Positions 1 through 64,000 of a stretch of 64,000 bases of DNA are shown here, in pieces. Every line of letters starts with the position of its first letter. Within the stretch, counting starts at the first letter, position 1. Source of the stretch: Deltaproteobacteria bacterium (lineage in GTDB: Bacteria; Desulfobacterota; GWC2-55-46); contig JACRNO010000060.1 in NCBI GenBank assembly GCA_016234855.1, forward strand, positions 9,595 to 73,594. The letters are read 5' to 3'. Under the pieces are notes generated by a model. That model saw nothing but the letters and a program-made list of their open reading frames with translations, was not told where the DNA came from and did not search any database. The translations under genes were made by a program, and so were the position numbers.

Positions 1-121
1 TCATTATGGAGCCTTTGCCGAACTGCTTTTCTATCTGGCTTATGGCCAGTTCCAGCGCCTTGCCCTTTTCCGAAGCAATCTTTGTGTCCTTGTCCCTGGT
101 CTCGGTCGTAGTTGCCATCTG
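1..121 (-). CDS. recA: Recombinase RecA, N-terminal 40 aa only (gene continues off the left edge)
   Basis: Reverse complement of 1..121 translates MATTTETRDKDTKIASEKGKALELAISQIEKQFGKGSIM. The QIEKQFGKGSIM block is the conserved RecA N-terminus. ATG at 119-121 with GGGGGAG Shine-Dalgarno upstream. Frame is open to the window edge. Confidence 0.8.
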
Positions 122-313
122 CTCTCCCCCTGTCTGAATGCTCTGCGGCAGACCGCCAAAGACGGACGCCTTAAATGGATGTTTCCTTACCAACAAGAGC
201 CCCGCTCTTCTTGTGTGCTAACGTTATGATTTTAGCGCCAAAAGCCCCATGACTTTTCAAGCCGCCCGTATGATATCCGTGTTTTTTTCAGCGGCATGAT
301 TAGAATTATCCAT

Positions 314-601
314 GGAAGCTCTGATTAATTCCCTAACTCGTCTTTGCGAGCGTAGCGAAGCAATCTCGTATCTTATGCAAATCAGCAAGTTACGAGATGT
401 AAATTATCCGCGAAAAACTACGGATAATTTACAAGTAAGGAATGGTCATTTGTATTCGCTTTTTTCGTCACGCAAAAAGCCGCGTGGTGAAAAAAGCTGT
501 GCTTGTCGCTTCGTCGCTTGTGCGCTAACGTTATGTCTTTAGCGCCTTTGGCGACAAAAGCGCTCCCCGCAAAGACAAAAAACGAATTAATCAGAGGTTC
601 C
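314..601. mobile_element. MITE-like element copy 1 (TIR GGAAGCTCTGATTAATTCC / GAATTAATCAGAGGTTCC)
   Basis: Terminal inverted repeats at 314-332 and 584-601. Internal modules are shared with other copies (GCGCTAACGTTATGTCTTTAGCGCC, GAGCGTAGCGAAGCAATCTCGTA...CAAGTTACGAGAT). No ORF of transposase size. Confidence 0.6.
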
Positions 602-651
602 CTATATCAATACGCGCCGGCAAAGTAAACCGGCGTCTTTGCCGCAATCCG

Positions 652-1251
652 TCACCCGCCAAATCCTACCCGGGCAATCGGCGTATGCACCGGCCCTTTT
701 GGCGTAAGCACGCTCTTGAAAAAGACCAGCTCCGCTGCCGGAAACTCAACCCGCAGCGCCGGTTGCAGTTCGTTGACGACCCTGCTCAGATCCTGAGACT
801 CGGCGATAGAGCGCGCCCGGCAGAGCGTTATATGGGGCCTGTACCTGACCGTCTCCCTGTCAATGCCGAGACCAACGAGCCTGTCTTCGATATCCGCATG
901 GAGCCTTGAGAGTGCGCCTTCGTCCTTGATGCCGACCCACGCCACCCTCGGACTCCTTAACGAGGGGAAACCGCCGACGCCCTCGGCCACGAGCGTAAAG
1001 GGGCGCACCGCGGCGCAGGCGGTCTCAAGGGCCCGGGCTATACCCGGGGCCGCGGACTCGTCAACGTTACCGAGAAACTTTACGGTAAGGTGAATAGAGT
1101 CCTTCTCAGGCAGATTCAGCCCGCGCATCCTCCCGGCGATGAGCGTCTGTATCTCGCGCAGCTTCTCTTTCAACTCGTCTGATATCTCTATGGCTATGAA
1201 GGCTCGTATAGTGCCTGATGTCATCTCGTTTTTTTGTATAGAGGACGTCAC
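652..1251 (-). CDS. thpR: RNA 2',3'-cyclic phosphodiesterase / 2'-5' RNA ligase (LigT/ThpR family)
   Basis: 199-aa ORF with two H-x-T/S-x motifs (HLTVKFLG and HITLCR) typical of the 2H phosphoesterase family. Start is ambiguous (GTG at 1251 or ATG at 1224). Confidence 0.75.
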   Translation of the reverse strand: MTSSIQKNEMTSGTIRAFIAIEISDELKEKLREIQTLIAGRMRGLNLPEKDSIHLTVKFLGNVDESAAPGIARALETACAAVRPFTLVAEGVGGFPSLRSPRVAWVGIKDEGALSRLHADIEDRLVGLGIDRETVRYRPHITLCRARSIAESQDLSRVVNELQPALRVEFPAAELVFFKSVLTPKGPVHTPIARVGFGG

Positions 1252-1317
1252 GGATGCGCATCCCCGCGCTCCCTTGCTTAAGGCGGGTTGCCTTAATGCA
1301 AAAAGGCTTCCGGGATG

Positions 1318-1806
1318 CTACCCCGCCAACGCCGCCTCTATCATATCCAACGCCGCTATCGCCGATTGACCCCTTATCCGGGCGCGCGTTCCGGCGAAGA
1401 AGAACTTTTGGACCCTGGCCTTGCCTTTAAAAGACAGGCCGATAAAGACGGTGCCGACCGGTTTACCCGGCCTTGCGCCGCCCGGGCCCGCGATGCCGGT
1501 TATGGAGACGCCCATCTGCGCGCCGAGGGCGCGCCTTACGCCATCGGCCATCTGCGCCGCGGTTTGGCTTGATACCGCCCCGTATGCCTTCAAGGTGGCG
1601 CCGGAGACGCCAAGCAGACGCGTCTTTACAAGGTCTTCATAGGCAATGACGCCGCCGATAAAATAAACGGAGCTGCCGGGTATCGCCGTAATCCAACTCG
1701 AAAGCAATCCGCCGGTGCATGACTCTGCCGTGGCCAGCCGGATGCCGTGACTGATAAGCAGACGACCTGCATTACGAGCCTTTCTTCTATAATTCAGAGC
1801 GACCAT
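1318..1806 (-). CDS. cinA: CinA C-terminal domain protein (nicotinamide-nucleotide amidohydrolase PncC-like)
   Basis: 162 aa. LATAESCTGGLL ... GVSITGIAGPGG motifs are characteristic of the CinA/PncC C-terminal domain. Lies between pgpA and recA, a common arrangement. Confidence 0.8.
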   Translation of the reverse strand: MVALNYRRKARNAGRLLISHGIRLATAESCTGGLLSSWITAIPGSSVYFIGGVIAYEDLVKTRLLGVSGATLKAYGAVSSQTAAQMADGVRRALGAQMGVSITGIAGPGGARPGKPVGTVFIGLSFKGKARVQKFFFAGTRARIRGQSAIAALDMIEAALAG

Positions 1807-2258
1807 GCGGCGGCCCTTATGATTATTTGTGCGAAAATGTTAGCATATACCCCTGCCGCCACATCGTCAAGGACAATTCCGGCCCCGCCGCCCATGCCCC
1901 TGTCTATGGAACTTACCGGCCAGGGTTTAAGGATATCAAAAAACCTGAAGAGAAGAAAGACCAATATTACGGTCTTTGAGCCGAACGGCACCATAAAGGA
2001 GGCTGTCATAAGGCCGCACACCTCGTCTATTACCACGCACTTCGGGTCTTTCTGACCGATTATGGCCGCGGCCCGGTGCGCAATGTATATTGATACGAGC
2101 GTCACAACAACGACAGCCGCCCCGTTCCAGTAGACGCCAGCGCCCGAGAGCAGCCAGACGGCCCCGACGCCCCAGAGCGTGCCAAGGCTGCCTGGCGCGG
2201 CCGGAGAGTAGCCGACAAAGGCGCCGGTGGCAAGAAATATTGTAAGTTTGTCTCTCAA
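1794..2258 (-). CDS. pgpA: Phosphatidylglycerophosphatase A
   Basis: 154-aa membrane protein with GSLGTLWG ... FRFFDILKPWP motifs of PgpA. Overlaps cinA by 13 nt. Predicted TTG start with no good SD, so the start is uncertain. Confidence 0.7.
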   Translation of the reverse strand: MRDKLTIFLATGAFVGYSPAAPGSLGTLWGVGAVWLLSGAGVYWNGAAVVVVTLVSIYIAHRAAAIIGQKDPKCVVIDEVCGLMTASFMVPFGSKTVILVFLLFRFFDILKPWPVSSIDRGMGGGAGIVLDDVAAGVYANIFAQIIIRAAAWSL

Positions 2259-2345
2259 TCGGTTATCGGTTGCTCGTTATCAATTATCCGTTATCAATTG
2301 AGATAAAAAACCTTTACTGATAACCGATTACAGATAACTGGTTAG
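2259..2345. repeat. Stutter hairpin S1 (TTATC/GATAA-unit arms)
   Basis: CGGTTATCGGTTGCTCGTTATCAATTATCCGTTATCAATTGAG...CTGATAACCGATTACAGATAACTGG. The arms are built of repeated GTTATC units and their complement. Lies between rodA and pgpA. Confidence 0.55.
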
Positions 2346-2579
2346 CAGGTTGCTGAAAAACTCGAATCTGGACAGGCTGCTCAAATCTTCCCATTGCAAT
2401 AATAAAGACGCAATGGGAACCCAGCCAGATGCTAGGCGTCGAGGAGCGACGAATGAGGCAAATCCCCCTCAGTCCCCCTTTTTCAAAGGGGGAAGTTACG
2501 CCGCAGTGAGGAGTCGGGGCACCCGCGCCAAGCGGCGCGGGTCGGACAACGACGCAGATGGGCGTTTTTCAGCAGCCTG
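2346..2579. repeat. 234-bp structured intergenic element flanked by 16-bp inverted repeats (candidate sRNA or second MITE family)
   Basis: GCAGGTTGCTGAAAAAC at 2346-2362 and GTTTTTCAGCAGCCTG at 2564-2579. Three internal GC-rich hairpins (CCCATTGC...GCAATGGG, CCCCCTTTTTCAAAGGGGG, CCCGCGCCAAGCGGCGCGGG). Immediately 3' of rodA. Confidence 0.45.
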
Positions 2580-3737
2580 TCAGAACATGTACCGCCTCAT
2601 CATGATGTTTATCAACAGCCCGGCCCCAATCATGCATGTTATCAAAAACGACCCGCCGTAGCTTATAAACGGCAGCGGCACGCCCACTACCGGCAGCACG
2701 CCGCAGACCATGCCGAGGTTTATGGTGACGTGCCAGAAAAACATGGATGTTATGCCGAGAGCGACAAGAAAACCGAACCTGTCCTTCGCGTTATTGGCGG
2801 CATTGAGCCCGGAAAATATAAGCGCCATAAAGAGACCGAGGACGACAAACGAGCCTGCCAGCCCCCACTCCTCGGCAAGTACCGCGAAGATAAAGTCCGT
2901 ATGATGCTCCGGCAGGAACATCAATTTGCCTTGCGTGCCGTGCATAAAACCCTTGCCCGCAAGCCCGCCTGAACCTATGGCAATCTTCGACTGCATGACG
3001 TGGTAGCCTGAGCCCAGGGTATCACGGCCCGGATAGAGGAACGAAAGGAGCCGCGCCTTCTGGTAAGGCTTGAGAAAACGCCAACCAACGGGTATCATCC
3101 CGGCGAACGTGATGACGAGGCCCGTCAGCGTCACCTTGTTTATCCTTACGACAATGGCCATGGTCCAGAATATCAGCCATAATATGATGGCGGTGCCCAG
3201 GTCCGGCTGTTTTACGATAAAGAGAAACGGCACGAGAAGAAGCAGCCCCGGCACTGCAAGGTCGCGCAGCGCAAGGCCTCTGGCCGGAAGCGGCCTGTCG
3301 CTGTAGTATTTCGCAAGGGCCACGACAAGGGCGAGCTTTGCAAGCTCGGACGGCTGAAGAGAAAAGAAACCGAGACTCAACCACCGTTTTGCGCCCGCGG
3401 TGGAGCGGCCGAGAAGGACGACCATGACAAGGAGACCCACGGACGAGCCCCAGAGCGCGTAACCGAACCTCTCAAGGAGCGAATAGTTGATGATAACGGC
3501 GGCAAGAAGACACCCCAGACCTATGAGTATCCAGTAAAAGTCCTTCCTGTATATCGTCTGCATGTGCGTGTAGGTGGCGCTGTAGACGCTCGCAAAACCC
3601 ACCGCCGCAAGGAGCAGTACCACGAAGAAGGTAGGCCAGTCAAAGTGTGTCAGTACCCGTCTGTCTATCATAAGAGACCTCTTGACGCATTCACGAATCA
3701 ACAAGGGAGTTGTCCATAAAACCCGCCCTGCCGTCAA
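2580..3737 (-). CDS. rodA: Peptidoglycan glycosyltransferase RodA (SEDS family)
   Basis: 385-aa polytopic membrane protein of the FtsW/RodA family. Overlaps the mrdA stop by 4 nt and sits downstream of mreBCD-mrdA, the canonical rod operon position. Confidence 0.85.
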   Translation of the reverse strand: MTAGRVLWTTPLLIRECVKRSLMIDRRVLTHFDWPTFFVVLLLAAVGFASVYSATYTHMQTIYRKDFYWILIGLGCLLAAVIINYSLLERFGYALWGSSVGLLVMVVLLGRSTAGAKRWLSLGFFSLQPSELAKLALVVALAKYYSDRPLPARGLALRDLAVPGLLLLVPFLFIVKQPDLGTAIILWLIFWTMAIVVRINKVTLTGLVITFAGMIPVGWRFLKPYQKARLLSFLYPGRDTLGSGYHVMQSKIAIGSGGLAGKGFMHGTQGKLMFLPEHHTDFIFAVLAEEWGLAGSFVVLGLFMALIFSGLNAANNAKDRFGFLVALGITSMFFWHVTINLGMVCGVLPVVGVPLPFISYGGSFLITCMIGAGLLINIMMRRYMF

Positions 3738-5632
3738 TCCGATATTGGTTGTTTTTCGTCACCTGCCGGCCCCGGGGTTGCCTCCTGCGGCACAGGGCCC
3801 TGCGGCGCGGCAGGAGGCTCGCCAAGATACGCCTTGATCACGGCGCGCGCCACGGGCGCGGCCGCCGAGGCCCCGAAGCCGCCGTGTTCGACGATAACGG
3901 CAACGGCGATCCTGGGGTCGTCATAAGGCGCAAAACCCGCAAACCACGCATGATCGCGGAACTTGTACTGTATCGACTTGACATCCTTCGTCCTCTCTAT
4001 CAATTTGGTGACCTGAGCGGTGCCGGTCTTGCCGGCAATCTTCAACCCGCTGGCCGCGAGAAAATGCGCGGTGCCGCCATCTTCATGCACGACCCCGAAC
4101 AGGGCTTCCCGCACATAGGCCAGATTTTCGAACGATATCGGCAAAGCGCCGGCCGCCACCGGGGTAAAGACCTGCGCCGGGCCGCCGTCCTGACGGGTTA
4201 TCTCCTCAACAAGCTGCGGTTGGTAGAGCGTGCCTCCGTTGGCTATGGCGGCGTATGCCGAGGCAAGCTGCAACGGGGTGACGAGCATATAACCCTGTCC
4301 CACCGAGACGGATATCGTCTCGCCCTCGTACCACCGCTTGCCGTAGGTCTTCTGCTTCCATTCGGGAGAAGGCACCAGCCCGCTCTTCTCGTTGGCAAGC
4401 CCGATTCCGGTGCGCGTCCCGAACCCGAACCCCTTGGCATACATGGCCAGCCTGTCTACGCCGAGCTTGAGACCCACCTGATAAAAGAATGTATCGGATG
4501 ATTCCACTATGGCCCTATGCACCCCTATTATACCGTGGCCTTCGGGCTTCCAGTCCCTGTAGCTGCGATTTGCGTACCTGAACGCAGGGCCTGAATATAT
4601 CCGCGTCTGCGGGGTTACCTCGCCTTCCTCAAGGGCCGCGGCGGCATGCAGCGGCTTGAAGGTGGACGCAGGCGGATAGAGGCCCTGTATCGCCCTGTTG
4701 TTCATGATATTGAGCGGGTTTCCGATAAGCGCGGCCCAGTCTTCGGTTGAGATACCCGTGGAGAGCTGATTCGGGTCAAAACCCGGGGTGCTTACCATGG
4801 CCAGCACCCTGCCGCTGGACGGCTCTATGGCCACTACCGCGCCGACGCTGCCGCGAAGCGCTTCCCACGCGGCCATCTGCGTCTCAAGGTCTATGGTGAG
4901 CCTGACGTCGCCGCCCGGACGGGGCGCCAGCCAATTGACGAGTTTTATCTTCCTGCCGAGCGCGTCGACTTCTATTTCCTTGCCGCCGTCGATACCGCGT
5001 ATCGCGGTCTCAAGCGATTTTTCCAACCCGTACTTGCCTATATAGTCGCCGAGGTTGTAACGATCTTCCGGCTTCGACTCAGACAGTTCCTTGTCGTTTA
5101 TCTCGCCGAGATAGCCTACGAGATGAGCGAACGCCTCCCCGTAGATATACAGTCTCTTCGGCGAGACCTCCAGTATGACGCCGGGCATCTCGAACTTGTA
5201 GGTCTCCACCTTGACCGTCTCCTCCCAGGTCAGCTCCTCTTTTAGCTTTATCGCCTGGAAGGGCGGACGACCCTTCGCCTTCTTTATCTTCTCGTCGATA
5301 TCAACCGGCTCGATATTGACGAGACGCTTGAGCATCTGTCTGGTCTGATCCCAGTCCTTTACGTCCTCAGGCACGAGATACAACTCGTAGCCTGGACGGT
5401 TGTCCGCGATCTTGAACCCGCCGCTGCTGTATATAACGCCGCGCGGAGCGGTAGACCTCAGAAGGCGGATGGAGTTATTCTGCGCAAGCTCGGCATACCT
5501 GTCGTAGTCCTTTACCTGCAGGAGCCACAGGCGCACGGCCAATATAAAAAAGGCCGCGCCCACTATTATCATGGCGGCGAAGACCCTTCTTTTGAGATCG
5601 ACCGGCTCCTTGTCCCCGAAGTATCCGCTCAA
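3734..5632 (-). CDS. mrdA: Penicillin-binding protein 2 (transpeptidase)
   Basis: 632 aa with N-terminal TM anchor, STFK (PASTFKP), SSD (SxN-like) and KTGTA motifs of class B PBPs. Overlaps mreD by 4 nt. Confidence 0.85.
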   Translation of the reverse strand: MSGYFGDKEPVDLKRRVFAAMIIVGAAFFILAVRLWLLQVKDYDRYAELAQNNSIRLLRSTAPRGVIYSSGGFKIADNRPGYELYLVPEDVKDWDQTRQMLKRLVNIEPVDIDEKIKKAKGRPPFQAIKLKEELTWEETVKVETYKFEMPGVILEVSPKRLYIYGEAFAHLVGYLGEINDKELSESKPEDRYNLGDYIGKYGLEKSLETAIRGIDGGKEIEVDALGRKIKLVNWLAPRPGGDVRLTIDLETQMAAWEALRGSVGAVVAIEPSSGRVLAMVSTPGFDPNQLSTGISTEDWAALIGNPLNIMNNRAIQGLYPPASTFKPLHAAAALEEGEVTPQTRIYSGPAFRYANRSYRDWKPEGHGIIGVHRAIVESSDTFFYQVGLKLGVDRLAMYAKGFGFGTRTGIGLANEKSGLVPSPEWKQKTYGKRWYEGETISVSVGQGYMLVTPLQLASAYAAIANGGTLYQPQLVEEITRQDGGPAQVFTPVAAGALPISFENLAYVREALFGVVHEDGGTAHFLAASGLKIAGKTGTAQVTKLIERTKDVKSIQYKFRDHAWFAGFAPYDDPRIAVAVIVEHGGFGASAAAPVARAVIKAYLGEPPAAPQGPVPQEATPGPAGDEKQPISD

Positions 5633-6120
5633 CTTATATCACCCTTGAACGACGACGTTACGACGCGCGCGGAAAGCCTCGACATGAGCACTATAGCCTT
5701 ATGCGCGCATATACCGGTCAGGATGGCCTGCATGAGCACGTCGACGAATATGCGGACATGCATACCGGCGGACGAGACTACCGCGTAGACGAGCGCGCCT
5801 TTGAGCACTACGGCTATAGCGGCCCCGCCCGAGCGCGTGAACGCGGTTGTAAAATGGAGCCTCTGCCCCGCAAGATGCACCAGCATGAAGACGACTATAT
5901 ACGCGAACGACGTCGAGCCTATGATGCCGCCGCACAGCACGTCGTCCATGTAACCGAGGACAAAGGCAAAGGCCGCGCCTTCGACCGACGGCCTTCTGAA
6001 CGCAAGGTAGAAGACCATCAAAAGCGGGATATCCGGCAGCGGGATGACGGAAAAGAGCGTGCTCTTGAACGCCATGAAGACCAGCGCAATCGGTATGAAT
6101 GCAAGTATCTCTTTTATCAT
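5629..6120 (-). CDS. mreD: Rod shape-determining protein MreD
   Basis: 163-aa hydrophobic protein immediately downstream of mreC. The call rests on position and size; the family has little sequence conservation. Confidence 0.65.
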   Translation of the reverse strand: MIKEILAFIPIALVFMAFKSTLFSVIPLPDIPLLMVFYLAFRRPSVEGAAFAFVLGYMDDVLCGGIIGSTSFAYIVVFMLVHLAGQRLHFTTAFTRSGGAAIAVVLKGALVYAVVSSAGMHVRIFVDVLMQAILTGICAHKAIVLMSRLSARVVTSSFKGDIS

Positions 6121-6164
6121 GGTCGTCGTTTACAGTCCGCCGCGCTCTTCAATGAAATGCGGGC

Positions 6165-7019
6165 TCAGTCCCTGGAATAAAAACCGGTGTCCGTTACAAC
6201 GGAGACCTCTTCGAGCGTCGAAAGCCTCATGGCCGGGCGCACCTCGATGGTCTTGAAGAAGTTGTCCTTGCTCTTTTCTATCTTCGATATCTCGCCCACG
6301 ACGAGCCCCTTCGGGAATATGCCGGTTATGCCGGATGTCAATATACGGTCGCCGACGCGCACGTCGTCGTCGAGCATGATATACTTGAGCGCAAGCCCGT
6401 CCGCGCCGTTGCCCTCGGCCACGCCCTTTATCCTCGTGCGCTCGACGAATACGTCTATATCGCTCCTGACGTCAATCGCGAGGAGCACCGTGGACGTCGA
6501 GGCGCCTGGCTCGATGACGCGCCCCATCACCCCTTCGGGAGAGATTACGGCAAGGTCCTTTACCATGCCGTCGGAGGCCCCCTTGTTTATGGTTACAGTG
6601 CGCGCCCAGAGGCCCCCGTCATAGGCGACTATGCCGGCCGCCGTGGAATGCCATGGCACCGCCTCCCGGTAGTTGAATAACTCGCGCAAACGGAGATTGA
6701 GCGCGACATCTTCTTTCAGACGGTCATTTTCGCTCCGAAGGGACTCGACCTGCTTTTTGAGTTCCGCATTCTCGTCATTGAGGCCTATAAGGAAGACATA
6801 ATGCGACCATGCCCCGGTAACGGTCGAACTCGTTCCGAGTATCAGCCTCTCCAACGGGGTTACGATAGCGGAAAGCGTCTGTCTGACGATATAGCCGCGC
6901 GGGACGTCCTTCTGGTATGTAAGCGCGAGGTGGAGCGAGTAGAGGGCAAGCAGGAACGAGACTAATATGAGATGATGTCTCTTTAAGAAAAGGCTTAACT
7001 TGCGTTCGGAGATACGCAT
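6165..7019 (-). CDS. mreC: Rod shape-determining protein MreC
   Basis: 284 aa with N-terminal TM, a coiled-coil segment (ENAELKKQVESLRSENDRLKEDV) and C-terminal beta domains. Downstream of mreB. Confidence 0.8.
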   Translation of the reverse strand: MRISERKLSLFLKRHHLILVSFLLALYSLHLALTYQKDVPRGYIVRQTLSAIVTPLERLILGTSSTVTGAWSHYVFLIGLNDENAELKKQVESLRSENDRLKEDVALNLRLRELFNYREAVPWHSTAAGIVAYDGGLWARTVTINKGASDGMVKDLAVISPEGVMGRVIEPGASTSTVLLAIDVRSDIDVFVERTRIKGVAEGNGADGLALKYIMLDDDVRVGDRILTSGITGIFPKGLVVGEISKIEKSKDNFFKTIEVRPAMRLSTLEEVSVVTDTGFYSRD

Positions 7020-7160
7020 GACGGTTTGATGGAGTATTTAAGAGTTAGCAGCCGGGCAAACCATAAAAAGAAGCGGGGAATCACGGCGCGGAACCGGAAG
7101 CCATAGACCGCGGGGTATCAAGCCTCACGCAGCGGCCTGCGGCCCCCGCCCATGCGCGTC

Positions 7161-8192
7161 CTAATCGGGTATCGTAACGTCGCGCAGCAGCCTTATCTCG
7201 TCCAGCACCTTGCCCGCGCCCTTGACGACACAGGTCAGCGGGTCGTCGGCCACGGTCACGGGCAGCTGGGTCTCTTCCCTGAGTATGACATCGAGGTTCT
7301 TGATGAGGGCGCCTCCGCCGGCAAGGACTATGCCCTTGTCAACGAGATCCGCCGCAAGCTCCGGCGGGGTCGTCTCAAGGACATGCTTTATCGCCTCTAT
7401 GAGCGAGTTGATAGGCTCGGCCAGGGCCTCCCTTATCTCGGAGCACTCTATCTCAAGGATGGTCGGGATGCCGGTTATCAGGTTGGAACCTTTAATCTCT
7501 ATCTTCGGGCGGCGGTCGTCCGGCATGGGAAGACCGATATCCATCTTGAGCGCCTCGGCAACGCCCGTGCCTATGGAAAGGTTGTACTTCCTCTTTATAT
7601 ACTGGACAAGCACCTCGTCGAGCTTATCGCCGCCGACCCTGATGGACTTGGCCTGAACTATGCCGGCAAGCGAGATGACCGCTATCTCGGAGGTGCCTCC
7701 GCCGATATCGACTATCATGTTGCCGGACGGCTCGGTTATCGGCAATCCCGCGCCTATGGCTGCGGCCATGGGCTCCTCGATGAGATATACCTCGGCCGCT
7801 CCGGCCGAATACGCCGACTCCTTAACCGCCCTCTTCTCGACCTGGGTTATGCCGGACGGCACGCCTATGACGATGCGCGGACGCACAAGCAGACGGCGGT
7901 TGTGCACCTTTGCGATAAAATACTTCAGCATCTCCTCGGTAATCTCAAAGTCGGCTATGACGCCGTCCTTGAGCGGCCTGATGGCCGCGATATTGCCCGG
8001 CGTGCGGCCAAGCATAGCCTTGGCCTCTTTGCCGACGGCCAGCACGCGCTTGCCCTTGCCGTCTTTCTTGACGGCGACGACCGACGGCTCGTTGATGACT
8101 ATGCCCTTGCCCTTGACGTATATAAGCGTCGAGGCCGTGCCGAGGTCTATTGCGAGGTCGTTTGAAAAGAACCCGAGTATGTAATTGAACAT
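7161..8192 (-). CDS. mreB: Rod shape-determining protein MreB (actin-like ATPase)
   Basis: 343 aa. N-terminus MFNYILGFFSNDLAIDLGTASTLIYVKGKGIVINEPSVVAV is near-identical to canonical MreB. Confidence 0.95.
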   Translation of the reverse strand: MFNYILGFFSNDLAIDLGTASTLIYVKGKGIVINEPSVVAVKKDGKGKRVLAVGKEAKAMLGRTPGNIAAIRPLKDGVIADFEITEEMLKYFIAKVHNRRLLVRPRIVIGVPSGITQVEKRAVKESAYSAGAAEVYLIEEPMAAAIGAGLPITEPSGNMIVDIGGGTSEIAVISLAGIVQAKSIRVGGDKLDEVLVQYIKRKYNLSIGTGVAEALKMDIGLPMPDDRRPKIEIKGSNLITGIPTILEIECSEIREALAEPINSLIEAIKHVLETTPPELAADLVDKGIVLAGGGALIKNLDVILREETQLPVTVADDPLTCVVKGAGKVLDEIRLLRDVTIPD

Positions 8193-8526
8193 GACTGCTC
8201 CTTATGCCGCTATAAAGACGTTTACGAACCACCTGACCTTAATATGAAAGCATAGCAGAAAATAATCAGGCAATGCAAGAATAAAATTGATAAAAAGATT
8301 GAATTTGACGCGCAATTTCATTATGATACAACTCTACGCCGTCTCGCGGGCGGGTTTACCGTGCCCGCGGCAGTCAGCCTTAACGGCCTGCGTCAAAAAA
8401 ATGAAACCGGCCGGGCGCCGCGCCCGCTCTCAAAGCTCGCCGATGCGTTGCGAAAGGTCTTCAACGGGAAACAGGCGGTTGTGGGATTACCGTTTCATGT
8501 GACATAAATATCGGAGGTATCAAGCA

Positions 8527-10446
8527 ATGCTTGAGAGCATCAGAAAGAGACAGAAATCCATCGTCATACTGGTCGCCTTCGCGGCCATCATCATCGTCTT
8601 CGTCTTCTGGGGGGTCGGGCCGGACGGCATGAAGAAGACCTCGGAGATGGCCGTGGCCGAAGTAAACGGCGAGACGATAAGCGGCAAGGAATACGCCGCC
8701 ATGTACAAGCGCCAGGTCGAATACTACAAGTCCATATTCAAGGGACAGTACAACGACGAGATGGCAAAGACCCTCCGGCTGAAGGAGAAGTCGCTCGACG
8801 TCCTCGTCAACAAGAGACTCGTGCTCAAGGACGCGGCTGACAGGGGCATGACCGTGACGGAGGCCGAGATGCAGGACTACATAAAGAACGTCGACGCATT
8901 CAAGAAGGACGGGGCCTTCGACCTGGCAACATACAGGCGGGTGCTTGACGCAAACCGGCTCACCCCGGCGGAATTCGAGCAGAACGTGCGGGGCGACATG
9001 CTCTACAACAAGATATACGCCGCGGAGACCAGGGACATAACGGTTACCGGCGCCGATATCAAAGAAGCCTACATGACGGAGAACAGGGAATTCTCCTACG
9101 ATTACGCCACAATCAACCCTGATAAATACGTTGCCAGGGTTCAGGTCACTGACGAGGAGGCAAAGAAGTTCATGCAGGAGAACGTCTCATCCTTCATGGA
9201 GCCGCTCAAACTCAACGCCTTCTACGTGAAGGCCGATATAGGCGCGTTCGAGAAGAAGGTCAAGGTCGACGGGGCCGAGATAAAGGAATATTACGAGAAG
9301 AACATCAAACAGTTCGAGATACCCGAGAGCGTGGCCGCAAGGCACATACTGATAAAGACGGACCCAACGGCCAAAGACCAAGCCAGGGACAAAGAGACAG
9401 CCAGGGCAAAGGCCGAAGAGATACTTAAAAAGGCTCAGGCTGGCGCGCCGTTCACCGAACTCGCAAAGAAGAACTCGGCGGACCTCTCGTCGGCAAGGCA
9501 GGGCGGAGACCTCGGCTGGTTCCAGAGGGGACAGATGGTAAAGCCCTTTGAAGACGCGGCCTTCTCTCTCAAAAAAGGAGAGACGAGCGGGTTAGTCGAG
9601 ACGGCCTTCGGTTTTCACATCATACAGGTCTACGACAAAAAAGAGCCTCAGGCCGCGCCGCTCAAAGAGGTCGAGGGACAGATAAAAAGTCTCCTCGCTA
9701 AAGAAAAGGCGTGGAAGACCGCCAGCGATATGATGGTGGCCCTGATAAAACCCTTAACCGACGCGAAGACGCCGGCCGAGCTCAGGAAGGCGGCAACGGA
9801 GCGCGGACTTAAGGGCATGGAGACGGGCCTTATCACGGAGGCCGACAGGAGCTCCGTGATATCGTCCGACGAAATCCTGCGTGGCAGCGCCTTCTCGCTG
9901 CGCCAGGGCGAGGTCTCAAGACCGCTTCAATCAAACCAGGCGTTCTATCTCATCAAGGCGATCGAGAGGATAGACCCGGCCGCACAGGACTTTGCAAAAG
10001 CGGCGCCGGTCATAAGGAACGCGCTTAAGGCAAGAAAAGCGGATGAACAGGCGTCCAGGGCCGCCGAAGAGCTCCTGAAGAAGGCCGTTGAAAAAAAGGA
10101 CCTTGCCACCGTTGCAAGGGACGCGGGCCTGAAGGTGGAACAGACCGGCCCGTTCAGCATGCAACAGGGCGTTATCAAGAAGCCCGGGTACTTTGTCAAG
10201 GACAAGCCAAAATTCTTCGAGGCCACAAAAGACGCGCCCTTCTACCCGGAAGTTGTGAAGGTCAAGGACGGCTATGCCGTCTTCAAGCTCAGAGACGTCA
10301 AGGATGCGAATATCGCCGGGCTTGAGAAGGTCAAAGCCGAACTTGAAAAGAACCTGCTCGCGAAGAAACAGAACGACGCCCTGGAGAAATGGATAAAAGG
10401 GCTTCGCGAGAAGGCGAAGATACAGATTCACCAAGATAGACTATAG
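8527..10446 (+). CDS. ppiD: Periplasmic chaperone / peptidyl-prolyl cis-trans isomerase PpiD-like (SurA N-domain plus PpiC-type rotamase domain)
   Basis: 639 aa with N-terminal TM helix. The parvulin domain region (ARHILIKTD ... [42 protein letters not shown]) matches the PpiC rotamase signature. GGAGG SD before the ATG. Confidence 0.8.
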
Positions 10447-10465
10447 CAGGATGCTGAAAATTTTT

Positions 10466-10497
10466 TGTGGCGTCAGGAGGAAACTCCTGACGCCACA
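10466..10497. repeat. GTCAGGAG-GAAA-CTCCTGAC hairpin (family copy H1)
   Basis: TGTGGCGTCAGGAG-GAAA-CTCCTGACGCCACA: 14-bp stem, GAAA tetraloop. 3' of ppiD and 5' of proS. Confidence 0.65.
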
Positions 10498-10545
10498 GTA
10501 ATGACGAGCCTTCGTTTCATACCAATATCACAGATGCGAGGTACT

Positions 10546-12261
10546 ATGCGCTTCTCCAGAATGCTGCTCCACACGCTCAAGGAATCACCGTCGGACGCCG
10601 ACGTCATAAGCCAAAAACTCATGATGCGCTCCGGCATGATACTCAAGGTCGCCGCCGGAATATACAACCTCCTGCCTCTGGGACTGCGCGTCATATCGAA
10701 GGTCGAGGGCATCGTGCGCGAGGAGATGAACCGCGCGGGCGCCCAGGAAGTCTCCATGCCCGTCGTCATGCCCGCGGAGCTCTGGAAGGAGAGCGGCAGA
10801 TGGGACGTCTACGGCAAGGAGCTCCTGCGGTTCAAGGACCGGCACGACAGGGAGTTCTGCCTCGGGCCGACGCACGAAGAGGTCATAACGGACATAGTGC
10901 GGCGCACGGTCCGCTCGTACCGCGAACTGCCCCTTAACATCTATCAGATACAGACGAAGTTCCGCGACGAGATACGCCCGCGCTTCGGCCTTATGCGCGG
11001 ACGCGAGTTCACCATGAAGGACGCCTACTCCTTCCACGCGACCGACGAATGCGCGGAGCGCGAGTACCGCAACATGTACGACGCATACTGCCGCATATTC
11101 GAGAGGTGCGGCCTGAAGTTCCGCGCCGTGGAGGCCGAGACCGGGGCCATAGGCGGCAGGTTCTCGCACGAGTTCATGGTGCTGGCCGAGACCGGCGAGG
11201 ACGCCATAGCCTCGTGCAACGCCTGCTCCTACGCCGCAAACACCGAGCGCGCCGAGATAAGGCCGCCTGAGACGGCCATTTCAAACGAACCCGCCGGACC
11301 CATCGAGGCCGTAAAGACACCCGGCAAAAAGACGGTCGAGGACGTGAGCGCGCTCTTGAAGGTGGCGCCCTCAAGGCTGATAAAGACCCTCATCTACGAG
11401 ACGGACAAGGGCGTCATAGTTGCGCTCGTGCGGGGCGATTACGAATTGAACGAGATGAAGCTCTGCCGCGCCATTGACGCGGAATGGGTCAAACTCGCCG
11501 ACGAAGAGACGGTACGGAAGACCACGAACGCGCCGTCCGGCTTTGCCGGGCCTGTCGGCCTCAAAGCGGATATATGGGCCGACCACGGCGTAAGAGGGAT
11601 GGTAAACGGCGTCACGGGCGCGAACGCGGCGGATGAGCACCTTATAAACGTGTGCGAGGGCCGTGACTTCGAGGCGCAATTCGCCGACCTTCGCGTGGTT
11701 GTTGCGGGAGACGCCTGCCCGCGCTGCAAAGGCGCTCTCGAAATATTTCGCGGCATAGAGGTCGGCCACATCTTCAAGCTCGGCACAAAGTACTCGTCCG
11801 CCCTGTCCGCTACCTTCCTTGACGAGACTGGAAAGGCCCAACCTTTCATCATGGGCTGCTACGGCATTGGCATAGGCAGAACGGCCGCGGCCGCCATCGA
11901 GCAGAACCACGACGAGGCGGGCATCATCTGGCCTGGCCCCCTGGCCCCGTTCTCGTGCGAGGTCGTGCCGGTAAACGTCGCGGACGAAGGCACGAAGAAG
12001 GCGGCTGAGGCGTTATACCATGCGCTACAAGAGGCCGGGTGCGAGACCCTGCTCGACGACCGCGACGAGCGGCCAGGCGTAAAGTTCAAGGACGCGGACC
12101 TTATCGGCATACCCGTGCGCGTGACCATAGGCGAACGCAACCTGAAACAGGGGCTTGTAGAGATAAAAGAGAGGCGGGCAAAAGAGGCCCGGCTTGTCAA
12201 AGTGGAAGATGCGGCTGCGGCGGTGATGGAGGCTTTGAAGACGAGATTACCAGGGTCGTAG
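10546..12261 (+). CDS. proS: Proline--tRNA ligase
   Basis: Class II aaRS motifs (FRDEIRPRFGLMRGREFTMKDAYSFH). The ORF track opens at 10465, but the first 80 nt are a GTCAGGAG hairpin repeat, so the ATG at 10546 (MRFSRMLLHTLKE) is the likelier start. Confidence 0.9.
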   Translation: MRFSRMLLHTLKESPSDADVISQKLMMRSGMILKVAAGIYNLLPLGLRVISKVEGIVREEMNRAGAQEVSMPVVMPAELWKESGRWDVYGKELLRFKDRHDREFCLGPTHEEVITDIVRRTVRSYRELPLNIYQIQTKFRDEIRPRFGLMRGREFTMKDAYSFHATDECAEREYRNMYDAYCRIFERCGLKFRAVEAETGAIGGRFSHEFMVLAETGEDAIASCNACSYAANTERAEIRPPETAISNEPAGPIEAVKTPGKKTVEDVSALLKVAPSRLIKTLIYETDKGVIVALVRGDYELNEMKLCRAIDAEWVKLADEETVRKTTNAPSGFAGPVGLKADIWADHGVRGMVNGVTGANAADEHLINVCEGRDFEAQFADLRVVVAGDACPRCKGALEIFRGIEVGHIFKLGTKYSSALSATFLDETGKAQPFIMGCYGIGIGRTAAAAIEQNHDEAGIIWPGPLAPFSCEVVPVNVADEGTKKAAEALYHALQEAGCETLLDDRDERPGVKFKDADLIGIPVRVTIGERNLKQGLVEIKERRAKEARLVKVEDAAAAVMEALKTRLPGS

Positions 12262-12283
12262 ATACTGTCTTGGTTGCCATCTA

Positions 12284-12452
12284 AATTTTGTCCCGCGTTT
12301 ATTGTCATTTCGACCGAAGGGAGAAATCTTAAGATTCCTCACATTTGATAAGTTACAAGACAAGATTCCTCGGTCGCTTGTGCGCTAACGTTATGTCTTT
12401 GGCGCCTTCGCTTCCTCGGAATGACAGCGAAATGTAATTAATCAGAGGTTCC
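12284..12452. mobile_element. MITE-like element copy 2 (one clear TIR, internal GTCATTTCG...CGGAATGACA palindrome)
   Basis: Right TIR TAATTAATCAGAGGTTCC at 12435-12452. Shares the CTTGTGCGCTAACGTTATGTCTTTGGCGCC module with copy 1 and with 13495-13520 and 44391-44430. Confidence 0.5.
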
Positions 12453-12458
12453 CTGAGA

Positions 12459-12617
12459 ATGCAAAAACTCATCGCATGGATAGGCGCTATTATCGTGAGC
12501 TCCATCGGTTGGTGGGTCGGCAGTCAGATAGGCCTGATGACGGCGGTGATACTCTCGGGCATAGGCACTGGCGTGGGGTTCTACTACGGCATGAAGCTCG
12601 CAAAAAGATGGCTATAG
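12459..12617 (+). CDS. Hypothetical small hydrophobic protein (52 aa, Gly-rich, two predicted TM segments)
   Basis: ATG ORF MQKLIAWIGAIIVSSIGWWVGSQIGLMTAVILSGIGTGVGFYYGMKLAKRWL, below the 60-aa track cutoff. GAGG 10 nt upstream is supplied by the terminal repeat of the adjacent MITE-like element. Confidence 0.35.
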   Translation: MQKLIAWIGAIIVSSIGWWVGSQIGLMTAVILSGIGTGVGFYYGMKLAKRWL

Positions 12618-12819
12618 CGCTGAATATTATTACATCCCGACAGATACCGCCCTGCAGTTCAGGACTTCATCCCCTGAGACGACCCGCAAAGAGAAATAAA
12701 TAACCTCAACAGGCCCGTGATGCGCCTAAACACTGGTTCGTTTCTCTACGGCCCGCCGAGACTTAAAAAAGGTCTATCGTCTCTCCACGCAAGCCTGCTT
12801 ACCATATAACCCCTTATTA

Positions 12820-13254
12820 TCAACACGCGGCCCCTCCTGACCATGAACAGGTGCCGTCAGTCAACATCGTAACCGTTCCGTGCGCCCCGGTTGAATTCGG
12901 GTTGGTGACGGAGACAATATAGGAGTCGGCTATCCCGCCGGCCCCTGCGGTAATTGTGAGGACATTGTCTTTACTAACGACAAAGTAGGCTGTGCCAATT
13001 GTAACAGACGAAGGGCCGGTGAGCGCAGGCAGGGCGAGATAAGTCTTCGCATCAACGAAATAGGCCTCTTCCTGTATAAGGGCGTTCCTTGCGTCGTTTA
13101 CCATGCTTGCATTTATGGCGCGTTCCTTGAACGCCGAGTACTGAGGGATGGCTATGCTTGCAAGAAGCGCAATAATCGCAACGACCATCAGAAGCTCGAT
13201 AAGCGTGAAACCGGCGTCCCTTGACTGCGAATGAGATGAGATTGACAACATCAT
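12820..13254 (-). CDS. Type IVa pilin-like protein (second, divergent pilin paralogue)
   Basis: Class III signal motif G/FTLIELLMVVAIIALLASIAIPQY with Glu5, plus a C-terminal Cys pair (DGTCSWSGGAAC). The track start is the TTG at 13305. The ATG at 13254 (MMLSISSHSQSRDAG|FTLIE, GGAG 6 nt upstream) is more plausible. The leader is atypical, with few basic residues. Confidence 0.75.
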   Translation of the reverse strand: MMLSISSHSQSRDAGFTLIELLMVVAIIALLASIAIPQYSAFKERAINASMVNDARNALIQEEAYFVDAKTYLALPALTGPSSVTIGTAYFVVSKDNVLTITAGAGGIADSYIVSVTNPNSTGAHGTVTMLTDGTCSWSGGAAC

Positions 13255-13303
13255 CCTCGGCTCCATAGAGGCAAAATGAAATATGACAAGACCCACATGT
13301 ACC

Positions 13304-13572
13304 AAGGAACTTCTGATTAATTATATTCTGCTGTCATTCTGAAGGAGTCCAGCACCACCTTGCGTCGCCAAGTTTAGTTTTGGCACGAACTTTTGTGATG
13401 GAAAGTGGTGCTGGACGACTGAAGAATCTCGTAACTATTTGATTTGCCAATAGACAAGATTCTTCCCCATTCGCTACGCTCAGGGCTAAAGGCGCAAAAA
13501 GCATAACGTTAGCGCACAAGGCTCACGCGCTCAGAATGACAGGCTCAGTAGAATAAATCAGAGGGTCCTTAA
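13304..13572. mobile_element. MITE-like element copy 3, abutting second pilin gene
   Basis: TIRs AAGGAACTTCTGATTAATTAT (13304-13324) and GAATAAATCAGAGGGTCCTTAA (13551-13572). Internal GTCATTCTGAAGGAG...CTCAGAATGACA palindrome and GCGCTAACGTTATGC module. Confidence 0.6.
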
Positions 13573-13820
13573 CAAAGCTTTGCTACATTCATGCCCGAGC
13601 AAGCCAAAAACTACATAATTATTCGGATATTCCATAAAAACATGCCACAGCATGTCGCCTCAATGACACTTTTTGCCTGATTTGACACACCTGGGAGTAA
13701 ATAACAGACCTGCACCTACAGATTAATACCACAAATTGACGCTATTGTCACATATATTTTGCAACAACTAAAAAATACCTTCATTTGCCATTAAGATATG
13801 ACACCCGCCAGGAAGAGAAC

Positions 13821-13857
13821 AAAAAAAACACCAAGGCAGGGTTCCCTGCCTTGGTGT
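13821..13857 (-). terminator. Intrinsic terminator downstream of pilA
   Basis: On the minus strand: CACCAAGGCAGGGAACCCTGCCTTGGTG hairpin followed by TTTTTTTT, 37 nt after the pilA stop. Confidence 0.8.
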
Positions 13858-13893
13858 CACGGGCCAGTCTCTAATCAAACCGGCTTCCGTCTA

Positions 13894-14364
13894 TTAGCAA
13901 ACGGCGGCGTTGGCATACGTGCAAACTCCGAGTTGGTTGTACGTAAGATCGCCGTAGGCGCCGGCAGTAGACGAACCTGAATTGGCGTTAGCAACAGTTA
14001 TGGTGAAGGTACCGGTGCCAAAAACACCTGCGGTTGTTGCTATGGTAACAGTATTGCCGAGGCTGACCTTGACAGAGTAGGTATTCAGCCTGGTCGCGCC
14101 GTTCCAAGTCATAATGGCAGGGCCAACGCCGCTTATGCCGTTCGCATCCATATAAGAGTTTTCGTCTGACATGGTTGCCTCGAGATTGGTCGCGGTATTC
14201 CTTGCGTCCGCTACCATCGACGCCCTTACGCCCCTCTCTCTGTAGGCCGAGAACTGCGGGATGGCGATTGCCGCGAGGATGGCGATAATCGCGACGACGA
14301 TGAGCAACTCGATGAGCGTAAAGCCTTCTTCATTCTTCTGTCTCTTAAGCATTTCCTTTAACAT
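13894..14364 (-). CDS. pilA: Type IVa major pilin PilA (Geobacter-type N-terminus, full length)
   Basis: 156 aa. MLKEMLKRQKNEEG|FTLIELLIVVAIIAILAAIAIPQFSAYRE closely resembles Geobacter/Desulfuromonadales PilA. C-terminal disulfide loop CTYANAAVC. Perfect AGGAGG SD 6 nt before the ATG. Sigma-54 promoter and intrinsic terminator flank the gene. Confidence 0.9.
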   Translation of the reverse strand: MLKEMLKRQKNEEGFTLIELLIVVAIIAILAAIAIPQFSAYRERGVRASMVADARNTATNLEATMSDENSYMDANGISGVGPAIMTWNGATRLNTYSVKVSLGNTVTIATTAGVFGTGTFTITVANANSGSSTAGAYGDLTYNQLGVCTYANAAVC

Positions 14365-14438
14365 GTGTGGCCTCCTTTTGCTTGTGCGTTTTGGCTCCGG
14401 CTAATGCCGGGATGCCGTGATATCCTACATATATAGAT

Positions 14439-14455
14439 TGCAATGCCCGTGCCAA
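14439..14455 (-). promoter_or_regulatory. Sigma-54 (RpoN) -24/-12 promoter of pilA
   Basis: Minus-strand reading gives TGGCAC-GGGCA-TTGCA, an exact match to the TGGCAC-N5-TTGCW consensus. It sits about 75 nt upstream of the pilA ATG. Confidence 0.8.
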
Positions 14456-14531
14456 CATGGCTTTTTGTTATAAATCAATAGGTTAGTTTAGAACTCCATA
14501 TGCATATTAAGCCTTGGGGTGCCGCTTATTG

Positions 14532-14566
14532 TCACCGAAGTGACAAAAATTGTCACTTCGGTGATG
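14532..14566 (-). promoter_or_regulatory. Tandem dyad (TGTCAC-N4-GTGACA twice) candidate PilR enhancer
   Basis: 33-bp perfect palindrome TCACCGAAGTGACAA-AAA-TTGTCACTTCGGTGA centred about 95 bp upstream of the sigma-54 -24 element. This geometry is typical for bacterial enhancer-binding proteins. Confidence 0.55.
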
Positions 14567-14613
14567 GAGTTAATCTGCGGCGCGCAAGACATAACCCCTC
14601 CCGGCCTCCCCTT

Positions 14614-14716
14614 AAATAAGGGGAGGAGAAAGACAACTCTCCCCCGAGACGGAGGGCAGGCAACCTCTGCAAGTTTGCTTAAATAAGGGGAGGAGAAAGA
14701 CAACTCTCCCCCTCTT
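14614..14716. repeat. Two 35-bp direct repeats CTTAAATAAGGGGAGGAGAAAGACAACTCTCCCCC (GGGGAG hairpin family)
   Basis: Copies at about 14614-14650 and 14681-14716, each containing CCCCTTAAATAAGGGG and GGAGAAAGACAACTCTCC hairpins. Related GGGGAG/CTCCCC hairpins occur at 37930-38010, 44290-44370 and 59040-59150. Confidence 0.6.
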
Positions 14717-14729
14717 TTTAAAGAGGGGG
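14707..14729 (-). terminator. Putative terminator hairpin after pilR
   Basis: CCCCCTCTTTTTAAAGAGGGGG perfect hairpin 20 nt downstream of the pilR stop. The T-tract is weak. Confidence 0.4.
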
Positions 14730-14748
14730 CCGGGGGGAGTTAATTGTA

Positions 14749-16158
14749 CTACTCCTCCCCCACCCCATATTTGCTCAGCTTATAGCGCATGGCGCGAAAC
14801 GACATGCCAAGAAGCTCGGCAGCCTTCTTCTTTGCCCCGCCAGTAACCTTCAATGCGTCCATAATGGCCGTCCGCTCGAACTCTTCAACGGTCTTTTCAA
14901 GGTCAAACCCTGCCCCCTCTTTCAAGCGCGCAGGCGTAAGCCCCACGCGCTCGGCTGTATCCCCCTGCCCGGCCGCCTTCGGGGCCTGGCGCGCATGCAG
15001 GGGCAGGCTCTCCACGGTAATCAGATCGGAAGGCTCAAGGGCAACGGCGCGCTCCATTATGTTTTCAAGCTCGCGCACGTTGCCCGGATAATCGTATTCC
15101 ATGAGCGCGGCCATCGCCGGCGCGGAGATTACGGTTATGGTCTTGCCCATATCCTTATTATACTTCTCAAGAAAGTGCCTCGCTAAAAGCGGGATATCTT
15201 CTTTACGCTCGCGTAAGGCCGGCATATCGATACGTATCACGTTCAACCTGTAGAAGAGGTCTTCCCTGAACCTGCCCGCCTTGACCTCGGCCTCGAGGTT
15301 CCTATTTGAGGCGGCAATGAGCCTTATATCGACCGGTACATCGACAGTGCCGCCGACCCTGCGAAACCGCCTCTCCTGTATAAAACGCAGGAGCTTGACC
15401 TGAAGGTGCAGAGGCATCTCGGTCAACTCGTCGAGGAAGAGCGTGCCGCCGTCCGCCTCCTCGGCCAGCCCCTGCTTATTGGCCACCGCCCCTGTGAACG
15501 CGCCTTTCTGATGACCGAAGAGCTCGCTCTCAAGGAGGTTCTCGGGTATGGCCCCGCAGTTGACCGCGACGAACGGCGCGTCTTTCCTGTCGCTCTCGTG
15601 CCATATCGCCCGCGCCGCGATCTCCTTGCCCGTGCCGGATTCCCCGGTGATAAAGACGTTGGTCTTGCCCTTTGCTATGCTTACGATAAGCTGATATACC
15701 TCAGTCATCCTCGGGCTTGCCCCCACCATGTTTGCAAACCCGAACCTGGCCTTGCAATCGTCCTTAAGCAGCTTGTTCTCGAGTTCAAGCCGCCTGAGCT
15801 TCAGGGCCTTACGGATATTGAGCTTTATCTCGTCCACGTTGAACGGCTTGGTGAAATAATCAAACGCGCCGGCCTTCATGGCCTCAACCGCGGTATCGAC
15901 CGAGGCATATGCGGTAATCATTATGACGATGGTCTCGGGGGCCAGTTCCTTGACGGCCTTGAGAAACTCCAGGCCCGTCATGCCGGGCATCTTTAGGTCC
16001 GTCAGCACGAGGTCGCATCTGTTCTCCCTGCAGAACTCAAGCGCGGCAGCGGGAGCCGGGAAACTGCGCGCCTCGTAGCCTTCCTTGCGGAGCATTATCT
16101 CCAGAAAATCCCGCATGTCTTTCTCGTCGTCTACTATTATAATCCTCGGCGCGCTCAT
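14749..16158 (-). CDS. pilR: Sigma-54-dependent response regulator PilR (NtrC family)
   Basis: 469 aa with a REC domain (IIIVDDEKDMRD...D...K), an AAA+ sigma-54 activator domain (GESGTGKE, ESELFGH) and a C-terminal HTH. Sits between pilS and pilA as in Geobacter and Pseudomonas. Confidence 0.9.
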   Translation of the reverse strand: MSAPRIIIVDDEKDMRDFLEIMLRKEGYEARSFPAPAAALEFCRENRCDLVLTDLKMPGMTGLEFLKAVKELAPETIVIMITAYASVDTAVEAMKAGAFDYFTKPFNVDEIKLNIRKALKLRRLELENKLLKDDCKARFGFANMVGASPRMTEVYQLIVSIAKGKTNVFITGESGTGKEIAARAIWHESDRKDAPFVAVNCGAIPENLLESELFGHQKGAFTGAVANKQGLAEEADGGTLFLDELTEMPLHLQVKLLRFIQERRFRRVGGTVDVPVDIRLIAASNRNLEAEVKAGRFREDLFYRLNVIRIDMPALRERKEDIPLLARHFLEKYNKDMGKTITVISAPAMAALMEYDYPGNVRELENIMERAVALEPSDLITVESLPLHARQAPKAAGQGDTAERVGLTPARLKEGAGFDLEKTVEEFERTAIMDALKVTGGAKKKAAELLGMSFRAMRYKLSKYGVGEE

Positions 16159-16214
16159 GGCCTTTGTCCTTAATACTTAAAATTGTTTGATAACGGCATA
16201 GCCAGGAGACACGA

Positions 16215-17930
16215 CTACGCCCCGACGGCGTCCTTCTTTCTGTTCGCATTCTCCGTCATCAATCCATGCAACGGCAGAAGTATCTTGAAGACCGTGCCGG
16301 AGCCGAGGCTGCTTCTGGCGTCGATTGTGCCCTCATGGCTCTCTATAATCCTGTGTATGATGGCAAGGCCGAGGCCAGTGCCGGTATCCTTGGTCGAAAA
16401 GAACGGGTCGAATATCCTCTTGAGGTCGTCCTGCTTGATGCCGCAGCCGGTATCCGTCACCAGCACCTCCGCATACGAGCGATGCGCGCCCCCGGACAGA
16501 CGGCTGTCCGCGGAATTGTCGTTATGCAATATCCTTGAAGTCAAGGTCAAGGTGCCGCCGTTCGGCATGGCATGGGCCGCGTTTACGAAAAGGTTCCAGA
16601 AGACCTGCCCTAACTGCCGCTCCAGGCCGTTGACGTACAACCCCTCGCCGAGGTTGCTTTTGATATTGATGCCGGCAGCCTCAGGGCTGTTTTCAAAGAC
16701 CTTTACCGTGCCCCTTATGACCGCGGCGAGATCGACCCTGTCTCTCTTGCCGGTGGCAGGTTTAGCGAAGAGCAGGTAGTCGGTTATGAGCTTATTGAGC
16801 CGTTCGGTCTCGCGCACCACTATCTCCATCAGATGGGCGTTATCTCCGCTCAGACGGAGTTCGTCACTGAGCACCTGTATGGAGCCGCTTATGGAGGCCA
16901 GCGGGTTTCTTATCTCATGCGCTATGCCTACGGAGAGTTCGCCAAGGGCCTTGAGCTTCTCGCTCACGCGAAGCCTTTCCTCCATCGCCTTTATCTGCGT
17001 CATATCCTCGAAGATGATAATGTAAGCGGCCTCCCCGCCCTCGCCCCTGGAGATGGTATACCCGATACATACCTCTACGCCGTCCTTTTTTCTGAAGTTC
17101 TTTTCCGCGCGAAGGCTCTCTCTGGGCGAATCGCCCGGGGCGCCCTGCATCATATCCGGGAATATCTCACGCGCGTCCTTGTAGTATACGTCGCGCAGGT
17201 TATACCCCGTAACATGGGTCGCCTCCTTGTTAAACGAGGTTATCCGCAATAGTTCGTCAACGGTCATTATGCCGCTCGTAATGTTCTCGACTATCAGACG
17301 ATTGAGACTCTCGAGTCTGTCGAAGTCTATCTCCTTCGCTTCAAGCCTCTTTTCGACCTTGGCCATTGACTCGGCAAGATAGCCTGCCAGATACGCAATA
17401 ATGAAATAAGCAAGGATATTCGTCGTTATGGTCGTAAATACGTCCGCCCACAAAGGCGCGGCCACGTGGACGCCGAAGACCTTGAATTTTGCGGGAAGCA
17501 CCCTATAGTAGTCAAGGTCTATCAATACGCCATAACAGATGGCGGAGAGGGCTGCCGCGTAAAGACCTCCGCGCTTATTAATGATAATGGCGCCGCCTAT
17601 GACGACCAACGGATAAAGGACGTGAAGATAGCTCTCCACCCCGCCGGTGATATATACGATAAGCGTTATCAGAAGGATATCCGCCGTGACCTGCATGTAG
17701 ACGAAGAGCTTGAGGTTGGCTATCCGCTTGAATACGATGGCATAGAAGATTGAGAAGAGACCGACAAGGACAACTATTGCATAGAGGGGCGTAAAATTGA
17801 TATCTGCGGTGGAGGAGGCCTTTATCTGAAACCACGAGGTTATGCTCAGGAACGCAAGCCCGAGGACAACCCTAAGCACCATCATGGCCAGGAGTTTAGC
17901 CCGGAACGCGCTTATGGGGCTTTCCTGCAT
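16215..17930 (-). CDS. pilS: Sensor histidine kinase PilS
   Basis: 571 aa with a multi-TM N-terminal domain, PAS-like region, HisKA (GIAHEIRNPLASI) and HATPase_c. Immediately upstream of pilR. Confidence 0.85.
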   Translation of the reverse strand: MQESPISAFRAKLLAMMVLRVVLGLAFLSITSWFQIKASSTADINFTPLYAIVVLVGLFSIFYAIVFKRIANLKLFVYMQVTADILLITLIVYITGGVESYLHVLYPLVVIGGAIIINKRGGLYAAALSAICYGVLIDLDYYRVLPAKFKVFGVHVAAPLWADVFTTITTNILAYFIIAYLAGYLAESMAKVEKRLEAKEIDFDRLESLNRLIVENITSGIMTVDELLRITSFNKEATHVTGYNLRDVYYKDAREIFPDMMQGAPGDSPRESLRAEKNFRKKDGVEVCIGYTISRGEGGEAAYIIIFEDMTQIKAMEERLRVSEKLKALGELSVGIAHEIRNPLASISGSIQVLSDELRLSGDNAHLMEIVVRETERLNKLITDYLLFAKPATGKRDRVDLAAVIRGTVKVFENSPEAAGINIKSNLGEGLYVNGLERQLGQVFWNLFVNAAHAMPNGGTLTLTSRILHNDNSADSRLSGGAHRSYAEVLVTDTGCGIKQDDLKRIFDPFFSTKDTGTGLGLAIIHRIIESHEGTIDARSSLGSGTVFKILLPLHGLMTENANRKKDAVGA

Positions 17931-17947
17931 ATCCCGGTTATCCCGCG

Positions 17948-19168
17948 CTATCCGGCCGCGCCGGCAAGAGCGAATATCGGCAGGTAAAGCGCTATAACCA
18001 ATCCGCCGACGGTGACGCCGAGGAATGCCATCAACATCGGCTCGATAAGGGAGGTCAGCGCCTCGACCGCCGAGTCAACCTCTTCTTCATAGAAGTCGGC
18101 AATCTTGTTGAGCATGGCGTCGAGCGCGCCGGTGGACTCACCGACGCCTATCATCTGCACGACCATGCCAGGGAAGACCTTGGACTCCGCAAGAGGCTCC
18201 GCAAGCGTCTTGCCCTGCGACAGACTTACACGCGCCTGCATGATGGCTTCTTTAATAATGGTATTGCCTGCGGTGTTGGCGACGATTTCAAGGGCCTCGA
18301 GGATGGGCACGCCGCTGGATAGCATGGTGCCGAGCGTCCTTGTAAAGCGGGCGGTGGAAGACTTTCTTACAAGATCGCCCATGACCGGGAGCTTCAGCAA
18401 TATGCTGTCAATAATCTTCTTGCCCTTAGGGGTTCCGTTGGCATGCTTGATGCCGAAAAAGACAGCCACGAGAAACCCGACAATTATATACCACTGGTGC
18501 TTGAGGAAGTTACTCATGTTAACGACCATCTGCGTGGGCAAAGGCAGCGCCTTGCCAAAACCTGCAAACATGCCCTCGAATATCGGCACGACGAAGATAA
18601 GGAGACCGGAGACGATAAGCGTGGCTATGACTATTACCGCCGTAGGATAGGTCATCGCGCTCTTGACCTTACTCTTTAGCTTCTCGGCCTTCTCAAGGAA
18701 GCCGGAGAGCCTTGCAAGGATGGTATCGAGGATACCGCCGACCTCGCCGGCGGCGACAAGGTTTACATAAAGGTTATCGAAGACCTTTGGGTGCTTTCTG
18801 AGAGAATCGGCAAAGGTTGCGCCGCCTTCAACCGAGTTCTTTACCTCGCCGATGACCCTTTTGAACTCCTTGTTTTCATTCTGGCTGCCCAGCAGGTCGA
18901 GACACTGGACAAGCGGCAGACCGGCGTCAATCATGGTGGCGAACTGACGGCTGAAAATAACGAGCTCTTTGGTGGGCACACCCCCGCCGGGCTTGAAACT
19001 CTTAAGCTTATCCATGAGGCCGCCGCCCACGCCCTTCTCAGTAACCGAGGTCGCGTTGATCTGCATCCTCTTGATGGTGGCGTTGGCTTGAGCAAGGGTT
19101 GCGGCCTCGACCTCGCCGCTGCGTGACTCTCCGGCGATATTCTTACCAGTGTATACGAATGTCGGCAT
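17948..19168 (-). CDS. pilC: Type IV pilus inner-membrane platform protein PilC (GspF family)
   Basis: Two GspF-like repeats with three TM segments. MPTFVYTGKN... is the conserved PilC start (ATG at 19166-19168). The track ORF is extended to 19228. Confidence 0.9.
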   Translation of the reverse strand: MPTFVYTGKNIAGESRSGEVEAATLAQANATIKRMQINATSVTEKGVGGGLMDKLKSFKPGGGVPTKELVIFSRQFATMIDAGLPLVQCLDLLGSQNENKEFKRVIGEVKNSVEGGATFADSLRKHPKVFDNLYVNLVAAGEVGGILDTILARLSGFLEKAEKLKSKVKSAMTYPTAVIVIATLIVSGLLIFVVPIFEGMFAGFGKALPLPTQMVVNMSNFLKHQWYIIVGFLVAVFFGIKHANGTPKGKKIIDSILLKLPVMGDLVRKSSTARFTRTLGTMLSSGVPILEALEIVANTAGNTIIKEAIMQARVSLSQGKTLAEPLAESKVFPGMVVQMIGVGESTGALDAMLNKIADFYEEEVDSAVEALTSLIEPMLMAFLGVTVGGLVIALYLPIFALAGAAG

Positions 19169-19393
19169 AGTTTTATCTTCTCGTTGGCCGCCCTCGATAT
19201 TCATAAAAACGAATATAAAGAGAAGCAATTATTGAAACTGTCGCCATTGTCATGAGCCGGACTCACGACGTCAAAAAAAATCTCAGTACCTGGGCGCGCC
19301 GTATAAAATCGTCTCTCACAACGGCATGCGATTGTAATTATATCACACTTTTGTCATTCATCAAACCCGGAGACTGAAAGCGGCATGCCGGCC

Positions 19394-20524
19394 CTACCTC
19401 ATTGGCGCGCCAGGCTTCACTATTCCGGCATTGGCAAGCATCTGTTTCAACTCATCCGGCTCGGAACTGCGCCCCATCGCCTCGTCCATGTTGATAAGCC
19501 GCCTGCCGACAAGATTGACGAGGCACTGGTTCATCGTCTGCATGCCGAACTTGGACTGACCGACCTGCATCTGGGAGTAGACCTGATGGACCTTATCCTC
19601 GCGGATGAGGTTCCTTATGGCGGCGTTAGGCACCATTATCTCCAACGCGACGCACCTGCCCTTGCCGTCGGCCCTCGGTATCAGGAGCTGCGAAAGCACG
19701 CCCTCGAGCACGAACGACAACTGCGCGCGAATCTGCGGCTGCTGGCCCGAAGGAAATACGTCGACGACCCTGTTTATCGTCTGAACGCATGAGTTCGTAT
19801 GCAGGGTGGCGAAGCACAGATGGCCCGTCTCGGCGACGGTCAGCGCGGTCTCTATGGTCTCGATATCGCGCAGCTCGCCGAGCAGGACGACGTCCGGGTC
19901 CTGACGCAATATATACTTGAGGGCCTTTTTAAAGGCATGTGTGTCATATCCCACCTCGCGTTGATTGACGAGCGCCTTCTTTGACGGATGGAGATATTCT
20001 ATCGGGTCTTCGACCGTAATGATATGCTCGTGCCTCTCCGAATTAATCTTGTCTATCATGGCGGCAAGCGTTGTCGTCTTGCCGCTGCCGGTGGGGCCGG
20101 TAACAAGGATTAGACCGCGCGGTTTTTTACAAAGTTCTTCGAGTATCGGCGGCAGGCCGAGTTCCGTAAAGGACTTTATCTGGAATGGAATAGTCCTGAA
20201 AACGCCTGCAACGGTGCCCCGTTGCACGAAAAGATTGCCCCTGAAACGGCTGAGGCCTTTGAGGCCGAAAGAGAAGTCAAGCTCATTTTCTTCTTCAAAT
20301 TTGTGTTTCTGCGTGTCCTGGAGAATCGTGTAGCATATCTGCTTCGTCTCAACGCCGCTTAGCACCGCCGCGCCGGGCACGGGCTGAAGCGAGCCGTGCA
20401 CGCGCATCCTCGGCGGGGAGTTTGCGGATAAGTGCAGGTCGGAGCCCCCCTTTTCTATCATAATTTTCAAGAGGTCCTGGAGATTGTACTTTGCTCCCCC
20501 GCCGCCTTCGACCGCCATTATCAA
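19394..20524 (-). CDS. pilT: Twitching motility ATPase PilT
   Basis: 376 aa. Walker A GPTGSGKTTT, Asp box and His box (ATLHTN) of PilT-class secretion ATPases, with no N-terminal GSPII extension. AAGGAG SD. Confidence 0.9.
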   Translation of the reverse strand: MIMAVEGGGGAKYNLQDLLKIMIEKGGSDLHLSANSPPRMRVHGSLQPVPGAAVLSGVETKQICYTILQDTQKHKFEEENELDFSFGLKGLSRFRGNLFVQRGTVAGVFRTIPFQIKSFTELGLPPILEELCKKPRGLILVTGPTGSGKTTTLAAMIDKINSERHEHIITVEDPIEYLHPSKKALVNQREVGYDTHAFKKALKYILRQDPDVVLLGELRDIETIETALTVAETGHLCFATLHTNSCVQTINRVVDVFPSGQQPQIRAQLSFVLEGVLSQLLIPRADGKGRCVALEIMVPNAAIRNLIREDKVHQVYSQMQVGQSKFGMQTMNQCLVNLVGRRLINMDEAMGRSSEPDELKQMLANAGIVKPGAPMR

Positions 20525-20587
20525 CTCCTTTCAAGAGAGACCGAGCAAGACCCGTCTCCACGGTATTGGGTCTATTTTAACCCGTAA

Positions 20588-20654
20588 GGACAGTGGTTAG
20601 TGATTAGTATCCACTATCCATTGTCCACTATCCACTAACCACTGTCCACTGTCC
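20588..20654. repeat. Stutter hairpin S2 (CCACTATCC-unit arms)
   Basis: GGACAGTGGTTAGTG...ATCCACTATCCATTGTCCACTATCCACTAACCACTGTCCACTGTCC, with a 15-bp stem GGACAGTGGTTAGTG/CACTAACCACTGTCC. Abuts the pilB stop codon, between pilB and pilT. Confidence 0.6.
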
Positions 20655-22358
20655 CTAATCGGCCATCGTCACCCTCATGATCTCTTCGATGGTGGAGACA
20701 CCCTCAAGCACCTTGGTGATACCGCTCATACGAAGCGTCTTCATCCCGTCTTTGATGGCAATCCTTTTAATCTCCGAGGTAGGGGCGCCGTTCAACACCG
20801 CCTCCTTCAGGGCATCCGTAAAAGGCATGACCTCGTAAAGCGCTATCCTGCCCTTGTACCCGCTTCCGTTGCACGTCGCGCACCCCGCGCCCTTGTAGAC
20901 CTCAACCCCGGCGTCTATAATGTCCTGCGCGACGCCGAAGGTCTTTAACAAGGCCTCGGACGGCTGTGGGGCCTTGACCTTGCAGTCCTTGCATACCTTA
21001 CGGGCGAGCCTCTGGGCCAGGATGAGGTTACATGCGGACGAGACGAGGAACGGTTCTATACCCATGTTAAGCAGCCTGTTAACGGTGCCCGGGGCGTCGT
21101 TCGTATGGAGAGTGGAAAGCACCAAATGACCCGTAAGCGCGGCCTTGACCGCGATCTCGGCCGTCTCATAGTCGCGTATCTCTCCGACCATGATAACGTC
21201 CGGGTCCTGACGCAGGAAGCTCCTCAGCGCCGCCGCGAAGTTCAGGCCGATATCGTCGTGCATCTGACACTGGTTTATGCCGCCGAGATTGAACTCGACT
21301 GGGTCTTCCGCGGTCGAGATATTCTCGCTCACCTTGTTAAGGTCTGAGAGGGCTGAATAAAGCGTCGTCGTCTTGCCGGAGCCGGTCGGGCCGGTGACGA
21401 GGCAGATGCCCCACGGCTTGTGGATGGCGTGCATGAAGTCGTCAAGGGCCTTCTGCTCGAAACCGAGCTTGGTCATGTCGAGCTGCAGGTTGCCCTTGTC
21501 GAGGAGACGCAAGACCGTCTTCTCGCCGAAGAGCGTCGGCAGCACGGAGACGCGGTAGTCCATCTCCTTGTTCTTGGCGAGCTTGAGCTTGATCCTGCCG
21601 TCCTGCGGCAGCCTGCGCTCGGCGATATCGAGATTGGCGATGATCTTTATCCTGGACGTGATGGCGTTTCTGAGCTTCATGGGAGGCTTCATCACCTCCT
21701 GAAGCACGCCGTCAATCCTGTAACGCACGCGGAAGGACTTTTCATAGGGCTCGATATGGATATCGGAGGCGTTCTTCTTGATGGCGTCGGTGAGTATCAT
21801 GTTGACGAGCTTGACGACAGGGGCGTCTTCAACGGCCTTCTTGAGGTCGTTGACGTCGACGTCGTCTTCCTCCCTGACGACCTCCATGTCGGTGTCTTCA
21901 AAATCGCCGAGCATGCCTTCGAGGTTGGCCTCCGGCGATTCATACTGCTTTTCAATGGCGGCCTTTATGGCGGCCTCGGAGGCGATAAGCGGCTCGACGT
22001 TGTAACCGGTAAGGAATTTTATGTCGTCGATTGCGAAGATGTTGGACGGGTCGGCCATGGCCATGACCAACGTGGAGCCGGTCCTGTTAACCGGTATTAT
22101 CTGGTACTTCTGACAGACGTCCTCAGGTATGAGCTTTACGATTTCAGGGTCGATTTCAGCGGCGGCAAGGTCGATGGTGGGTATCCCGTACTGCCTGCTC
22201 AAAAAGGCGGTCAGGTCTTTTTCGGTAATGAATCCGAGCTTGGTGAGATTAAGACCAAGCCGGCCACCGCTCATCTTCTGCTCATCAATAGCCTTTTTCA
22301 ACTGCTCGGCCGTAATAAGCCTCTCTCTAAGTAGTAGTTCGCCGATTCTATCCGCCAT
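20655..22358 (-). CDS. pilB: Type IV pilus assembly ATPase PilB
   Basis: 567 aa. GSPII N-domain, Walker A GPTGSGKTTT, tetracysteine motif (CKDC...CATCNGSG). Confidence 0.9.
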   Translation of the reverse strand: MADRIGELLLRERLITAEQLKKAIDEQKMSGGRLGLNLTKLGFITEKDLTAFLSRQYGIPTIDLAAAEIDPEIVKLIPEDVCQKYQIIPVNRTGSTLVMAMADPSNIFAIDDIKFLTGYNVEPLIASEAAIKAAIEKQYESPEANLEGMLGDFEDTDMEVVREEDDVDVNDLKKAVEDAPVVKLVNMILTDAIKKNASDIHIEPYEKSFRVRYRIDGVLQEVMKPPMKLRNAITSRIKIIANLDIAERRLPQDGRIKLKLAKNKEMDYRVSVLPTLFGEKTVLRLLDKGNLQLDMTKLGFEQKALDDFMHAIHKPWGICLVTGPTGSGKTTTLYSALSDLNKVSENISTAEDPVEFNLGGINQCQMHDDIGLNFAAALRSFLRQDPDVIMVGEIRDYETAEIAVKAALTGHLVLSTLHTNDAPGTVNRLLNMGIEPFLVSSACNLILAQRLARKVCKDCKVKAPQPSEALLKTFGVAQDIIDAGVEVYKGAGCATCNGSGYKGRIALYEVMPFTDALKEAVLNGAPTSEIKRIAIKDGMKTLRMSGITKVLEGVSTIEEIMRVTMAD

Positions 22359-22445
22359 TGCGAGCGCCTGAGAAGAAAATTTTATTTAGCAACAAGTAAC
22401 TATCATATAAAAAACAGCAAACTGTGTCAAGGTCTTTGCTGTGAT

Positions 22446-22596
22446 TTAAGGAAGCTCTGATTAATTCTGTTATTTGTCATTCCGAGGAGCGCTGTTGCGA
22501 CGAGGAATCTTGTAACTTGCTGAATTGCCTGCGAAACAAGATTTCTCGCTACGCTCGAAATGACAATTTGGTTGAATTAATCAGAGTTTCCTTAAT
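22446..22596. mobile_element. MITE-like element copy 4 (upstream of pilB)
   Basis: TIRs TTAAGGAAGCTCTGATTAATTC (22446-22467) and GAATTAATCAGAGTTTCCTTAA (22575-22596). Internal GTCATTCCGAGGAGCG...CGCTCGAAATGACA palindrome. Confidence 0.65.
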
Positions 22597-22659
22597 ATCG
22601 CCTGCGCGGGGCCCGGAGGCCTTATCGCGCGGCGGCCGTGACGGCTTGAACCAGGCCGG

Positions 22660-23082
22660 TTACGCGTACTTGCGCGCGGTATGGATGACCTCCTCGGCGA
22701 AGAAAGGTTTCCTGATATAAACGTCTATCATCCCCTCCTTTACCCCCTCGAATATGTACCTTTCCGCATCCCTGAAGTAGCCGGTAAAGAGGACGACATG
22801 CACGTCGCCGGCGGCCTGTTTTATCTTCCTGTAGGTCTCCAGCCCGTTCATCCCGGGCATGACCATGTCCATGAACACCAGGGAGTAACCGCCATGCTTC
22901 ATTTTCTCAAGCGCGGCGGCCCCGCTTGTGACGTAGGCGGCGGCAAAACCCGCGTCCTTTAACATCTCGGACATGCCTATCCCGACCGACTCCTCGTCAT
23001 CGACTATCAGAATCTTTTTCACCCTCTCTTTCTCGCTCAATGCAATATACCTCCTTTCGATAATTACCCGCATGCTCCTCAC
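22660..23082 (-). CDS. Single-domain response regulator (CheY-like receiver)
   Basis: ILIVDDEES...FMDMVMPGMNG...K receiver motifs with no output domain. Start could be at 23043. Confidence 0.75.
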   Translation of the reverse strand: MRSMRVIIERRYIALSEKERVKKILIVDDEESVGIGMSEMLKDAGFAAAYVTSGAAALEKMKHGGYSLVFMDMVMPGMNGLETYRKIKQAAGDVHVVLFTGYFRDAERYIFEGVKEGMIDVYIRKPFFAEEVIHTARKYA

Positions 23083-23255
23083 GAAGGGCGTGCCCGGTCA
23101 GGACAGGCCGCGGGGTGAGAGCCTTAGGAGTTATACTCGGCGGCCTGAAGGAGACCCGATAGGCCGGACGGCGCCCGGCAAACCGTGCTTTGCTTCAGAC
23201 TCATGGCTTGGGGCATACATGCAAACGTTTGTTCAAAACCTTCAACGCGAACGGC

Positions 23256-25217
23256 CTAAGGCACGGCCGTTGAATCGTCATGTACCGGCAGAAATATCCT
23301 GAAGACAGCCCCGGAACCCGGGGCGTTCGCGCCTTCTATGCGGCCGTTGTGCTCGTTCATTATAGATTGCGAAATGGAAAGACCGAGCCCGATATTGAGC
23401 CCGCCGCCCTTCTCCTTGGTGCTGAAGAACGGGTCGAACATCTTGTTTAACGCATCAGGCGATATGCCGGGACCGGTATCGCGTATCTCCGCCACCGCAT
23501 AGCGCGCGCCTGCCTCCTCTTTTTCGTATGTCGAGATGAATATCCTGCCCTTGCCGTGCATCGCGTCGCGCGCGTTCTTGATGATATTCAGCATCACCTC
23601 CATTATCTGCCCCTTGTTGGCGTATACCGGGGACAAATCCGCTTTGATATCCTTCACGATATCGATAGCGGAGGTCTTTATCTCCGAGATAAAGAGACAC
23701 AGCGTAGCGGTTATGACCTCGTTCAGCAATACCGGCGCAAAACCGGAACGGGCCGGTCTTGCATAAGCAAGCATGTCTTGGATGATATACTTGGAGCGCA
23801 CCGCCGCGTCCTTGACCTTTTCAAGGAAGTAGTACTTCGGGTCGTTCTTATCCGTCCTGGCCATCAGCACCTCGGTGATGCTGAGGATTCCGGCAATAGG
23901 GCTATTGAGCTCGTGCGCGATGCCTGCGCCCATCTCTCCAAGCGAGGTCATCTTGGCGGTCTGTATCAGCTTCGATTCGGAGTCCTTCAACCGGCCGTAT
24001 GCCGTCTCAAGTTCCTTGAGCGTGCTGCTGAGCGCATCGGTGCGCTCGGCCACGGTCTCCTCCAGTTCGCGTATGTTCCTGTTAAGGGTCTGTATGAATC
24101 CCTTCCTCTCCGTGGTGTCGCGCCATATCTCTATCATGTACTTCCTGCGCCCCAGTTCCAGCACCGAGGCCGCTATCTCCACTGAAGTAAGCATCCCGTT
24201 CTTTCCAAAGAGTTCCGCGTCGCGCAGATACCCCTTGCCGTCAAAGACCCATCTGTCAAACGCGGAGCCGTACTCGGCCTGACTGGCGTCGGGATAAAGC
24301 TCCTCGGAAGATATGACAAGGAGTTCCTCGCGTGAATACCCTGTAATCGCCACGGCCGCCGGATTCACGTCCACGAACCTCCTGGTCTCTATATCGATAA
24401 GGACTATCGCGTCAACGGCCATCTGCACGAGCTTGGTGTACTTCTCGTTAAGCTCGTTCAACCGGGTGGTGGCCTGCAGAAGGGACTCGGTCATACCGTC
24501 AAAGGCCGCGCCGAGATCCTCCAGTTCGTCGCCCGTCTTCAGGTTCAGACGGTATGACAGGTCGCCGGAGGCAAGCGCATCGACCCCGCCCTTGATGTAA
24601 TTGAGCGGCTTGAGCAGACAGTAGTTCACGGTGGCAAGAACGGCGACGAACGTGGCAACGAGTATGGCGCCGCCCCATATAAGAAAACTCCTGGTGTGAG
24701 CGCTGATTATATTCTCGTGGTCCTCGAAGTTCAGCCGCATCGATATGACGCCGGCGACGGCCCCCTCGGCGCCCGTGTGGCAGCGTATGCACGCGCGCTC
24801 AAGAAAGACCGGCGAGACGCGGCGCACGGAACTTACGCCGTCTCGTATCTTTTCAAAGACGTCGGATGAGACCCCGCCCAGCGCATCCCTGTCAAGCTCG
24901 TCGCGCGCCATTTCGTCCAACTCAGGCCCGTATTGCATGTCCAGCGCCGGACCGTGCAAGACCCTTATCTCGGCCACGCCGTTCATGGCGTTGAAGCGCT
25001 CGACTATAGCCCTGTTCTCTTCTCTGCCGCCGCCAAGCCGCATGGAGGTGTATAACTGGTCGAAAAGGGCGTTGCTTAGGCGCTCCGCCTCGTTTATCCC
25101 TATATGGCGCATGAGCCTGGTGTCGGAACCGACGTCAAAATATACGAGCATCAATATGCCGGCGAGCAATATTGCGCCGATTATCAGGTTGAATCTCTGC
25201 GAAAGCCTGAGTCTCAT
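23256..25217 (-). CDS. Sensor histidine kinase with periplasmic CxxCH heme-binding motif domain, HAMP, PAS, HisKA, HATPase
   Basis: 653 aa. Two TM helices bracket a ~150-aa periplasmic region containing CIRCH (CxxCH c-type heme attachment motif). HAMP follows TM2, then PAS, HisKA (HELNSPIAGI) and HATPase_c. Confidence 0.8.
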   Translation of the reverse strand: MRLRLSQRFNLIIGAILLAGILMLVYFDVGSDTRLMRHIGINEAERLSNALFDQLYTSMRLGGGREENRAIVERFNAMNGVAEIRVLHGPALDMQYGPELDEMARDELDRDALGGVSSDVFEKIRDGVSSVRRVSPVFLERACIRCHTGAEGAVAGVISMRLNFEDHENIISAHTRSFLIWGGAILVATFVAVLATVNYCLLKPLNYIKGGVDALASGDLSYRLNLKTGDELEDLGAAFDGMTESLLQATTRLNELNEKYTKLVQMAVDAIVLIDIETRRFVDVNPAAVAITGYSREELLVISSEELYPDASQAEYGSAFDRWVFDGKGYLRDAELFGKNGMLTSVEIAASVLELGRRKYMIEIWRDTTERKGFIQTLNRNIRELEETVAERTDALSSTLKELETAYGRLKDSESKLIQTAKMTSLGEMGAGIAHELNSPIAGILSITEVLMARTDKNDPKYYFLEKVKDAAVRSKYIIQDMLAYARPARSGFAPVLLNEVITATLCLFISEIKTSAIDIVKDIKADLSPVYANKGQIMEVMLNIIKNARDAMHGKGRIFISTYEKEEAGARYAVAEIRDTGPGISPDALNKMFDPFFSTKEKGGGLNIGLGLSISQSIMNEHNGRIEGANAPGSGAVFRIFLPVHDDSTAVP

Positions 25218-25398
25218 GGGGTTGGGTAATTGTGTTGATTAGAGTCGGAGGTGTTCAATCTCTTCGCCGGAAACTAAAAATATCATGGGTCGGGGATGGT
25301 TATGCTCATGAAGCGGTTATATTGAGATTTTATCGCGGTATACGGGTTTGTCAACAGACACAGGGACGCTGCCGGCGCCACTGCACGGTTTGCGCCCT

Positions 25399-25971
25399 TT
25401 AAACAGACCGGCCGGCCCCTCTGAAAAAGGCCACAAAGTAATCGATGCCCGACCATACCGTAAGTATCAGGGCGGCGGCAAATAACACGAGGCCTATGGA
25501 CTGAAAGTCCACCCCGAAGAAGGGGTAATGCAACAGGAGAGACACGATGGCGACTATCTGCATGAAGGTCTTCCACTTGCCGAGCCTTGAGGCCGCTATG
25601 ACCACCCCCATGTCCACGGCTATGGCGCGAAGCCCCGTGACCGCCATCTCCCGGCTTATGAGGATGGCGACGGCCCACGCGGGAATCCTGCCTGACGGGA
25701 TGAGCATTATGAGAACGGTGGTGATGATTATCTTGTCGGCAAGCGGGTCAAGGAACTTGCCCAGCGTGGTCACCGACGACCAGCGCCGCGCCAGATAGCC
25801 GTCGAGCCAGTCGGTCGCGCATACGAGCGCGAATATAGCGGCGGCCGCCACGCTTAACAACCTGTCCGGAGAAAGGAGCAATAAGACGAGCACGGGGGCG
25901 CATACAATCCTGATGACGGACAGGCTATTGGGAATATTCAGATAACGCACCTGAGTTTCAGACCGCATCAC
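25399..25971 (-). CDS. pgsA: CDP-diacylglycerol--glycerol-3-phosphate 3-phosphatidyltransferase
   Basis: CDP-alcohol phosphatidyltransferase motif DGYLARRW...G...DPLADKIII. 190-aa membrane protein. Confidence 0.8.
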   Translation of the reverse strand: MMRSETQVRYLNIPNSLSVIRIVCAPVLVLLLLSPDRLLSVAAAAIFALVCATDWLDGYLARRWSSVTTLGKFLDPLADKIIITTVLIMLIPSGRIPAWAVAILISREMAVTGLRAIAVDMGVVIAASRLGKWKTFMQIVAIVSLLLHYPFFGVDFQSIGLVLFAAALILTVWSGIDYFVAFFRGAGRSV

Positions 25972-25990
25972 GCTACCGATTTTGAGAAGA

Positions 25991-26653
25991 TTATTCCGCA
26001 GAGGCTTTATACTGCTTATGATACCGCGAGACGCGCTTCACATAATTGCGCGTCTCGGCGTACGGCGGCACCGAACCGTATCTGAGAACGGCGTTTTCTC
26101 CGGCGTTATAGGCGGCGACCGCCAGTTTGACGTCATAGGAGAATAGTTTGAGAAGATATTTGAGATAACGTATCCCTCCGTCTATATTCTCTTCGGGGTT
26201 GAAGACGTCGCTTACGCGATAGAGTTTAGCGGTATCCGGCATCAACTGCATAAGCCCCTTTGCGCCGGCGGTCGAGACGGCGTTGGCGTCAAAATCAGAC
26301 TCGGCCTTTACTATGGCCTTGGCAAGCAAAGGGTCGACGCCGTGCTTCAACGCGCTCCTGTTGATAATCTCGTCGTAGTTACCGCGTGAATACGTCTTGT
26401 CGGGGTGATAGACCGTCCCCTTCTCGCGCATCATCCAACGGTAATTCGCCGAGACCGGCACGTTGGTGAAATGTATCACCCCGGCCCGGTCGGTAAAACT
26501 GTAAAAATCGGCCCTAACGGCCGCGGCGGAGAAAAGGACCGCAATGGACGCCGCTATGAATATCCCCGATAACTTCATCTCTAACCACCCACAATAATAA
26601 AACCGGTCACGGCCGGAAGGACGCGCCAACGCCTTATATCCGTTCATACGCAT
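25991..26653 (-). CDS. Lytic transglycosylase domain protein (SLT family)
   Basis: Signal peptide plus SLT motifs ESDFDANAVSTAGAKGLMQLMP and AYNAGENAV. Confidence 0.75.
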   Translation of the reverse strand: MRMNGYKALARPSGRDRFYYCGWLEMKLSGIFIAASIAVLFSAAAVRADFYSFTDRAGVIHFTNVPVSANYRWMMREKGTVYHPDKTYSRGNYDEIINRSALKHGVDPLLAKAIVKAESDFDANAVSTAGAKGLMQLMPDTAKLYRVSDVFNPEENIDGGIRYLKYLLKLFSYDVKLAVAAYNAGENAVLRYGSVPPYAETRNYVKRVSRYHKQYKASAE

Positions 26654-26709
26654 GAGAAAAGGCCGCGCCTGCCGCGCGTATTGATTCTACCACGTATTTA
26701 GAGTCTACA

Positions 26710-28515
26710 ATGTGTTCTGCAAAAGGGCAAGTATTTTTATCACAAAAACCCGGATACGCGCATATTTTACGCCTGGCGCATGAAAGCGGGCCGCCAACTC
26801 ATACACTGTTGACAAAGACGCATATATGGCATATCGTAACTGTAACCCTGCTTAAGACGGAGAAGATATTGGAGATAAAGAGCGATTTCCTCGTTATCGG
26901 AAGCGGCATAGCGGGCCTGAGCTTCGCGCTCAAGGCCGCCAGCCACGGCACCGTAACCATACTCACAAAACGGGAGGTCCGCGAATCAGCCACCTTTTAT
27001 GCGCAAGGCGGCATCGCCTCGGTCACGAGCATGGAAGACACCTTCGAGGCGCATATAAAGGACACGCTCGACGCGGGCGCGGGGCTGTGCGCCAGAGACG
27101 TCGTCGAGCTTGTGGTGCGGGACGCGCCCGCGCGCATCCATGAACTTATCGAGCGCGGTGTGAACTTCACGTCCAGACAGACAGGGACAGGCATTGAACT
27201 CGACCTCGGCAGAGAAGGAGGGCATTCGAAAAGACGCATCGTCCACGCCGCCGACCTTACGGGCAAGGCCGTTGAAGACGCCCTCGTCAGCGAGATATTG
27301 GCTAACAAGAACATCACGGTCTACGAGAACCACATCGCCATCGACCTTATCCCCCACTCCAAATTCGTCAAAACGAAAACGCCTGAGCCCGGCGCCGAGA
27401 CCGTCTGGGGCGCCTACGCGCTGGACAAGACCACAGGCTCGATTCATGCCTTTGTTGCAAAGGCCACAATCATCGCCAGCGGCGGGGCGGGCAAGGTCTA
27501 CCTCTACACAAGTAACCCTGACATAGCCACGGGAGACGGCATCGCCATGGCATGGAGGGTCGGGGCCGAGATATCCAACATGGAGTTCATACAATTCCAT
27601 CCCACGTGCCTGTATCACTCAAAGGCCAAGAGCTTTCTTATCTCCGAGGCCGTGCGCGGCGAAGGCGGCATATTAAGGCTCTCCAACGGCGAGCCGTTCA
27701 TGAAAAGACACCACCCGATGGCCGACCTCGCCCCGCGCGACATCGTGGCCAGGGCCATAGACTACGAGCTCAAAAAGAGCGGCGACGACTGCGTCTATCT
27801 CGACATCAGCTTCAAACCGCCGGAGTTCATAAAGACCCGATTCCCGAACATACACAAGAAGTGCCTTGAGTTCGGCTACGACATGACTACGACGCCCCTG
27901 CCGGTGGTCCCGGCGGCCCACTACGTCTGCGGCGGGATAAAGACCGGCATGGACGGCGCAACGAACATCAACCGTCTCTACGCCATAGGCGAGGCCGCGT
28001 CAACCGGCCTGCACGGCGCAAACAGGCTCGCCTCGAATTCCCTCCTCGAGGCCCTGGTATTCGCGGCCAGGGCGAGCAGCCACGCCGCAAGCCTTGCCGC
28101 GCTCACGGGCGTGCTGCCGGATATACCGCAGTGGGAGGCAGGCGAGTCCGTGGTCAGCGACGAGGCCGTCGTCATAACTCAGAACTGGGACGAGATACGG
28201 CGATTCATGTGGAACTACGTCGGCATCGTCCGCACCGACAAGAGACTTGAACGGGCGTGGAGGAGGATGACGCTCCTCAAAAACGAGATAAACGAGTACT
28301 ACTGGAACTTCACGGTCACGAACAACCTCATCGAGCTGCGCAACATCGCCACGATTGCCGAGCTCATCATCCGCTCGGCCCAGTTGCGCAAGGAGTCGCG
28401 CGGCCTGCACTACAACCTCGACTGGCCTGAGCGCGACGACGCCAACTGGCGCGTTGATACGGTAATCAAAAGGACGGACAGAGACGACGCAAGGCATGGC
28501 GGGAACGGGCGATAG
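26710..28515 (+). CDS. nadB: L-aspartate oxidase
   Basis: FAD-binding [15 protein letters not shown] and [15 protein letters not shown]...HYVCGGI...[16 protein letters not shown] match NadB. The likely real start is the TTG at 26869 (GGAGAAG SD at 26858-26864), because there is no ATG between 26710 and the Rossmann fold. Confidence 0.85.
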
Positions 28516-28545
28516 ACCCGCCGCCTGCTGCGCGCTTTCTCTGTG

Positions 28546-28692
28546 CCGTCAGGAGTTTCCTCCTGACGGCGGTACCCGGCGGATGGCAGGAGGAAACTCC
28601 CGCCATCACACTAATTTTCAGTCCCGTCAGGAGTTTCCTCCTGACGGCGGTGCCCGGCATATGGCAGGAGGAAACTCCCGCCATCACATTAA
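28546..28692. repeat. Two 69-bp direct repeats (78-bp period), each a double hairpin of the GTCAGGAG family (H2)
   Basis: CCGTCAGGAGTTTCCTCCTGACGGCGGT(A/G)CCCGGC(GG/AT)ATGGCAGGAGGAAACTCCCGCCATCACA(C/T)TAA at 28546-28614 and 28624-28692. About 94% identical. Confidence 0.7.
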
Positions 28693-28930
28693 AGCCCCCC
28701 CTCACTCCTGTCAATCCATTCACATCATACACATTATGAGCAAGCAGCCAGACGACAACCCGCCGGGATAAATTCGGTTGACACTGTCCGGCATTAAGTA
28801 TATCCTTCTATATATCCATATAACAATTTGAAGGTAGCGGCCAAAAAAACAGGACTTGCATCTCCTATTTTTTTTGCTGAACAAAGTTTAGAAGCATATC
28901 CTCCTAATATAGCTTAAAGGGATAGCCGCC

Positions 28931-30982
28931 TTGAAGATAAAGCATAAATTCCTCGCCGTATTTATCGTACTCATCCTCCTGTCGCTCATAGCAACGAGCT
29001 ACGTCAACTTCTCCATCACAGAAGACGCGGTAGTGCAAAACGCGCTCAGGTCGATGAGCAACGACATCACGCTCATCTCGGCCGACGTGGATGCATTCCA
29101 TGAAAAGGCCAAGAGCGAACTCGTATTCGGGATAGAATACCCCGTGTTCAAGGAATACTTTTCGCTGAGCGAGACGAGGGCCGGGAAGAAATACGACAAG
29201 AACAACGTCCTTCAATTCAGCCCCGCCCAAAAGAGGCTTAAAGACAAACTCGACGCATGGACGCTTTTCATACAGAGCAAATTCCCCATCGCCGAGACAT
29301 GCCTCATCGACGCCCACGGCCAGGAACACACAAGGATAACCTACGGCAAGACCGCCGAGGCCGACGACTACTCGCACGACGAGAGCGCGGCGCCTTTCTT
29401 TGCCCCAACGCTCAAGCTCGCCAAAGGTGAGGTCTACGTCCAATCGCCGTATATGTCCGCGGACGCAAAGAGATGGGTCTTCGCCTATACGTCTCCGATT
29501 GTCCTTGACGACGGCACCAAACCGGCCTTCTACCACTTCGAGATACCGCTTGAATACTTTCAAAAACTCCTCGAAGGCAAGCACTCGGGCAGAACCCTTG
29601 TCATAGACCAATCCGGCCTCATAATCGCGGACAGCAGAAATAAGATAGATACCGTTCTTAAGCAGACCGGCAATCCCAAGGGCGGCGAAGAGAGGCTCAA
29701 GGACTATCTACCCGCCGTCGGCGGCATATCCGGTGACGCAAAATTCGCGAATCTTATAGACAAAATGCTGGCGGGTTCCGAAGGGACCGGCGTCTTTGCC
29801 GGCGACAACGAGGATATGTATCTCGCCTATAAAAAATTGTCGACCTTCGGCTGGAGGGTCGTGCAGATAAAATCCTACTCCGAGCTTCTCGAAGGCTCGT
29901 CATCGCTCGGGGCCATTAAACAGACGATTGCCGTCAGCGCGGTCATCGCCGTGATTGCGGCCATAATCATCACGTTCATCGTCTCGAACAGGATAACCAA
30001 GCCTCTCCTTGCGCTAACGAACGCCGCCCGGCACGTGGCCGAGGGAGACCTGAGCGTCAATCTGCCCACGATAACATCGAGGGACGAAGTCGCAAGCCTC
30101 CAATACGCCATGCAGAACATGATGGACAACCTCAAAAAGATGATTTCCGAGATCGAGGGCATCTCCAACCTTGTAGACGAGGCAAGCGTTGAAATAAAGG
30201 CCAACACCGTGAACATGGCCAACGGGATGGAGGACCAGGCCAACAAGTCAACGCAGATAGCCACCGCCTCGGAAGAGATGTCCGTCACCATCAACGAGAT
30301 AGCGCGCAACACGACGTCCATAACCGAGACCGCCGTAACGGCGACAGCGCTCGCCCACAACGGCGAAGGTATCGTCGCAAAATCCGTTGAAGAGGTCAAA
30401 ACGATTGCCGTGATGGTCGAAGACCTCGCTCAAAACATCAAGACGCTCGGCGGCCGCTCGGAGGAGATAGGCAACATCATCGACGTGATAAACGAAATAG
30501 CCGAGCAGACGAACCTGCTCGCCCTGAACGCGGCAATAGAGGCCGCGCGGGCCGGAGAACAGGGCCGCGGGTTCGCCGTAGTCGCCGACGAGGTAAGAAG
30601 GCTCTCGGAGAGGACGGCCAAGTCAACGCTTCAGATAGACGGGATGGTAAAGGCCATTCAGAGCGAGGTCCAATCCGCCGTAAAGGCCATGTCCGAGGGG
30701 ACAAAAAAAGCCGGGGCCGGGGTCAGGCTCTCATTCGAGGCCGGAAAGGCGCTGGGCGAGATAGTAGAGAGCGTGAAAGAGCTTCACGTAAAGGTCGAAC
30801 AGATCGCCACCGCTACGAACCAGCTCTCCAACGTCTCTGAGCAGATAAGCACGGACATAGGGATGGTTGCATCCGTATCAAAAGACACGAAAGACGGCAC
30901 GGAGATAGTAATCGGCTCGGCCTCGAAACTCACGGAACTTTCCAAGACCCTTCAAAGCGCCCTCTACCGTTTCAAGCTATAA
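28931..30982 (+). CDS. Methyl-accepting chemotaxis protein with periplasmic Cache-like sensor domain
   Basis: 683 aa. TM1, ~270-aa periplasmic domain, TM2, HAMP, and the conserved MA signalling domain ([35 protein letters not shown]). TTG start. Confidence 0.85.
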
Positions 30983-30989
30983 TCAAAGT

Positions 30990-31240
30990 CAAAGCCTTTT
31001 GTCATTCCCGAGGTCTTAGTCGGGAATCCAGTACGCATGAAGATAGAAAAAACTGGATTCCCGCCGGAGACACGCGGGAATGACGTATATCCGTAGCTCA
31101 GGCCAACAGGTCTGATACTGCGCGTCCAGCGCCCGTTGTTCAGGGCTAAACCCTGAGCGACACAAAATGAAATGCGTGTAGTCCAGACAGGCAGTCTGAG
31201 CCTGCGCTACTACAACGGAACGTAATTAATCAGGACTTCC
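30990..31240. repeat. One-ended MITE-related mosaic element
   Basis: Right TIR TAATTAATCAGGACTTCC at 31223-31240. Internal modules: GTCATTCCCGAGG...GGATTCCCGCC...CGCGGGAATGAC (shared with 60600-60690), CAGGGCTAAACCCTGAG and CAGGCAGTCTGAGCCTGC hairpins. No left TIR seen. Confidence 0.5.
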
Positions 31241-31323
31241 CTAACGCCCGGCTTCAACCGCGCAGGTTTCCAACCGCTCCTGCGGCGGCAGGCCGCGGTG
31301 GAATGCATGCCGGAAAGTTCGCG

Positions 31324-32415
31324 CTAAACCTTAACGGGCGTGGCGGGCCTCGGCAGGCTCGGCAGATGAAAGCGCATGGTGACGACCGTTCCCTTGCCCG
31401 GTGTGCTCTCGACGGTTATCTCGCCGCCGTGGTCCTGGATTATCCTGTAGGCGATGGTCAGGCCGAGTCCCGCGCCCTGGAACTTCGAGGTCTGAAACGG
31501 GTTGAATATCGTGCGCAGGTCGTCTTTGCCCATGCCGCAGCCGTTATCGCTGACGACAAGCAGCATGGTGTTGTCAAAGGTGGGTTTTGTCTCTATCTTT
31601 ATCTCGCCCTTCTTTTCGATTGCCTCCACCGAGTTCTGCAGGACATTGAAGACGGCCACGCGAAGATTGCCCGCATCCATGTCCATGGGCGGAGGCTGGG
31701 GCATCAGCTCGGTCTTTATGGTTATCTCCTTGCCCTCGTTATCTACAAACTCCCCGGCGTCCCGCACGGCCCCGGCGATGACGTTGTTTATATCCCCTTT
31801 GACGAGCGTGGAGACGAGTATCGTCTTGTACTCGTCAACCCTGTGAAGCATGCGCTCCAAGCGCTCGACCGACTTTATGATGCGCTCGGCATACTCCCTG
31901 TGCTGAGGGTCCGTCTCGTGCTCGTAGAGCCTTCGCGCCATGCCGCCTATGGCGGTCAGCGGGTTACGCACCTCGTGGGCGATGCCGTCAACCATCTCGC
32001 CGAGAGCGGCCATCTTCTCGGTCTCGCGCAGCTTCGTCTGAAGGGCGCGCATCCTCAAGAGAGACTTGACGCGCGCCGCGACCTCCTGCAGGCTGTATGG
32101 CTTGCTGATATAGTCCTCCGCCCCGACCTCAAGACCGAGGACCTTGTCCTCGACCTCGGCCTTGCCGGTGAGCATGATGACCGGCAGATAGCGGGTCTCC
32201 TCCCTTGACTTCAATCGGCGCAGCGTCTCATAGCCGTCCATCCTCGGCATCATGACGTCAAGGATGATAAGGTCGGGCGCGAATATCGGCACCTTCTGCA
32301 GTGCCTCTATCCCGTCTCTGGCCTTCTCAACCTCGTAGCCTACCCGCTCGAACTTCGCGCTAAGGAGCACCAGATTGACATCCTCGTCGTCCACTATGAG
32401 AATCCTCGGCCTCAT
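31324..32415 (-). CDS. Hybrid response-regulator/histidine kinase (REC-HisKA-HATPase_c)
   Basis: N-terminal receiver domain (ILIVDDEDVNL...DLIILDVMMPRMDG), HisKA (GIAHEVRNPLTAI) and HATPase_c. Start overlaps the upstream TPR lipoprotein gene by 4 nt. Confidence 0.8.
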   Translation of the reverse strand: MRPRILIVDDEDVNLVLLSAKFERVGYEVEKARDGIEALQKVPIFAPDLIILDVMMPRMDGYETLRRLKSREETRYLPVIMLTGKAEVEDKVLGLEVGAEDYISKPYSLQEVAARVKSLLRMRALQTKLRETEKMAALGEMVDGIAHEVRNPLTAIGGMARRLYEHETDPQHREYAERIIKSVERLERMLHRVDEYKTILVSTLVKGDINNVIAGAVRDAGEFVDNEGKEITIKTELMPQPPPMDMDAGNLRVAVFNVLQNSVEAIEKKGEIKIETKPTFDNTMLLVVSDNGCGMGKDDLRTIFNPFQTSKFQGAGLGLTIAYRIIQDHGGEITVESTPGKGTVVTMRFHLPSLPRPATPVKV

Positions 32416-33344
32416 CTCGCACCCATCCCTGACAAAGCATCCCTCAACTTCCGATAAAAAACGCCCTTATCCATGTTACCGGCGGCCTCGTTGATTGAAA
32501 TAAGTCCGTCCAGGGCGAAGGCCGCCTCCCTCGCCGTGCCGGAAGCGCTCGCCACCGCATAAAGCCTGTTGAGCGAGAATAACGCATCTTCTGTACGCCC
32601 GATCTTCATCTGTAGAGCCGATATCGAGACAAGGTCGGCCGCAAGCCTTGAGTTGTCCCCTGCCTCGCGGGACGTCTCGTAGGCGCGCTGGTAATAATCG
32701 AGCGCGGGGGCGTCGCTGCCTTCGCGGATATCCGCCTCGGCCAGCGCCCTGTACGAGTTCGCCGTCTCCGGCGCGTCGAGCGCACCCGCGTTCAACCTGA
32801 GCGCGTCAACAAGGACGGACTTCGCCGCGGCCGTCTTGCCTGAGGCGACGAGTATCGCCGCCTTGAGGTTCAGCCGGCCGCCGCTCTTCACGCCGAGACG
32901 TTGGTCAATGGCCAGGGCCGCCTCGATATGCGTCCACGCCGCGTCATGATTTCCGGTCAGGTAATCGGCCTTGGCAAGCGTTGCATAGGCCTCGGAAAGG
33001 TTCTTGTCGTCTTTGAGGAGCTGAGCGAGCGGGACAGCGTCCGCGAGCCAGGCCCGCGCCTCAATGTAGCCGCCAGTGACGACGGCGACCCTCGCAAGGT
33101 TGATAAGGTCAAGGAGTTCGCCCTCGCGGTTGTCAACCGACCTGTCAAGCCTGAGCGCTTCGGCAAAGGCCGAGCGCGCGCCGGCGTAATCGCCGATGCC
33201 GTAAGCATCCACGCCCGCAGCCTTCATCTCGTCGCCTTTTATATGTATGGGGGACGCCTTCTTTTTATCAACTGAGGCGCATCCTGTCAAGACCAAAAAT
33301 ATCGCGGCCAGCGCCAATATGGATATGTGATAACGACGCGTCAT
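32412..33344 (-). CDS. TPR-repeat lipoprotein
   Basis: Lipobox LVLTGC after a signal peptide, followed by multiple TPR-like Ala-rich repeats. Overlaps the mlaD-like stop by 4 nt. Confidence 0.65.
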   Translation of the reverse strand: MTRRYHISILALAAIFLVLTGCASVDKKKASPIHIKGDEMKAAGVDAYGIGDYAGARSAFAEALRLDRSVDNREGELLDLINLARVAVVTGGYIEARAWLADAVPLAQLLKDDKNLSEAYATLAKADYLTGNHDAAWTHIEAALAIDQRLGVKSGGRLNLKAAILVASGKTAAAKSVLVDALRLNAGALDAPETANSYRALAEADIREGSDAPALDYYQRAYETSREAGDNSRLAADLVSISALQMKIGRTEDALFSLNRLYAVASASGTAREAAFALDGLISINEAAGNMDKGVFYRKLRDALSGMGAR

Positions 33345-34351
33345 TTCACGGCCTCCGGCTTGACATCCGGCATCAATGTGCCAGGCGGATATGCGTCGAG
33401 CGGGAGAAGCTCAGGACGCTTTACCGGCTCCGGCGCTGTCAGGCTCCCTACCCACCCTTCCCTGACGCCCTTTATAAGCCCCTTGCCCTCGCTGGCGGCT
33501 GCGGAAGCGTCCGTGATAATCCCGCTTATCCGGGGGGTCTCCTTTGCAAGGGCGTTGCTGAGCGTCTTTACGTTCTCCATTGCATGGTCAAGCTTGCCCA
33601 CGGCCGCGTTGGCCTTCTCAAGTATGCCGTCCACCTTGCCGGCCGCTGGCGCAAGCCCCTCACTCAGGGTCTGGAGGTTCTTGCCTGTCTTGACAAACGA
33701 GTCCATGGCCGGCGTGGCGCGCGCGTCAAGGTTTACAACGAGTTGATTTATCGAGCCTACCGTCCGGTCTATGCCGCTGCGCGTCTGCCTCAGCTCGGCG
33801 GTAAACTCCCTGATATTCGTAATCGACGCCTTGAGGTCTCCCTTGGGGTCGTTGACGTAATGTATGATATCGGCGACCTCCTTGAGTATGGGCTTGGCCC
33901 CCTCTACAAGGGCCTCGATGCCGCCGCTCTTGACAAAGCCTATCTCGTCGCCGTCCTCCAGCACCCGGCCGCCGTCACCGCCGAGGGCTATCTCGATGAA
34001 CGCGTCGCCTATGAAACCCTCCTTGCCGAGCCCGGCCACGGAGTTGCTGCGCACCCACTTCTCGTACTTCTTGTTTATCTCAAGGGTCACCTTCACGCTG
34101 GCCGCCTCGGTCAGGTCGATCTTCTTCACCCTGCCAATCTTGAAGCCGGACAGCTCCACCGGCATGCCGACCTTGAACCCGGCCCCGCTCGCGGAGGTGA
34201 AGTATATCTGGTATTTATGCGTGAAGATATCCTTCTGTATGCCGATAAAGACGATGATGACGATTATCCCGGCCACGGCGGCCGCCACCAGCGCCCCTAT
34301 CTTGACCTCGAGGCCTTTAAACCTTTTATCTTTATCCGTATTCGCCGCCAT
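33341..34351 (-). CDS. mlaD: MCE/MlaD-family substrate-binding protein of ABC transporter
   Basis: N-terminal TM anchor plus MCE domain (IYFTSASGAGFKVGMPVELSGFKIGRVKKIDL) and a long helical C-terminal extension. Confidence 0.8.
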   Translation of the reverse strand: MAANTDKDKRFKGLEVKIGALVAAAVAGIIVIIVFIGIQKDIFTHKYQIYFTSASGAGFKVGMPVELSGFKIGRVKKIDLTEAASVKVTLEINKKYEKWVRSNSVAGLGKEGFIGDAFIEIALGGDGGRVLEDGDEIGFVKSGGIEALVEGAKPILKEVADIIHYVNDPKGDLKASITNIREFTAELRQTRSGIDRTVGSINQLVVNLDARATPAMDSFVKTGKNLQTLSEGLAPAAGKVDGILEKANAAVGKLDHAMENVKTLSNALAKETPRISGIITDASAAASEGKGLIKGVREGWVGSLTAPEPVKRPELLPLDAYPPGTLMPDVKPEAVK

Positions 34352-34396
34352 TTACAAAAACCCCTGTGGATTATACGCATAACGCGGAGCTGTCCG

Positions 34397-35086
34397 TCAC
34401 GCGGATGCGCCGTCTTCGGTTATCCTGTTGTTTTCTATCCGCAAGACCCTGTCGGGCTTGACAAAGGCCGCGTCGAACTTATCGGTTGACGTGACCAGCA
34501 GCAGCCTGGAGCCCGCGCCGGCGTGGTAACCCAATATCAACTCGAACAAACGCGCCCTCTCACCCGAGGTAAGCCCGTCGCCGAGGTTCTCGCAGATGAT
34601 TATCTCCGGGTCAAGGGCGAGAGAGCGCGCGATTGCAATCTGTTTTTTTGCATAGTTCGGCAGCGGCCCGGGCAGCTCCCACGGGTCTCCGGTAAACCCG
34701 GTGGAATCCAGAAGGCTGCGCGCCTTCTTCATGGCCTCGTCATGCGGCATATCCGTGTGATAAAGGAGCGGCAGCGCGCAGTTCTCGATGACCTTGAGGT
34801 TGCTTATCAGGGCGTTATCCTTGATGATGAGCCCAAGCCTGCAGCGCAGGGCGTTCAAGGCGCCGGCATCCAGCACTGAGATATCGTGACCGAGGACGCG
34901 GACAGTCCCCTTGTCCGGGCGCTCAACGCCCGCAAGCCAATTCAGGAAGAGGCTCTTGCCGGAGCCAAGCGGCGCCGCAAGGAAAACCTTCTCCCCGTTG
35001 CCGAGACTCAGATTAACGTCTTCGAATAGCAGGCGTCCGTCGCCGGAATAGGCGTATACGTTGGTTAACTCGACAAGCGCCGGCAC
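34397..35086 (-). CDS. MlaF-like ABC ATP-binding protein with degenerate catalytic motifs
   Basis: ABC fold in which Walker A is APLGSGKS, the signature LSGGQ is replaced by LPNYAK, and Walker B is IIICEN (no catalytic D-E). Probably non-hydrolytic. Confidence 0.7.
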   Translation of the reverse strand: MPALVELTNVYAYSGDGRLLFEDVNLSLGNGEKVFLAAPLGSGKSLFLNWLAGVERPDKGTVRVLGHDISVLDAGALNALRCRLGLIIKDNALISNLKVIENCALPLLYHTDMPHDEAMKKARSLLDSTGFTGDPWELPGPLPNYAKKQIAIARSLALDPEIIICENLGDGLTSGERARLFELILGYHAGAGSRLLLVTSTDKFDAAFVKPDRVLRIENNRITEDGASA

Positions 35087-35114
35087 ATATCACCGCCTGG
35101 CCGCGGCAGCGGCC

Positions 35115-35936
35115 TTACATGTAGAATATCGAAGTTATAACCGCGTCCAGAAAGAAAACGGATGTGAGGCTCCGCATGACGGCGCGGGTCGTCACCTGCG
35201 GTATCTGCGTTATGCTCTTTCTCACGAGAAGCCCCTGATACGAGCACACAGCGCCTATTATAAGTCCGAAGACGGCGCTCTTCAAGAGCGAAACGGCTAT
35301 GTCAAGCAGCCCCATCGCCTCAAGCAGGCTTGCGAAGTATGCGTGAAAGGTAACGCTGCCGCCGAAACCGGCCAGCACGAAACCGCCCACGATGGAGACG
35401 GCCTCGAAACAGAAGGTCAGCACCATGACGCTTACCGCCGTGCCGATTATCCTCGGGGCCACGAGATAACGCACAGGGTCTATGCCCATCAACTCAAGGG
35501 CGGTAAGCTCGCGGCCTATCTTCATGCTCCCGAGTTCCGCCGCAATGGCCGTGCCGCTCCGCGCTATCACTATGACGGCGGCAAAGACAGGCCCGGCCTC
35601 CCTGATAACGACCCAGACGAGAATCTTTCCGACAAGGGATTCGCCTCCGAGCCCCGGCAGTATCGAGAGCGCCTGGGCGACGACCACAAAACCGAGGATA
35701 AGGGCTATCCACGAGATGATGGGCACGGCCTCGTAACCGGTGAAGTAGACCTGCCTGAAAAAAACGTCCACGACCACCCTGCGCCCGCGCTTCATCCCTG
35801 TAAAGGCGGCGCTTAGCGCATAGATGATAAGGCTCCATACGGAGGAGACCTCTCTGGCTCGCGCAAGCGCGGCGCGCCCTATATATCCGAAGAGATTAAT
35901 CAAATGACAGACCCCAATCCGGTTGTTAAAAACCAA
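35115..35936 (-). CDS. mlaE: MlaE-family ABC transporter permease
   Basis: Polytopic membrane protein with MlaE motifs (QVYFTGYEAVPII...VVIREAGPVFAAVIVIARSGTAIAAELGSMKIGRELTALELMGIDP). Confidence 0.85.
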   Translation of the reverse strand: MVFNNRIGVCHLINLFGYIGRAALARAREVSSVWSLIIYALSAAFTGMKRGRRVVVDVFFRQVYFTGYEAVPIISWIALILGFVVVAQALSILPGLGGESLVGKILVWVVIREAGPVFAAVIVIARSGTAIAAELGSMKIGRELTALELMGIDPVRYLVAPRIIGTAVSVMVLTFCFEAVSIVGGFVLAGFGGSVTFHAYFASLLEAMGLLDIAVSLLKSAVFGLIIGAVCSYQGLLVRKSITQIPQVTTRAVMRSLTSVFFLDAVITSIFYM

Positions 35937-35999
35937 TCCCCCGTCACCCCGCTAATAGGGGCGCCGGGGGATAATCAGTATATGGGTGAGCGCCTCTGT

Positions 36000-36755
36000 C
36001 TAAAACTCGGCCTTTAGCGCGGCGTAAGGGCCTTTAAGCGTGAATGCGCCGAGGTTATTATCCTTCTCAAAATGGAACTTCAAGACCCTGTATCCGCCGG
36101 AGACCGAAAGAAACGCCGCCAGTTTCATGGTGACCGCCGCCTCGGCGTCATAGAGGTACTTGTCCGAAGCGACCTTGGCGCCCGTAGCCTCGGCGCTGAT
36201 GTTTATCAGATACGGCAGCCCGACCTGAAAGAGAAACCCCATTGTCGGCACCGCCACCTTCATCGACTTCGACTCGTTAAGCCCGGCGGACGGGGCGTTT
36301 ATGCCGGCGCTTATATCGAAATACTTTATATCGAAGATGTAGCCGGCCTTGTTGTTGAGCTTATCGACGGCGTCGTACTCCCATCCGAGACGATGGTAGT
36401 TCACCTTCAACTCGGACGTAACCGGGGTCGAGGCCGAATAGGTCTTGCCGTTAAAAACGACGCTCCTGGATATGGTCGCGGCAGCGTTCCACTTGAGCGG
36501 CACAAAGGAGTACCTTATCTTGTTGGAGGCGTCGCCGAGCGAAGCGCGCACCTCCCAGAATTTCTTCTTCTTCTCGAAACCAAGGTCGCCGACCGGATCC
36601 AAATTCGTGCCGTCGGAAGAGCCGTTGGATATCCTTATCTTGCTGTCGAAAGAGGTGAACCAGTACCTGCCCTCGACTGCTACAAGGGCCATGGCGTCCG
36701 AGGCGGCAAGAACAGCCATGACCGTCAGCAATAGGGTTATCAGAGTCTTCTTCAA
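36000..36755 (-). CDS. Putative outer-membrane beta-barrel protein
   Basis: TTG start at 36755 after an AGGAGG SD gives signal peptide MKKTLITLLLTVMAVLAASDAMA. Alternating amphipathic beta pattern and a C-terminal aromatic residue (…ALKAEF). The track ORF is extended to 36854. Confidence 0.6.
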   Translation of the reverse strand: MKKTLITLLLTVMAVLAASDAMALVAVEGRYWFTSFDSKIRISNGSSDGTNLDPVGDLGFEKKKKFWEVRASLGDASNKIRYSFVPLKWNAAATISRSVVFNGKTYSASTPVTSELKVNYHRLGWEYDAVDKLNNKAGYIFDIKYFDISAGINAPSAGLNESKSMKVAVPTMGFLFQVGLPYLINISAEATGAKVASDKYLYDAEAAVTMKLAAFLSVSGGYRVLKFHFEKDNNLGAFTLKGPYAALKAEF

Positions 36756-37017
36756 ACGTATGCCTCCTGAAGGATACAGGTAACGGCGGGGTTGGAAGAT
36801 ATCCGCCGTTCCTTCAACAACACCGCGCCAACACAGCTCGTCACTTTCGCCCACAGGTAAGAAGGCCGGGGCAGGCCTTAACCTGCCCCGGCCTGAAGGA
36901 CATTATCCGGTCTGATTCAGGAAAGACAAACACCCATGCCTCAATCAGCGCATCTGCCCAATGCCATTGCCGTTACAAAACTCCCCGCCGTTAAAAAAAA
37001 CAGAGCGGGAATTGAGC

Positions 37018-37860
37018 CTACTTGAGGACAAAGACGACCTTTGCGCCCTCAAGATAGTGGCTGTTCTGGTTCGACGTGAATATCGCGCTCGCGTCGTCCG
37101 GGCCGACCTCGACGTCGGTCGACTTGACGACCCCGCTTATCTTGACGACCGCCGGGTTTACCGCGCCGCGCTCGCCAAGCAGCGCCTTGGCCTTGCCCAC
37201 GTCATTCGTGTACTCGGCAGCGCCGCGCTCAACGAGGATATTCTGGGCGACCTTGGCCGGGTCGTATACGACCTCGCCGCTCTTTGTCATTACCCTGTTT
37301 ATAAGGGCCGGCTTGAACGGCTGCTCGCGCACGTCGAGTATCAGGCCGTCGTAATTGACCACAGCCGCAGGCGCGACAGGCGGCGCCATGTAAGGCGGGG
37401 CAGCCGAGGGCGCCATAAGCATCTGCGGCAATAGCGAGCCGACAAGGCCGTTGGAACCGGTCATGGGCATGGAGAGGTATACGATGGCAATCTCGCTTAC
37501 CGGGTCATAGACCTCTTTGACGACCTGCGCGCCCTTTACAAGGCCCTGTACCGTGGCCCTGATGGTGTCGGATGCCGCCGCAGCCGAGACGACGGTCGTC
37601 TCGCCGCTGATGGCTATGCCGTCAACCACCTCGGACAGCTCCCTTGCGGCCATTATCTTTGCGGCGCGCAGCGCCATAATCCTCTTCTGCGCGGGCGACA
37701 TCGGCCTGTCTGAGGGGGCCGCGCCCTCGCCCTTTACAACGAGCGCGCCGCTGACGAGCGCCTTGCCCGTGTCCCTGACCTCCTGCGGCATATCGGTTTG
37801 CGCCATAGCCGAGACGGCAAAAAGAAGAACGAATAACGGTATTAAAAGGAACTTTTTCAT
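37018..37860 (-). CDS. Secreted LPP20/FlgP-like domain protein
   Basis: Signal peptide MKKFLLIPLFVLLFAVSAMA. The region GKALVSG...AQKRIMALRAAKIMAARELSEVVDGIAISGETTV...ATVQGLVKGAQVV fits the LPP20-like pattern. Ala/Pro-rich linker and a C-terminal beta domain. Confidence 0.5.
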   Translation of the reverse strand: MKKFLLIPLFVLLFAVSAMAQTDMPQEVRDTGKALVSGALVVKGEGAAPSDRPMSPAQKRIMALRAAKIMAARELSEVVDGIAISGETTVVSAAAASDTIRATVQGLVKGAQVVKEVYDPVSEIAIVYLSMPMTGSNGLVGSLLPQMLMAPSAAPPYMAPPVAPAAVVNYDGLILDVREQPFKPALINRVMTKSGEVVYDPAKVAQNILVERGAAEYTNDVGKAKALLGERGAVNPAVVKISGVVKSTDVEVGPDDASAIFTSNQNSHYLEGAKVVFVLK

Positions 37861-38020
37861 CCATCGCCTCCTTGACAGTTAATTGCCCGCCCTATAAAAA
37901 AGCATGGGCGGCGGGATTCATGCTCCCCCTCATTTCAAAAAGAGAGGGCAAAACGCATCCCCTCTTTCAAGAGGGGAGGTTGATACTCCCCCCATTGAAA
38001 AAGGGGGGCCGGGGGGGATT

Positions 38021-39247
38021 TTAATTAATGTTTATCCTGTGCCTTAAAACCCTTATCGCGAGTATGGCCTCCGCGCCGTCAACGACCGCATCGGGGCGGA
38101 AGTCGCCGGAAAGCTCGGTCTCCATGATGCTGCGCGTCGTCACGCTCATGACGGCGTTATACCATGCGGCGGAAGGCGCGACGTCCGGGAACGGAGACTT
38201 GTCCTGCCCGAAATAGGCGCTGGCAAGCTTCTCGTCGCCCGTGAGCTTTATAAGGACGTCTTCGAGCACCATGGCGAACTGCTTGCGCGTGACCGGCTCA
38301 TCCGGCCTGAACAGATACGCCCGCGTGGTCTCGTCATATACAGGCTCAAGCCCGCGCACGCCCCACTTCATCAGGGTCAGTATCTCGCCCTTGAACGGGC
38401 TTGCCATCACGTCGGCAGGCGTAAAATCGGCCTTCATCTTTGCCAGGTTCGATTCGGACGGGATGCGCCCGGCGAAGAGCTTGTCGACCTTGAGCTCGTC
38501 GACCAGGAGTGCCGCCATGTCGGCGCGCGTCACTGACTCCTGCGTCGCTATGGTCTTACCCACGTCGCCGACGGTGATGCCGGCCATTGCCCTTACTATC
38601 TTGTCGGTCTTGTTCCAGTACTTCTCGGCAAGCGGCGCCCACCTGCTCGAGACCTTCTCGTTTATGACGTCAGCGAACCTGTCCCTTGCGGACTGGAAGA
38701 CCTTGCCCTCAAGATAGGCTCTGCCCATGTAATACATCGCCGCTTCCCTGCCGTCGTAGTAGAGGAGCTTTCTATCGTCCACCTTGAGCTTCATCGCCGC
38801 CTTGTAGTGGTCTTCGGCGTCGTTGAGCCACTTGCCGGGCTTAAGAAGCATGTCGCTGCGTATGGCCGCGACGTGATACGCAAACGCGTCCTCGTCGGTA
38901 TTTGCATTCTTCTCCGACGTCTTGAGCGACTCGGCAGCCTTGTCAGCGTCGACCTTCATATAAGCCGCGTCCTTCTGCGCCTTATACTTGGCAACGGCCT
39001 TCTCCGAGTTCACGATACCGAGGCCCGAATAGGCCGGGCCGAAGCCCTGTTCGCAGGTAATCGCCCTCTGGAACTTGCCTTCAGCCTCGTCTACATTGCC
39101 CTGCTCGACCAGCTCCATGCCCTTGAGATAATGATGCTGCGGGTTATCCTCCGGGGTAATACATTCGGACACGTGCTTGGCGCAGCCGGCCGATATCAGA
39201 AAAAGCAGCGCCAGGCCTATCAACGGGAACCTACCAATCTTAGTCAC
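38021..39247 (-). CDS. Lipoprotein with TPR-like N-terminal region and two SLH-like C-terminal repeats
   Basis: GTG start at 39247 after a GGAGG SD gives MTKIGRFPLIGLALLFLISAGC (lipobox). C-terminal FPDVAPSAAWYNAVMSV...VTRKQFAMVL and ESVTRADMAALLVDEL resemble S-layer-homology repeats. The SLH assignment is tentative. Confidence 0.5.
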   Translation of the reverse strand: MTKIGRFPLIGLALLFLISAGCAKHVSECITPEDNPQHHYLKGMELVEQGNVDEAEGKFQRAITCEQGFGPAYSGLGIVNSEKAVAKYKAQKDAAYMKVDADKAAESLKTSEKNANTDEDAFAYHVAAIRSDMLLKPGKWLNDAEDHYKAAMKLKVDDRKLLYYDGREAAMYYMGRAYLEGKVFQSARDRFADVINEKVSSRWAPLAEKYWNKTDKIVRAMAGITVGDVGKTIATQESVTRADMAALLVDELKVDKLFAGRIPSESNLAKMKADFTPADVMASPFKGEILTLMKWGVRGLEPVYDETTRAYLFRPDEPVTRKQFAMVLEDVLIKLTGDEKLASAYFGQDKSPFPDVAPSAAWYNAVMSVTTRSIMETELSGDFRPDAVVDGAEAILAIRVLRHRININ

Positions 39248-39282
39248 GTTTGCAACCTCCTTTATTTGATTACAACCTGAGA

Positions 39283-39370
39283 CTTGTATGTGGGATGTAG
39301 TATGTGGGATGTGGCAAAGTCTTCTATGCTTTCCGCCTTCCACTTCCCACATCCTACATCCCACCTCCCT
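39283..39370. repeat. Stutter hairpin S3 (TGTGGGATGT-unit arms)
   Basis: TGTGGGATGTAGTATGTGGGATGTGG...CCACTTCCCACATCCTACATCCCACC, about 26-bp imperfect arms. Intercistronic between the CsgG-like gene and the SLH-like lipoprotein gene. Confidence 0.6.
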
Positions 39371-39384
39371 TTTTTGCCTGAAAA

Positions 39385-40350
39385 CTACCGCGACTGCCGT
39401 ATCACGTCCCCTGCCTGAAAACCGCTCCCCGCGCGCACGGACGCCTCGGATATCTTCTCGTTCTGATGCGCCGTAAGCGTTATCTCGCCTATCTTCTTCT
39501 CGCGCTTGCCTATGACCCTTCCGGTATCCGGGTCAACGAGGTCCTGACCGGGACGGAGCACGTCGAATACCGAACCTTCCGGCAGACGGGACCTCATGCC
39601 GGCCTTGATTATTATGACGGAGCCGTCAACGGCAAGCACCCTGCCCTGGAACGGCTGCTGGTTGAGTTTTTCCACCATCCTCGTCATGGCCTTGGTAAGC
39701 GCATCGCGCAGCGCGCCCTCGCGAAGTCCCACGTCGGCCGTGGACTTTGAACCGAGACCCAGCACGCCCCCTGTCTTTTTCCTGTATTCGCCCATACCGG
39801 ATTCGGCGACGAGGCTCCTGCCGGTGGCCACGTCAACAAGGGCGTAGTCCACCTGTACGCGCGCAATCTGGGTCTTGCTCTGAGCGACCAGCACGTTGGA
39901 GCCTTCCTCAAGCTCGGAGTATGATGTGATGGAGCCTGATATCCTGTAATCCACCGACTCCATGCCCTCGGCCGCGTTCTTCAGCCCGGTCTTTACTGCC
40001 CCGGTCTGCTGCAGGGCTATCATCTTCTCCTGTGCGCGCATATCGTCGTCCGTAAGGCTTATCGGCTCGAGGCCGGACTTCTTCACGATGGTGCGCAGGA
40101 TATCGGTCGCGGCCTCGCCTATGCCAAGCACCCTGCCGGGCGTCTTGTTGGCGAACGTAAGTATCGCCACGTTATACTGCGGCCCGTTGTACTGCGCGCC
40201 CGCCTCTTCAAGTTTTCCGGTCTGACCGGTGACGCTGACGTCCTCCTTTACCGCTCCGGTTATGGTGGGCGAGCATGAGGCCGTTGAGATGAGCATTGCC
40301 GAGAGCACGGCCAGGAGGCCAAGATTCATCGATAACTTTCTTTTAGCCAT
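39385..40350 (-). CDS. CsgG-family outer-membrane lipoprotein (curli-secretion-channel-like)
   Basis: Lipobox LISTASCS. Motifs YNVAILTFANKT, ATDILRTIVKKSGLEPIS, VDYRISGSITSY and QVDYALVDVATGRSL parallel E. coli CsgG (KIFVSVYNIQDETG, LVTALKDS, ANIMVEGSIIGYE, NLRVVNVSTGEIL). Confidence 0.7.
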   Translation of the reverse strand: MAKRKLSMNLGLLAVLSAMLISTASCSPTITGAVKEDVSVTGQTGKLEEAGAQYNGPQYNVAILTFANKTPGRVLGIGEAATDILRTIVKKSGLEPISLTDDDMRAQEKMIALQQTGAVKTGLKNAAEGMESVDYRISGSITSYSELEEGSNVLVAQSKTQIARVQVDYALVDVATGRSLVAESGMGEYRKKTGGVLGLGSKSTADVGLREGALRDALTKAMTRMVEKLNQQPFQGRVLAVDGSVIIIKAGMRSRLPEGSVFDVLRPGQDLVDPDTGRVIGKREKKIGEITLTAHQNEKISEASVRAGSGFQAGDVIRQSR

Positions 40351-40509
40351 ATTTTCACCCCTTTAAATAATAACCCGGTTTTAACGGCCCGGACGGTCAG
40401 TGCCACCGTTTTAACGTAGCGCAGGCCTTCAGGCCTGCATCTGTAAAGTGAGAACAGCCCACCAAAACTACCAGTGAACCGAAATGATGGACAGCGCTAC
40501 CCTGCTTGA

Positions 40510-41289
40510 CTAACCGCCTGTCATCTCCCCTCTCGGGAAATCAGACATTATCCTGTCGAGCATCTCTGACGATTCAAAATACAAATGGACGCCGAAGGCC
40601 TGGGTTACAAGCTGCTCGCCGAGCGAGAAGAGGGCGGCGTTGCCAACGGACTTTTCATGATGGCTGTACGAGGTCTTCCAATCAGACAGGCCCGGCACGC
40701 CTGCAAGCCCAGGTATCGCACTGGATATCTCGTCGTCGCTCCTGTCCGTCACCTGGGAGAGCGCGGCTATGCCCGCGCCTATCTCGCCCGCGCTGTGTAT
40801 CTCGCTCTTGACCCCTGCGGCGCGCGACCAGACGACCGCGCCGGTCTTCACATCGACGAGCTTGAAACCGGCCCTGACCTTGTTGACGTTATAGACGCCC
40901 GTCGTTATCGTGTTAAAGTCCAGCAGATACCCGTACAGGAGATAATCAACCCCGAGTTCCGCGCCTATGGCCTGAGGGGTGGTCAGGTCGAGCTGAGCCC
41001 CGAGCGTTATGCCCATGCGGTCGGCCAGTATCCGGTCGACGTCCGCAAGCGGCAGGTTCCTGTAGCGGGCCTTGCGCATCCTTTCAATTGCCTGCTCGCG
41101 CACCATCTGCGGGCCGTCCACGTCGTTTGTCGCGTTATAGACGGGCAAGACGGCTACGGTGCGAACGAAACGTGCCTCATCCGGGTTGCCCTTGAACGCG
41201 GCACAGGCGCTCAAAACGGACGCCATGACACAGATTAGCAGGATATAAAAGGCGCCTGGCCGCCGCCTTGAGACGCCTCTATCCGCCAT
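40510..41289 (-). CDS. DUF799/GNA1162-like lipoprotein (CsgG-partner family)
   Basis: Lipobox SVLSAC. VAVLPVYNATND...GVDYLLYGYLLDF...GFKLVDVKTGAVVW fits the lipoprotein family that is found next to CsgG-like genes in many Proteobacteria. Assignment is from memory of the family pattern. Confidence 0.5.
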   Translation of the reverse strand: MADRGVSRRRPGAFYILLICVMASVLSACAAFKGNPDEARFVRTVAVLPVYNATNDVDGPQMVREQAIERMRKARYRNLPLADVDRILADRMGITLGAQLDLTTPQAIGAELGVDYLLYGYLLDFNTITTGVYNVNKVRAGFKLVDVKTGAVVWSRAAGVKSEIHSAGEIGAGIAALSQVTDRSDDEISSAIPGLAGVPGLSDWKTSYSHHEKSVGNAALFSLGEQLVTQAFGVHLYFESSEMLDRIMSDFPRGEMTGG

Positions 41290-41310
41290 CTACTCCCCTT
41301 GACAAAACAC

Positions 41311-41459
41311 TTAAGGAACCTCTGATTAATTCATTTCTTTTCTGTCATTCTGAGGAGCGAAGCGACGAAGAATCTCGTAACTTGTTGAATTTCTTAGAAG
41401 CGAGATTCTTCGCTTCGCTCAGAATGACACCATTGTGGAATTAATCAGAGGTTCCTTAA
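41311..41459. mobile_element. MITE-like element copy 6 (compact 149-bp archetype)
   Basis: Perfect TIRs TTAAGGAACCTCTGATTAATTC (41311-41332) and GAATTAATCAGAGGTTCCTTAA (41438-41459). Internal palindrome GTCATTCTGAGGAGCGAAGCGACGAAGAATCTCGTAACTTG...CGAGATTCTTCGCTTCGCTCAGAATGACA. Confidence 0.7.
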
Positions 41460-41532
41460 TAATATTAAAGCGTTACATCATGCGTCTTCTGATTGTTTCG
41501 CAGCAAGGCTCGGCGCGCCGCTGCCCCAGGCC

Positions 41533-42741
41533 TTACTGCCCCTGCATCACCGCGTCTATGGTATTCGCGGACGTGGACAATATCCTGATCCTCCCGTTCG
41601 GAAGCCTTGCAAGGTCGTCGGCAATCTGCTGGGCCGGGACCTTCACGTCAAGGTCGAATACGGCTGTGCCGTCTTCAAAACGCCGCTGGTATATATTGAC
41701 CACGCCTCTGATGTTTTTCTTGAGAATATTCTTGAAATCAGCCGTCTTCGTGTAATCGGCAAGGCCGGCAATCCTTATCGTGACCGTGTTGCCGCGTGTC
41801 CATTTGGCGATAATCTGCTCTATCAGCTTGTCCGCCGCCTCGGACGCGGCCCTTGCGGATGCGTCCACACCGCCGGAAGTCTTCGATATGTGCCTTGACG
41901 CCCCGTGCCCCTTTGCGCTGGCAAGCACCGTGCCATCATCCACGCGTATCACGTCAACGGAGATATCGGCAAGGTACGAGCCGATAGTTGAACCTGCAAG
42001 CCTCATCCCCTCGGTCACTACGGATTTTCCCTTGACCACGAGTTCGGCGTTCAGGCCGCGGCCAATCCTGCGCGCCCTGTCCCTGGAAAGCCCGGATGAC
42101 GAACCTCCAGGCACATCGGGCGAGGCTGAGATATCCACGACCTGAAACCCCTTGTTCAAAAAGACCTCTTTCATGGACGACTCAGCAGCCGGCATCTCGG
42201 AATCGTCGCCTTCGACAACGCGCAGGGTATCGTTATCAAGGCCAAGCCCCTTTTCAGTTATAAGAAAGAGTATGCGCGGCTTTTCGACCTTGACCATCAG
42301 GAGGCCCAACGCGTCGAGGTCGTTTCTTATCTCCCCCATAGCCACGGTCGCATGGACCGTAACCTGATAGGTATCCTGCACCTGTCCTTCCCTGAGGACG
42401 TTATAATCGCGCACGTAACCCTGCGTCTTCGTATATACGTTGTCGTTAAGCACCTGATAGTCCTGCACCATAGTCTCGGACGATACAAGCAGGCCCACGG
42501 CCTGCTCAACGGCCTTACGCAAGGCGTCGTTTACAGCCGCATCCCTCGCAACCAGGGTATTGCCGCCGGAGATGACGGCATAGCCCGTGGCATCGACCGT
42601 CTTAAGTTCGGGCGCATCCACGGCAAAAGCCGCCCCGCCAACCGCCATAAAAAAGAGAACGATGAGCGCGGCCGCAAGGACGCGAGCATGTGTTAACATC
42701 GCGGCGAAGTAACTGGTCTGAGCCATAGTCATATTATACAC
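41533..42741 (-). CDS. Secreted protein with two or three LPP20/FlgP-like repeats
   Basis: Signal peptide. Repeated modules of the form G(Y/S)AVISGG...ARDAAVNDALRKAVEQAVG...V...D, with a second at ELVVKGKSVVTEGMRLAGSTIGSYLADISVDVIRVDDG. 402 aa, no enzymatic motifs. Confidence 0.45.
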   Translation of the reverse strand: MYNMTMAQTSYFAAMLTHARVLAAALIVLFFMAVGGAAFAVDAPELKTVDATGYAVISGGNTLVARDAAVNDALRKAVEQAVGLLVSSETMVQDYQVLNDNVYTKTQGYVRDYNVLREGQVQDTYQVTVHATVAMGEIRNDLDALGLLMVKVEKPRILFLITEKGLGLDNDTLRVVEGDDSEMPAAESSMKEVFLNKGFQVVDISASPDVPGGSSSGLSRDRARRIGRGLNAELVVKGKSVVTEGMRLAGSTIGSYLADISVDVIRVDDGTVLASAKGHGASRHISKTSGGVDASARAASEAADKLIEQIIAKWTRGNTVTIRIAGLADYTKTADFKNILKKNIRGVVNIYQRRFEDGTAVFDLDVKVPAQQIADDLARLPNGRIRILSTSANTIDAVMQGQ

Positions 42742-42904
42742 CGTGTTGGATTGGTTTGCGCGGCCGGGACGTCAATTATTCACAAAAAAAAGCCGCAAGG
42801 GAAATCGTCTCTCATACGGATGGACAGCCTGTATTGCATATACCACAAACCACAGGCCAAGTCTATCTGAGAATGGGGGCGCAGGCAAGACCCGGCAGGG
42901 CCTC

Positions 42905-44071
42905 TCAGGGCCTGAAACCGTCCTTGATACGCCTTAACGTCTCAGGATTAAAGAGGATATCCAGCACCGTAAGCCCCAGGCCATTTACGCCTTCCATAAG
43001 CGCCCTGTGACCGTCAGGGGCGACGGTGGCGTCCGCAAACTCGCGGGTGTGGATATTTATACCTTCCCTGATGGGGATATGCGGGTGGATGGTGGGAACG
43101 ACCTGCGAGACGTTGCCGATATCCGACGAGCCGACGTGCGCCTCGGGCGGCTGAGGGTCTTCTTTAAGGCCAAGTTCGGCAAGCGCCCCCCTGTATACTT
43201 CGACAAAAGCCATGTTTATCTTCATGGGCGCGTTCATCTCGCCCTCTTCCTCGCACACGAGCCTGCACCCTGTGGCAAGGGCCGCGCCTTCGGCGCATTT
43301 TACGGCCTTGTCTCTGATTGTATAGAGCGCGGGCAGACTCCCTGCACGAACAAAGAACGCGGCAGAGGCCCTCTCAGGGATGATATTCGGCGCGCGCCCG
43401 CCGTCGGTTACTATGCCGTGGACGCGGATATCGCTTGCAAACTGCTGACGGAGCGCGTTGATGGAGTTAAATGTCTGGATTACCGCGTCAAGGGCGTTGA
43501 TTCCCTCTTCAGGATAGGCCGAGGCGTGGCTTGTGCGGCCAAGAAAGGTGAAGTTGAGCCTTATGAGGCCGAGGAAGTGCTTTACGATTGTGCGGCGCGA
43601 CGAGCCGTGCACCATCATGGCCGCGTCTATGCCCATAAAAAGCCCGGCCTTGAGCATCTCTACCTTGCCCTTGCCGAGTTCCTCGGCAGGGGTGCCCAAG
43701 ACGACGACCCTGCCGTGGTCAAACGGCTTTGGCAGTACGGAGGCAAGCGCGCAGGCCGCGCCGACCGAGGCCATGCCGGCTATGTTATGACCGCAGCCGT
43801 GGCCTATGCCGGGTAAAGCATCCATCTCGGCAAGCAGGGCAATGGACGGCGCGCCAGTGCCAAGGACGGCCCTGAACGCCGTCTCCATGCCCGCGACGCC
43901 GGACTCGACCGAGTAACCGGCCTTGGCCAGCATCCGCTGCATGGCCGCCGAGGTCTTATGCTCAAGAAGACCCGTCTCAGGGTTGGCGTGGAACTCGTCG
44001 CTTTGCGCCGTAATGGCCTGCCGAAGCGCGTCAGCGGCCTTTAAAAACCCGGTCTTGAGGTCGTCTCTCAT
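42905..44071 (-). CDS. M20-family amidohydrolase/peptidase
   Basis: GHGCGHNIAGMASVGAA and a downstream metal-ligand pattern fit M20D amidohydrolases (AbgB/hippurate hydrolase type). Start taken at the ATG at 44071 (MRDDLKTGFLK), because the track ORF N-terminus overlaps GTCAGGAG hairpins. Confidence 0.7.
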   Translation of the reverse strand: MRDDLKTGFLKAADALRQAITAQSDEFHANPETGLLEHKTSAAMQRMLAKAGYSVESGVAGMETAFRAVLGTGAPSIALLAEMDALPGIGHGCGHNIAGMASVGAACALASVLPKPFDHGRVVVLGTPAEELGKGKVEMLKAGLFMGIDAAMMVHGSSRRTIVKHFLGLIRLNFTFLGRTSHASAYPEEGINALDAVIQTFNSINALRQQFASDIRVHGIVTDGGRAPNIIPERASAAFFVRAGSLPALYTIRDKAVKCAEGAALATGCRLVCEEEGEMNAPMKINMAFVEVYRGALAELGLKEDPQPPEAHVGSSDIGNVSQVVPTIHPHIPIREGINIHTREFADATVAPDGHRALMEGVNGLGLTVLDILFNPETLRRIKDGFRP

Positions 44072-44123
44072 AAGGTGGGTGTCATAGATACCATTTAAGA
44101 AATGCCGTAATTGCAGCGTATCC

Positions 44124-44185
44124 GTGGCGTCAGGAGTTTTCTCCTGACGCCTTGCCGTGCGCCGTCGGGAGGAAACTCCCGACGG
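44124..44185. repeat. GTCAGGAG-family hairpins (H3, two adjacent)
   Basis: GTGGCGTCAGGAGTTTTCTCCTGACGCC and CCGTCGGGAGGAAACTCCCGACGG, at the 5' end of the amidohydrolase gene. Confidence 0.6.
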
Positions 44186-44194
44186 AACAAAAAT

Positions 44195-44440
44195 ACCGCA
44201 TATGCACAAATGTAGCGCAGACCTTTAGGTCTGCCGTTTCGGCAAAACTACATCAGGGCTAAAGCCCTAAGCTACAAACCCATCATTGCTGCACTTGTAG
44301 GAATCCAGCGCCCCCTCATCCCGGCCTTCTCCCCAAGGGGAGAAGGAGCAGAACCTCCTCTCCCCTTTGGGGAGGCGCCAAAGGCGCTAAAGACATAACG
44401 TTAGCGCACACGACACAACGTTAGCGCACGAGAGGATTGA
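44195..44440. repeat. Mosaic of shared intergenic modules
   Basis: Contains GTAGCGCAGACCTTTAGGTCTGCC, CAGGGCTAAAGCCCTAAGCTAC, CTCCCCAAGGGGAGAAGGAG/CTCCCCTTTGGGGAGG hairpins and two copies of the ACAACGTTAGCGCAC module. Lies upstream of pycB. Confidence 0.5.
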
Positions 44441-44467
44441 GGTGAGGGGCGGGCGCTACGTTGACTG

Positions 44468-46363
44468 CTACTCCTTCTCAACCTCTATCAGCGTCTCATC
44501 AGGATTGACTGAATCGCCTATCTTCACGTTTATCTTCCTGACGACGCCGTTTACCGGCGTATGGACCTCGTTCTCCATCTTCATGGCCTCGACGGTAAGG
44601 AGGGTGTCGCCTTCGGCAACGCGCGCGCCGACCGAAACCTTTATGGACGTGACCTTGCCCGGTATCGGCGTGGTGACGTCGCCTTCTTTCCTGGCCCTCG
44701 GACGAAGCGACTGCGGCACGGACGAGGCCTCGATTTCGCCCGCGGTGGACGGTATGACCTCGGTAAGGGATTCGACCATGACCTCTTCAAGACGGTTGTC
44801 GACCTTTATGAAGTACGGCCTCTTGCCGGTGACGCTGTCGCGGTGTCCGGCGCCGGCCACCTTTATCTTATAGTTCTCGCCGTGCACCGTGACGATGAAC
44901 TCGCTGGGCGCAAGATGCAACCCGGCAGGGGTCTGTGCGACCTTCTCGACAAGAGGCTCCGCAAGCGACTCAGGCTCAAGTTTGCCCGCATCGCGCTGCT
45001 CAAAAAACTCAATGGCAACGACTGGAAAGAGCGCGTAGGAGAGTATATCCTCTATTGTCTTGGCCTTGCCGTCAAGCTCGCGGGCAATCTTTTCAAGCTC
45101 CGGCTCAAGGAGGTCGGCCGGACGGCAGGTTATGGCCTTTTCATCGCCTATCGCCGCCTTCTTTGCGACCGCGTCAAGCGCCCCTGGAGGCCTTCCGTAA
45201 AGCCCCCTGAAGTAATTGCGCGTCTCGCTCGTTATGACCTTGTAGCGCTCGCCCATCAGGACGTTGAGCGTCGCCTGCGTGCCGACGACCTGAGAGGTCG
45301 GCGTAACAAGCGGCGGATAGCCCATGTCCTTTCTTACGCGCGGTATCTCCTCAAGCACGTCGTTCATCTTGTCGAGGGCGTTTTGCTCCTTCAACTGGTG
45401 CGCGAGATTGGATATCATGCCCCCGGGTATCTGCACCACGAGGGTCTTCGTGTTGATGGCCGTATACTCGCTCTCGAACTTCCTGTACTTTTTGCGCATC
45501 TCCCTGAAGTAATCGGCGATTTCCGACAGGAGCGAGAGGTCGAGCCCTGTGTCGAACTGCGTATCGCGCAAGGCCGCGACCATCGTTTCGGTCGGCGGCT
45601 GAGACGTGCCCGATGCCATGGACGATATGGCGCAGTCGATTATCTCCGCGCCGGCCTCCACGGCCTTCAGGTAACTCATCGCCGCAAGCCCTGAAGAGTC
45701 GTGGGTATGGACGTGTATCGGCAGCCTGACCTTCTGTTTGAGCTTGGTTACAAGCTCAAAGGCGGCCATAGGGGTCAGAAGCCCGGCCATGTCCTTGACG
45801 CAGATGGTATCCGCGCCCATGGATTCGAACTTCAGGGCCATATCGACAAACCCCTCCTGCGTGTGAACAGGCGAGGTCGTATAGCAGATGGTGGCCTCGA
45901 CGTGCGCCTTGGCGTCCTTTGCCGCCTTGAGCGCGACCTCGATATTGCGTATATCGTTAAGGGCGTCGAATATCCTGAAGATATCGATGCCGTTCTTCGC
46001 GGCGCGCTCAACGAACTTCCTTACCACGTCGTCGGGATAGTGCCTGTAGCCGACGAGGTTCTGCCCGCGCAAGAGCATCTGCAAACGGGTGTTCGGCAGG
46101 GCCTTACGCAACTGCTGAAGCCTGTCCCACGGGTCTTCCTTGAGGAACCGCAGACACGAGTCGAAGGTGGCCCCGCCCCAAACCTCAAGGCTCCAGTAAC
46201 CGGCCCTGTCGAGCATGGCTGCGGCCCCGAGCATATCCTGGGTCCGCATGCGCGTGGCAAGGAGCGACTGGTGCGAATCGCGAAGGACGGTATCGGTAAT
46301 CCGGGTCCGGCGTTCGTTCTTCTGATTATTCTTCGGCTTGTTCCTGCTGTTCGGCATATTCAC
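44468..46363 (-). CDS. pycB: Pyruvate carboxylase subunit B (carboxyltransferase plus biotinyl domain)
   Basis: 631 aa. TIM-barrel carboxyltransferase domain (ITDTVLRDSHQSLLATR) and C-terminal biotin attachment site EAMKMENE. Lies downstream of a biotin carboxylase gene. Confidence 0.85.
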   Translation of the reverse strand: MNMPNSRNKPKNNQKNERRTRITDTVLRDSHQSLLATRMRTQDMLGAAAMLDRAGYWSLEVWGGATFDSCLRFLKEDPWDRLQQLRKALPNTRLQMLLRGQNLVGYRHYPDDVVRKFVERAAKNGIDIFRIFDALNDIRNIEVALKAAKDAKAHVEATICYTTSPVHTQEGFVDMALKFESMGADTICVKDMAGLLTPMAAFELVTKLKQKVRLPIHVHTHDSSGLAAMSYLKAVEAGAEIIDCAISSMASGTSQPPTETMVAALRDTQFDTGLDLSLLSEIADYFREMRKKYRKFESEYTAINTKTLVVQIPGGMISNLAHQLKEQNALDKMNDVLEEIPRVRKDMGYPPLVTPTSQVVGTQATLNVLMGERYKVITSETRNYFRGLYGRPPGALDAVAKKAAIGDEKAITCRPADLLEPELEKIARELDGKAKTIEDILSYALFPVVAIEFFEQRDAGKLEPESLAEPLVEKVAQTPAGLHLAPSEFIVTVHGENYKIKVAGAGHRDSVTGKRPYFIKVDNRLEEVMVESLTEVIPSTAGEIEASSVPQSLRPRARKEGDVTTPIPGKVTSIKVSVGARVAEGDTLLTVEAMKMENEVHTPVNGVVRKINVKIGDSVNPDETLIEVEKE

Positions 46364-46391
46364 TCCGGCGCGGCATGTGTTAGCACATAAT

Positions 46392-46457
46392 AAGTTATCG
46401 GTTATCAGTTATCAGTAAATGTGTTTCCGTTTTACCGATAACCGATAACGGATAACC
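46392..46457. repeat. Stutter hairpin S4 (GTTATC-unit arms)
   Basis: AAGTTATCGGTTATCAGTTATCAG...CCGATAACCGATAACGGATAACC. Intercistronic between pycA and pycB. Confidence 0.6.
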
Positions 46458-46460
46458 AAT

Positions 46461-47879
46461 TCAGAACCCGTGGTGGGCGGCTATCGCGGCAGCCAGGGCC
46501 GCGACGACGTCCGTAGGCTCGCCGTATTCGTCATAGTCCATAAGTTCCGGCTTTCTGTCGATGTATCCCGTGTCAAAATTGCCCGCCTTGAAGTCCGGGT
46601 CTTTCATTATGTTCTTCAGGTAGAGTATCGTGGACTTCACCCCGCGTATGACGAACTCGTCGAGACACCTGTGCGTCCTCGCGACCACCTCTTCCCAGCT
46701 TGAGCCTCTTACGATGAGCTTGACCACGAGAGAATCGTAATGCGACGGCACGACGAAGTCCTTGTATATCGCCCCGTCTATGCGTACGCCAATGCCGCCT
46801 GGCGAATAATACGCCGTGACCTTGCCGAAGGACGGGAAAAAATTATTCTTCGGGTCTTCCGCGCAGATGCGGCATTCGATGGCGTAGCCGTTTATTCTGA
46901 CGTCCTCCTGCTTGAAGCCAAGGGGCTTGCCCGCGGCTATCTCTATCTGCTTTTTAACGAGGTCTATGCCGGTCGTCTCCTCGGTTATCCCGTGCTCGAC
47001 CTGTATCCTCGTGTTCATCTCAAGGAAGTAATAGTTCATCCCGGCGTCCACGAGAAACTCGACCGTGCCGGCGTTCGTGTAGTTTGCGGCGGCCGCCGCC
47101 TTTACCGCGTCCGCGCCCATGCGGCTGCGCAGGTCCTCATTGAGTATGAGCGAAGGCGTGATCTCGATGAGCTTCTGGTGGCGCCTCTGTATCGAGCAGT
47201 CGCGCTCGCCCAGATGGACTATATTGCCGTAATTGTCGGCGAGTATCTGGAACTCGACATGGTGCGGCCTTTCGATGTACTTCTCCAGAAAGACCGCCGA
47301 GGCGCCGAAGGCCGCGGCAGACTCGGTTTGCGCGCTGTTGAAGGATTTTATAAGCTCCGCCTCAGAGCGCGCCACGCGAAGCCCCCTGCCCCCGCCCCCG
47401 CCCGAGGCCTTTATCATCACGGGATATCCCATCTCCCTCGCAAAGGCCACGGCCTCGTCAACGTCCTTTACGGAACCCTCGGTGCCGGGCAGTATCGGCA
47501 CGCCGGCCTGCTTCATCATGCGGCGTGCGTTGACCTTATCGCCCATGTCCGAGATGGTCTTGGACGTGGGCCCGATAAAGGTTATGCCCTTTTTATCGCA
47601 CAACAGCGGAAAGCGCGGGTTCTCGGAGAGAAACCCGTAGCCCGGATGGATTGCCTCCACGCCTATCTTCTTCGCAAGGTCGACTATGCGATGGATATTG
47701 AGATAGCCCTGGATAGGCCCGGGCCCCACCATATAAGACTCGTCGGCCTTCTTCACATACAGCGAAGTCGCATCTTCCTCGGAATATATGGCGACGGTCG
47801 GGATATCAAGCTCCTTGCATGCCCTGATTACCCGCGTGGCTATCTCGCCCCTGTTTGCTATCAAGACCTTTTTAAACAT
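46461..47879 (-). CDS. pycA: Pyruvate carboxylase subunit A (biotin carboxylase)
   Basis: [26 protein letters not shown]... shows the ATP-grasp biotin carboxylase fold. Start taken at the ATG at 47879. Confidence 0.85.
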   Translation of the reverse strand: MFKKVLIANRGEIATRVIRACKELDIPTVAIYSEEDATSLYVKKADESYMVGPGPIQGYLNIHRIVDLAKKIGVEAIHPGYGFLSENPRFPLLCDKKGITFIGPTSKTISDMGDKVNARRMMKQAGVPILPGTEGSVKDVDEAVAFAREMGYPVMIKASGGGGGRGLRVARSEAELIKSFNSAQTESAAAFGASAVFLEKYIERPHHVEFQILADNYGNIVHLGERDCSIQRRHQKLIEITPSLILNEDLRSRMGADAVKAAAAANYTNAGTVEFLVDAGMNYYFLEMNTRIQVEHGITEETTGIDLVKKQIEIAAGKPLGFKQEDVRINGYAIECRICAEDPKNNFFPSFGKVTAYYSPGGIGVRIDGAIYKDFVVPSHYDSLVVKLIVRGSSWEEVVARTHRCLDEFVIRGVKSTILYLKNIMKDPDFKAGNFDTGYIDRKPELMDYDEYGEPTDVVAALAAAIAAHHGF

Positions 47880-48106
47880 ACCTGTATCCGGCCGTTGCCC
47901 CTGAAAAAGAGAGAACGGCATTTATTACCGCGTCCTTCGGACGCAGTTGTATCAGACAAAATATTAAGCCAAGATTACGTTAAAAAGTCAAGGAAAATGC
48001 GCTCCAAAACCGGCATTTGAAGGCCAAAAGATGAGACGCATGTGTAAATAACGGCTTGAGCCGGGATACACGGCTGAAAGGGCGCATAAGGGGAGTTAGA
48101 ACCGCC

Positions 48107-49639
48107 TCAACCGGACTCAGTTCCGGCCTTCAACCATTTCCTTACAAAGGCCGCCGCCTCCTTCTTCGTCCGCACCGCACCGGACTCGACCCCCTCTGCA
48201 ATCTTCGCCAATATCTTGCCGACAGCCGGGCCTTCGGCTACCCCAAAGGTCTTCATCACCTCCGCCCCGTTCATGACCGGCCCTGGAGGCTTTTTCAGAT
48301 AAGTCTCATAATAGAACCTGAACATCTCGCGGACGACGGCGCTAAGCTCCGGGTCCTGCCCGCCGCGCGTTGCATGGGCGTCCGCAAGGGCAAGGCAGAG
48401 GAGGTCAAGACCGAGGTCGGCCCCGACCGAGCGCAACAGGTGCGCCTTTGCGCGGGCCGAAGGACACACAAGGCCGGCGAGACCGAATACCCTGTGATGG
48501 CAGCGCACGAGGGTCGATATCGCCGCGCAGGCCCTGCTGCTGAATTTGAGACGACGGAGCGCCGCGGCGGTTGCTGCTGCCCCCTCGTGGTCGTGTCCGT
48601 AAAACCTGAGCCTGCCAGCTTCAATCGTCATGGCCGCTGGTTTGCCTATGTCGTGGAGAAGGACGGCGAGCATGAACCAGACAGAGCGCTTGACGCCGCC
48701 AACAGACCTTGCAAAGTGCCTCTTGAGGCGCGCATGGTACGGCCCGAAGCTCTCTTCGTCCATATTATCAAGGAGGAGTTCGGCCGCGTCCAGCGCCTTC
48801 AACGTGTGGCCGAGGATATCGTATCCTGCCAGGTCCTCCCAATCCTTCATCTGCGGGATTATTGCGCCTATCAGCCCCAGGTCATATAACGCCATGACCG
48901 AGGCCGACGCGCCTTTGCACTCTAATATGGCGACCAGTTCGGCGCGTATGCGTTCGACCGAGACATTCGCAAGGAGCCCGGCATCCGCCTTTATGAGCCG
49001 GACGGTATCATCCGTTATCGTCAACCCGTACTGAACGGCCAGACGCACGGCCCGGAGCATGCGCAAGGGGTCGTCTTTAAAGACCCGTTCGGACACGGCG
49101 GCCACGAGCCCGGCCTTCGCGTCCTCCATGCCGTTGCACGGGTCAATCACGCAAACCTGGCCACCGGCGGCGATCTCGCGCAGATCAACGGCCATCGCGT
49201 CGATTGTGAAGTCGCGGCCCCTCAGGTCGGCGACGATATCCGCTTTCACGCCAAACGCTTTAACCGGCGAAAGGTCGATAGTGACCTGACGGCCGCCCTT
49301 CCTGAAGACCACGCGATACGAGGGCGCTTCTTTATCGAGTATAAAGGCGGAACCCTTGAGCCGCCGGGCAATCGCTGCGGCAACGCGAGCGACGCCGCCC
49401 AATATCACAAAATCATAATCCGGCTGAGCGCGGCAACCGAGCATCAGGTTACGCACCACCCCGCCGACGAGATAAACCTTGAGACCGGCCCGGCCGCATA
49501 CGCTTGCTACCGCCTTCACTACCGAGTCATTGGCAATAAAGGCCGCTCCCGGGACCGGCTTTAAAAAAAAAGAGGCCGGTTTCGACCGGCCCCTGGCACG
49601 CAAGGATTTTTTAGTTTTGCTCTCATCCACGTCAAGCAC
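48107..49639 (-). CDS. cca: CCA tRNA nucleotidyltransferase / poly(A) polymerase family with HD domain
   Basis: Nucleotidyltransferase head motif LKVYLVGGVVRNLMLG...DYDF, followed by an HD phosphohydrolase region (HDIGK). Exact start uncertain. Confidence 0.75.
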   Translation of the reverse strand: MLDVDESKTKKSLRARGRSKPASFFLKPVPGAAFIANDSVVKAVASVCGRAGLKVYLVGGVVRNLMLGCRAQPDYDFVILGGVARVAAAIARRLKGSAFILDKEAPSYRVVFRKGGRQVTIDLSPVKAFGVKADIVADLRGRDFTIDAMAVDLREIAAGGQVCVIDPCNGMEDAKAGLVAAVSERVFKDDPLRMLRAVRLAVQYGLTITDDTVRLIKADAGLLANVSVERIRAELVAILECKGASASVMALYDLGLIGAIIPQMKDWEDLAGYDILGHTLKALDAAELLLDNMDEESFGPYHARLKRHFARSVGGVKRSVWFMLAVLLHDIGKPAAMTIEAGRLRFYGHDHEGAAATAAALRRLKFSSRACAAISTLVRCHHRVFGLAGLVCPSARAKAHLLRSVGADLGLDLLCLALADAHATRGGQDPELSAVVREMFRFYYETYLKKPPGPVMNGAEVMKTFGVAEGPAVGKILAKIAEGVESGAVRTKKEAAAFVRKWLKAGTESG

Positions 49640-49655
49640 CCATAAAAAACAATAC

Positions 49656-51944
49656 TCAGATCAGTTCCACCTCAAGCATACCGTCAGCCATGGGTATGGT
49701 ATGAACGGTCTCGGATATCATCCTGACCTTCTTGGCGGTCTCGCGGTAATCGGGGTCTACTGCGCTGACTGCCGCATAGAGTTTACCCGCCTCTTCAAAC
49801 TTTTCATCGGCCTCGTATGCAAGCGCAAGCTCGTACATCATACCCTTGCGCTCTTCGTCGCTCCTGCCGGTCACGCGCAAGCCCTTGGTGTAATACCCTA
49901 TCGCGTCTTCGTATTTACCCTCGGACATGGAGCACAGGGCCAGACGCGTATAACAATCGAACTCCAGGAGCGGGTCTTTGAGCGCAATCTTGAACTCCTT
50001 GACGGCCTCGCCGAGAAGCTCCATCTCCATATACGCTATGCCAAGATTGAAATGCGTCTCCGAGTCCTCCTTGTTGAGCTGATTGCCTATGCCGGTCTTG
50101 AACTCGTCGAATGCCTCCTTGGAACTACCCGCCCCCCATGAGCCCGCAAGGTCCGAGAGGGCGTCTTCCATGCCAAGCTCCTTGGAGAGATCGACGAACT
50201 CGTCGCCGGAGCCGGTCTGCCCGGCCTCGGCAACGCTTGCCGCTTCCGGCACGGCCCTGGTCTCGACGACCTCATCCGGCAGTTCCTCGACCATCTCAAG
50301 AGGTTCATGATGCTCAGTCATCTCGCTGATGGACTTCGTAAGGTCGTCATGCGTAAAGCCGGCCTGGGCAGGCGCTGCGGCTTCGTCCGTCTCAACATGT
50401 TCGGTGATAATCTCCTCTTCAATCTCCAGGGAAGTCTCTTCAACCGGGGCCGCTTCAATTGCCTCTTCAGGCGCGGCCTCTGGAACGTCCGCTATCTCGG
50501 GCTCCGTCTCGAAGACAATCTCTTCGGCAACCTCTTCTTCGTGCGCCGCTTCCGGCGCCACCTCGAAGACAATCTCTTCGGCAACCTCTTCTTCGTGCGC
50601 CGCTTCCGGCGCCACCTCGAAGACAATCTCTTCGGCGGCCTCTTCTTCAGGCGCGGAAGGCGTCACGGCCTCGGGCGCGCCCTTGGCTGATGCGCCAGCC
50701 GATACGTCCGCGGCGACGGCGCTGAGTATCGCGTCGACCTCGCGCTGGGCCGCGGCGCCAGGCATCTCAAACTCGACCTCCGTGGCCTTTACCCCGGAGA
50801 TATCCAATTCAAGGGCCCGCCCGCCGCCTTCTTCAACTGTCCCAGGCCCCTCTTCAACCTCAACCTCAAATAGAGGCTCGTGCGGCGCCTCCTCCTTACT
50901 CTTATCACCGCCAAGGTCAACGCTAAGCCCTGTCTCCGGAAATGAAATCATGGGCTCTTCTTCCGGCCTAAGGAGCGCGGGCGGCTCCGGAGTCTTTGAC
51001 GGCTCCCCGACCTCCGGGAAACTAATAAGCGGCATGCCTTGTTCCGGCACGGGCGGTTCGCTCAACTCGGGGAAACTGATAAGCGGCGCGGCATCCAACG
51101 GCTGTCTGGCCGGACCTTTCGCAACCGCTCCGGCCTTGTCCTTTGCCGGCTCCGGCCCCTTGCCAAGGTACTTAAGACAGTCCTCGTCCTTCGGAGAGAC
51201 CTCAAGAATGGCGTCGCAAACAGCCCTGGCGTTCTCGGCGTCGCGCCTCTCCACATAGACATTGAAAGCAGCCTTGGTGAATTTTAAAAACTTCTCGTCG
51301 TCGTGGCGCTTTTTATAAAGCTCGGACAGGCCCTTCAGTATGCGGATATCCTTGGGGTAGGTCTTGTAGAGGGTCGTAAACGTCTTCTCGGCCTTGTCGA
51401 GCTTGTCCTGCGCCATGTACTTCTTGAAGATGACGGCGTACTCGCCAAGGGCGTCGTTCTCAAAATTCAGCTTCTGATATAGCTCGGCGAGCTTCAGGCG
51501 GATGCCGATATTATCAGGGTCGATATCGAGCATCTCCTTGAGGAGCTGCATGACCTCGCCGGTCTTGCCCTTCTTCTCGAAACTGGAGACGAGCAGCGAG
51601 TACTCGCCTATTGCGTCGGATATCAGGCGCTGTTTGGCGTAGAGCTCCGCGAGCTTGTAGTGTATCTCGTAGTTGGTCTCCTCAAGCTTGAGCACCTGCT
51701 TGTAGACGGCGATGGCCTTGAGGTAGAAACCGCGCTGACTGTTGGCCTTGGCGACTTCCTTGTACTCCTCGATGGCCTCGGTCTTCTTGCCCATCTTGAC
51801 GTAGAGGTCGCCGACGCGGAGCCGGATGGAGATATCCTTAGGGTCGGAGTCGAACGCGGCCTTGTACTCAAGGATGGCCTTGTCCAGTGCGCCCTTTGCA
51901 AGGTGCGCCTGGGCGCGCTCCATTAATTTATCTTTAAGGGCCAT
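49656..51944 (-). CDS. TPR-repeat protein with central acidic Pro/Glu-rich region containing 19-aa tandem repeats
   Basis: N- and C-terminal TPR blocks. The centre has VAEEIVFEVAPEAAHEEE repeated about 2.5 times and a long low-complexity acidic tract. No TM or signal peptide. ATG at 51944 preferred over the GTG at 51974. Confidence 0.7.
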   Translation of the reverse strand: MALKDKLMERAQAHLAKGALDKAILEYKAAFDSDPKDISIRLRVGDLYVKMGKKTEAIEEYKEVAKANSQRGFYLKAIAVYKQVLKLEETNYEIHYKLAELYAKQRLISDAIGEYSLLVSSFEKKGKTGEVMQLLKEMLDIDPDNIGIRLKLAELYQKLNFENDALGEYAVIFKKYMAQDKLDKAEKTFTTLYKTYPKDIRILKGLSELYKKRHDDEKFLKFTKAAFNVYVERRDAENARAVCDAILEVSPKDEDCLKYLGKGPEPAKDKAGAVAKGPARQPLDAAPLISFPELSEPPVPEQGMPLISFPEVGEPSKTPEPPALLRPEEEPMISFPETGLSVDLGGDKSKEEAPHEPLFEVEVEEGPGTVEEGGGRALELDISGVKATEVEFEMPGAAAQREVDAILSAVAADVSAGASAKGAPEAVTPSAPEEEAAEEIVFEVAPEAAHEEEVAEEIVFEVAPEAAHEEEVAEEIVFETEPEIADVPEAAPEEAIEAAPVEETSLEIEEEIITEHVETDEAAAPAQAGFTHDDLTKSISEMTEHHEPLEMVEELPDEVVETRAVPEAASVAEAGQTGSGDEFVDLSKELGMEDALSDLAGSWGAGSSKEAFDEFKTGIGNQLNKEDSETHFNLGIAYMEMELLGEAVKEFKIALKDPLLEFDCYTRLALCSMSEGKYEDAIGYYTKGLRVTGRSDEERKGMMYELALAYEADEKFEEAGKLYAAVSAVDPDYRETAKKVRMISETVHTIPMADGMLEVELI
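50508..50655. repeat. 57-bp tandem repeat (about 2.6 units) inside the TPR/acidic protein gene
   Basis: TCGAAGACAATCTCTTCGGCAACCTCTTCTTCGTGCGCCGCTTCCGGCGCCACC repeated at 50508, 50565 and (partial) 50622. Encodes the 19-aa VAEEIVFEVAPEAAHEEE repeats. Confidence 0.8.
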
Positions 51945-52029
51945 AACCTCATCCGTAGTTGATACAAAATGCACCGTGAACCGGCGGGCCAGCGCAACCG
52001 CGCTGCTCCGCTTATCGCATAATTATCAT

Positions 52030-52180
52030 ATTAAGGAACCTCTGATTAATTCGCAAACGTATGTCATTCTGAGCGGAGCGAAGAATCTCGTATATAGGCA
52101 AATCAACAAGTTACGAGATTCTTCAGTCGCTGCGCTCCTTCAGAATGACAGTAGGACAGAATAAATCAGAGCTTCCTTAA
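52030..52180. mobile_element. MITE-like element copy 7
   Basis: TIRs TTAAGGAACCTCTGATTAATTC (52030-52051) and GAATAAATCAGAGCTTCCTTAA (52159-52180). Same internal GTCATTCTGAGCGGAGCGAAGAATCTCGTA...CAAGTTACGAGATTCTTC...CAGAATGACA palindrome. Confidence 0.7.
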
Positions 52181-52211
52181 CAGTCGCATGACCGGTTCGG
52201 CTGACAATCTC

Positions 52212-53027
52212 TTACGCGGCATCCACGGCAACGCCGTCGCCGCCTGCCAAAAGCCCGGTCTTTATATATTCCTCCGCCTCGCTCAAACGGCTCGGGGTGA
52301 ATTCAGCGCAAAGACCGCTCTCAAACCCTCTCACAAGGGTATTTGAAAAATCCGTAATATCAATATCGGCATGCTCACTCAAACCGGTCATCCTGTCCAT
52401 TAGTTCCGATGCCGCCTGTTGCCCGAAGACGGCCTCATGAAGACCGCGGTCGACCGTAAAGAGTATCGAGCCGTGCTGCAGGAAGGCGGTCCTGAAACGC
52501 CTCTGAGCGCTGCCCACGAGTTTCCTGTTGCCGACGGTCACCTCGTATCTCGAAGGCGAGTAAAAACACGCGGCCTTCGCCTTCTCCCCCGGCGTCGTCT
52601 TTTTCACCGCAGCGGCGAGATCGGCCTTTACGCCGGCCTTGCCCAGCGCCCCTATGATACAATTGCTTATGACGCGATACGCGCCGATGATGCCTTCCCT
52701 GAAGAGCGGATGTTCTGAAGGCGAGACAATGGAATAGGTAAGCTCCGCGGCGTGGATGACCGCCCTTCCGCCTGTCACCCTTCTGACCACGGGCAAGCCG
52801 CGCCCCTCAAGCGCGGCTGCGTCCTGATAACGGCCGATGGATACCGTAGGCTCACTCCACCCGTATATGCGCAAGACGGGCGTTGACGAAGAACCGCTCT
52901 CGACGCTCGTGACGAGCGCCGCGTCCACGGCCATGTTTACGCCGCCGCTTTGAGGCTCGTCCAGAATCAAACGCCATGCGCTGGCAGCAATCATTCGTTC
53001 CTCGCTAACAAGTTGCCGTCCGGCCAC
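52212..53027 (-). CDS. Lipoate-protein ligase A / BPL-LPL catalytic-domain protein
   Basis: VNMAVDAALV...PVLRIYGWSEPTVSIGRYQ...RRVTGGRAVIH is typical of LplA/LipB-family catalytic domains. Confidence 0.7.
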   Translation of the reverse strand: MAGRQLVSEERMIAASAWRLILDEPQSGGVNMAVDAALVTSVESGSSSTPVLRIYGWSEPTVSIGRYQDAAALEGRGLPVVRRVTGGRAVIHAAELTYSIVSPSEHPLFREGIIGAYRVISNCIIGALGKAGVKADLAAAVKKTTPGEKAKAACFYSPSRYEVTVGNRKLVGSAQRRFRTAFLQHGSILFTVDRGLHEAVFGQQAASELMDRMTGLSEHADIDITDFSNTLVRGFESGLCAEFTPSRLSEAEEYIKTGLLAGGDGVAVDAA

Positions 53028-53079
53028 CCGTCAAAGGCTGAAGATAAAATAGACGGACTTTCTTCATTGCATAACTGAT

Positions 53080-53103
53080 GGGTCAGGAGGAAACTCCTGA
53101 CCC
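53080..53103. repeat. GTCAGGAG-GAAA-CTCCTGAC hairpin (H4)
   Basis: GGGTCAGGAG-GAAA-CTCCTGACCC, between accC and the lipoate ligase-like gene. Confidence 0.6.
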
Positions 53104-53161
53104 ACACACATTGAAAATGACGGGGCCCGGCCAAAACAAGCAATGGTTATATTTATACAGA

Positions 53162-54496
53162 TTACGTGAATCTCGAAAGAAAATCAATGTCCGTATTGCC
53201 CGCTATGAAGTCATGGTCCTTCATTATCTTCAGATGCAGCGGGATATTGGTCTTTATGCCGGCGATATGAAACTCCTCGAGCGCCCTCGTCATCCTCGCT
53301 ATGGCATCCTCGCGCGTCTCGGCATGGACTATTAGCTTGGCAAGGAGGTTGTCGTAGTAAGGCGGTACGGTATAGCCGCAATAGATGGCGCTGTCAAGGC
53401 GCACGCCCGGCCCGCCCGGCGTTATGAGCTCTGTAATCTTCCCCGGGGACGGGACAAAGGTCTTGGGGTCTTCCGCGTTTATCCTGCACTCGATGGAGTG
53501 CCCCTTGAACCTGACGTCCTTCTGGCGAAGTTCAAGTTTATGGCCCGCGGCCACGCGAATCTGCTCCTTCAGGAGGTCGGTGCCGGTCACAAGTTCCGTG
53601 ACCGGGTGCTCGACCTGTATCCTCGTATTCATCTCCATGAAGTAGAAGGACTTGTTCTTGTCGAGGAGAAACTCGACCGTGCCGGCGTTCGTATACCCGA
53701 TGCCTTTGCAGAGCTTTACCGCGGCCTCGCCCATCTTCTGACGCAGCTTCGCGTCCACGGCCGTGGACGGCGACTCTTCGAGTATCTTCTGATGCCGCCT
53801 CTGTATGGAACATTCGCGTTCGCCCAGGTGTATGACGTTGCCGTGCTCGTCGGCCATGACCTGAATTTCGATATGCCTGGGGAGCTCGCAGAACCTCTCG
53901 ATGAATATCTCGCCGTCCCCGAAGGCCGACAGGGCCTCCATGCGAGCCATGTTGAAGGCGCTGGAGAGCGCGGCCTGCGTATGGACGAGCTTCATGCCGC
54001 GGCCTCCGCCGCCGGCGGCGGCCTTGATAAGAAGCGGAAAGCCTATCTTCTTCGAGACCTCATGGGCCTCTTTCTCGTCGGCCACGCCCTTGTTGCTCCA
54101 CGGCAACACCGGTATGCCAAGCTCCTCGGCCGTCTTCTTGGCCTGGACCTTGTTGCCCATGAGGCGCATAAGGGCCGAGGTCGGGCCGATAAACTTTATC
54201 CCGCACTTCTCGCAGGCCTCGGCAAAACCGGCGTTCTCGGCCAGAAAGCCGTAACCCGGGTGCACGGCCTCGGCATCGGCCACCTCCATCGAGCTTATGA
54301 TGGAGGTGATGTTCAGGTAACTGTCCGCGCTCCTGGCCGGCCCGATACAGATTGCCCCGTCCGCAAACCGCGTATGCAGGGCCTCTCTGTCGGCCTGAGA
54401 ATAGACGGCAAGCGTGCGTATGCCCATCTCCTTGCAGGCCCTGATTATCCTTACGGCTATCTCGCCTCTGTTGGCGATAAGAATCTTGTTGAACAT
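53162..54496 (-). CDS. accC: Acetyl-CoA carboxylase biotin carboxylase subunit
   Basis: [26 protein letters not shown]... Paired with an upstream accB. Start at the ATG at 54496. Confidence 0.9.
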
Positions 54497-54704
54497 CCGC
54501 ACCCCGTAATGCGCATCGGTCATGGCCGAGACCTTAATACGACGACATGGAAACTCTTCCAAACACGGCGCTCCGAGCGCCGGACGACAGCCGCCTTCAC
54601 AAACCCTGCCGCCTTAAAACATACCGATATCGGACACCGGCCATCCACGCAATAAAAAAACCCTTAATCCCGCTCTTTAAAGAGAGACCAAGGGGGCGCG
54701 GCCG

Positions 54705-55151
54705 TTACTTCGAGGCCTCGACATGGAAGAGCGGCTCGCCGTACTCGACGGGCTGGCCGTTTTCAACGAGGATGGATACTATCCTGCCCGCGTATTCGCT
54801 CTCGACCTCGTTCATCAGCTTCATCGCCTCGATTATGCACAGGGTCTGCCCGTTCTTTACTATGCCGCCCATCTCCACAAAAGGCGAGGCCTCGGGCGAG
54901 GCGGACCTGTAGAAGGTGCCTACCATGGGGGACGTGACCACCATGACATTATCCGGTTTGGCCGGGGCAGCCTCGACTACGGTCTTTGCAGGTGAAGGCG
55001 CGGTCACCGGCGCCGCATAAGCGGCCTCTTCTCTGGGAAGCACACACCCCCGCTTAATCCTGAGCTTACCCTTTTCTTCTTCGATATCTATCTCAACGAT
55101 ATCGGTATCCCGCAGGAACTTGTATAAGGCTTTAATATCCTTTATGTCCAT
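54705..55151 (-). CDS. accB: Acetyl-CoA carboxylase biotin carboxyl carrier protein
   Basis: 148 aa. Ala/Pro linker and C-terminal biotinyl domain with EAMKLMNE. Confidence 0.9.
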
Positions 55152-55204
55152 CTCTCCGTCCTTTTAGGTTGAACTCGAATTCAGACCCTTGATGATACGG
55201 TCCC

Positions 55205-56236
55205 TCAGATGCAGACCAACCCCTTGGGCGCTTTTGTTAATATCTCAAACCCGTCGGCAGTGACGAGCAGCATATCTTCTATCCTCACCCCGCCCCAGCC
55301 CGGTATATAGATACCGGGCTCGACGGTTATGACCATCCCCTCGGCGAGGACCTCCTTGCCGAAAGGGCCTATGCCGGGCCTCTCGTGTATCTCAAGACCC
55401 ACGCCGTGTCCCGTGCCGTGGCCGAAGTAAGCGCCGTAACCGGCCCCGTCGATATGCTCCCTTGCAACGCGGTCTATCTCCGCTGCGGCGACCCCGGGCC
55501 TTACCATCTCTATCGCGCGCATTTGCGCGTCCAAGACCGTTTGGTAGACCTCACGAACCCTGGCCGTCGCCCTTCCAATGCAATATGTGCGCGTACAGTC
55601 GGAATTGTATCCGTCAAATACCACGCCCATATCAACGACCACGAGTTCGCCATTTCTGATGCGCTTATCCGACGCCTTGCCGTGCGGCAGCGCGCCGCGC
55701 GGGCCTGAGGCCATTATGGTATCGAATGCCATGGCCTCGGCGCCGTCAGCCTTTGCCGCGGCCTCGACCGCCAAGGCGATATCACACTCCCTTGCCCCGG
55801 GCCTCAGCATACGCTCGACCACGCCGTAACAGCGGGTCAATATACGGACCGAGCGCCTTATGCGCTCGACCTCAAAAGGGTCTTTCTTCGAGCGCAACGC
55901 GTCCAAAAGCCCTGAGAAGGGTTTAAGCCTTACCCTGCCGAGCGCCTTCCGAAACCTGCCGCATGCGTCTACGGTCAGGTTGTCCGATTCAAAACCGATA
56001 AGACGCAGGCCATGCTCATCGGCAAGTTCCGCTATCGCCTCAAGCGGCTTTTTATATACCCTGATACCTGCGCCCTTTACCTCTGCGCGGGCCTGTGTAA
56101 CATATCTCGAATCCGTCAGGAACCAGTCCCGCTCGCGGCCGATAAGCAGATAGGCGCTGTCGCCTGTGAAACCACAGAGATAACGGATGTTCTTGATACC
56201 CGAGACGAGAAAACCGTCAAGGCCGCGCCGCGTCAT
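55205..56236 (-). CDS. M24-family Xaa-Pro aminopeptidase
   Basis: Pita-bread fold metal ligands (HGTGHGVGLEIHE) and N-terminal creatinase-like domain. This gene is commonly found near accB. Confidence 0.8.
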   Translation of the reverse strand: MTRRGLDGFLVSGIKNIRYLCGFTGDSAYLLIGRERDWFLTDSRYVTQARAEVKGAGIRVYKKPLEAIAELADEHGLRLIGFESDNLTVDACGRFRKALGRVRLKPFSGLLDALRSKKDPFEVERIRRSVRILTRCYGVVERMLRPGARECDIALAVEAAAKADGAEAMAFDTIMASGPRGALPHGKASDKRIRNGELVVVDMGVVFDGYNSDCTRTYCIGRATARVREVYQTVLDAQMRAIEMVRPGVAAAEIDRVAREHIDGAGYGAYFGHGTGHGVGLEIHERPGIGPFGKEVLAEGMVITVEPGIYIPGWGGVRIEDMLLVTADGFEILTKAPKGLVCI

Positions 56237-56283
56237 CTCGTTGCGAAAGGCCTTGCGTCTCCTGGCTATGCGGGGTTTGAGTA

Positions 56284-56649
56284 TTATACCAGAAGCTCCT
56301 TACGCACCTGATTGGCGGCCTTCCTGAGAAGATAGCGCGCGCGCCCGACGTTTGCCCCGCGCGCCACGGCAAGGGCGATAAAGTATTCGTCGCTGATGGT
56401 CCTGAGTATCACGTCGGTGCCGAGCGTCGTGACCACCACCTCTTCCACATGGCCGAGACTCAGAAGGCCTGATGCGTTTTTTATCTCGTCAAGCACCTTG
56501 CCGTACTCGATGCCCACGGTCTCCACGTCATATTCAAGGCTCTTGCCGACGTATTTGGCGACCGCCAGACCGTCTACCCCCATGATAGCGGTGGCTATCC
56601 CGTTACCACTTACATCTATAAGCTCTTTCAATATCCCCTGAAAAGACAT
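56284..56649 (-). CDS. Roadblock/LC7 domain protein (MglB-like)
   Basis: 121 aa, MSFQGILKELIDVSGNGIATAIMGVDGLAVA... fits the Roadblock/LC7 fold. AGGAGAAG SD before the ATG at 56649. Confidence 0.6.
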   Translation of the reverse strand: MSFQGILKELIDVSGNGIATAIMGVDGLAVAKYVGKSLEYDVETVGIEYGKVLDEIKNASGLLSLGHVEEVVVTTLGTDVILRTISDEYFIALAVARGANVGRARYLLRKAANQVRKELLV

Positions 56650-56731
56650 CTGGCTTCTCCTTTGCGGCAATGCGGCCGTCTACGCATGACGCGTCTGACC
56701 GGCCCGTGCGCGCCCCGCACGACAATCACAC

Positions 56732-56926
56732 TCAGGCCTTTTTCCTGCCCCGTTCAGCCAGGGCCTTCAATGTCCTGACCTTCTCCTCAAGGGCCGGATC
56801 GCCGGGGTGCGAATCCGAGAGTATCTTGTAGATGGTAAGGGCGTCTTCGCTATGCCCCTGCTTCTCGAATATCTCCGCCATGGTCTTTGTAAAAAAGATG
56901 TCGTCAGTCGCCTTTACCCCGCCCAC
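56732..56926 (-). CDS. Hypothetical small helical (TPR-like) protein
   Basis: 64-aa ORF with GTG start and GAGGT SD. Single helix-turn-helix TPR-like unit. Weak call. Confidence 0.3.
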   Translation of the reverse strand: MGGVKATDDIFFTKTMAEIFEKQGHSEDALTIYKILSDSHPGDPALEEKVRTLKALAERGRKKA

Positions 56927-57191
56927 GCCAATACCTCAATCTCTATAATGTGCCCATAAAAGCAGACTTGAAGGTCTGCGCTACGGCCAAGCACGATTTT
57001 CACCGATTACCTTAAAATTATTAAAGAATCAAGGCCAAGTCAAGGAGAAACTTGGGCCATAACCCTGGCGCGCCCGGCAGCCGCGCAAAAATACCGGAAC
57101 CGGCCTTAGCCCACCCGATACCCAGCCGTCCAAGCCCGGTGAAGAGTATATCATTAAACAAGAGAGTTAAAGAGAAAAATATCTCCCCTGC

Positions 57192-58280
57192 CTAAGACCG
57201 GCCTGACCTCATAAACCGGCGGTAAAAGCGGCTGATATCCCTCTCATCGACCTTTCGCATGACCACGCCTCCGATACCGGTAGACAGGATAAAACGGATG
57301 GCGCCTGAGGCAACCTTCTTATCGAGCCTGAGCGAGCGCATAACGACGCCAACCGGGATATCGCGCGCCCGGGCCGGCAGACCGCAGGCCTCCACAAGCG
57401 CGATAATACGGGCCGCGTCCGGCTCGGGGCACAGGCCGAGCTCTGCCGAAAACCCGGCAACCATGCACATGCCGACGGCGACGGCCTCACCGTGCAGATA
57501 ACGCCCGTACCCGGCGCCCGTCTCTATCGCATGGCCGAACGTATGGCCGAAGTTCAATATGGCGCGCAGTCCGCCCTCGCGCTCGTCAGCGGAAACGACC
57601 CCCGCCTTTATCCGGCACGAACGCTCTATGGCCTTTGCAAGCGGCCCGGAGCCTGGCGTAAGAAGGCGCTCGACGTTCGCCTCCAGATACGCAAAAAAAC
57701 CTTCGTCGACTATGACGCCGTATTTTATCACCTCGGCGAGGCCCGCGCGAAGTTGGCGCGGAGCGAGAGTCTTTAAGACAAGGGGGTCTATGAAGACGGC
57801 CTTCGGTTGATGAAAGGCGCCGATGAGGTTTTTGCCCCTTGGATGGTTTACACCGGTCTTTCCGCCGACAGAGCTGTCGACCTGCGCAAGCAGGGTGGTC
57901 GGCGCCTGAATATACGGCACCCCGCGCAGGAAGGTCGCCGCCGCAAACCCGGCCATGTCGCCGATTACACCGCCTCCAAGGGCCACCACGGGGCTCGTAC
58001 GCTCCATCCTGTGTCTGATAAGCCCGTCGTATATGCGCTGGGCGCACTCAAGCGTCTTATAGCCCTCGCCGTCAGGCAGGGTTATAACGAACGGGTCAAG
58101 ACCGGCCTCGCTCAAGGAAGCAATTACCGTCTGCGCATACAGAGCGCCTACGCGTCTGTTGGTCACGAGCGCGGCGCGGCCCTTAAGTCCGAGCTTCTTC
58201 AGATGAGCGCCGATAGTCCCGAGCGCGCCGTCCTTTATTATGATGGGATACGACCTGTCCCCGAGATCTACGTTTACCAT
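57192..58280 (-). CDS. aroB: 3-dehydroquinate synthase
   Basis: Glycine-rich NAD site GGGVIGDMAGFAA, the DSSVGGKTGVN motif and metal-binding His residues. Confidence 0.9.
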   Translation of the reverse strand: MVNVDLGDRSYPIIIKDGALGTIGAHLKKLGLKGRAALVTNRRVGALYAQTVIASLSEAGLDPFVITLPDGEGYKTLECAQRIYDGLIRHRMERTSPVVALGGGVIGDMAGFAAATFLRGVPYIQAPTTLLAQVDSSVGGKTGVNHPRGKNLIGAFHQPKAVFIDPLVLKTLAPRQLRAGLAEVIKYGVIVDEGFFAYLEANVERLLTPGSGPLAKAIERSCRIKAGVVSADEREGGLRAILNFGHTFGHAIETGAGYGRYLHGEAVAVGMCMVAGFSAELGLCPEPDAARIIALVEACGLPARARDIPVGVVMRSLRLDKKVASGAIRFILSTGIGGVVMRKVDERDISRFYRRFMRSGRS

Positions 58281-58299
58281 GCACACCCTGCCGGCACCT

Positions 58300-58470
58300 A
58301 AATGAAACTCTTATTAATTCCCAGGTCTGTCATTGCAAACTCAGAGCGCCTGTCTGGACTATACGGAGCGCATCTTTGCGCAGCTCAGGGCTTTAGCCCT
58401 GAATAGACGGCGCTGGACGCGGTATCAGGCCTGAAGGCCTGAGCTACACATATACGTCATTCCCGCTTAA
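58300..58470. repeat. Degenerate MITE-related mosaic (CTTATTAATTCCC end; GCGCAGCTCAGGGCTTTAGCCCTGA and CAGGCCTGAAGGCCTGAGCTAC modules)
   Basis: Shares hairpin modules with 31100-31200, 40385-40460 and 44210-44270. Confidence 0.4.
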
Positions 58471-58480
58471 ACAGAGCCTC

Positions 58481-59002
58481 CTAATTCAGCCCCCGCTCTT
58501 TCAAGAACCCCTTAATCCTTGCAACGACCTCAGCCATTGTCAAGCCGGTCGTATCGACGCTGAGATCGCAATCCCCGTAGGCCGAATCACGCTCGGCCAT
58601 CAGCCTCTCAATCGTATCGCGCCTCTTGGCGCCCGACAGAAGCGGCCTGGCCTCGGCCTTGCCGACCCTGTCGAGCATCTCGTCCACGGAGGCAGTCAGC
58701 AGAACGACCGTGCCCCAACGCCTGAGCGCGTCCCTGTTGGACTTTCTCAGCACGGCGCCGCCTCCAGTGGCAAGGACGCAGTTGGCGCCATACGCGCCGC
58801 TCACAACCTTTTCTATGGCCTCGGCCTCGAGCCTGCGAAACTCCGTTTCGCCGCCGGAGTTGAATATCTCCTTTATGCTTGCGCCTGAGGCCGTCTCGAT
58901 AATATCATCAAGGTCGAGGAACTCAAGCCCGCACTCCCGTGCAAGAATTTTACCGACCGACGACTTGCCAGTGCCCATGAAACCGGTAAGGATGATATTC
59001 AT
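58481..59002 (-). CDS. aroK: Shikimate kinase
   Basis: MNIILTGFMGTGKSSVGKILA (P-loop). About 173 aa. Start at the ATG at 59002. Confidence 0.9.
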   Translation of the reverse strand: MNIILTGFMGTGKSSVGKILARECGLEFLDLDDIIETASGASIKEIFNSGGETEFRRLEAEAIEKVVSGAYGANCVLATGGGAVLRKSNRDALRRWGTVVLLTASVDEMLDRVGKAEARPLLSGAKRRDTIERLMAERDSAYGDCDLSVDTTGLTMAEVVARIKGFLKERGLN

Positions 59003-59165
59003 TCGGAAAAGACCCATTTGAAAATCCCCACGACCCACGCCGCTTGGCGTGGGGACCCCGCCCCTTTTACAGGGGGGAGAAGGTTCAAGCCTCTTCCCTT
59101 TTAATCCCCCCTTTAGAAAGGGGGAGGTTCAGAGCCTTTCCTTTAACCCTCATCTTTTATGAAGT

Positions 59166-60365
59166 TCAGTATGCCGAGACCTGTTCGAGGTATCCCCTGT
59201 AATTCCTCGAAATCTCTTTCATCGAATCGCCCGCAAACTTATCGAGAAAGGCGGCCGCGGTCTCATAAGCCGCAACTGCCTCGGCAACCACTGCCGCGGC
59301 AGGCACCGCGCAGACGTCCGAGCGCTCGACGCTCGCTCGAAACGGCTCTTTAGAGCCTATATCGACCGAACGCAAGGGCTTATAGAGCGTCGGTATCGGC
59401 TTCATCACGGCGCGTATGACGAGCGGCTCGCCGTTCGACATCCCGCCCTCTATGCCGCCCGCGTTATTCGTCTTCCTGTAAAAGGCCGGAGATTGCGGCC
59501 ACCATAAGGCCCCGTGAGCAGCGGTCTTGCCATAGAATATCTCGTCGTGAACCTTTGAGCCGGGCAGGCTGCCGGCCCTGAAACCAACGCCCACCTCAAC
59601 GCCCTTGATAGCCTGTATGCTCATCATTGCAAGGGCGAACCTCGCGTCAAGCTTCCTGTCCCATTGGACGTGGCTGCCAAGTCCCGGGGGCACGCCCGTG
59701 ATAACGACTTCAAAGACGCCTCCGAGGCTGTCCCCGGCGGCCTTTGCCTTGTCAATGCGCGCCGTCATCTTTTTGGACGTCCCGGCATCCGGGCAGCGCA
59801 CCGGCGAGTCCTCGGCCGCTTCAAAAAAAGCCCCGGCATCCGCCTTTCCTTTCATAGACCACCTTACGCCGCCAATCTCCGTAACCCAGCTGAAGACCCT
59901 GATTCCGAAGGCGTCAAGGAGCCTTTTGGCAAAAGCGCCTACTGCCACCCTTGCGGCCGTCTCCCTTGCGCTCGAGCGCTCAAGTATGTTACGCAGGTCC
60001 CTGTGGCCATACTTCATGCCGCCGGGCAGGTCCGCATGACCGGGGCGCGGTCGCGTGACCATACGAGCGTCCTCAAGCACGTCGGGTATGGTAACGGCCA
60101 TCGCCTCAAGCCAGTTCTCCCAGTCCTTATTCCTTATGACGAGGGCAATCGGCGCGCCCGTGGTCTTGCCCCACCTGACGCCGGAGGTTATCTCAACGCG
60201 GTCGGTCTCGATTTTCATGCGGCCGCCGCGCCCGTACCCACCCTGGCGCCGCGCAAGATCGCGATTGACCGCCTGGGCGTCGATATCGAGACCCGCGGGC
60301 ATACCCTCGAGTATGGCCGTAAGCTCCCTGCCGTGTGATTCGCCTGATGTAAGGTATCTCAGCAT
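59166..60365 (-). CDS. aroC: Chorismate synthase
   Basis: [26 protein letters not shown]... is the canonical AroC N-terminus. 399 aa. Confidence 0.9.
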
Positions 60366-60395
60366 GTTTTTGATGTTTTTTTGAATAGTGTCAGG

Positions 60396-60690
60396 TTAAG
60401 GAAGCTCTGATTTATTCTGTCTTATTGTCATTCTGAAGGAGCGCAGCGACTGAAGAATCTCGTAACTTGTTGATTTGCCTATATACGAGATTCTTCGCGG
60501 AGTTTACCCTGAGCGAAAAACTGAGATTCTTCGCTTCGCTCAGAATGACATAGCGAAGGGCTCATAATGACATACGTTTGCAATTAATCAGAGCTTCCTT
60601 AACTCGAATTCGTCATTCCCGCGAACGCGGGAATCCAGAAATCACCAAGAGACTGGATTCCCGACTAAAGCATCGGGAATGACATTTATA
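60396..60690. mobile_element. MITE-like element copy 8 (composite: TIR-bounded unit 60396-60602 plus appended GTCATTCCCGCG...CGGGAATGACA module)
   Basis: TIRs TTAAGGAAGCTCTGATTTATTC and CAATTAATCAGAGCTTCCTTAA. The internal palindrome is duplicated/expanded. 60603-60690 carries the GGGAATCCAG...CTGGATTCCC module also seen at 30995-31090. Confidence 0.65.
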
Positions 60691-60756
60691 ATGTTTTTGG
60701 TAAAAAAAAGTGCATCCCTGACACAGGGATGCACTTTTTCTGACATTAATGCCGCA

Positions 60757-63585
60757 TCAGGCGGCCTTATCCTTGATTATCGTGGGAGTGATGAATATGA
60801 GGAGCTCCTTCTGATTATCCATGGTGTGTTTGTTCTTGAAGATCCAGCCGAGCAACGGGATATCCATCAGGTACGGGATGCCGCTCTCCGAATCATTCTT
60901 GTCGGATACGATGATGCCGCCGATAACCGTCGTCTCGCCGTCAAGGACCAAGACCTCTGTCGCGGCCTCTTTCTTGTTGATACTCGGAGCGCCGGACGAG
61001 GTCCTGAACGTGCCGATGGAGTTCCTCGACGCCTTGATCTTCATGAGCACGCTGCCGTCAGGCGTGATGTGCGGCGTGACGGTAAGGCTCAGGTTGGCGT
61101 CAATGAAGGTAGTCGCGGTGCCGCTTGCCGAGGTCGTCTCAAACGGGATGGACTCGCCCTGTTCTATCTTGGCTTCCTTGTTGTCAAGCGTAGTAACACG
61201 CGGACGCGATATCGTCTTCAACCGGCCCGACGCCTCGCCGGCCGAGAGACGAAGGTCCAGTATGAACGGGTTTGTGCCGTTCCTGCCCATAATAAAACCA
61301 AGCGCGCCGAGCGTATTGGTGGCTGGCAGGTTGACTGCATAGTTCGTTACGCCGGCATTAGTAGGCCATTCGGTCTTTACCGTATTCGGCACGCTGAGGT
61401 CGCCTGTTGTGGCGCCGTTCTGGCTGCTGAAATCAGTCTTGCCGCCGCCGTTAAGGTCGGCGGCTGTCTGACCATTCTGGGTAGTGCTGCCCATTGTGTT
61501 AGTACGCACGGAATCGCCAGCCAGCCTGTAGTCAAGCCCCCACTGTATGCCGAGGTCTCTCGTGAAGCTGGACTCGGCCTCCACGATGCGCGCCTCAATC
61601 TGCACCTGCGGTATCGCGTTATCAAGTTTGGCTATTAGTTTTTCAGCGTCCGCGATGCCCTGTTTGACATCCTTGATTATCAGCGTATTCGTCCTCTTCT
61701 CGCTCGTTACAGAGCCCCTGTCGCTGAGTACGGCCTTCACATGAGAGGAAAGGTCGGAGGCAGTGGCGAAGTTAACCGGGATAAACCTGATATCAAGCGG
61801 CTCGAGTTTCTCCTGCGCCTTTTTCGCTGCCAGCGCGGTGTCTTTCTCCTTGCGCAGCGTTGCCGTAGGCGCGACGCGGATGACGTTGCCAATCCTGGAT
61901 ACGCCAAGGTCCTTGCTCTTGAGCACGATATCGAAGACCTGGTCCCACGGGACGTTCTTAAGGCTCAGGGTAACCGTCCCCTTGACGTCGTCCGACGCTA
62001 TGATATTAAAGCTGCTGACCGTCGCCAAAAGCCTGAAGATATCATGTATATTGGCGTCAACCATGTCAATGTCTATCTTCTTGCCGGTAAATACCTTGGG
62101 CTTCTCGCCGGTCTCGGACTCTTCACCTGAATTTGACTCTATGCCCACGGTCACGTCGGGCTCCTGTTTCTTTTCGGCTTCAACGACCGCTGTATCTACA
62201 GACGCAGCAACCGCCGTCGTGAAATCCACGCTGACCGAGGTCTCAGACTCCGTAACCTCATATTTGGTCTTGCCAGCAAGCTTAACAAGGACACGCACGT
62301 CCTTGACCGGGGCCTCACTCTCCTGATAGGAACTCACGGCCAGTACAGGGGTATTTAATTTGGTAGCATCGAGCGTGCGTTTGAGATCATCCATGAGCGT
62401 TGCATTCATAAGGTCGAGCATAAGCGTCTTGCCGTCGGCAGACTCTTCAACCTTTATCTCCGTCTTGATAGACCTGACGACGGTCAACCTTCCGTTACCA
62501 TTAAGCTTTCTATAATCAACCAGCGTGACCTGCGCGCTGTCATCCTTTACCTTCTCGACGGGCACAGCCGCCGGCTCAACTGCTGGCGCAGGGGATACGG
62601 TCTGCTCCGGCGCCGCGGCCTTTGCCGCTACGGCAACGGCCGGCGCCGTGGCCGGAGCGGCCTGCTCAACCGCATTCGCGCCCATATTAAGAACAAGACC
62701 GGTCTCGGCTTTGGCTATGACGTATTTAGGCAGCTTCTTGTCGGAGGCATCCACAACAAGACGCACCTTGCCCTTGTGCGTGCCGACCCTCAGCGACTTG
62801 ACATACTTTTCATTCAGTTTAAAACTACTCTTACCGGTCATGTTCTTGATGCCCATGACGTCGATGACTATCCTCGCCGGGCTGTCAAGCGCGAACGCGT
62901 TATACTCGGCCGGCGCGCCGTTCATGGATATCGTAAGCACCGTATTGCCGGTTGCCGATGAAGAGCTTATGCCCGTGATGCCGGTTGCCGGCATTGCAGG
63001 CTCCTTTGCGACAGCCTCGACAGGCGCCGCGCCTTCCACCGGCGTGGCTACCTCTTCCGTATTAACGTCGGACGCCTTTGCGCTTGAAGCGGTCTCTTGC
63101 GGCTCGGAAGCGGGTTTTGAAAGGGTCACCAGGAGCATATTGGCTCCCGCCATAACCTTGTGGTCCACGCCCTCGTTCAACCCGAGCACCACGCGCCCGA
63201 TATTCATCCCCTCGGCCATGGGCTGCACGTTGACGTCCTTCACGAATTCATTCTTGACGTCTATGGGTGAGGAGATACGCGACATATCCACATTCGGCAT
63301 ATCTATTATAAGTCTCGGCGGATCATTCAGCTTGAAGACGGTATATTTAACGCTGCCGGTGGTGCTTATGATAACCCTTGTGCCGTCGCTGGAACCCCTT
63401 ACGCTCTCAACGGCGATTCTGTTATCGTCGGGCGTAGCCGCTGTCGCCTGATCAGCCTTGGCAGGCTGAGCATCTGCCGGCCCTTCGCTATCGGCCCCTA
63501 TCGTCGCACACCCCGTAAAAGCGAGAAAACCGCAAAGCGCAATACCGGCAAGAGCCGTTTTGTATCGGTTACCTGAGATATACAT
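60757..63585 (-). CDS. pilQ: Type IV pilus secretin PilQ with N-terminal AMIN domains and long Ala/Pro/Val-rich linkers
   Basis: Lipoprotein-like signal (ATG at 63585, GGAGG SD). Two AMIN-like beta domains, N0/N1 domains, and a C-terminal secretin domain (…VLVLDGETTVIGGI…SGIPYLMDIPLLGWIFKN…). Lies downstream of pilP. Confidence 0.85.
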   Translation of the reverse strand: MYISGNRYKTALAGIALCGFLAFTGCATIGADSEGPADAQPAKADQATAATPDDNRIAVESVRGSSDGTRVIISTTGSVKYTVFKLNDPPRLIIDMPNVDMSRISSPIDVKNEFVKDVNVQPMAEGMNIGRVVLGLNEGVDHKVMAGANMLLVTLSKPASEPQETASSAKASDVNTEEVATPVEGAAPVEAVAKEPAMPATGITGISSSSATGNTVLTISMNGAPAEYNAFALDSPARIVIDVMGIKNMTGKSSFKLNEKYVKSLRVGTHKGKVRLVVDASDKKLPKYVIAKAETGLVLNMGANAVEQAAPATAPAVAVAAKAAAPEQTVSPAPAVEPAAVPVEKVKDDSAQVTLVDYRKLNGNGRLTVVRSIKTEIKVEESADGKTLMLDLMNATLMDDLKRTLDATKLNTPVLAVSSYQESEAPVKDVRVLVKLAGKTKYEVTESETSVSVDFTTAVAASVDTAVVEAEKKQEPDVTVGIESNSGEESETGEKPKVFTGKKIDIDMVDANIHDIFRLLATVSSFNIIASDDVKGTVTLSLKNVPWDQVFDIVLKSKDLGVSRIGNVIRVAPTATLRKEKDTALAAKKAQEKLEPLDIRFIPVNFATASDLSSHVKAVLSDRGSVTSEKRTNTLIIKDVKQGIADAEKLIAKLDNAIPQVQIEARIVEAESSFTRDLGIQWGLDYRLAGDSVRTNTMGSTTQNGQTAADLNGGGKTDFSSQNGATTGDLSVPNTVKTEWPTNAGVTNYAVNLPATNTLGALGFIMGRNGTNPFILDLRLSAGEASGRLKTISRPRVTTLDNKEAKIEQGESIPFETTSASGTATTFIDANLSLTVTPHITPDGSVLMKIKASRNSIGTFRTSSGAPSINKKEAATEVLVLDGETTVIGGIIVSDKNDSESGIPYLMDIPLLGWIFKNKHTMDNQKELLIFITPTIIKDKAA

Positions 63586-63751
63586 AAAAAACCTCCATAG
63601 AATTGCGGATACTTCCACAAAGCTGAATCCGCCGGCCAATGTCGGATGTTAATTCCTTCTGGCTATATCGCGCATACAACCCTTCCTAAACATACACATC
63701 CGGACGTACGCGTCATAAACCGCCGCTGCCCGATTCGCAGCGCGAACGGGC

Positions 63752-64000
63752 TTACCGCGCCGGCTGGGCCGGCCTTTGGCTGCCGGACGACGGTCCCTTG
63801 CCCGGCGCTCCGCCAGGACGCGAACCGCCTTCCTGCTTTTCAGAGATACTCAATTCCACGTCATTGGTACTTGCCACATTGCCTTCGGCATCCTTAATAA
63901 TCTCTCTTACGGTTATGCCGGTCGTATCGATATGAACCACCTTTCCGCCATTAACGCCGACCTTGTCGCCAAGATGCACGATATATCTCTTGGCATCCGG
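63752..64000 (-). CDS. pilP: Type IV pilus assembly protein PilP, C-terminal part (runs off the right edge)
   Basis: The frame is open to the window end. Beta-rich C-terminal segment (GDKVGVNGGKVVHIDTTGITVRE) and Pro/Gly-rich tail immediately upstream of pilQ. The identity is inferred mainly from position. Confidence 0.55.
   Translation of the reverse strand, partial: PDAKRYIVHLGDKVGVNGGKVVHIDTTGITVREIIKDAEGNVASTNDVELSISEKQEGGSRPGGAPGKGPSSGSQRPAQPAR

Follow-up and report, generated by a model that had tools for sequence, protein, structure and literature searches.

Work on Geobacter in 2006-2008 described heme-c periplasmic sensors of the sCache fold, and we know of no member of the sensor family to which they belong, sCache_heme, whose physiological output is known yet. 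Two of these proteins, GSU0935 and GSU0582 (PDB 3B42 and 3B47; PF21563), consist of a periplasmic domain of ~130-150 aa set between two transmembrane (TM) helices and followed by HAMP and a chemoreceptor signalling output, with one CxxCH on a short helix of the periplasmic domain. In GSU0935 the heme is ligated by His144 and Met60; it switches from high to low spin on reduction, and Met60 is displaced by NO and CO (PMC8396549, a review). The sCache_heme family, including its kinase fusions, was defined in the preprint of Deshpande et al. 2026 (PMC12889525). Its members are enriched in Desulfobacterota and share an extracytoplasmic single-Cache fold with the CxxCH on an inserted short helix (beta3/beta4), and HAMP-PAS-HisKA-HATPase fusions are among the common architectures listed (PMC12889525).

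Here we describe a sensor histidine kinase of 653 aa, encoded at 23256..25217 on the (-) strand of the window (the whole 64,000-nucleotide stretch of deltaproteobacterial DNA that was analysed) and delimited from the ORF list and Pfam domains. An NCBI MAG protein (P0002), annotated as 'PAS domain S-box protein [Deltaproteobacteria bacterium]', has the same sequence (100% identity). Its sensor type is already known from Geobacter and the kinase is an ordinary family member; what is new is only its adjacency to type IV pilus genes in an uncultured deltaproteobacterial group, a setting not on record for the Geobacter proteins. Its interest lies in its being a clean and well-conserved example in which both predicted heme ligands can be assigned, in a sensor domain that standard annotation overlooks, and in its fixed pairing, at the genomic level, with the motor genes of the type IV pilus.

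All features of the kinase lie on the (-) strand. By hydropathy, an uncleaved membrane anchor, TM1 (aa 9-29; 25131..25193), precedes a periplasmic sensor domain of ~147 aa (aa 30-176; 24690..25130), which is followed by TM2 (aa 177-199; 24621..24689), the latter also supported by the full-length AlphaFold model. In that model TM1 extends as a single helix over aa 5-60, and TM2 is part of an unbroken helix (165-216) that enters HAMP. The flanks of the TM segments fit the positive-inside rule, with MRLRLSQR ahead of TM1 and KPLNYIK past TM2, which places aa 30-176 on the periplasmic side; the sensor domain is thus predicted to be extracytoplasmic, as c-type heme attachment needs. The cytoplasmic part comprises HAMP (aa 201-247; 24477..24617; PF00672, E 2.2e-11), PAS (aa 258-372; 24102..24446; Pfam PAS_9, PAS_8 and PAS), the HisKA dimerisation/phosphoacceptor domain (aa 426-487; 23757..23942; PF00512, 41.1 bits against a cut-off of 26.9) and the HATPase_c catalytic domain (aa 537-645; 23283..23609; PF02518, E 4.5e-20, 72.6 bits against 26.4). 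The original prediction of a ~150-aa periplasmic domain between TM1 and TM2, followed by these four domains, was borne out by hydropathy and flanking charges for the former and by matches above the Pfam curated cut-offs for all of the latter. Having both HisKA and HATPase_c, the protein classifies by its sequence as a classical two-component histidine kinase; its H-box reads GIAHELNSP, with the phosphoacceptor His435 at nt 23913-23915.

The kinase contains a single CxxCH, CIRCH at aa 143-147 (24777..24791, (-) strand), in which C143 and C146 would form the thioether heme c site and H147 the proximal ligand. In the AlphaFold model a short helix (aa 141-145), with a beta strand on either side, carries the motif. 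The Cys and His frequencies in 48 ORFs of the window predict 6.7e-4 CxxCH motifs for a protein of 653 aa and 0.019 over the full 18,373 aa; only 22 of 100,000 shuffled kinase sequences contained one, and the remaining 47 ORFs of the window have none. The occurrence of the motif in the kinase is beyond chance. Its conservation had been set beforehand as a test: among 120 full-length orthologues, 45-86% identical, C143 is kept in 119 and C146 and H147 in all 120, while the two middle positions vary freely. Among 150 representatives of the wider family, 148 cover the motif and 146 of these keep it. The peptide quoted in the original prediction is therefore present and its motif is conserved, with heme attachment itself predicted.

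The original prediction had also claimed kinship with the Tll0287/DUF3365 and GSU0582/GSU0935 sensors, and had named a match to a non-heme family as the finding that would speak against it. The only Pfam families to touch the sensor domain were Tll0287-like (PF11845) and Mcp40H-20_sensor (PF21563, the GSU0582/GSU0935 type); neither of the two outcomes that would have told against the prediction, loss of CxxCH in orthologues or a non-heme match, was seen. The scores of the kinase itself fall below the curated cut-offs (16.6-17.5 bits against 24.1 for PF11845 and 14 bits against 27 for PF21563), and its single-sequence matches to Pfam and PDB are sub-threshold, at E 0.011 and 0.46; because of the PF11845 shortfall, standard annotation overlooks the domain. 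The low score is a sensitivity limit of the single-sequence scan and is outweighed by the other tests. A profile built from 55 orthologous sensor domains matched both Geobacter structures, GSU0935 (3b42; E 2.7e-6) and GSU0582 (3b47; E 1.4e-4), over positions 14-139 of 151 (~120 residues) and with CxxCH and Met in register. Taken individually, 34 of the 55 orthologous domains matched PF21563 and 33 matched PF11845 at E <= 0.01. The AlphaFold model (pLDDT 87.6) has an sCache fold, its best Foldseek match was 3b42_B (E 4.4e-5), and the fold searches retrieved GSU0935, Tll0287 and single-Cache sensors. On this profile and fold evidence the sensor is assigned to the heme-c single-Cache family sCache_heme, which takes in both DUF3365/Tll0287 and GSU0582/GSU0935. 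The kinase shares with this family the modelled fold, helix-borne motif and domain fusion outlined above; signalling outputs across the wider sensor family include chemoreceptors, GGDEF proteins and kinases.

The top PDB match of the profile, an engineered cytochrome c555 trimer, was dismissed because its score is made up of three repeats of one local CxxCH match, each at E 0.75. Queries of a large protein database with the sensor alone, whether as a single sequence or as the 55-sequence profile, returned one fragment each, the word-index candidate step missing the orthologues; a genome scan with full-length alignment, run with kinase-core peptides, retrieved mostly unrelated kinases, the true orthologues being only L001 and L002.

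Alignment with the Geobacter sensors also yields a candidate for the distal ligand. As in GSU0935 and GSU0582, the proximal His is in register, H147 aligning with His144 of GSU0935. The HMMER alignment places H147 on chain residue 110 of 3b42_A and Met59 (25041..25043, (-) strand) on chain residue 26; since residue 110 is His144, the offset is 34 and residue 26 is Met60. Met59 is therefore the predicted sixth heme ligand, equivalent to Met60 of GSU0935; the helix predicted to run on from TM1 bears it at its C-terminal end. All 118 ungapped orthologues have Met at this position, as do 133 of 142 representatives of the wider family, so that both predicted axial ligands, H147 and Met59, are conserved. 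The window kinase differs from GSU0935 and GSU0582 in its output, a PAS-HisKA-HATPase kinase in place of a chemoreceptor, and in sequence, being only ~16-21% identical to them. Unlike the Geobacter proteins, its orthologue group also carries a distinctive signature, TSMRLGGGR, in the surroundings of the Met; aa 88 is His in this group, a position mostly occupied by Arg in the wider family.

Could the Cache domain instead be an ordinary ligand-binding one, its CxxCH serving to bind a metal or to form a disulfide? Heme attachment is predicted, and the Pfam score of the window protein lies under the curated threshold, both of which leave room for such a reading. Against it stand the full-domain homology to two structures with covalent heme c, with motif and distal Met in register, the invariance of the motif His in the orthologues, the predicted periplasmic location of the motif, and the retention of CxxCH by at least 99% of sCache_heme members in the family definition (PMC12889525). 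We regard a non-heme motif as extremely unlikely; judged from its sequence, the periplasmic sensor almost certainly carries covalently bound heme. On the other side, the window shows no cytochrome c maturation genes.

The predicted His/Met pair sets the kinase apart from some other family members: Tll0287 and a stand-alone protein of P. putida have Cys/His ligation, whereas in a receptor of P. azotoformans the protein supplies no sixth ligand. If the kinase behaves as the Geobacter sensors do, the sixth coordination site would be open or water-bound in the oxidised, high-spin state, and reduction would allow Met59 to bind the iron, giving a low-spin heme; NO or CO could displace Met59. The making or breaking of the Met59-iron bond would then shift the TM1 helix relative to TM2, and this shift, passed through HAMP to the cytoplasmic PAS, may set the autophosphorylation of His435.

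The same protein with the same heme could also be read as responding to NO (or CO) and not to redox. The gas would displace either Met59 or the His on the proximal side, and the system would tune surface behaviour to denitrification intermediates or nitrosative stress. GSU0582 and GSU0935 bind NO in either redox state and CO when reduced, with displacement of Met60 (PMC8396549). A membrane-bound, HAMP-linked sCache_heme protein binds NO and releases it slowly, much as H-NOX and NosP do, and a stable complex with O2 does not form; signalling-fused members have been proposed as NO sensors, one of them having the properties of an NO sensor and not of a redox carrier (PMC12889525); it is from this last finding that NO becomes a candidate signal here. 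That characterised NO-binding protein, however, lacks a protein-derived sixth ligand (water is inferred; PMC12889525), whereas Met59 is invariant in the orthologues of the window kinase, as in the Geobacter sensors with their measured redox-linked spin switch. Likewise, the window holds no pointer to NO metabolism. We consider an NO signal possible, though on the unlikely side; the redox and NO readings are compatible with each other.

Downstream of the kinase lies a stand-alone CheY-like receiver (22660..23040, (-) strand; Pfam Response_reg, E 1.9e-22). The longest ORF spans 22660-23082, and translation probably begins with a TTG codon at 23040, 9 nt past an AGGAGG; the resulting protein has 126 aa, the orthologues 123-150 aa. 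Response_reg covers nearly the entire protein at 80 bits against a cut-off of 30.2, and the catalytic residues are all present (Asp28/Asp29, phosphoacceptor Asp72, Thr100 and Lys125, in ORF numbering), with Asp72 aligning with the phosphoacceptor of PilR. The pairing of the kinase with a receiver-only regulator thus stood, whereas the description of the pair as divergent from pilB has to be dropped: kinase, regulator, pilB, pilT, pilC, pilS, pilR and the pilin gene all lie on the (-) strand and read in one direction.

From the gene order, the phosphoryl group would pass to Asp72 of this adjacent receiver, which, having no DNA-binding domain, would have to work by contacting other proteins or by serving as a phosphate sink; its likeliest target, again from gene order, would be the pilus machinery encoded downstream, PilB/PilT/PilC. 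Among described regulators, the PilG/PilH-type CheY-like proteins of the Pseudomonas Chp system are likewise receiver-only, encoded beside pilus motor genes and act through protein contacts. They are fed by a CheA-type chemosensory kinase, whereas the window receiver sits beside a classical membrane kinase; its NCBIfam matches are only generic and under the cut-offs, and show no sequence-specific tie to PilG/PilH. On balance, a heme-c sCache sensor kinase with His/Met ligation, working with the adjacent receiver and with the pilus machinery as its likely target, is the reading that we think probable.

The pilus genes, all on the (-) strand and identified through Pfam, are pilB, the extension ATPase (MshEN and T2SSE; 20655..22358); pilT, the retraction ATPase (T2SSE; 19394..20524); pilC, the platform protein (T2SSF; 17948..19228); pilS, a kinase with a 6TM PilS domain (6TM_PilS, HisKA and HATPase_c; 16215..17930); pilR, a sigma-54 activator (Response_reg, Sigma54_activat and HTH_8; 14749..16158); and a type IVa pilin gene (N_methyl and translation; 13894..14364) encoding a 156-aa precursor. 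Upstream of the pilin gene is a perfect-consensus sigma-54 -24/-12 site, TGGCACGGGCATTGCA (14439..14454, (-) strand), the sole match with 0 mismatches within the window.

The heme kinase belongs to the same NtrB-like class as PilS and to the same gene cluster. It was considered as PilS itself and rejected, as it has no Pfam match to 6TM_PilS and a genuine PilS is encoded separately at 16215-17930, within a PilS/PilR pair spanning 14749-17930. PilS combines a six-TM membrane sensing domain with the sigma-54 activator PilR, whereas the heme kinase has a two-TM periplasmic sensor and lies beside a receiver-only protein. A cross-connection is conceivable, in which the heme kinase feeds PilR and hence pilin transcription, and the small receiver is merely a phosphate sink or competitor. 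The PAS-HisKA-HATPase part of the kinase is paralogous to PilS (29% identity over ~400 aa, E 1e-34), the receiver and the PilR receiver domain share 35% identity, and in three orthologous loci (L083, L084 and L091) no small receiver is present between kinase and pilB. The helix past the phosphoacceptor His determines partner choice, and here this helix is clearly unlike that of PilS: AHELNSPIAGILSITEVL in the heme kinase versus AHEIRNPLASISGSIQVL in PilS. It is moreover unchanged in the receiver-less loci, which thus give no sign of convergence on PilR, although this comparison says little about the partner used in those genomes. We judge signalling to PilR improbable. Under the preferred reading, the receiver route would run parallel to PilS/PilR/sigma-54, a separate circuit driving the pilin gene.

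The promoter-like sites of the locus can be set beside this arrangement. Sigma-70-like consensus matches (each 11/12, on the (-) strand) precede both the kinase (TTGACA-16-TAAAAT; 25327..25354) and pilB (TTGACA-17-TATGAT; 22402..22430), and suggest separate promoters for the two. No terminator-like site was found between receiver and pilB, and scanning the window for Rfam families and tRNAs gave no matches. A more ambitious version of the pilus reading, which we advance only tentatively and with some doubt, is that the heme kinase and receiver form a dedicated second type IV pilus input in this clade: the heme would read periplasmic redox or NO, and the phosphorylated receiver would act directly on PilB/PilT, so that pilus extension or retraction would be gated separately from pilin synthesis under PilS/PilR/sigma-54. 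Our literature search turned up no paper tying a heme-c kinase to type IV pili. Were the pilus link true, it would offer a concrete route for anaerobic sediment and groundwater bacteria to couple periplasmic redox or NO to attachment, motility or electron transfer by pili.

The conserved adjacency to pilB makes a link of the kinase to pilus control plausible but unproven, its basis being gene order alone. The 13 loci compared belong to one fairly narrow clade of uncultured lineages (PilB 75-90% and NadB 63-82% identical), so the shared order may be mere inheritance. The kinase-regulator pair might then have nothing to do with pili, and control, for example, envelope functions tied to the SLT and PgsA-like genes upstream, or targets elsewhere in the genome. 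Genes for an SLT lytic transglycosylase and a PgsA-like protein lie upstream of the kinase in 11 of the 13 loci and are thus almost as well kept as pilB, and one locus (L087) retains SLT, PgsA, kinase and regulator with pil genes absent downstream; the separate promoter-like sites of kinase and pilB, and the pilin gene under its own PilR/sigma-54 promoter, would also fit such independence. We find this reading possible yet doubtful in view of the remaining loci. pilB follows the kinase in 12 of the 13, directly in 11 and past a three-gene insertion in L090, and the kinase-pilB order holds across two distinct upstream contexts: in L088 and L090 the upstream genes are wholly different (DciA, GAF and HD-domain genes), and kinase, regulator and pilB are intact, in L090 despite the insertion.

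The ORF at 23256-25217 (-) encodes a 653-aa protein with two membrane segments by hydropathy (~aa 9-29 and 177-199); because both are flanked by basic residues on the cytoplasmic side, aa 30-176 are assigned to the periplasm. The CxxCH motif that the original prediction placed between TM1 and TM2 is indeed found in this domain, as CIRCH at aa 143-147 (nt 24777-24791), and is the only one in the kinase, which has four cysteines. The HAMP (aa 201-247), PAS (aa 258-372), HisKA (aa 426-487, with His435) and HATPase_c (aa 537-645) domains expected after the sensor were likewise all matched by Pfam above the curated thresholds. The motif is not a chance occurrence: composition gives an expectation of 6.7e-4 per protein of this size (48 window ORFs), 22 of 100,000 shuffles of the kinase sequence generated one, and none of the remaining 47 window ORFs has a CxxCH.

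A full-length search returned 186 relatives at E <= 1e-30, one of them 100% identical to the kinase and annotated merely as a "PAS domain S-box protein". Conservation was assessed in the best 120 of the 186, which align over the entire protein (45-86% identity) and derive from uncultured 'Deltaproteobacteria' or Thermodesulfobacteriota assemblies. CxxCH proved to be conserved among these orthologues, with C146 and H147 invariant (120/120), C143 present in 119/120, and highly variable middle residues (L/R/T/V/I/M, then G/R/K/S/A/Q). Met59 is kept in all 118 orthologues covering that position. The lone orthologue in which the first motif Cys is replaced, P0060, has ERRECH instead; its heme may be attached through a single thioether, or the change may be an error of sequencing or assembly.

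Taken alone, the window domain gave weak matches to PF11845 (Tll0287-like; 16.6-17.5 bits, cut-off 24.1), to PF21563 (Mcp40H-20_sensor) and to PDB 3b42 (E 0.46). A profile of 55 orthologous sensor domains matched the periplasmic sensors of the Geobacter chemoreceptors GSU0935 (3b42, E 2.7e-6) and GSU0582 (3b47, E 1.4e-4) over positions 14-139 of 151, with the CxxCH motifs aligned, and PF21563 and PF11845 were matched at E <= 0.01 by 34 and 33 of the 55 domains, respectively. The nominal best profile match, an engineered cytochrome c555 trimer, was discarded as meaningless, because its score comes from CxxCH being matched locally in each of three repeats, every time at E 0.75. For aa 28-178 AlphaFold gave a confident model (pLDDT 87.6, pTM 0.81), in which a long N-terminal helix is followed by another helix, a beta sheet with accompanying helices and, last, a C-terminal helix; CxxCH sits on a short helix (model residues 114-118) between two strands. 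Foldseek ranked GSU0935 first for this model (E 4.4e-5), with further matches to WalK single-Cache domains (TM 0.63) and GSU0582 (E 2.5e-3); the poor rmsd to the Geobacter structures is consistent with their having crystallised as domain-swapped dimers.

A 2026 preprint defined the sCache_heme family, uniting DUF3365/Tll0287, GSU0582 and GSU0935, as a Cache fold with a short CxxCH helix inserted between beta3 and beta4; the family is enriched in Desulfobacterota, and its members are often joined to HAMP-PAS-kinase outputs (PMC12889525). The window domain matches this picture. Judged in silico, the protein shows the CxxCH motif, a fold with the expected insertion, a predicted periplasmic location, homology to the family at profile level and the distal Met; it falls short only of the Pfam single-sequence threshold. 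By its sequence, then, the kinase is an sCache_heme family member with a predicted heme. The finding is real, and profile, Pfam and fold matches show the family named in the original prediction (Tll0287/DUF3365, GSU0582/GSU0935 type) to be correct.

In GSU0935 the heme ligands are His144 and Met60 (PMC8396549). The Geobacter sensor hemes are high spin in the oxidised state and turn low spin on reduction, probably via Met60 binding; they bind NO in either redox state and CO only when reduced, and Met60 is displaced by NO and by CO on the reduced heme (PMC8396549). Since H147 aligns with chain residue 110 of 3b42_A (His144), the numbering offset is 34, and the invariant Met59, aligned with chain residue 26, is the equivalent of Met60. 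By this alignment both predicted axial heme ligands, H147 and Met59, are conserved with GSU0935. These closest known sensors share with the kinase the fold, both heme ligands and a HAMP domain after the sensor, but differ in their chemoreceptor output and are only 16-21% identical to the window domain.

When 1.84 billion cluster representatives were searched exhaustively with HMMER, 1,305 relatives of the sensor domain were found at E <= 1e-3, of which 335 reached E <= 1e-10. Among the best 150 of the 1,305, CxxCH was present in 146 of 148 covering the motif and the ligand-position Met in 133 of 142. Outputs in the 87 of these scanned with Pfam were chemoreceptor (36), GGDEF (15) and kinase (15 by HATPase_c, 12 by HisKA), linked mostly by HAMP (68 of 87); the window kinase thus exemplifies one of the architecture classes within a sensor family that is already known and fairly large.

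In the full-length model, a single helix (aa 5-60) carries TM1 into the first periplasmic helix and ends exactly at Met59, and a second unbroken helix (aa 165-216) joins the sensor through TM2 to HAMP. Architecture, homology and ligand conservation are shown here, and helix continuity is seen in this predicted model; for the signal and the phosphotransfer, in all their aspects, we infer the following route from the analogy with the Geobacter sensors. Making or breaking the Met59-iron bond, upon reduction, oxidation or NO/CO binding, would shift the TM1 helix against TM2; HAMP and PAS would relay this shift and set His435 autophosphorylation, and the phosphoryl group would pass to Asp72 of the adjoining receiver.

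That receiver, a receiver-only response regulator (22660-23082), lies directly downstream and has a full set of catalytic residues, including Asp72. Translation probably begins at the TTG at 23040, with an AGGAGG 9 nt before it, which gives 126 aa, a length in line with orthologues. It had been described as divergent from pilB, which is wrong: kinase, regulator and pilB are all on the minus strand. The order there is SLT lytic transglycosylase (N-terminal DUF4124) and PgsA-like CDP-alcohol phosphatidyltransferase (25399-26653 (-), directly upstream of the kinase), kinase, regulator, pilB, pilT, pilC, pilS, pilR, pilin and, beyond this main pilin gene, a second pilin-like gene (12820-13305 (-)) that encodes 161 aa with an N-terminal methylation motif. 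The SLT transglycosylase might have a role in pilus assembly across the cell wall.

We compared 13 loci, the window and 12 orthologous ones (kinase identity 45-66%). Directly after the kinase or kinase-regulator pair, pilB follows in 11/13; in L090 it comes after a three-gene insertion, and L087 has no pilB. The small receiver is found in 10/13, missing from L083, L084 and L091. SLT-PgsA is upstream of the kinase in 11/13; a link to the pil genes is favoured over one to SLT-PgsA because kinase, regulator and pilB persist in L088 and L090, where the upstream genes are wholly different (DciA, GAF and HD-domain proteins). Inherited gene order is a real alternative explanation for the kinase lying beside pilB, because all 13 loci belong to one clade with PilB 75-90% identical. 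What is new here is only that the kinase keeps its place next to the pilus motor genes, and our literature search found no paper connecting sensor kinases of the heme-c type with type IV pili; from this position follows a testable hypothesis on what sCache_heme sensors control physiologically. We consider it rather unlikely that redox state or NO gates the pilus motor directly via the receiver.

Several features of these loci may be recorded. The receiver-less L083, L084 and L091, among the more divergent loci (kinase identity 45-47%), have a ~300-nt kinase-pilB gap. The L090 insert between receiver and pilB (7311-10370) encodes an HD-domain protein, a receiver and a HAMP-PAS kinase on the opposite strand. 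Beyond nadB, L081, L083-L087 and L089 have a conserved gene pair (~1300-4600, locus coordinates), a TPR protein and a ~355-aa receiver-HisKA-HATPase hybrid kinase; the TPR-position gene of L087 had no Pfam match. The corresponding window position is occupied by a dCache chemoreceptor (28931-30982 (+)).

The canonical circuit is separate in the window, with PilS bearing its own 6-TM domain and PilR being a sigma-54 activator. The pilin gene (13894-14364) is preceded, at a distance of 75-90 nt, by a perfect sigma-54 -24/-12 consensus, TGGCACGGGCATTGCA at 14439-14454 (-); no other zero-mismatch sigma-54 match occurs in the 64-kb window, and the site is consistent with pilin expression being controlled by PilS/PilR/RpoN. 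Sigma-70-like promoter matches (11/12) were found upstream of the kinase and of pilB. The cytoplasmic part of the kinase is paralogous to PilS (29% identity, E 1e-34). Its partner-specificity helix differs from that of PilS and is unchanged in the receiver-less loci, results that speak neither for nor against cross-talk to PilR. That the kinase is itself PilS was rejected, a genuine 6-TM PilS being separately present.

Elsewhere, scans of the 64-kb window gave no tRNA gene and no Rfam family that reached the gathering threshold. Between the nadB-like and chemoreceptor genes, two tandem 78-nt units (28537-28692), 91% identical and each holding a ~24-nt palindrome (GCCGTCAGGAGTTTCCTCCTGACGG), look like a REP- or MITE-like intergenic repeat. 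From 31 kb on, almost all genes are on the minus strand.

Follow-up and report, generated by a model that had tools for sequence, protein, structure and literature searches.

A conserved MCE-type operon with a candidate pseudo-ATPase in uncultured Deltaproteobacteria

What might an Mla/Mce-type transporter do if the ATPase encoded beside its permease has lost the residues for catalysis? This question is raised by positions 31324-36755 (minus strand) of a 64,000-nt stretch of contig JACRNO010000060.1, referred to here as the window, which encode an outer-membrane (OM) barrel, MlaE, an ABC NBD, an MCE protein, a TPR lipoprotein and a REC-HisKA-HATPase kinase. A first-pass annotation had proposed the order, strand and coordinates of these six genes and 4-nt overlaps joining the last three, and both proposals were borne out (Table 1). 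The overlaps are ATGA at the MCE/TPR and TPR/kinase junctions, translationally coupling the TPR lipoprotein to the MCE gene and the kinase to both. The MlaE of the window is 100% identical to P0121, from a MAG held at NCBI as "Deltaproteobacteria bacterium". The OM barrel gene, which sits upstream of mlaE in clade-1 loci (defined below), starts at a TTG preceded by an AGGAGG site and encodes a signal peptide ending in AMA; its product has no Pfam match.

Table 1. Features of the locus and its conserved surroundings, in window coordinates
Feature	Position	Strand	Evidence
FlgT_N-like periplasmic protein, Sec signal peptide (AFA/VD)	41533..42741	-	PF16548 FlgT_N, E 3e-8, 34.4 bits, over cut-off
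GNA1162-like / LpoB-like lipoprotein, lipobox LSAC	40510..41289	-	PF05643 E 5e-11; PF13036 E 5e-5; synteny
CsgG-like lipoprotein	39385..40350	-	PF03783 CsgG, E 5e-5, 23.2 bits vs cut-off 20.8
TPR + C-terminal SLH-domain protein	38021..39364	-	PF00395 SLH, E 6e-15; weak BamD-like TPR match; synteny
Secreted protein, FlgP-like N-terminal domain (residues 41-119)	37018..37860	-	PDB sequence search; synteny
Perfect 14-bp GC-rich hairpin, between FlgP-like and OM barrel genes	36863..36894	-	folding, shuffles
OM beta-barrel protein, C-terminal Phe	36000..36755	-	TIGR04219 E 2e-12, full length, under family cut-off
MlaE-family ABC permease, 262 aa from TTG at 35903	35115..35903	-	PF02405, E 7e-61
ABC NBD, predicted pseudo-ATPase	34397..35086	-	motifs, fold, dN/dS, family
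Single-MCE-domain protein, N-terminal TM helix, needle type (predicted)	33341..34351	-	PF02470 over residues 46-122
TPR lipoprotein, LTGC lipobox	32412..33344	-	TPR_12, E 9e-15
Soluble REC-HisKA-HATPase_c kinase	31324..32415	-	Pfam

Motifs of the NBD were read from HMMER alignments to MceG (8fed_G, E 1e-29) and MlaF (7d06, 6z5u, 7ch8), which are ungapped around the motifs. These alignments upheld the motif losses noted earlier, with a Walker A of APLGSGKS that fits the general P-loop pattern [AG]x4GK[ST] and LPNYA in place of the signature LSGG(Q/M). Walker B had been described as lacking Asp-Glu, and CEN does replace the CDE of MceG, but the Asp has become Glu, leaving one acidic residue, while the catalytic Glu has become Asn. 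The earlier list of losses was also incomplete, as the Q-loop Gln is changed to Lys, the D-loop SGLD to DGLT and the H-loop His to Ser. Despite the loss of the Q-loop Gln, signature, catalytic Glu, D-loop Asp and H-loop His, the ABC fold is retained, with an AF2 model (pLDDT 93.2, pTM 0.90) that Foldseek places at TM 0.87-0.90 to MlaF, MceG and LolD. Conservation peaks at residues 93-110, directly after the Q-loop, which in ABC structures is where the transmembrane domain makes contact through its coupling helix. The permease-docking segment ISNLKVIENCALPLLYH is conserved, and its pattern SNLKV[IW]EN..LPL.YH is close to invariant in the family. Because this segment is the most conserved part of the protein, the NBD probably fills the NBD sites on MlaE.

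The same substitutions recur well beyond the window. Clade 1 of the family comprises 33 NBD sequences from uncultured Deltaproteobacteria/Thermodesulfobacteriota, with the S-G-G signature, the catalytic Glu and a His at the aligned H-loop position each found in 0/33 (P0011 has a His one residue downstream). The Q-loop Gln is retained in 8/33 members, the Walker A Ser/Thr in 16/33 and the Walker A Lys in 28/33. In a sister clade of 24 sequences (Geomonas, Geobacter, Thermodesulfovibrionales) Walker A is gone, its Lys surviving only in 2/24. Since the deviations are found again in all 33 clade-1 members, they are neither chance nor sequencing error. The dN/dS values are 0.16 for the NBD, 0.16 for the MCE protein, 0.12 for MlaE and 0.11 for REC-HK, and the NBD gene is under purifying selection and not decaying. 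The unusual motifs, taken by themselves, could indicate that the gene is a pseudogene in decay or that sequencing or assembly went wrong; the chance of either is negligible, this reading being refuted by the intact frame, the dN/dS, the confident AF2 model and the presence of the same substitutions in 33 clade-1 and 24 sister-clade sequences from independent samples. By its motifs, the MlaF-like protein would be a conserved pseudo-ATPase for which hydrolysis is very unlikely; that hydrolysis is unlikely had been proposed from the window alone.

ATP binding is a separate matter, and the window NBD may still be capable of it, given that its P-loop fits the general pattern. The pseudo-NBD might thus be a nucleotide-gated switch that binds ATP without turnover and sets a long-lived conformational state of MlaE, open or closed, resembling in this heterodimeric ABC proteins with their degenerate sites. 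Walker B retains an acidic residue (Glu or Asp), and the E-to-N change resembles the E-to-Q mutants of ABC proteins that trap ATP. The P-loop pattern can be fitted by the window protein and by at most 16/33 clade-1 members, in which the Walker A Lys and Ser/Thr are both present. However, at least one of these residues is gone in many clade-1 and nearly all sister-clade members, so ATP binding is not a conserved property of the family, and the loss of Walker A in the sister clade argues that nucleotide binding is dispensable. The signature, whose role in trans is to close the ATP sandwich, is missing in all members, and we regard a switch as improbable.

Transport could still be driven by ATP if the NBD used non-canonical catalysis or a canonical ATPase were encoded elsewhere, in the manner of MceG, which serves several mce operons; mycobacteria do have shared orphan ATPases of this kind (PMC9947336). 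Against this, no second ABC NBD was found in the 64-kb window by a six-frame motif scan, and the gene calls read for clade-1 loci show none within 10 kb. In every locus read, mlaE and the MCE gene have an NBD gene between them, and the best-conserved part of this NBD is the segment that docks to the permease. Even a heterodimer with a canonical partner would have both composite sites defective, because the NBD lacks both the catalytic half and the signature half. An ATP-driven system of either kind is therefore very improbable.

The MCE protein gives an indication of the type of system to which the operon belongs. Its C-terminal region is long (about 155 residues) and helical, and the protein matches TIGR00996 Mtu_fam_mce over residues 20-256 (E 6e-25) and Mce1B 8fed_B over residues 12-257; its homologues carry faint Helical_needle matches. 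These HMM and PDB sequence matches, rather than the single-sequence AF2 model (pLDDT 44), assign it to the Mce1 needle type. MlaA, MlaB and MlaC were absent from the 64-kb window in a six-frame motif scan and in Pfam searches of the main ORFs. The lack of MlaC and MlaB had been noted correctly and taken as a sign of repurposing, but it carries no such weight, because it is expected of needle-type (Mce1/Mpc/Veillonella-like) MCE systems.

Comparison with known systems agrees with the earlier view that this is not the canonical MlaFEDCBA retrograde pathway. The locus shares with MlaFEDB(-MlaC-MlaA) of E. coli, P. aeruginosa and A. baumannii an MlaE permease, an MlaF-fold NBD and an MCE protein that has a TM helix at its N-terminus, encoded by three adjacent genes, here in E-F-D order. 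Unlike MlaF, the NBD has neither a Q-loop Gln nor a signature, catalytic Glu or H-loop His, and it is also without the C-terminal extension of canonical MlaF-type relatives, which in MlaF reportedly (the eLife 2020 MlaFB paper) mediates the handshake and binds MlaB. The MCE protein is twice as long as in MlaFEDB, with its helical C-terminal region; MlaB, MlaC and MlaA are missing, and the OM barrel, TPR lipoprotein and REC-HK are extra. Both the NBD and the extended MCE protein find their top sequence matches in mycobacterial Mce1/Mce4 with MceG (PDB 8FED), namely MceG for the former and Mce1B and TIGR00996 for the latter, and those systems likewise have a needle-type MCE and no periplasmic shuttle. 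They differ in having two YrbE permeases, six distinct MCE proteins and a working ATPase from a gene outside the operon, for which Walker B is essential to function (PMC9947336), whereas here one MCE gene and one permease gene flank an apparently dead NBD inside the operon.

Permease, NBD and elongated MCE protein likewise make up a minimal core, without MlaABC, in Brucella Mpc (mpcEFDA) and Veillonella MlaEFD, both of which have been proposed as bridges between inner and outer membranes (PMC12436622; PMC10665443). Elongated MlaD bridges without MlaABC are widespread (PMC10665443), and mpcEFDA has the identical order of permease, NBD, MCE and lipoprotein genes (PMC12436622). The Veillonella MlaD carries its own OM barrel domain while the barrel is a separate gene here, and, unlike in Mpc, the lipoprotein here is a TPR protein, which matched no known MCE partner family in Pfam and NCBIfam scans. 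A degenerate NBD came up neither in a term search of PMC10665443 nor in the part of PMC12436622 that was read.

From the observed gene content, loss of motifs, retained fold, purifying selection and synteny, we propose, at roughly even odds (about 0.5), that the operon encodes an ATP-independent, Mce/Mpc-like trans-envelope MCE conduit with a structural pseudo-ATPase. Its inner-membrane part would be an MlaE permease dimer, carrying a hexameric single-MCE ring lengthened by a long helical needle across the periplasm, with the OM beta-barrel and an OM TPR lipoprotein docking as the distal end. The pseudo-NBD retains its fold, together with the groove into which the coupling helix of the permease docks, but would not hydrolyze ATP and across the family need not even bind it. 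Its part would be structural, holding MlaE as a clamp or aiding its assembly. The conduit would most likely move or equilibrate a phospholipid or other hydrophobic substrate between both membranes without ATP, much like PqiAB or LetAB and as in the spontaneous transfer kept by ATPase-dead E. coli MlaFEDB. In MlaF K47A complexes spontaneous phospholipid transfer persists both ways, with ATP only setting the retrograde direction (bioRxiv 10.1101/2021.05.25.445566). Stabilisation of Mce1 and Mce4 requires MceG, but M. tuberculosis MceG Walker B mutants did not stabilise them (PMC9947336), so a purely structural role for a dead NBD has no guaranteed precedent.

Two further groups of proteins can be compared with the operon. 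PqiABC and LetAB (YebST) are MCE tunnels that work without an ABC ATPase, and PqiB ends in a helical needle and pairs with the OM lipoprotein PqiC. In place of MlaE, the inner-membrane partner of these tunnels belongs to the PqiA/LetA family, and each chain contains several MCE domains, whereas here the ABC architecture is kept with what would be a fossil NBD. In ABC transporters with one degenerate nucleotide site, such as PatAB, TM287/288 and CFTR, a substituted catalytic Glu, H-loop or signature abolishes hydrolysis at one site. Those proteins keep one consensus site, while here a single NBD gene is degenerate in both site halves, and as its product presumably forms a homodimer on the MlaE dimer, no consensus nucleotide site could form. 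A Pqi comparison is also drawn in PMC12436622.

The first-pass annotation had favored repurposing of the system, possibly for signalling or lipid sensing coupled to the hybrid kinase. MlaE, pseudo-NBD and MCE protein would then form a sensor, not a transporter, that monitors the periplasm and OM for their lipid or envelope state, with the pseudo-NBD handing the signal to cytoplasmic signalling enzymes, by analogy with transporter-dependent kinases such as BceAB-BceS or PstB/PhoU-PhoR. In favor of such a role, the REC-HK has D53 and the H-box, N, G1 and G2 boxes intact and neither a TM nor a sensor domain, and it is translationally coupled as described above. It is among the best-conserved proteins of the block (54-93% identity) and follows the TPR gene in 24/27 clade-1 loci, while an NtrC-type REC-sigma54 activator occupies its position in one locus; a class-II phosphodiesterase-like gene precedes mlaE in 2/4 sister-clade loci, and the same two have FecR and/or CHASE2-cyclase genes nearby. 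The association with the kinase is thus recurrent yet not universal. No signalling gene adjoins the core in clade-1 loci L026 and L028 or in the other two loci of the sister clade (L038, L039), and the N-terminal REC suggests that the kinase receives its input by phosphotransfer from another kinase. As the sister clade, which lacks the REC-HK, and the three clade-1 loci without it share the degenerate NBD, the loss of catalysis probably predates the kinase association and is independent of it. Repurposing for signalling is accordingly not established and we consider a sensor unlikely, with the co-encoded kinase more plausibly a regulatory accessory of the proposed conduit.

Finally, the six genes, whose synteny is kept in about 25 species-level genomes, are only part of a conserved unit of 11 genes (31324-42741) that adds FlgT_N-, GNA1162-, CsgG-, SLH- and FlgP-like envelope proteins upstream. 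The FlgT_N-like protein, encoded by the first gene of the block, is syntenic in clade-1 loci and also matches FlgP chains weakly; the CsgG-like gene is the best conserved of the upstream genes (53-81% identity); and the SLH protein is probably a lipoprotein with its real start near 39247 (VTKIGRF...ISAGC). The FlgP-like protein had no match in a Pfam scan and matches FlgP chains 9hmf_C, 9yfg, 8z5n_2 and 9yds (E 9e-8 to 2.5e-6), FlgP being a flagellar basal-disk lipoprotein family. The hairpin (-35.3 kcal/mol; z -4.4 against shuffled sequences) has a weak T-run and was not called by the terminator scan; it may be a terminator, an attenuator or an RNA stabiliser.

FlgP- and FlgT_N-type families form large periplasmic rings in flagellar motors, and a simple lipid conduit leaves the upstream block of ring-forming lipoprotein homologues unexplained. 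The 11-gene block might instead build an OM-anchored ring or cage from the CsgG-, GNA1162-, FlgT_N- and FlgP-like proteins, with the SLH protein as its link to peptidoglycan and the MCE needle plus MlaE and pseudo-NBD as its inner-membrane anchor, transport being secondary or absent. The full set is present in 11 loci, with identical order in 10 and differing flanks in the more distant ones, and in L004 the genes from the CsgG-like gene to mlaE are spaced by only 9-91 nt. In the window, however, the strong hairpin splits the two halves, and the sister clade has the MlaE/pseudo-NBD/MCE core, with the TPR gene after the MCE gene as in clade 1, without the five upstream envelope proteins. We therefore hold such a machine to be improbable.

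No published description of such a pseudo-ATPase MCE operon was found in the literature. If the conduit reading is right, the operon appears to be a natural version of an Mla/Mce-type transporter that works without ATP hydrolysis.

The single ABC NBD gene of the minus-strand MlaE-MCE operon encodes a protein whose motifs were read from HMMER alignments, ungapped around the motifs, with the Mce1-complex ATPase MceG (8fed_G, E 1e-29) and with chains of MlaF. These alignments bear out the degeneration that the first-pass annotation had claimed for this MlaF-like ATPase. Walker A, GPSGTGKS in canonical proteins, reads APLGSGKS; the Q-loop LFQDGAL of MceG reads IIKDNAL, replacing Gln with Lys; the signature is LPNYA in place of ISGGM or LSGGM; Walker B with the catalytic Glu has changed from IILCDE to IIICEN (Asp to Glu, Glu to Asn); the D-loop is DGLT for SGLD; and the H-loop is VTS for VTH. 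The first Gly of Walker A is replaced by Ala and the general P-loop pattern [AG]x4GK[ST] still fits; four of five catalytic elements are lost. The protein also lacks a C-terminal extension of about 40 residues present in canonical MlaF-type relatives. The RecA-like and helical subdomain fold is kept, with a pLDDT of 93.2 for the alignment-based AF2 model and Foldseek matches of this model to MlaF, MceG and LolD at TM 0.87-0.90 and rmsd 1.7-2.5 Å.

The same losses extend across the family. A search of 5.8 billion proteins returned 32 clusters of relatives at 149-458 bits, followed by an abrupt fall to canonical MlaF-like proteins, none above 116 bits. Among the 33 sequences formed by these relatives and the window protein (clade 1), the catalytic Glu occurs in none, with N, R, D or S in its place, and the H-loop His is absent from the aligned position in all, P0011 (TAHG) having a His one residue downstream. 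The alignments contain no S-G-G at the signature position, either in these 33 sequences or in 24 from a sister clade. The Q-loop Gln is kept in 8/33, the Walker A Lys in 28/33 and the Walker A Ser/Thr in 16/33. Residues 93-110 (ISNLKVIEN..LPLLYH) are nearly invariant in clade 1; in ABC NBDs, the groove that accepts the coupling helix of the permease is lined by the stretch directly behind the Q-loop. Compared with a contig that is 86% identical at the protein level, dN/dS for the NBD is 0.16, and the same comparison gives 0.16 for the MCE protein, 0.12 for MlaE, 0.22 for the TPR protein and 0.11 for the kinase. Because motif loss is family-wide, residues 93-110 are conserved, the modeled fold is intact and dN/dS is 0.16, we conclude that the gene encodes a folded, selected, non-catalytic NBD. 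A pseudogene or artefact, which the loss of motifs taken by itself might suggest, is refuted by this dN/dS value together with the family-wide conservation.

The sister clade emerged with the window MlaE, identical in sequence to database protein P0121, as query: clade-1 permeases ranked first, and the next best matches were a distinct group including Geomonas sp. Red32. At two of its loci, mlaE is followed by an NBD of 212-218 aa, a needle-type MCE gene and a TPR gene. The sister-clade NBDs keep SNLKVWEN..LPL.YH and an LSxY.KR remnant; Walker A is absent (e.g. ASRQEECD), its Lys remaining in 2 of 24, and neither the catalytic Glu nor the His is present. A search with a Geomonas NBD gave about 48 clusters before an abrupt fall to canonical proteins, the sources being the Geomonas isolates Red32 and Red276 and Geobacter, Geobacteraceae and Thermodesulfovibrionales MAGs. 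A switch that binds ATP but does not hydrolyse it could draw on the Walker A Lys of clade 1 and would hardly extend to the sister clade; we regard it as improbable.

The hallmark SNLK[VA].EN is carried by 101 retrieved proteins. In a profile search over 1.84 billion representatives, matches past about rank 10 were mostly two-domain ABC proteins whose scores are summed, so E-value counts are uninformative on family size and the hallmark was counted instead. Among the matches listed, it was found in 25 of 148 newly retrieved proteins, with neither a canonical Walker A (G..G.GK[ST]) nor an LSGG-type signature in any of the 25. The pattern LSGG[QEMK] does occur in five hallmark proteins; in P0006, P0008, P0021 and P0390 it sits ahead of Walker A or close to the D-loop, off the signature position, and these are the four in which its position was seen, the fifth, P0404, lying outside the alignments. 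The lineage comprises at least about 100 protein clusters in two clades (Thermodesulfobacteriota-like MAGs, Geobacterales and Thermodesulfovibrionales). Since the non-degenerate MlaE partners of both clades are mutually closest relatives in the database, one ancient loss of catalysis common to both would be the simplest reading, as judged from hit ranking and not from a tree.

The six-gene anatomy claimed for this operon proved correct by gene calls, Pfam and NCBIfam, and the 4-nt joins are ATGA overlaps at the MCE/TPR and TPR/kinase junctions. The outer membrane (OM) barrel, for which Pfam gave no match, scores 46.9 bits against a TIGR04219 family cut-off of 105; because the score falls under the cut-off despite full-length alignment (35-284 to 1-234 of 234), the protein is a related barrel and not a member of that family. 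The kinase translation shows DD9-10, D53, T83, K105, HEVRNP, NLxxNSVEA, DNGCGM and GAGLGL, and with this predicted phospho-acceptor Asp, H-box His and N, G1 and G2 boxes it would class as a HisKA kinase with a receiver.

Positions and supporting matches of the features discussed, in the window and in homologous loci
Feature	Sequence	Position (nt)	Strand	Matches and remarks
Rod-shape cluster	window	2580-8192		complete: mreB, mreC, mreD, PBP2, rodA; then pgpA, cinA, LigT-like gene
Pilin-like gene	window	13894-14364		N_methyl
Sigma54 promoter consensus	window	14439-14454	-	perfect consensus (TGGCACGGGCATTGCA), ~75 nt upstream of pilin-like gene
PilS/PilR-type genes	window	14749-17930
pilC, pilT, pilB	window	17948-22358
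Tandem repeat	window	28537-28692		two 78-nt units, 91% identical, each with internal palindrome (GGAGTTTCCTCCTG / CAGGAGGAAACTCC)
Chemoreceptor (MCP) gene	window	28931-30982	+	dCache-HAMP-MCP; between REC-HK and nadB
Six-gene unit	window	31324-36755	-
OM barrel (first gene)	window		-	signal peptide, C-terminal Phe; TIGR04219, full-length, E 2e-12
MlaE permease	window		-	PF02405, E 7e-61
ABC NBD	window	34397-35086	-	PF00005, E 3e-14
MCE protein	window		-	PF02470, E 3e-16; TIGR00996, E 6e-25, residues 20-256, below family cut-off
TPR protein	window		-	LTGC lipobox
Kinase (REC-HK)	window		-	REC-HisKA-HATPase_c; PF00072, E 3e-29; PF00512, E 4e-14; PF02518, E 6e-25
Hairpin	window	36863-36894	-	perfect 14-bp GC-rich stem, ~-35 kcal/mol, z -4.4, then UUCUU
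Five upstream genes	window	37018-42741	-	FlgT_N-like, GNA1162/LpoB-like lipoprotein, CsgG-like lipoprotein, TPR+SLH, FlgP-like
11-gene block	window	31324-42741	-	six-gene unit and five upstream genes
PilQ secretin	window	60757-63639
NtrC-type gene	L030	7696-9081		REC-sigma54 activator-HTH; 10 nt after TPR lipoprotein gene
Sister-clade locus	L036 (Geomonas sp. Red32)	9215-13586		class-II cAMP-phosphodiesterase-like metallo-beta-lactamase gene directly upstream of mlaE
Sister-clade locus	L037	9228-14428		same gene directly upstream of mlaE

The MCE protein resembles Mce1A-F-type proteins across the MCE domain and onward for about 130 residues into the helical region after it. Mce1B (8fed_B) matches residues 12-257, as TIGR00996 does over a similar stretch, and a single-sequence AF2 model places a helix at 143-300 with a pLDDT of 44, to be read as tentative secondary structure only. 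The claimed lack of MlaC and MlaB holds for the main ORFs of the 64-kb window, and MlaB (STAS), MlaC and MlaA were found neither there nor in the gene calls of the homologous loci. Elongated MlaD bridges without MlaABC are described as widespread and possibly ancestral (PMC10665443), and the order permease, NBD, MCE, lipoprotein given for Brucella mpcEFDA is the same as here (PMC12436622). When its MlaF is dead in Walker A, E. coli MlaFEDB allows spontaneous phospholipid transfer both ways, and ATP hydrolysis only sets the retrograde direction (bioRxiv 10.1101/2021.05.25.445566). In addition, the stability of Mce1 and Mce4 depends on MceG (PMC9947336). On the strength of the MCE likeness, the lack of shuttle, MlaB and MlaA in the window, the bridge-type precedents, ATPase-dead transfer and the stabilizing role of MceG, we propose, with a probability of about 0.5, that the system may be an equilibrative conduit across the envelope that works independently of ATP. 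Within it, the pseudo-NBD would serve the MlaE dimer as a structural (clamp) subunit, and the OM end of the conduit would consist of the barrel and the TPR lipoprotein. Gene content, motif loss, fold, selection and synteny are established by the present data; a hexameric needle, its docking at the outer membrane, the clamp role, and the substrate and direction of transfer are the parts of this proposal that we infer.

Of the 27 clade-1 loci long enough to show it, 24 have the kinase gene 3' of the TPR gene. In L030 an NtrC-type gene occupies its position, and in L026 and L028 this position is without a signalling gene. At two of four sister-clade loci, a class-II phosphodiesterase-like gene is found immediately upstream of mlaE, and the other two have no signalling neighbours. 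A FecR-like gene lies near both L036 and L037 and a CHASE2-guanylate-cyclase gene near L036; these neighbours differ from the REC-HK of the window's clade. Because some loci in both clades lack them, signalling genes are recurrent neighbours and not obligatory partners, and NBD degeneration is common to lineages with and without them. The suggested link of the MCE system to the hybrid kinase is recurrent as a gene association and not universal. That the system is primarily a sensor feeding the kinase, which this recurrence would favor, is doubtful. On the other side of the kinase gene, nadB adjoins the REC-HK directly in related genomes (e.g. L001, L005 and L009), and so the MCP gene of the window appears to be a lineage-specific insertion.

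The same six genes surround distant clade-1 members (37-47% NBD identity) in gene calls, as the first-pass annotation had proposed should be checked. Five further same-strand genes lie upstream in those loci and in the window, encoding FlgT_N-like, GNA1162-like, CsgG-like and SLH/TPR proteins and, last, a protein of about 280 aa that carries no annotation; its window copy matches solved FlgP basal-disk lipoproteins (E ~1e-7). By tblastn over 40 loci, all 11 genes are present in 11 loci and in the same order in 10, L021 having a relocated FlgT_N-like gene; most of the remaining loci end at contig ends. As the flanks (M20 peptidase; NadB-SLT-CDP-OH transferase) are common to only about half of the loci, the 11-gene block outlasts general collinearity. 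In L004, the genes from CsgG-like through mlaE are spaced by 9-91 nt. The hairpin between the FlgP-like and barrel genes of the window may be a terminator or attenuator dividing the block into two transcripts; both one and two transcripts are possible. Consensus scans for promoters and terminators told little, with 10 promoter-like sites against 4.7 expected and none clearly placed, the sigma54 pattern had no site in the intergenic regions of the cluster, and an Rfam search of window 30900-43000 returned no matches. An intergenic alignment upstream of the barrel gene was uninformative, the coordinates in the other loci having been guessed.

The five upstream genes have their homologues among OM-associated proteins that form rings in flagellar motors and curli secretion, yet flagellar genes themselves are absent. 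A role as the anchor for a larger, ring-shaped machine of the envelope would account for this company; the upstream block is absent from the four sister-clade loci, and we think such a role quite improbable. Neither it nor the sensor or the ATP-binding switch is mutually exclusive with the conduit. A broader single claim can also be framed: an unrecognised MlaE-MCE lineage would have lost hydrolysis long ago, its NBD being now a pseudoenzyme, and the window's clade would be a ringed, envelope-spanning lipid sensor and not a pump. As a whole this claim is unlikely, and equally unlikely is its detail, in which the fossil NBD would be the cytoplasmic output, FlgP-, FlgT_N-, CsgG- and GNA1162-like ring proteins and an SLH anchor would be built into the trans-envelope device, and lipid state would be passed to a REC-HK that has no sensor of its own.

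As in canonical Mla, an MlaE permease and an MlaD-type MCE protein share one operon here (PF02405, PF02470), both under NCBIfam equivalog cut-offs; the MlaF model NF008809, however, scores the NBD at 70.5 bits against a cut-off of 441, with the catalytic motifs lost. With no active MlaF, and with MlaB, MlaC and MlaA found neither among the main window ORFs nor in the gene calls of homologous loci, the system falls outside the canonical Mla pathway. PqiABC and LetAB combine a PqiA/LetA-family inner-membrane partner with a multi-MCE protein, whereas here MlaE stands with a single MCE domain; the PqiB model matches the MCE protein only weakly, over one domain, and the system is not of the Pqi/Let type because the permease family is wrong. 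By analogy, its working mode would be most like that of the bridge-type Mce, Mpc and Veillonella systems. Transport driven by hydrolysis at the associated NBD would characterize such bridges, whereas here the NBD is in-operon and, judged from its motifs, probably obligately dead. Known ABC proteins with degenerate sites have one consensus site left, whereas the lone NBD gene of this operon has degenerated in both halves of the site, which leaves no way for a consensus ATP site to form. That the transporter is still ATP-driven, through an ATPase acting in trans, we consider highly improbable, no second ABC NBD being present in the 64-kb window. Full-text literature searches on degenerate MlaF, pseudo-ATPase MCE, MlaE/MlaD in Desulfobacterota and a GNA1162/CsgG/FlgT combination gave no description of this system.

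Elsewhere in the window, the tandem repeat, which lies between nadB and the MCP gene, has the look of a small, structured intergenic repeat and yields spurious ORFs on both strands. The sigma54 promoter consensus adjoins the PilS/PilR-type and pilC, pilT and pilB genes, and a PilQ secretin gene is also present. The rod-shape cluster is housekeeping context, consistent with a chromosomal and not a mobile location.

Finally, it is still debated in which direction and with what energetics, hydrolysis versus spontaneous transfer, Mla/MCE systems move lipids, and this natural, strongly conserved family would amount to an evolutionary knock-out, in which MlaE is paired with an NBD predicted to be unable to hydrolyse ATP and, in one clade, unable to bind it. 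It predicts that the MlaE-MCE core is useful without ATP and points to the NBD surfaces needed non-catalytically, namely the groove for the coupling helix and the signature loop in its remodelled form. The presence of the sister clade in cultivated Geomonas strains makes it experimentally tractable. The family also poses an annotation problem, its members being labelled in databases as ATP-binding protein, MlaF or hypothetical. Ring proteins of the FlgP-, FlgT_N- and CsgG-like kinds and two-component proteins are conserved companions of the system, which points to an envelope machine not yet characterised, in a group of bacteria that has been little studied.

Follow-up and report, generated by a model that had tools for sequence, protein, structure and literature searches.

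A conserved, lipoprotein-rich envelope gene module without assigned function in uncultured bacteria

Introduction

Does a cluster of genes for exported proteins, one of them a CsgG-like lipoprotein, encode a secretion channel or another kind of envelope structure? The five genes in question (A to E) lie in a window of 64,000 nucleotides, which is the whole stretch of DNA that was analysed. A sequence-only reading had seen in them an envelope-spanning secretion or assembly system built around a CsgG-like channel. The follow-up described here suggests that the module looks more like the lipoprotein rings of the Vibrio flagellar motor plus a wall anchor than like a curli-type pore.

Results

The cluster and its export signals

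The ORF list of the window contains the five co-directional minus-strand ORFs at the positions first proposed, and export signals, read directly from the sequence, are present on all five products, with lipoboxes on three of them (B, C and D). ORF and profile searches revealed no enzyme, ATPase or inner-membrane protein among the products. The term "envelope-spanning" is therefore unsupported, since the core has no inner-membrane component. On the other hand, the original family calls (DUF799, CsgG superfamily, LPP20/FlgP-like and SLH) proved essentially right in profile searches.

Genes A and B

Gene A (41533..42699, minus strand) probably starts at 42699 and encodes 388 aa, although its ORF runs to 42741, since an identical database protein has this length. 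It encodes a periplasmic protein with an export site of the signal peptidase I type (AFA/VD). The N domain of this protein is FlgT_N/LPP20-like and its alpha/beta middle domain CsgG/FlgO-like, and about 85 aa at the C terminus form a third domain without family match. Pfam FlgT_N matches A at 3e-8 and was found in 34/34 homologues, a few of which also match CsgG, FlgO, DUF6175 or DUF2066, and NCBIfam LipL46 matches A in part (2e-14). Short versions from Nitrospirota and gammaproteobacteria keep the middle domain only (residues 150-316). The N domain is homologous to that of E (hhalign probability 96%), and its comparison by hhalign with the remainder of A gave no internal LPP20 repeats. Instead of the repeated LPP20-like modules once described, A thus carries a single FlgT_N/LPP20-like module, and for this reason its interpretation as a multi-LPP20 scaffold or plug fails.

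Gene B (40510..41289, minus strand) encodes a GNA1162-like (DUF799) lipoprotein of the PelC/LpoB-type alpha/beta fold, with VLSA/C as lipobox and the motifs VAVLPVYNATN and GVDYLLYGYLLDF. The DUF799-like identity proposed together with the first motif is borne out by Pfam (GNA1162-like 5e-11, LpoB 5e-5) and by PDB matches to GNA1162 (4hrv, 1.4e-6) and PelC (0.012), which make B a clear homologue of Neisseria GNA1162 and a weak one of the ring protein PelC. The Neisseria-type GNA1162 neighbourhood includes DUF4810. As the earlier reading noted, such neighbourhoods and the present cluster both combine a DUF799 lipoprotein with a lipoprotein of the CsgG superfamily, whereas the third partner here is the FlgO/CsgG-like middle domain of A, with or without FlgT_N.

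Genes D and E

Gene D (38021..39247, minus strand) encodes a lipoprotein (lipobox SAG/C) whose N half is TPR-like and whose C half comprises two SLH repeats and a degenerate third segment. This agrees with its initial description, as Pfam SLH matches it in two stretches (4e-15) and the TPR matches are weak. The Arg of its motifs TRAD and TRKQ is conserved in 45 homologues. In the SLH-based outer-membrane tethers of the OmpM and SlpA types the anchor is a porin barrel. D likewise joins SLH repeats with conserved Arg motifs to a predicted outer-membrane anchor, but this anchor would be a lipid and a TPR region, and its hosts are Nitrospirota, Nitrospinota and delta lineages, in which Pal-, Lpp- and OmpA-type tethers are expected.

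Gene E (37018..37860, minus strand) encodes a periplasmic protein with the export site AMA/Q. Its N domain is FlgP/LPP20-like, its C domain resembles Tp0624 D2, and a linker rich in Pro and Ala joins the two. Profile searches placed B as GNA1162-like, C (weakly) as CsgG and D as SLH, but the E sequence alone had no Pfam or NCBIfam match. Its family profile nevertheless matches FlgP/LPP20 structures in the PDB (1.2e-14 and 5.7e-11), in line with the secreted LPP20-like protein first suggested. The AF2 model of E matches Treponema pallidum Tp0624 (PDB 5jir; Foldseek 1.3e-9 over 258 columns) over the tandem D1-D2 unit. Unlike Tp0624, E is devoid of the OmpA-like D3 domain, and wall binding here would fall to the separate SLH lipoprotein. 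A part in the organisation of wall and envelope has been proposed for Tp0624 (PMC5104382).

Gene C and the channel question

Gene C (39385..40350, minus strand) encodes a lipoprotein (lipobox TAS/C, LxGC across the family) made up of an alpha/beta domain of the CsgG superfamily and a beta domain like those of FlgT_C/TsaP. Its resemblance to CsgG (PF03783; PDB 4uv3, 6si7) stands in part. The two share the alpha/beta core, lipid modification and two hairpins with a basal Tyr, and Pfam CsgG matches C above the gathering cut-off, though weakly (23.2 bits against 20.8) and over profile positions 70-199 only; against the verified E. coli CsgG sequence, by contrast, the C profile was insignificant (hhalign probability 1.6%).

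An oligomeric outer-membrane channel of the CsgG type (type VIII-like), with B, A and E as adaptors or plug and a substrate encoded elsewhere, would agree with the Pfam score and with the label CsgG already given to C homologues by public pipelines. It would also agree with the two amphipathic beta-hairpins that occupy the TM1/TM2 positions. Both have a basal Tyr (Y144 and Y189, invariant in a 34-sequence alignment), and the first hairpin forms a long two-stranded arm in the AF2 model (the AF2 models are of moderate quality, with a mean pLDDT of 72). Against such a channel, the hairpins fall short of those of CsgG by 6 and 3 residues and bear the invariant residues E146, E148, E149 and K159, and the constriction-loop position holds 7 residues instead of 14, without Tyr-Asn-Phe. 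C has in addition the FlgT_C-like domain, and the cluster is devoid of CsgE, F, A and B. As was originally noted, the ORFs of the window that were scanned include no curli or flagellar gene, and neither csgA/B/E/F-like genes nor a conserved candidate substrate gene occurred in the neighbourhoods examined. With the CsgG constriction loop absent and the hairpins shortened, the curli-type pore is not upheld, and a channel of this kind appears unlikely. The mean hydropathy of the hairpins is -0.29 and -0.52, while that of CsgG is only slightly higher (-0.09 and -0.06). Since both hairpins are present and their hydropathy is little below that of CsgG, they may form a shallow barrel.

The C model also matches the FlgT middle and C-terminal domains, and its C-terminal domain matches the TsaP repeats of the PilQ-TsaP structure 6ve2 (2e-5). 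No other member of the cluster is as conserved as C, which shows 63-68% identity between Nitrospinota and the window, whereas A, B, D and E show 27-44%. So high a conservation relative to its partners fits a protein with many fixed interfaces.

Conservation of gene order and neighbouring genes

Conservation of the gene neighbourhood, a check set by the sequence-only reading, holds in at least three phyla. B immediately precedes C in every locus compared (76/76), and in 52 of 62 the upstream genes include A or its middle domain. D and E accompany A-B-C in Nitrospinota, in delta lineages and in part of the Nitrospirota. In the first two groups D lies next to C, and D and E are adjacent; in Nitrospirota they belong to the same co-directional operon. 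This linkage supports the original view of a conserved, lipoprotein-rich envelope module.

The cluster is bordered upstream by an M20 peptidase, while downstream an outer-membrane beta-barrel is followed by MlaEFD. The barrel gene F (36000..36755, minus strand; TIGR04219-like, NCBIfam 2e-12) encodes a small protein that ends in Phe, and it has a TTG start with an AGGAGG ribosome-binding site. Of 56 loci, 32 contain it, and just two of these 32 are from outside delta/Thermodesulfobacteriota. It is a neighbour of some lineages outside the core. The genes for MlaE, MlaF, MlaD, a TPR lipoprotein and a response-regulator/histidine-kinase hybrid (31324..35936, minus strand) keep their synteny within the delta clade alone and probably lie outside the module.

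That MlaE, MlaF and MlaD follow the cluster on the same strand, in a gene order kept by many delta loci, could point to A-E as outer-membrane partner of the MlaEFD (MCE) lipid transporter, in the role of a PqiC-type lipoprotein ring. Nevertheless, MlaD is linked in just 17/50 loci and in none of Nitrospirota or Nitrospinota, so that co-occurrence outside the delta clade is already seen to be absent, and some delta loci retain C-D-F without Mla. Moreover, a GC-rich hairpin with a perfect 13-bp stem (36863..36894, minus strand), the probable end of the A-E transcription unit, lies 3' of the E stop codon, and together with a gene that has its own ribosome-binding site it separates E from the downstream genes. 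As the synteny takes in the unrelated M20 peptidase, it may reflect shared ancestry rather than function. Such a partnership is highly improbable.

A TPR lipoprotein and an adjacent barrel could suggest the outer-membrane end of a Pel- or alginate-like exopolysaccharide export route, with B and C as PelC-like funnels, D as an AlgK/PelB-type TPR scaffold and F as porin. Nitrospirota operons, which also encode a fusion of DUF799 with a beta-helix (NosD/CASH-type) and a CHASE2 nucleotide cyclase, would be in keeping with this. PelB and AlgE, the known porins of these routes, are however far larger than F (about 230 aa mature), which is missing outside the delta clade, and the annotated neighbourhoods hold no linked glycosyltransferase, synthase, polysaccharide-modifying or c-di-GMP receptor gene. 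There is very little probability that the cluster serves this purpose.

Type IV pilus genes had been regarded as the flanking machinery, but PilB/T/C with PilS/R (14749-22358) and PilQ (60757-63639) are 15-20 kb off, beyond housekeeping genes. Their presence in the window along with a chemoreceptor, the TsaP match of C and the FlgT-, FlgP- and FlgT_N-like domain content would agree with an accessory ring of a trans-envelope machine encoded elsewhere, either a flagellar motor (H-ring or basal disk) or a type IV pilus secretin (TsaP-like ring). Against this, no flagellar or pilus gene adjoins the cluster in the window or in Pfam-annotated neighbourhoods, except for an MshE-type ATPase gene on the opposite strand of a single Nitrospirota locus, and the surroundings of the operon, which stands by itself, differ greatly between genomes. 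A ring dedicated to such a machine is distinctly improbable.

Hairpins and repeats

The large hairpin reported between C and D (39290..39364, minus strand; 25-nt arms), which in the earlier reading hinted at differential expression within the operon, is real (dG -48 kcal/mol, z -5.8). It occurs once in the window and was missing from all 85 related loci compared; in one syntenic relative the C-D gap is just 9 nt. A larger palindrome, absent from the earlier reading, occupies the A-B gap (41311..41459). This dispersed, MITE/REP-like repeat of about 150 nt has nested inverted repeats (dG -96.7 kcal/mol, z -7.6) and further copies in the window at 22446-22595, 52031-52180 and 60396-60602. Finally, a terminator-like hairpin is found in the D-E gap (37958..37977, minus strand), and such sites do not exceed the chance number in the region.

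Discussion

The Vibrio H-ring consists of concentric rings made by FlgT, FlgP and FlgO, the last two of which are lipid-anchored beneath the outer membrane, where the motor has no membrane pore (bioRxiv 10.64898/2025.12.02.691832). Its inventory (PDB 3w1e, 8z5n, 9yds) is shared by the cluster in FlgT_N (A), the FlgT middle and C-terminal domains (C model), a FlgP/LPP20 domain (E) and a lipoprotein of TolB-N/FlgO-type fold (B). In contrast to the H-ring, the FlgT domains are divided here between two proteins, B is DUF799 and not FlgO, an SLH/TPR lipoprotein and a Tp0624-D2-like domain are added, and flagellar genes are absent from the vicinity of the operon, which occurs by itself in non-flagellar settings.

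The reading preferred here, which falls somewhat short of probable, is that A-E build an H-ring-like periplasmic ring scaffold that is anchored in the outer membrane and held to the wall by the SLH lipoprotein. It is suggested by the export of all five products, three with lipoboxes, without enzyme, ATPase or inner-membrane protein; by the homologous FlgP-like and FlgT_N domains of E and A, whose Vibrio counterparts belong to poreless lipid-anchored rings; by the SLH Arg motifs of D and the Tp0624 D1-D2 likeness of E; and by the gene linkage across loci, the outstanding conservation of C and the lack of a conserved candidate substrate gene in the neighbourhoods examined. Several observations count against this scaffold. 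C keeps both TM1/TM2-position hairpins with near-CsgG hydropathy, the fold class also has true transport parts (CsgG, PelC, PqiC, LptE), and such rings usually surround something, while a partner machine is not among the genes found.

In the proposed scaffold, the assembly would sit on the periplasmic face of the outer membrane and would be no pore in its own right. Its cross-phylum core consists of three paralogous-fold proteins, namely the middle domain of A and the lipoproteins B and C, which all have the CsgG/PelC/LpoB/FlgT-M/TolB-N alpha/beta fold. E and the FlgT_N domain of A may extend the ring as accessory parts, as in the Vibrio H-ring, and D, as an outer-membrane lipoprotein, would fasten it to peptidoglycan or to a polymer of the wall.

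A-E is a conserved, lipoprotein-rich and previously unstudied envelope module without assigned function, carried by several phyla of uncultured bacteria. Its role in these organisms would be structural, as a scaffold or tether between outer membrane and cell wall, possibly surrounding or docking another envelope machine.

Organization of the gene cluster

Five open reading frames, named A to E in the order of transcription, lie on the minus strand at 37018-42741, where the sequence-only reading had placed a cluster of exported proteins, and an export signal was seen in all five translations. A (41533-42741) and E (37018-37860) carry signal peptidase I signals, read from the translation as ...GGAAFA/VD and ...VSAMA/QT, respectively; E is not a lipoprotein. 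B (40510-41289), C (39385-40350) and D (38021-39247, with a GTG start) possess the lipoboxes VLSA/C, TAS/C and SAG/C. The start of A is probably at 42699, as an identical database protein has 388 amino acids. In the matching groundwater metagenome-assembled genome (MAG), labelled "Deltaproteobacteria bacterium", HZB85_07700 to 07710 are the corresponding locus tags. Downstream of E lies a perfect 13-bp GC hairpin, and the neighbouring gene for a small outer-membrane beta-barrel, F (36000-36755, minus strand), carries its own ribosome-binding site, so that A to E plausibly form one transcription unit.

The hairpin between C and D, from which differential expression within the operon had been suspected, does exist, but it was rejected as a conserved regulatory element because its sequence occurs only once in the window and in none of 85 related loci. 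The C-D gap amounts to 9 nt in one syntenic relative. The gap between A and B is occupied by a palindrome of about 150 nt (41311-41459; RNA dG -96.7 kcal/mol, z -7.6) that is one of at least four full copies which a dispersed element has in the window. Further copies are found at 22446-22595, 52031-52180 and 60396-60602, the last immediately beside the gene for the PilQ secretin (60757-63639; 960 aa, three AMIN domains), and solo ends near 584, 12435 and 13551. With its 22-nt terminal inverted repeats TTAAGGAACCTCTGATTAATTC and inner core GTCATTCTGAGCGAAGCGA, the element resembles an intergenic repeat of the MITE/REP type. The window also contains a complete elongasome operon, mreB-mreC-mreD-pbp2-rodA, at 2580-8192.

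Domain composition of A, B, D and E

A was matched by the Pfam family FlgT_N (PF16548, 3e-8), which is present in 34/34 A homologues, and partially by LipL46 (2e-14). The middle of the protein forms a CsgG/FlgO-type alpha/beta domain of its own, as a few homologues match CsgG, FlgO, DUF6175 or DUF2066, and an unrelated C-terminal domain follows. Repeated LPP20 modules had been proposed for A; when its N domain was compared by hhalign with the rest of the protein, middle and C-terminal, nothing was returned, and a second LPP20-like unit within A was ruled out on the lack of any match beyond the N domain. A and E share a homologous N domain (hhalign probability 96%). In the A-family alignment, most homologues contain a Trp-rich FWWWG insertion after the first middle-domain strand, and the window copy lacks it around residues 150-175.

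The DUF799-like lipoprotein was borne out in B by a Pfam match to the GNA1162-like family (PF05643, 5e-11, 42.9 bits against a cut-off of 25.9), by homology to the solved GNA1162 structure (PDB 4hrv, 1.4e-6) and by the lipobox; LpoB (5e-5) and PelC (0.012) were matched as well. The SLH-like repeats announced for D were also recovered: PF00395 matches in two stretches (4e-15, 55.9 bits), recognised as two repeats with a degenerate helix upstream of both, and the Arg of the TRAD and TRKQ motifs is conserved in 45 homologues. TPR similarity in D is weak. E alone gave no Pfam (LPP20 included) or NCBIfam match, and its LPP20-like domain is supported through the family profile, which matches the flagellar protein FlgP at 1.2e-14 (9hmf) and 5.7e-11 (Vibrio FlgP, 8z5n). 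LPP20 itself (PF02169) is weakly matched by one Nitrospirota paralogue. The AF2 model of E resembles the D1-D2 tandem of the Treponema pallidum protein Tp0624 (1.3e-9; PMC5104382).

The shared fold of A, B and C rests on Pfam cross-matches and structure searches; paralogy of their alpha/beta domains was not upheld by hhalign, which gave weak scores only (E 0.005-0.03). From these family assignments, the observations of the sequence-only reading are largely right, except on two points, the repetition of modules in A and what flanks the cluster.

C, a CsgG relative with FlgT architecture

C had been read as a CsgG-like channel. In support of the family assignment, it scores 23.2 bits against Pfam CsgG (PF03783; cut-off 20.8, E 4.7e-5), although only over profile positions 70-199 of 210, and its lipobox, TAS/C in the window and LxGC in the family, has a Cys that is invariant across 34 homologues. 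C belongs to the CsgG superfamily. The AF2 monomer prediction, of moderate confidence (mean pLDDT 72), shows two domains, first an alpha/beta and then a beta domain. Foldseek placed Vibrio FlgT on top (3w1e, 1.9e-15 over 294 columns; 8z5n, 5.9e-15), with CsgG ranking after it (2.5e-10 over about 213 columns). The FlgT middle and C-terminal domain architecture is thus present in C, whose C-terminal domain also resembles the FlgT_C-like repeats of TsaP (2e-5).

With an E. coli CsgG reference sequence that is 100% identical to PDB 3x2r, the C-family profile aligned weakly (hhalign E 0.031, probability 1.6%), the TM1 hairpin being shortened by a 6-residue deletion. The beta-1/alpha-1 loop, site of the constriction in CsgG, is GRVLGIG in C, 7 residues instead of 14 and without Tyr-Asn-Phe, so that a curli-type constriction is absent. 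None of csgE, csgF, csgA or csgB was found among the window ORFs scanned, as the first reading had stated, nor in the Pfam-annotated related neighbourhoods.

Where CsgG has TM1 and TM2, C contains two amphipathic hairpins that start from invariant tyrosines, are 6 and 3 residues shorter than their CsgG counterparts and carry the invariant residues E146, E148, E149 and K159. By mean hydropathy they are slightly more polar than TM1 and TM2 of CsgG (-0.29 and -0.52 versus -0.09 and -0.06), a difference too small to exclude a pore. Such hairpins may or may not be able to build a barrel like the 36-strand one of CsgG; a CsgG-type pore lacking the constriction we consider unlikely.

A scan of 1.84 billion representatives recovered 29 clusters at E <= 1e-30, and the number rose to 570 at <= 1e-10 and to 2593 at <= 1e-3. 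The C-family clusters looked up are metagenomic entries that pipelines have named CsgG, and none of ten more distant representatives, all metagenomic, is a named or cultured relative. C stands out for its conservation, with 55-85% identity among MAGs that bear the labels Deltaproteobacteria/Thermodesulfobacteriota, Nitrospirota, Nitrospinota and Gammaproteobacteria. Compared with the Nitrospinota copies, C is 63-68% identical and its partners A, B, D and E 27-44%. This suggests either an unusually tight structural constraint on C or its recent transfer between phyla.

Conservation of the module across phyla

Linkage was counted in 80 genomic loci encoding C relatives and in seven loci from contig look-ups, each denominator being the loci with enough sequence. 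B lies directly upstream of C in 76/76 loci and A upstream of B in 52/62, while D and E were found downstream of C in 45/68 and 36/64. In most Nitrospirota loci and in the gammaproteobacterial ones, A has 206-250 aa and is reduced to the middle domain (residues 150-316 of A). What is universal is thus a core of three proteins of one fold class, namely B, C and the middle domain of A.

Gene order varies around this core. D and E follow C in the delta and Thermodesulfobacteriota loci. Nitrospinota loci have E before D (C-E-D) and continue with an NHL-CsgG fusion, a further paralogue of A and a FecR-like gene; in one such locus (L003, 6641-10868) the fusion is a 734-aa protein of TolB-like architecture, accompanied by a second FlgT_N paralogue and the FecR-like protein, with an adjoining PilZ-domain gene on the opposite strand. 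In Nitrospirota a single co-directional operon reads D, E, E, DUF799/beta-helix fusion, CHASE2 nucleotide cyclase, A, B, C. In two of these loci (L086, 1768-6484; L087, 3113-7767), the fusion of about 910 aa joins a GNA1162-like domain to a NosD/CASH-type beta-helix, and it sits with the CHASE2 class III nucleotide cyclase between D-E-E and A-B-C. The fusion and the cyclase hint at carbohydrate handling and cyclic-nucleotide control. The five families are kept together despite rearrangements in three phyla, and this co-location speaks for the functional unit that had been proposed.

Other neighbours are more restricted. F was a neighbour of C in 32/56 loci and MlaD in 17/50, in the delta clade in all but one. 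Synteny of F, MlaEFD, the TPR lipoprotein and the response-regulator/kinase is confined to the delta clade, in which an unrelated M20 peptidase is equally syntenic, and these genes are treated as neighbours by descent. The conserved block at 32412-36755 comprises F, a TIGR04219-like small barrel, MlaE, MlaF and a long MlaD of 336 aa, and the TPR lipoprotein, with a 4-nt overlap between its start and the MlaD stop; this block could by itself constitute a trans-envelope MCE system. That the A-E products act as the outer-membrane partner of this MCE transporter, in the manner of a PqiC-type ring, is very improbable despite the proximity, since C has no consistent linkage to MCE genes; a functional link to MlaEFD was rejected on the clade-limited linkage in the locus census.

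A predicted periplasmic ring scaffold

Proteins of the core fold form oligomeric rings at or under the outer membrane, such as the CsgG nonamer, the PelC dodecamer and the ring of 26 FlgT copies. To our knowledge, this is true of every solved oligomeric relative. PqiC and PA3214 octamers are rings of the same core fold (PMC13631591). In the Vibrio H-ring, which lies under the outer membrane at the flagellar motor, FlgT, FlgP and FlgO form concentric rings; lipid anchors hold FlgP and FlgO in the inner leaflet, and at this site the motor makes no pore in the membrane (bioRxiv 10.64898/2025.12.02.691832). Like the H-ring, the cluster encodes FlgT_N, FlgT middle and C domains, a FlgP-like protein and same-fold lipoproteins. 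Unlike FlgT, where N, middle and C domains share one polypeptide, the N domain is in A and the middle-plus-C pair in C. The cluster further differs from the H-ring by an SLH/TPR lipoprotein that is predicted to bind the wall.

The A-E products may accordingly be pictured as a periplasmic ring scaffold anchored in the outer membrane and tethered to the wall by D. This reading is favoured by the ring-forming relatives, the H-ring parts list and the finding of no enzyme, ATPase, inner-membrane protein or conserved substrate in the A-E cluster. We hold it tentatively, at somewhat less than an even chance, and ring formation, localisation and wall binding are what we infer from these comparisons.

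An accessory ring for flagella or type IV pili encoded elsewhere in the genome would account for the same domains. The cluster, unlike H-ring genes, has no flagellar gene context: flagellar genes are missing among the window ORFs scanned, as first noted, and flagellar families (flgH/I, motX/Y context) are missing from five annotated neighbourhoods. Type IV pilus machinery had been described as flanking the cluster; PilQ and PilB/T/C with PilS/R (14749-22358) lie 15-20 kb away with housekeeping genes between, and a pilus link was rejected on this distance. Such an accessory role thus appears quite unlikely. A role as end-piece of a Pel-like polysaccharide exporter we regard as very improbable because no Pel/alginate-type synthase, modifying enzyme or large porin is linked in the annotated neighbourhoods, F being a small barrel.

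Within the favoured ring scaffold, a more specific and more doubtful version is a free-standing, non-flagellar counterpart of the flagellar H-ring/basal disk, in which concentric lipoprotein rings of C, B, A-middle and E, suspended below the outer membrane, would be stapled to the wall by the SLH/TPR lipoprotein. It would represent a previously unrecognised type of tether or scaffold in Nitrospirota, Nitrospinota and related delta lineages, and such a module could be of the kind from which flagellar outer rings were recruited.

Significance

A literature search found no description of the A-E module. Its parts belong to known superfamilies; new is a predicted CsgG/PelC/FlgT-class lipoprotein ring assembly that is neither curli nor flagellar and is combined with an SLH anchor. 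Pipelines already label C a curli channel, and this label is probably misleading for the whole family, so far found in metagenomes only. The operon unites flagellar outer-ring domains (FlgT, FlgP) with DUF799 and an SLH anchor, and it is common to several phyla, including lineages assigned to Nitrospira and Nitrospinota. If it encodes a ring scaffold or tether, it would constitute a new connection between outer membrane and wall and be relevant to how flagellar accessory rings arose. If it encodes a pore, it would provide a CsgG relative without constriction, of interest for secretion biology and nanopore work. Either way, it offers a first testable model for the DUF799/CsgG-like pairing.
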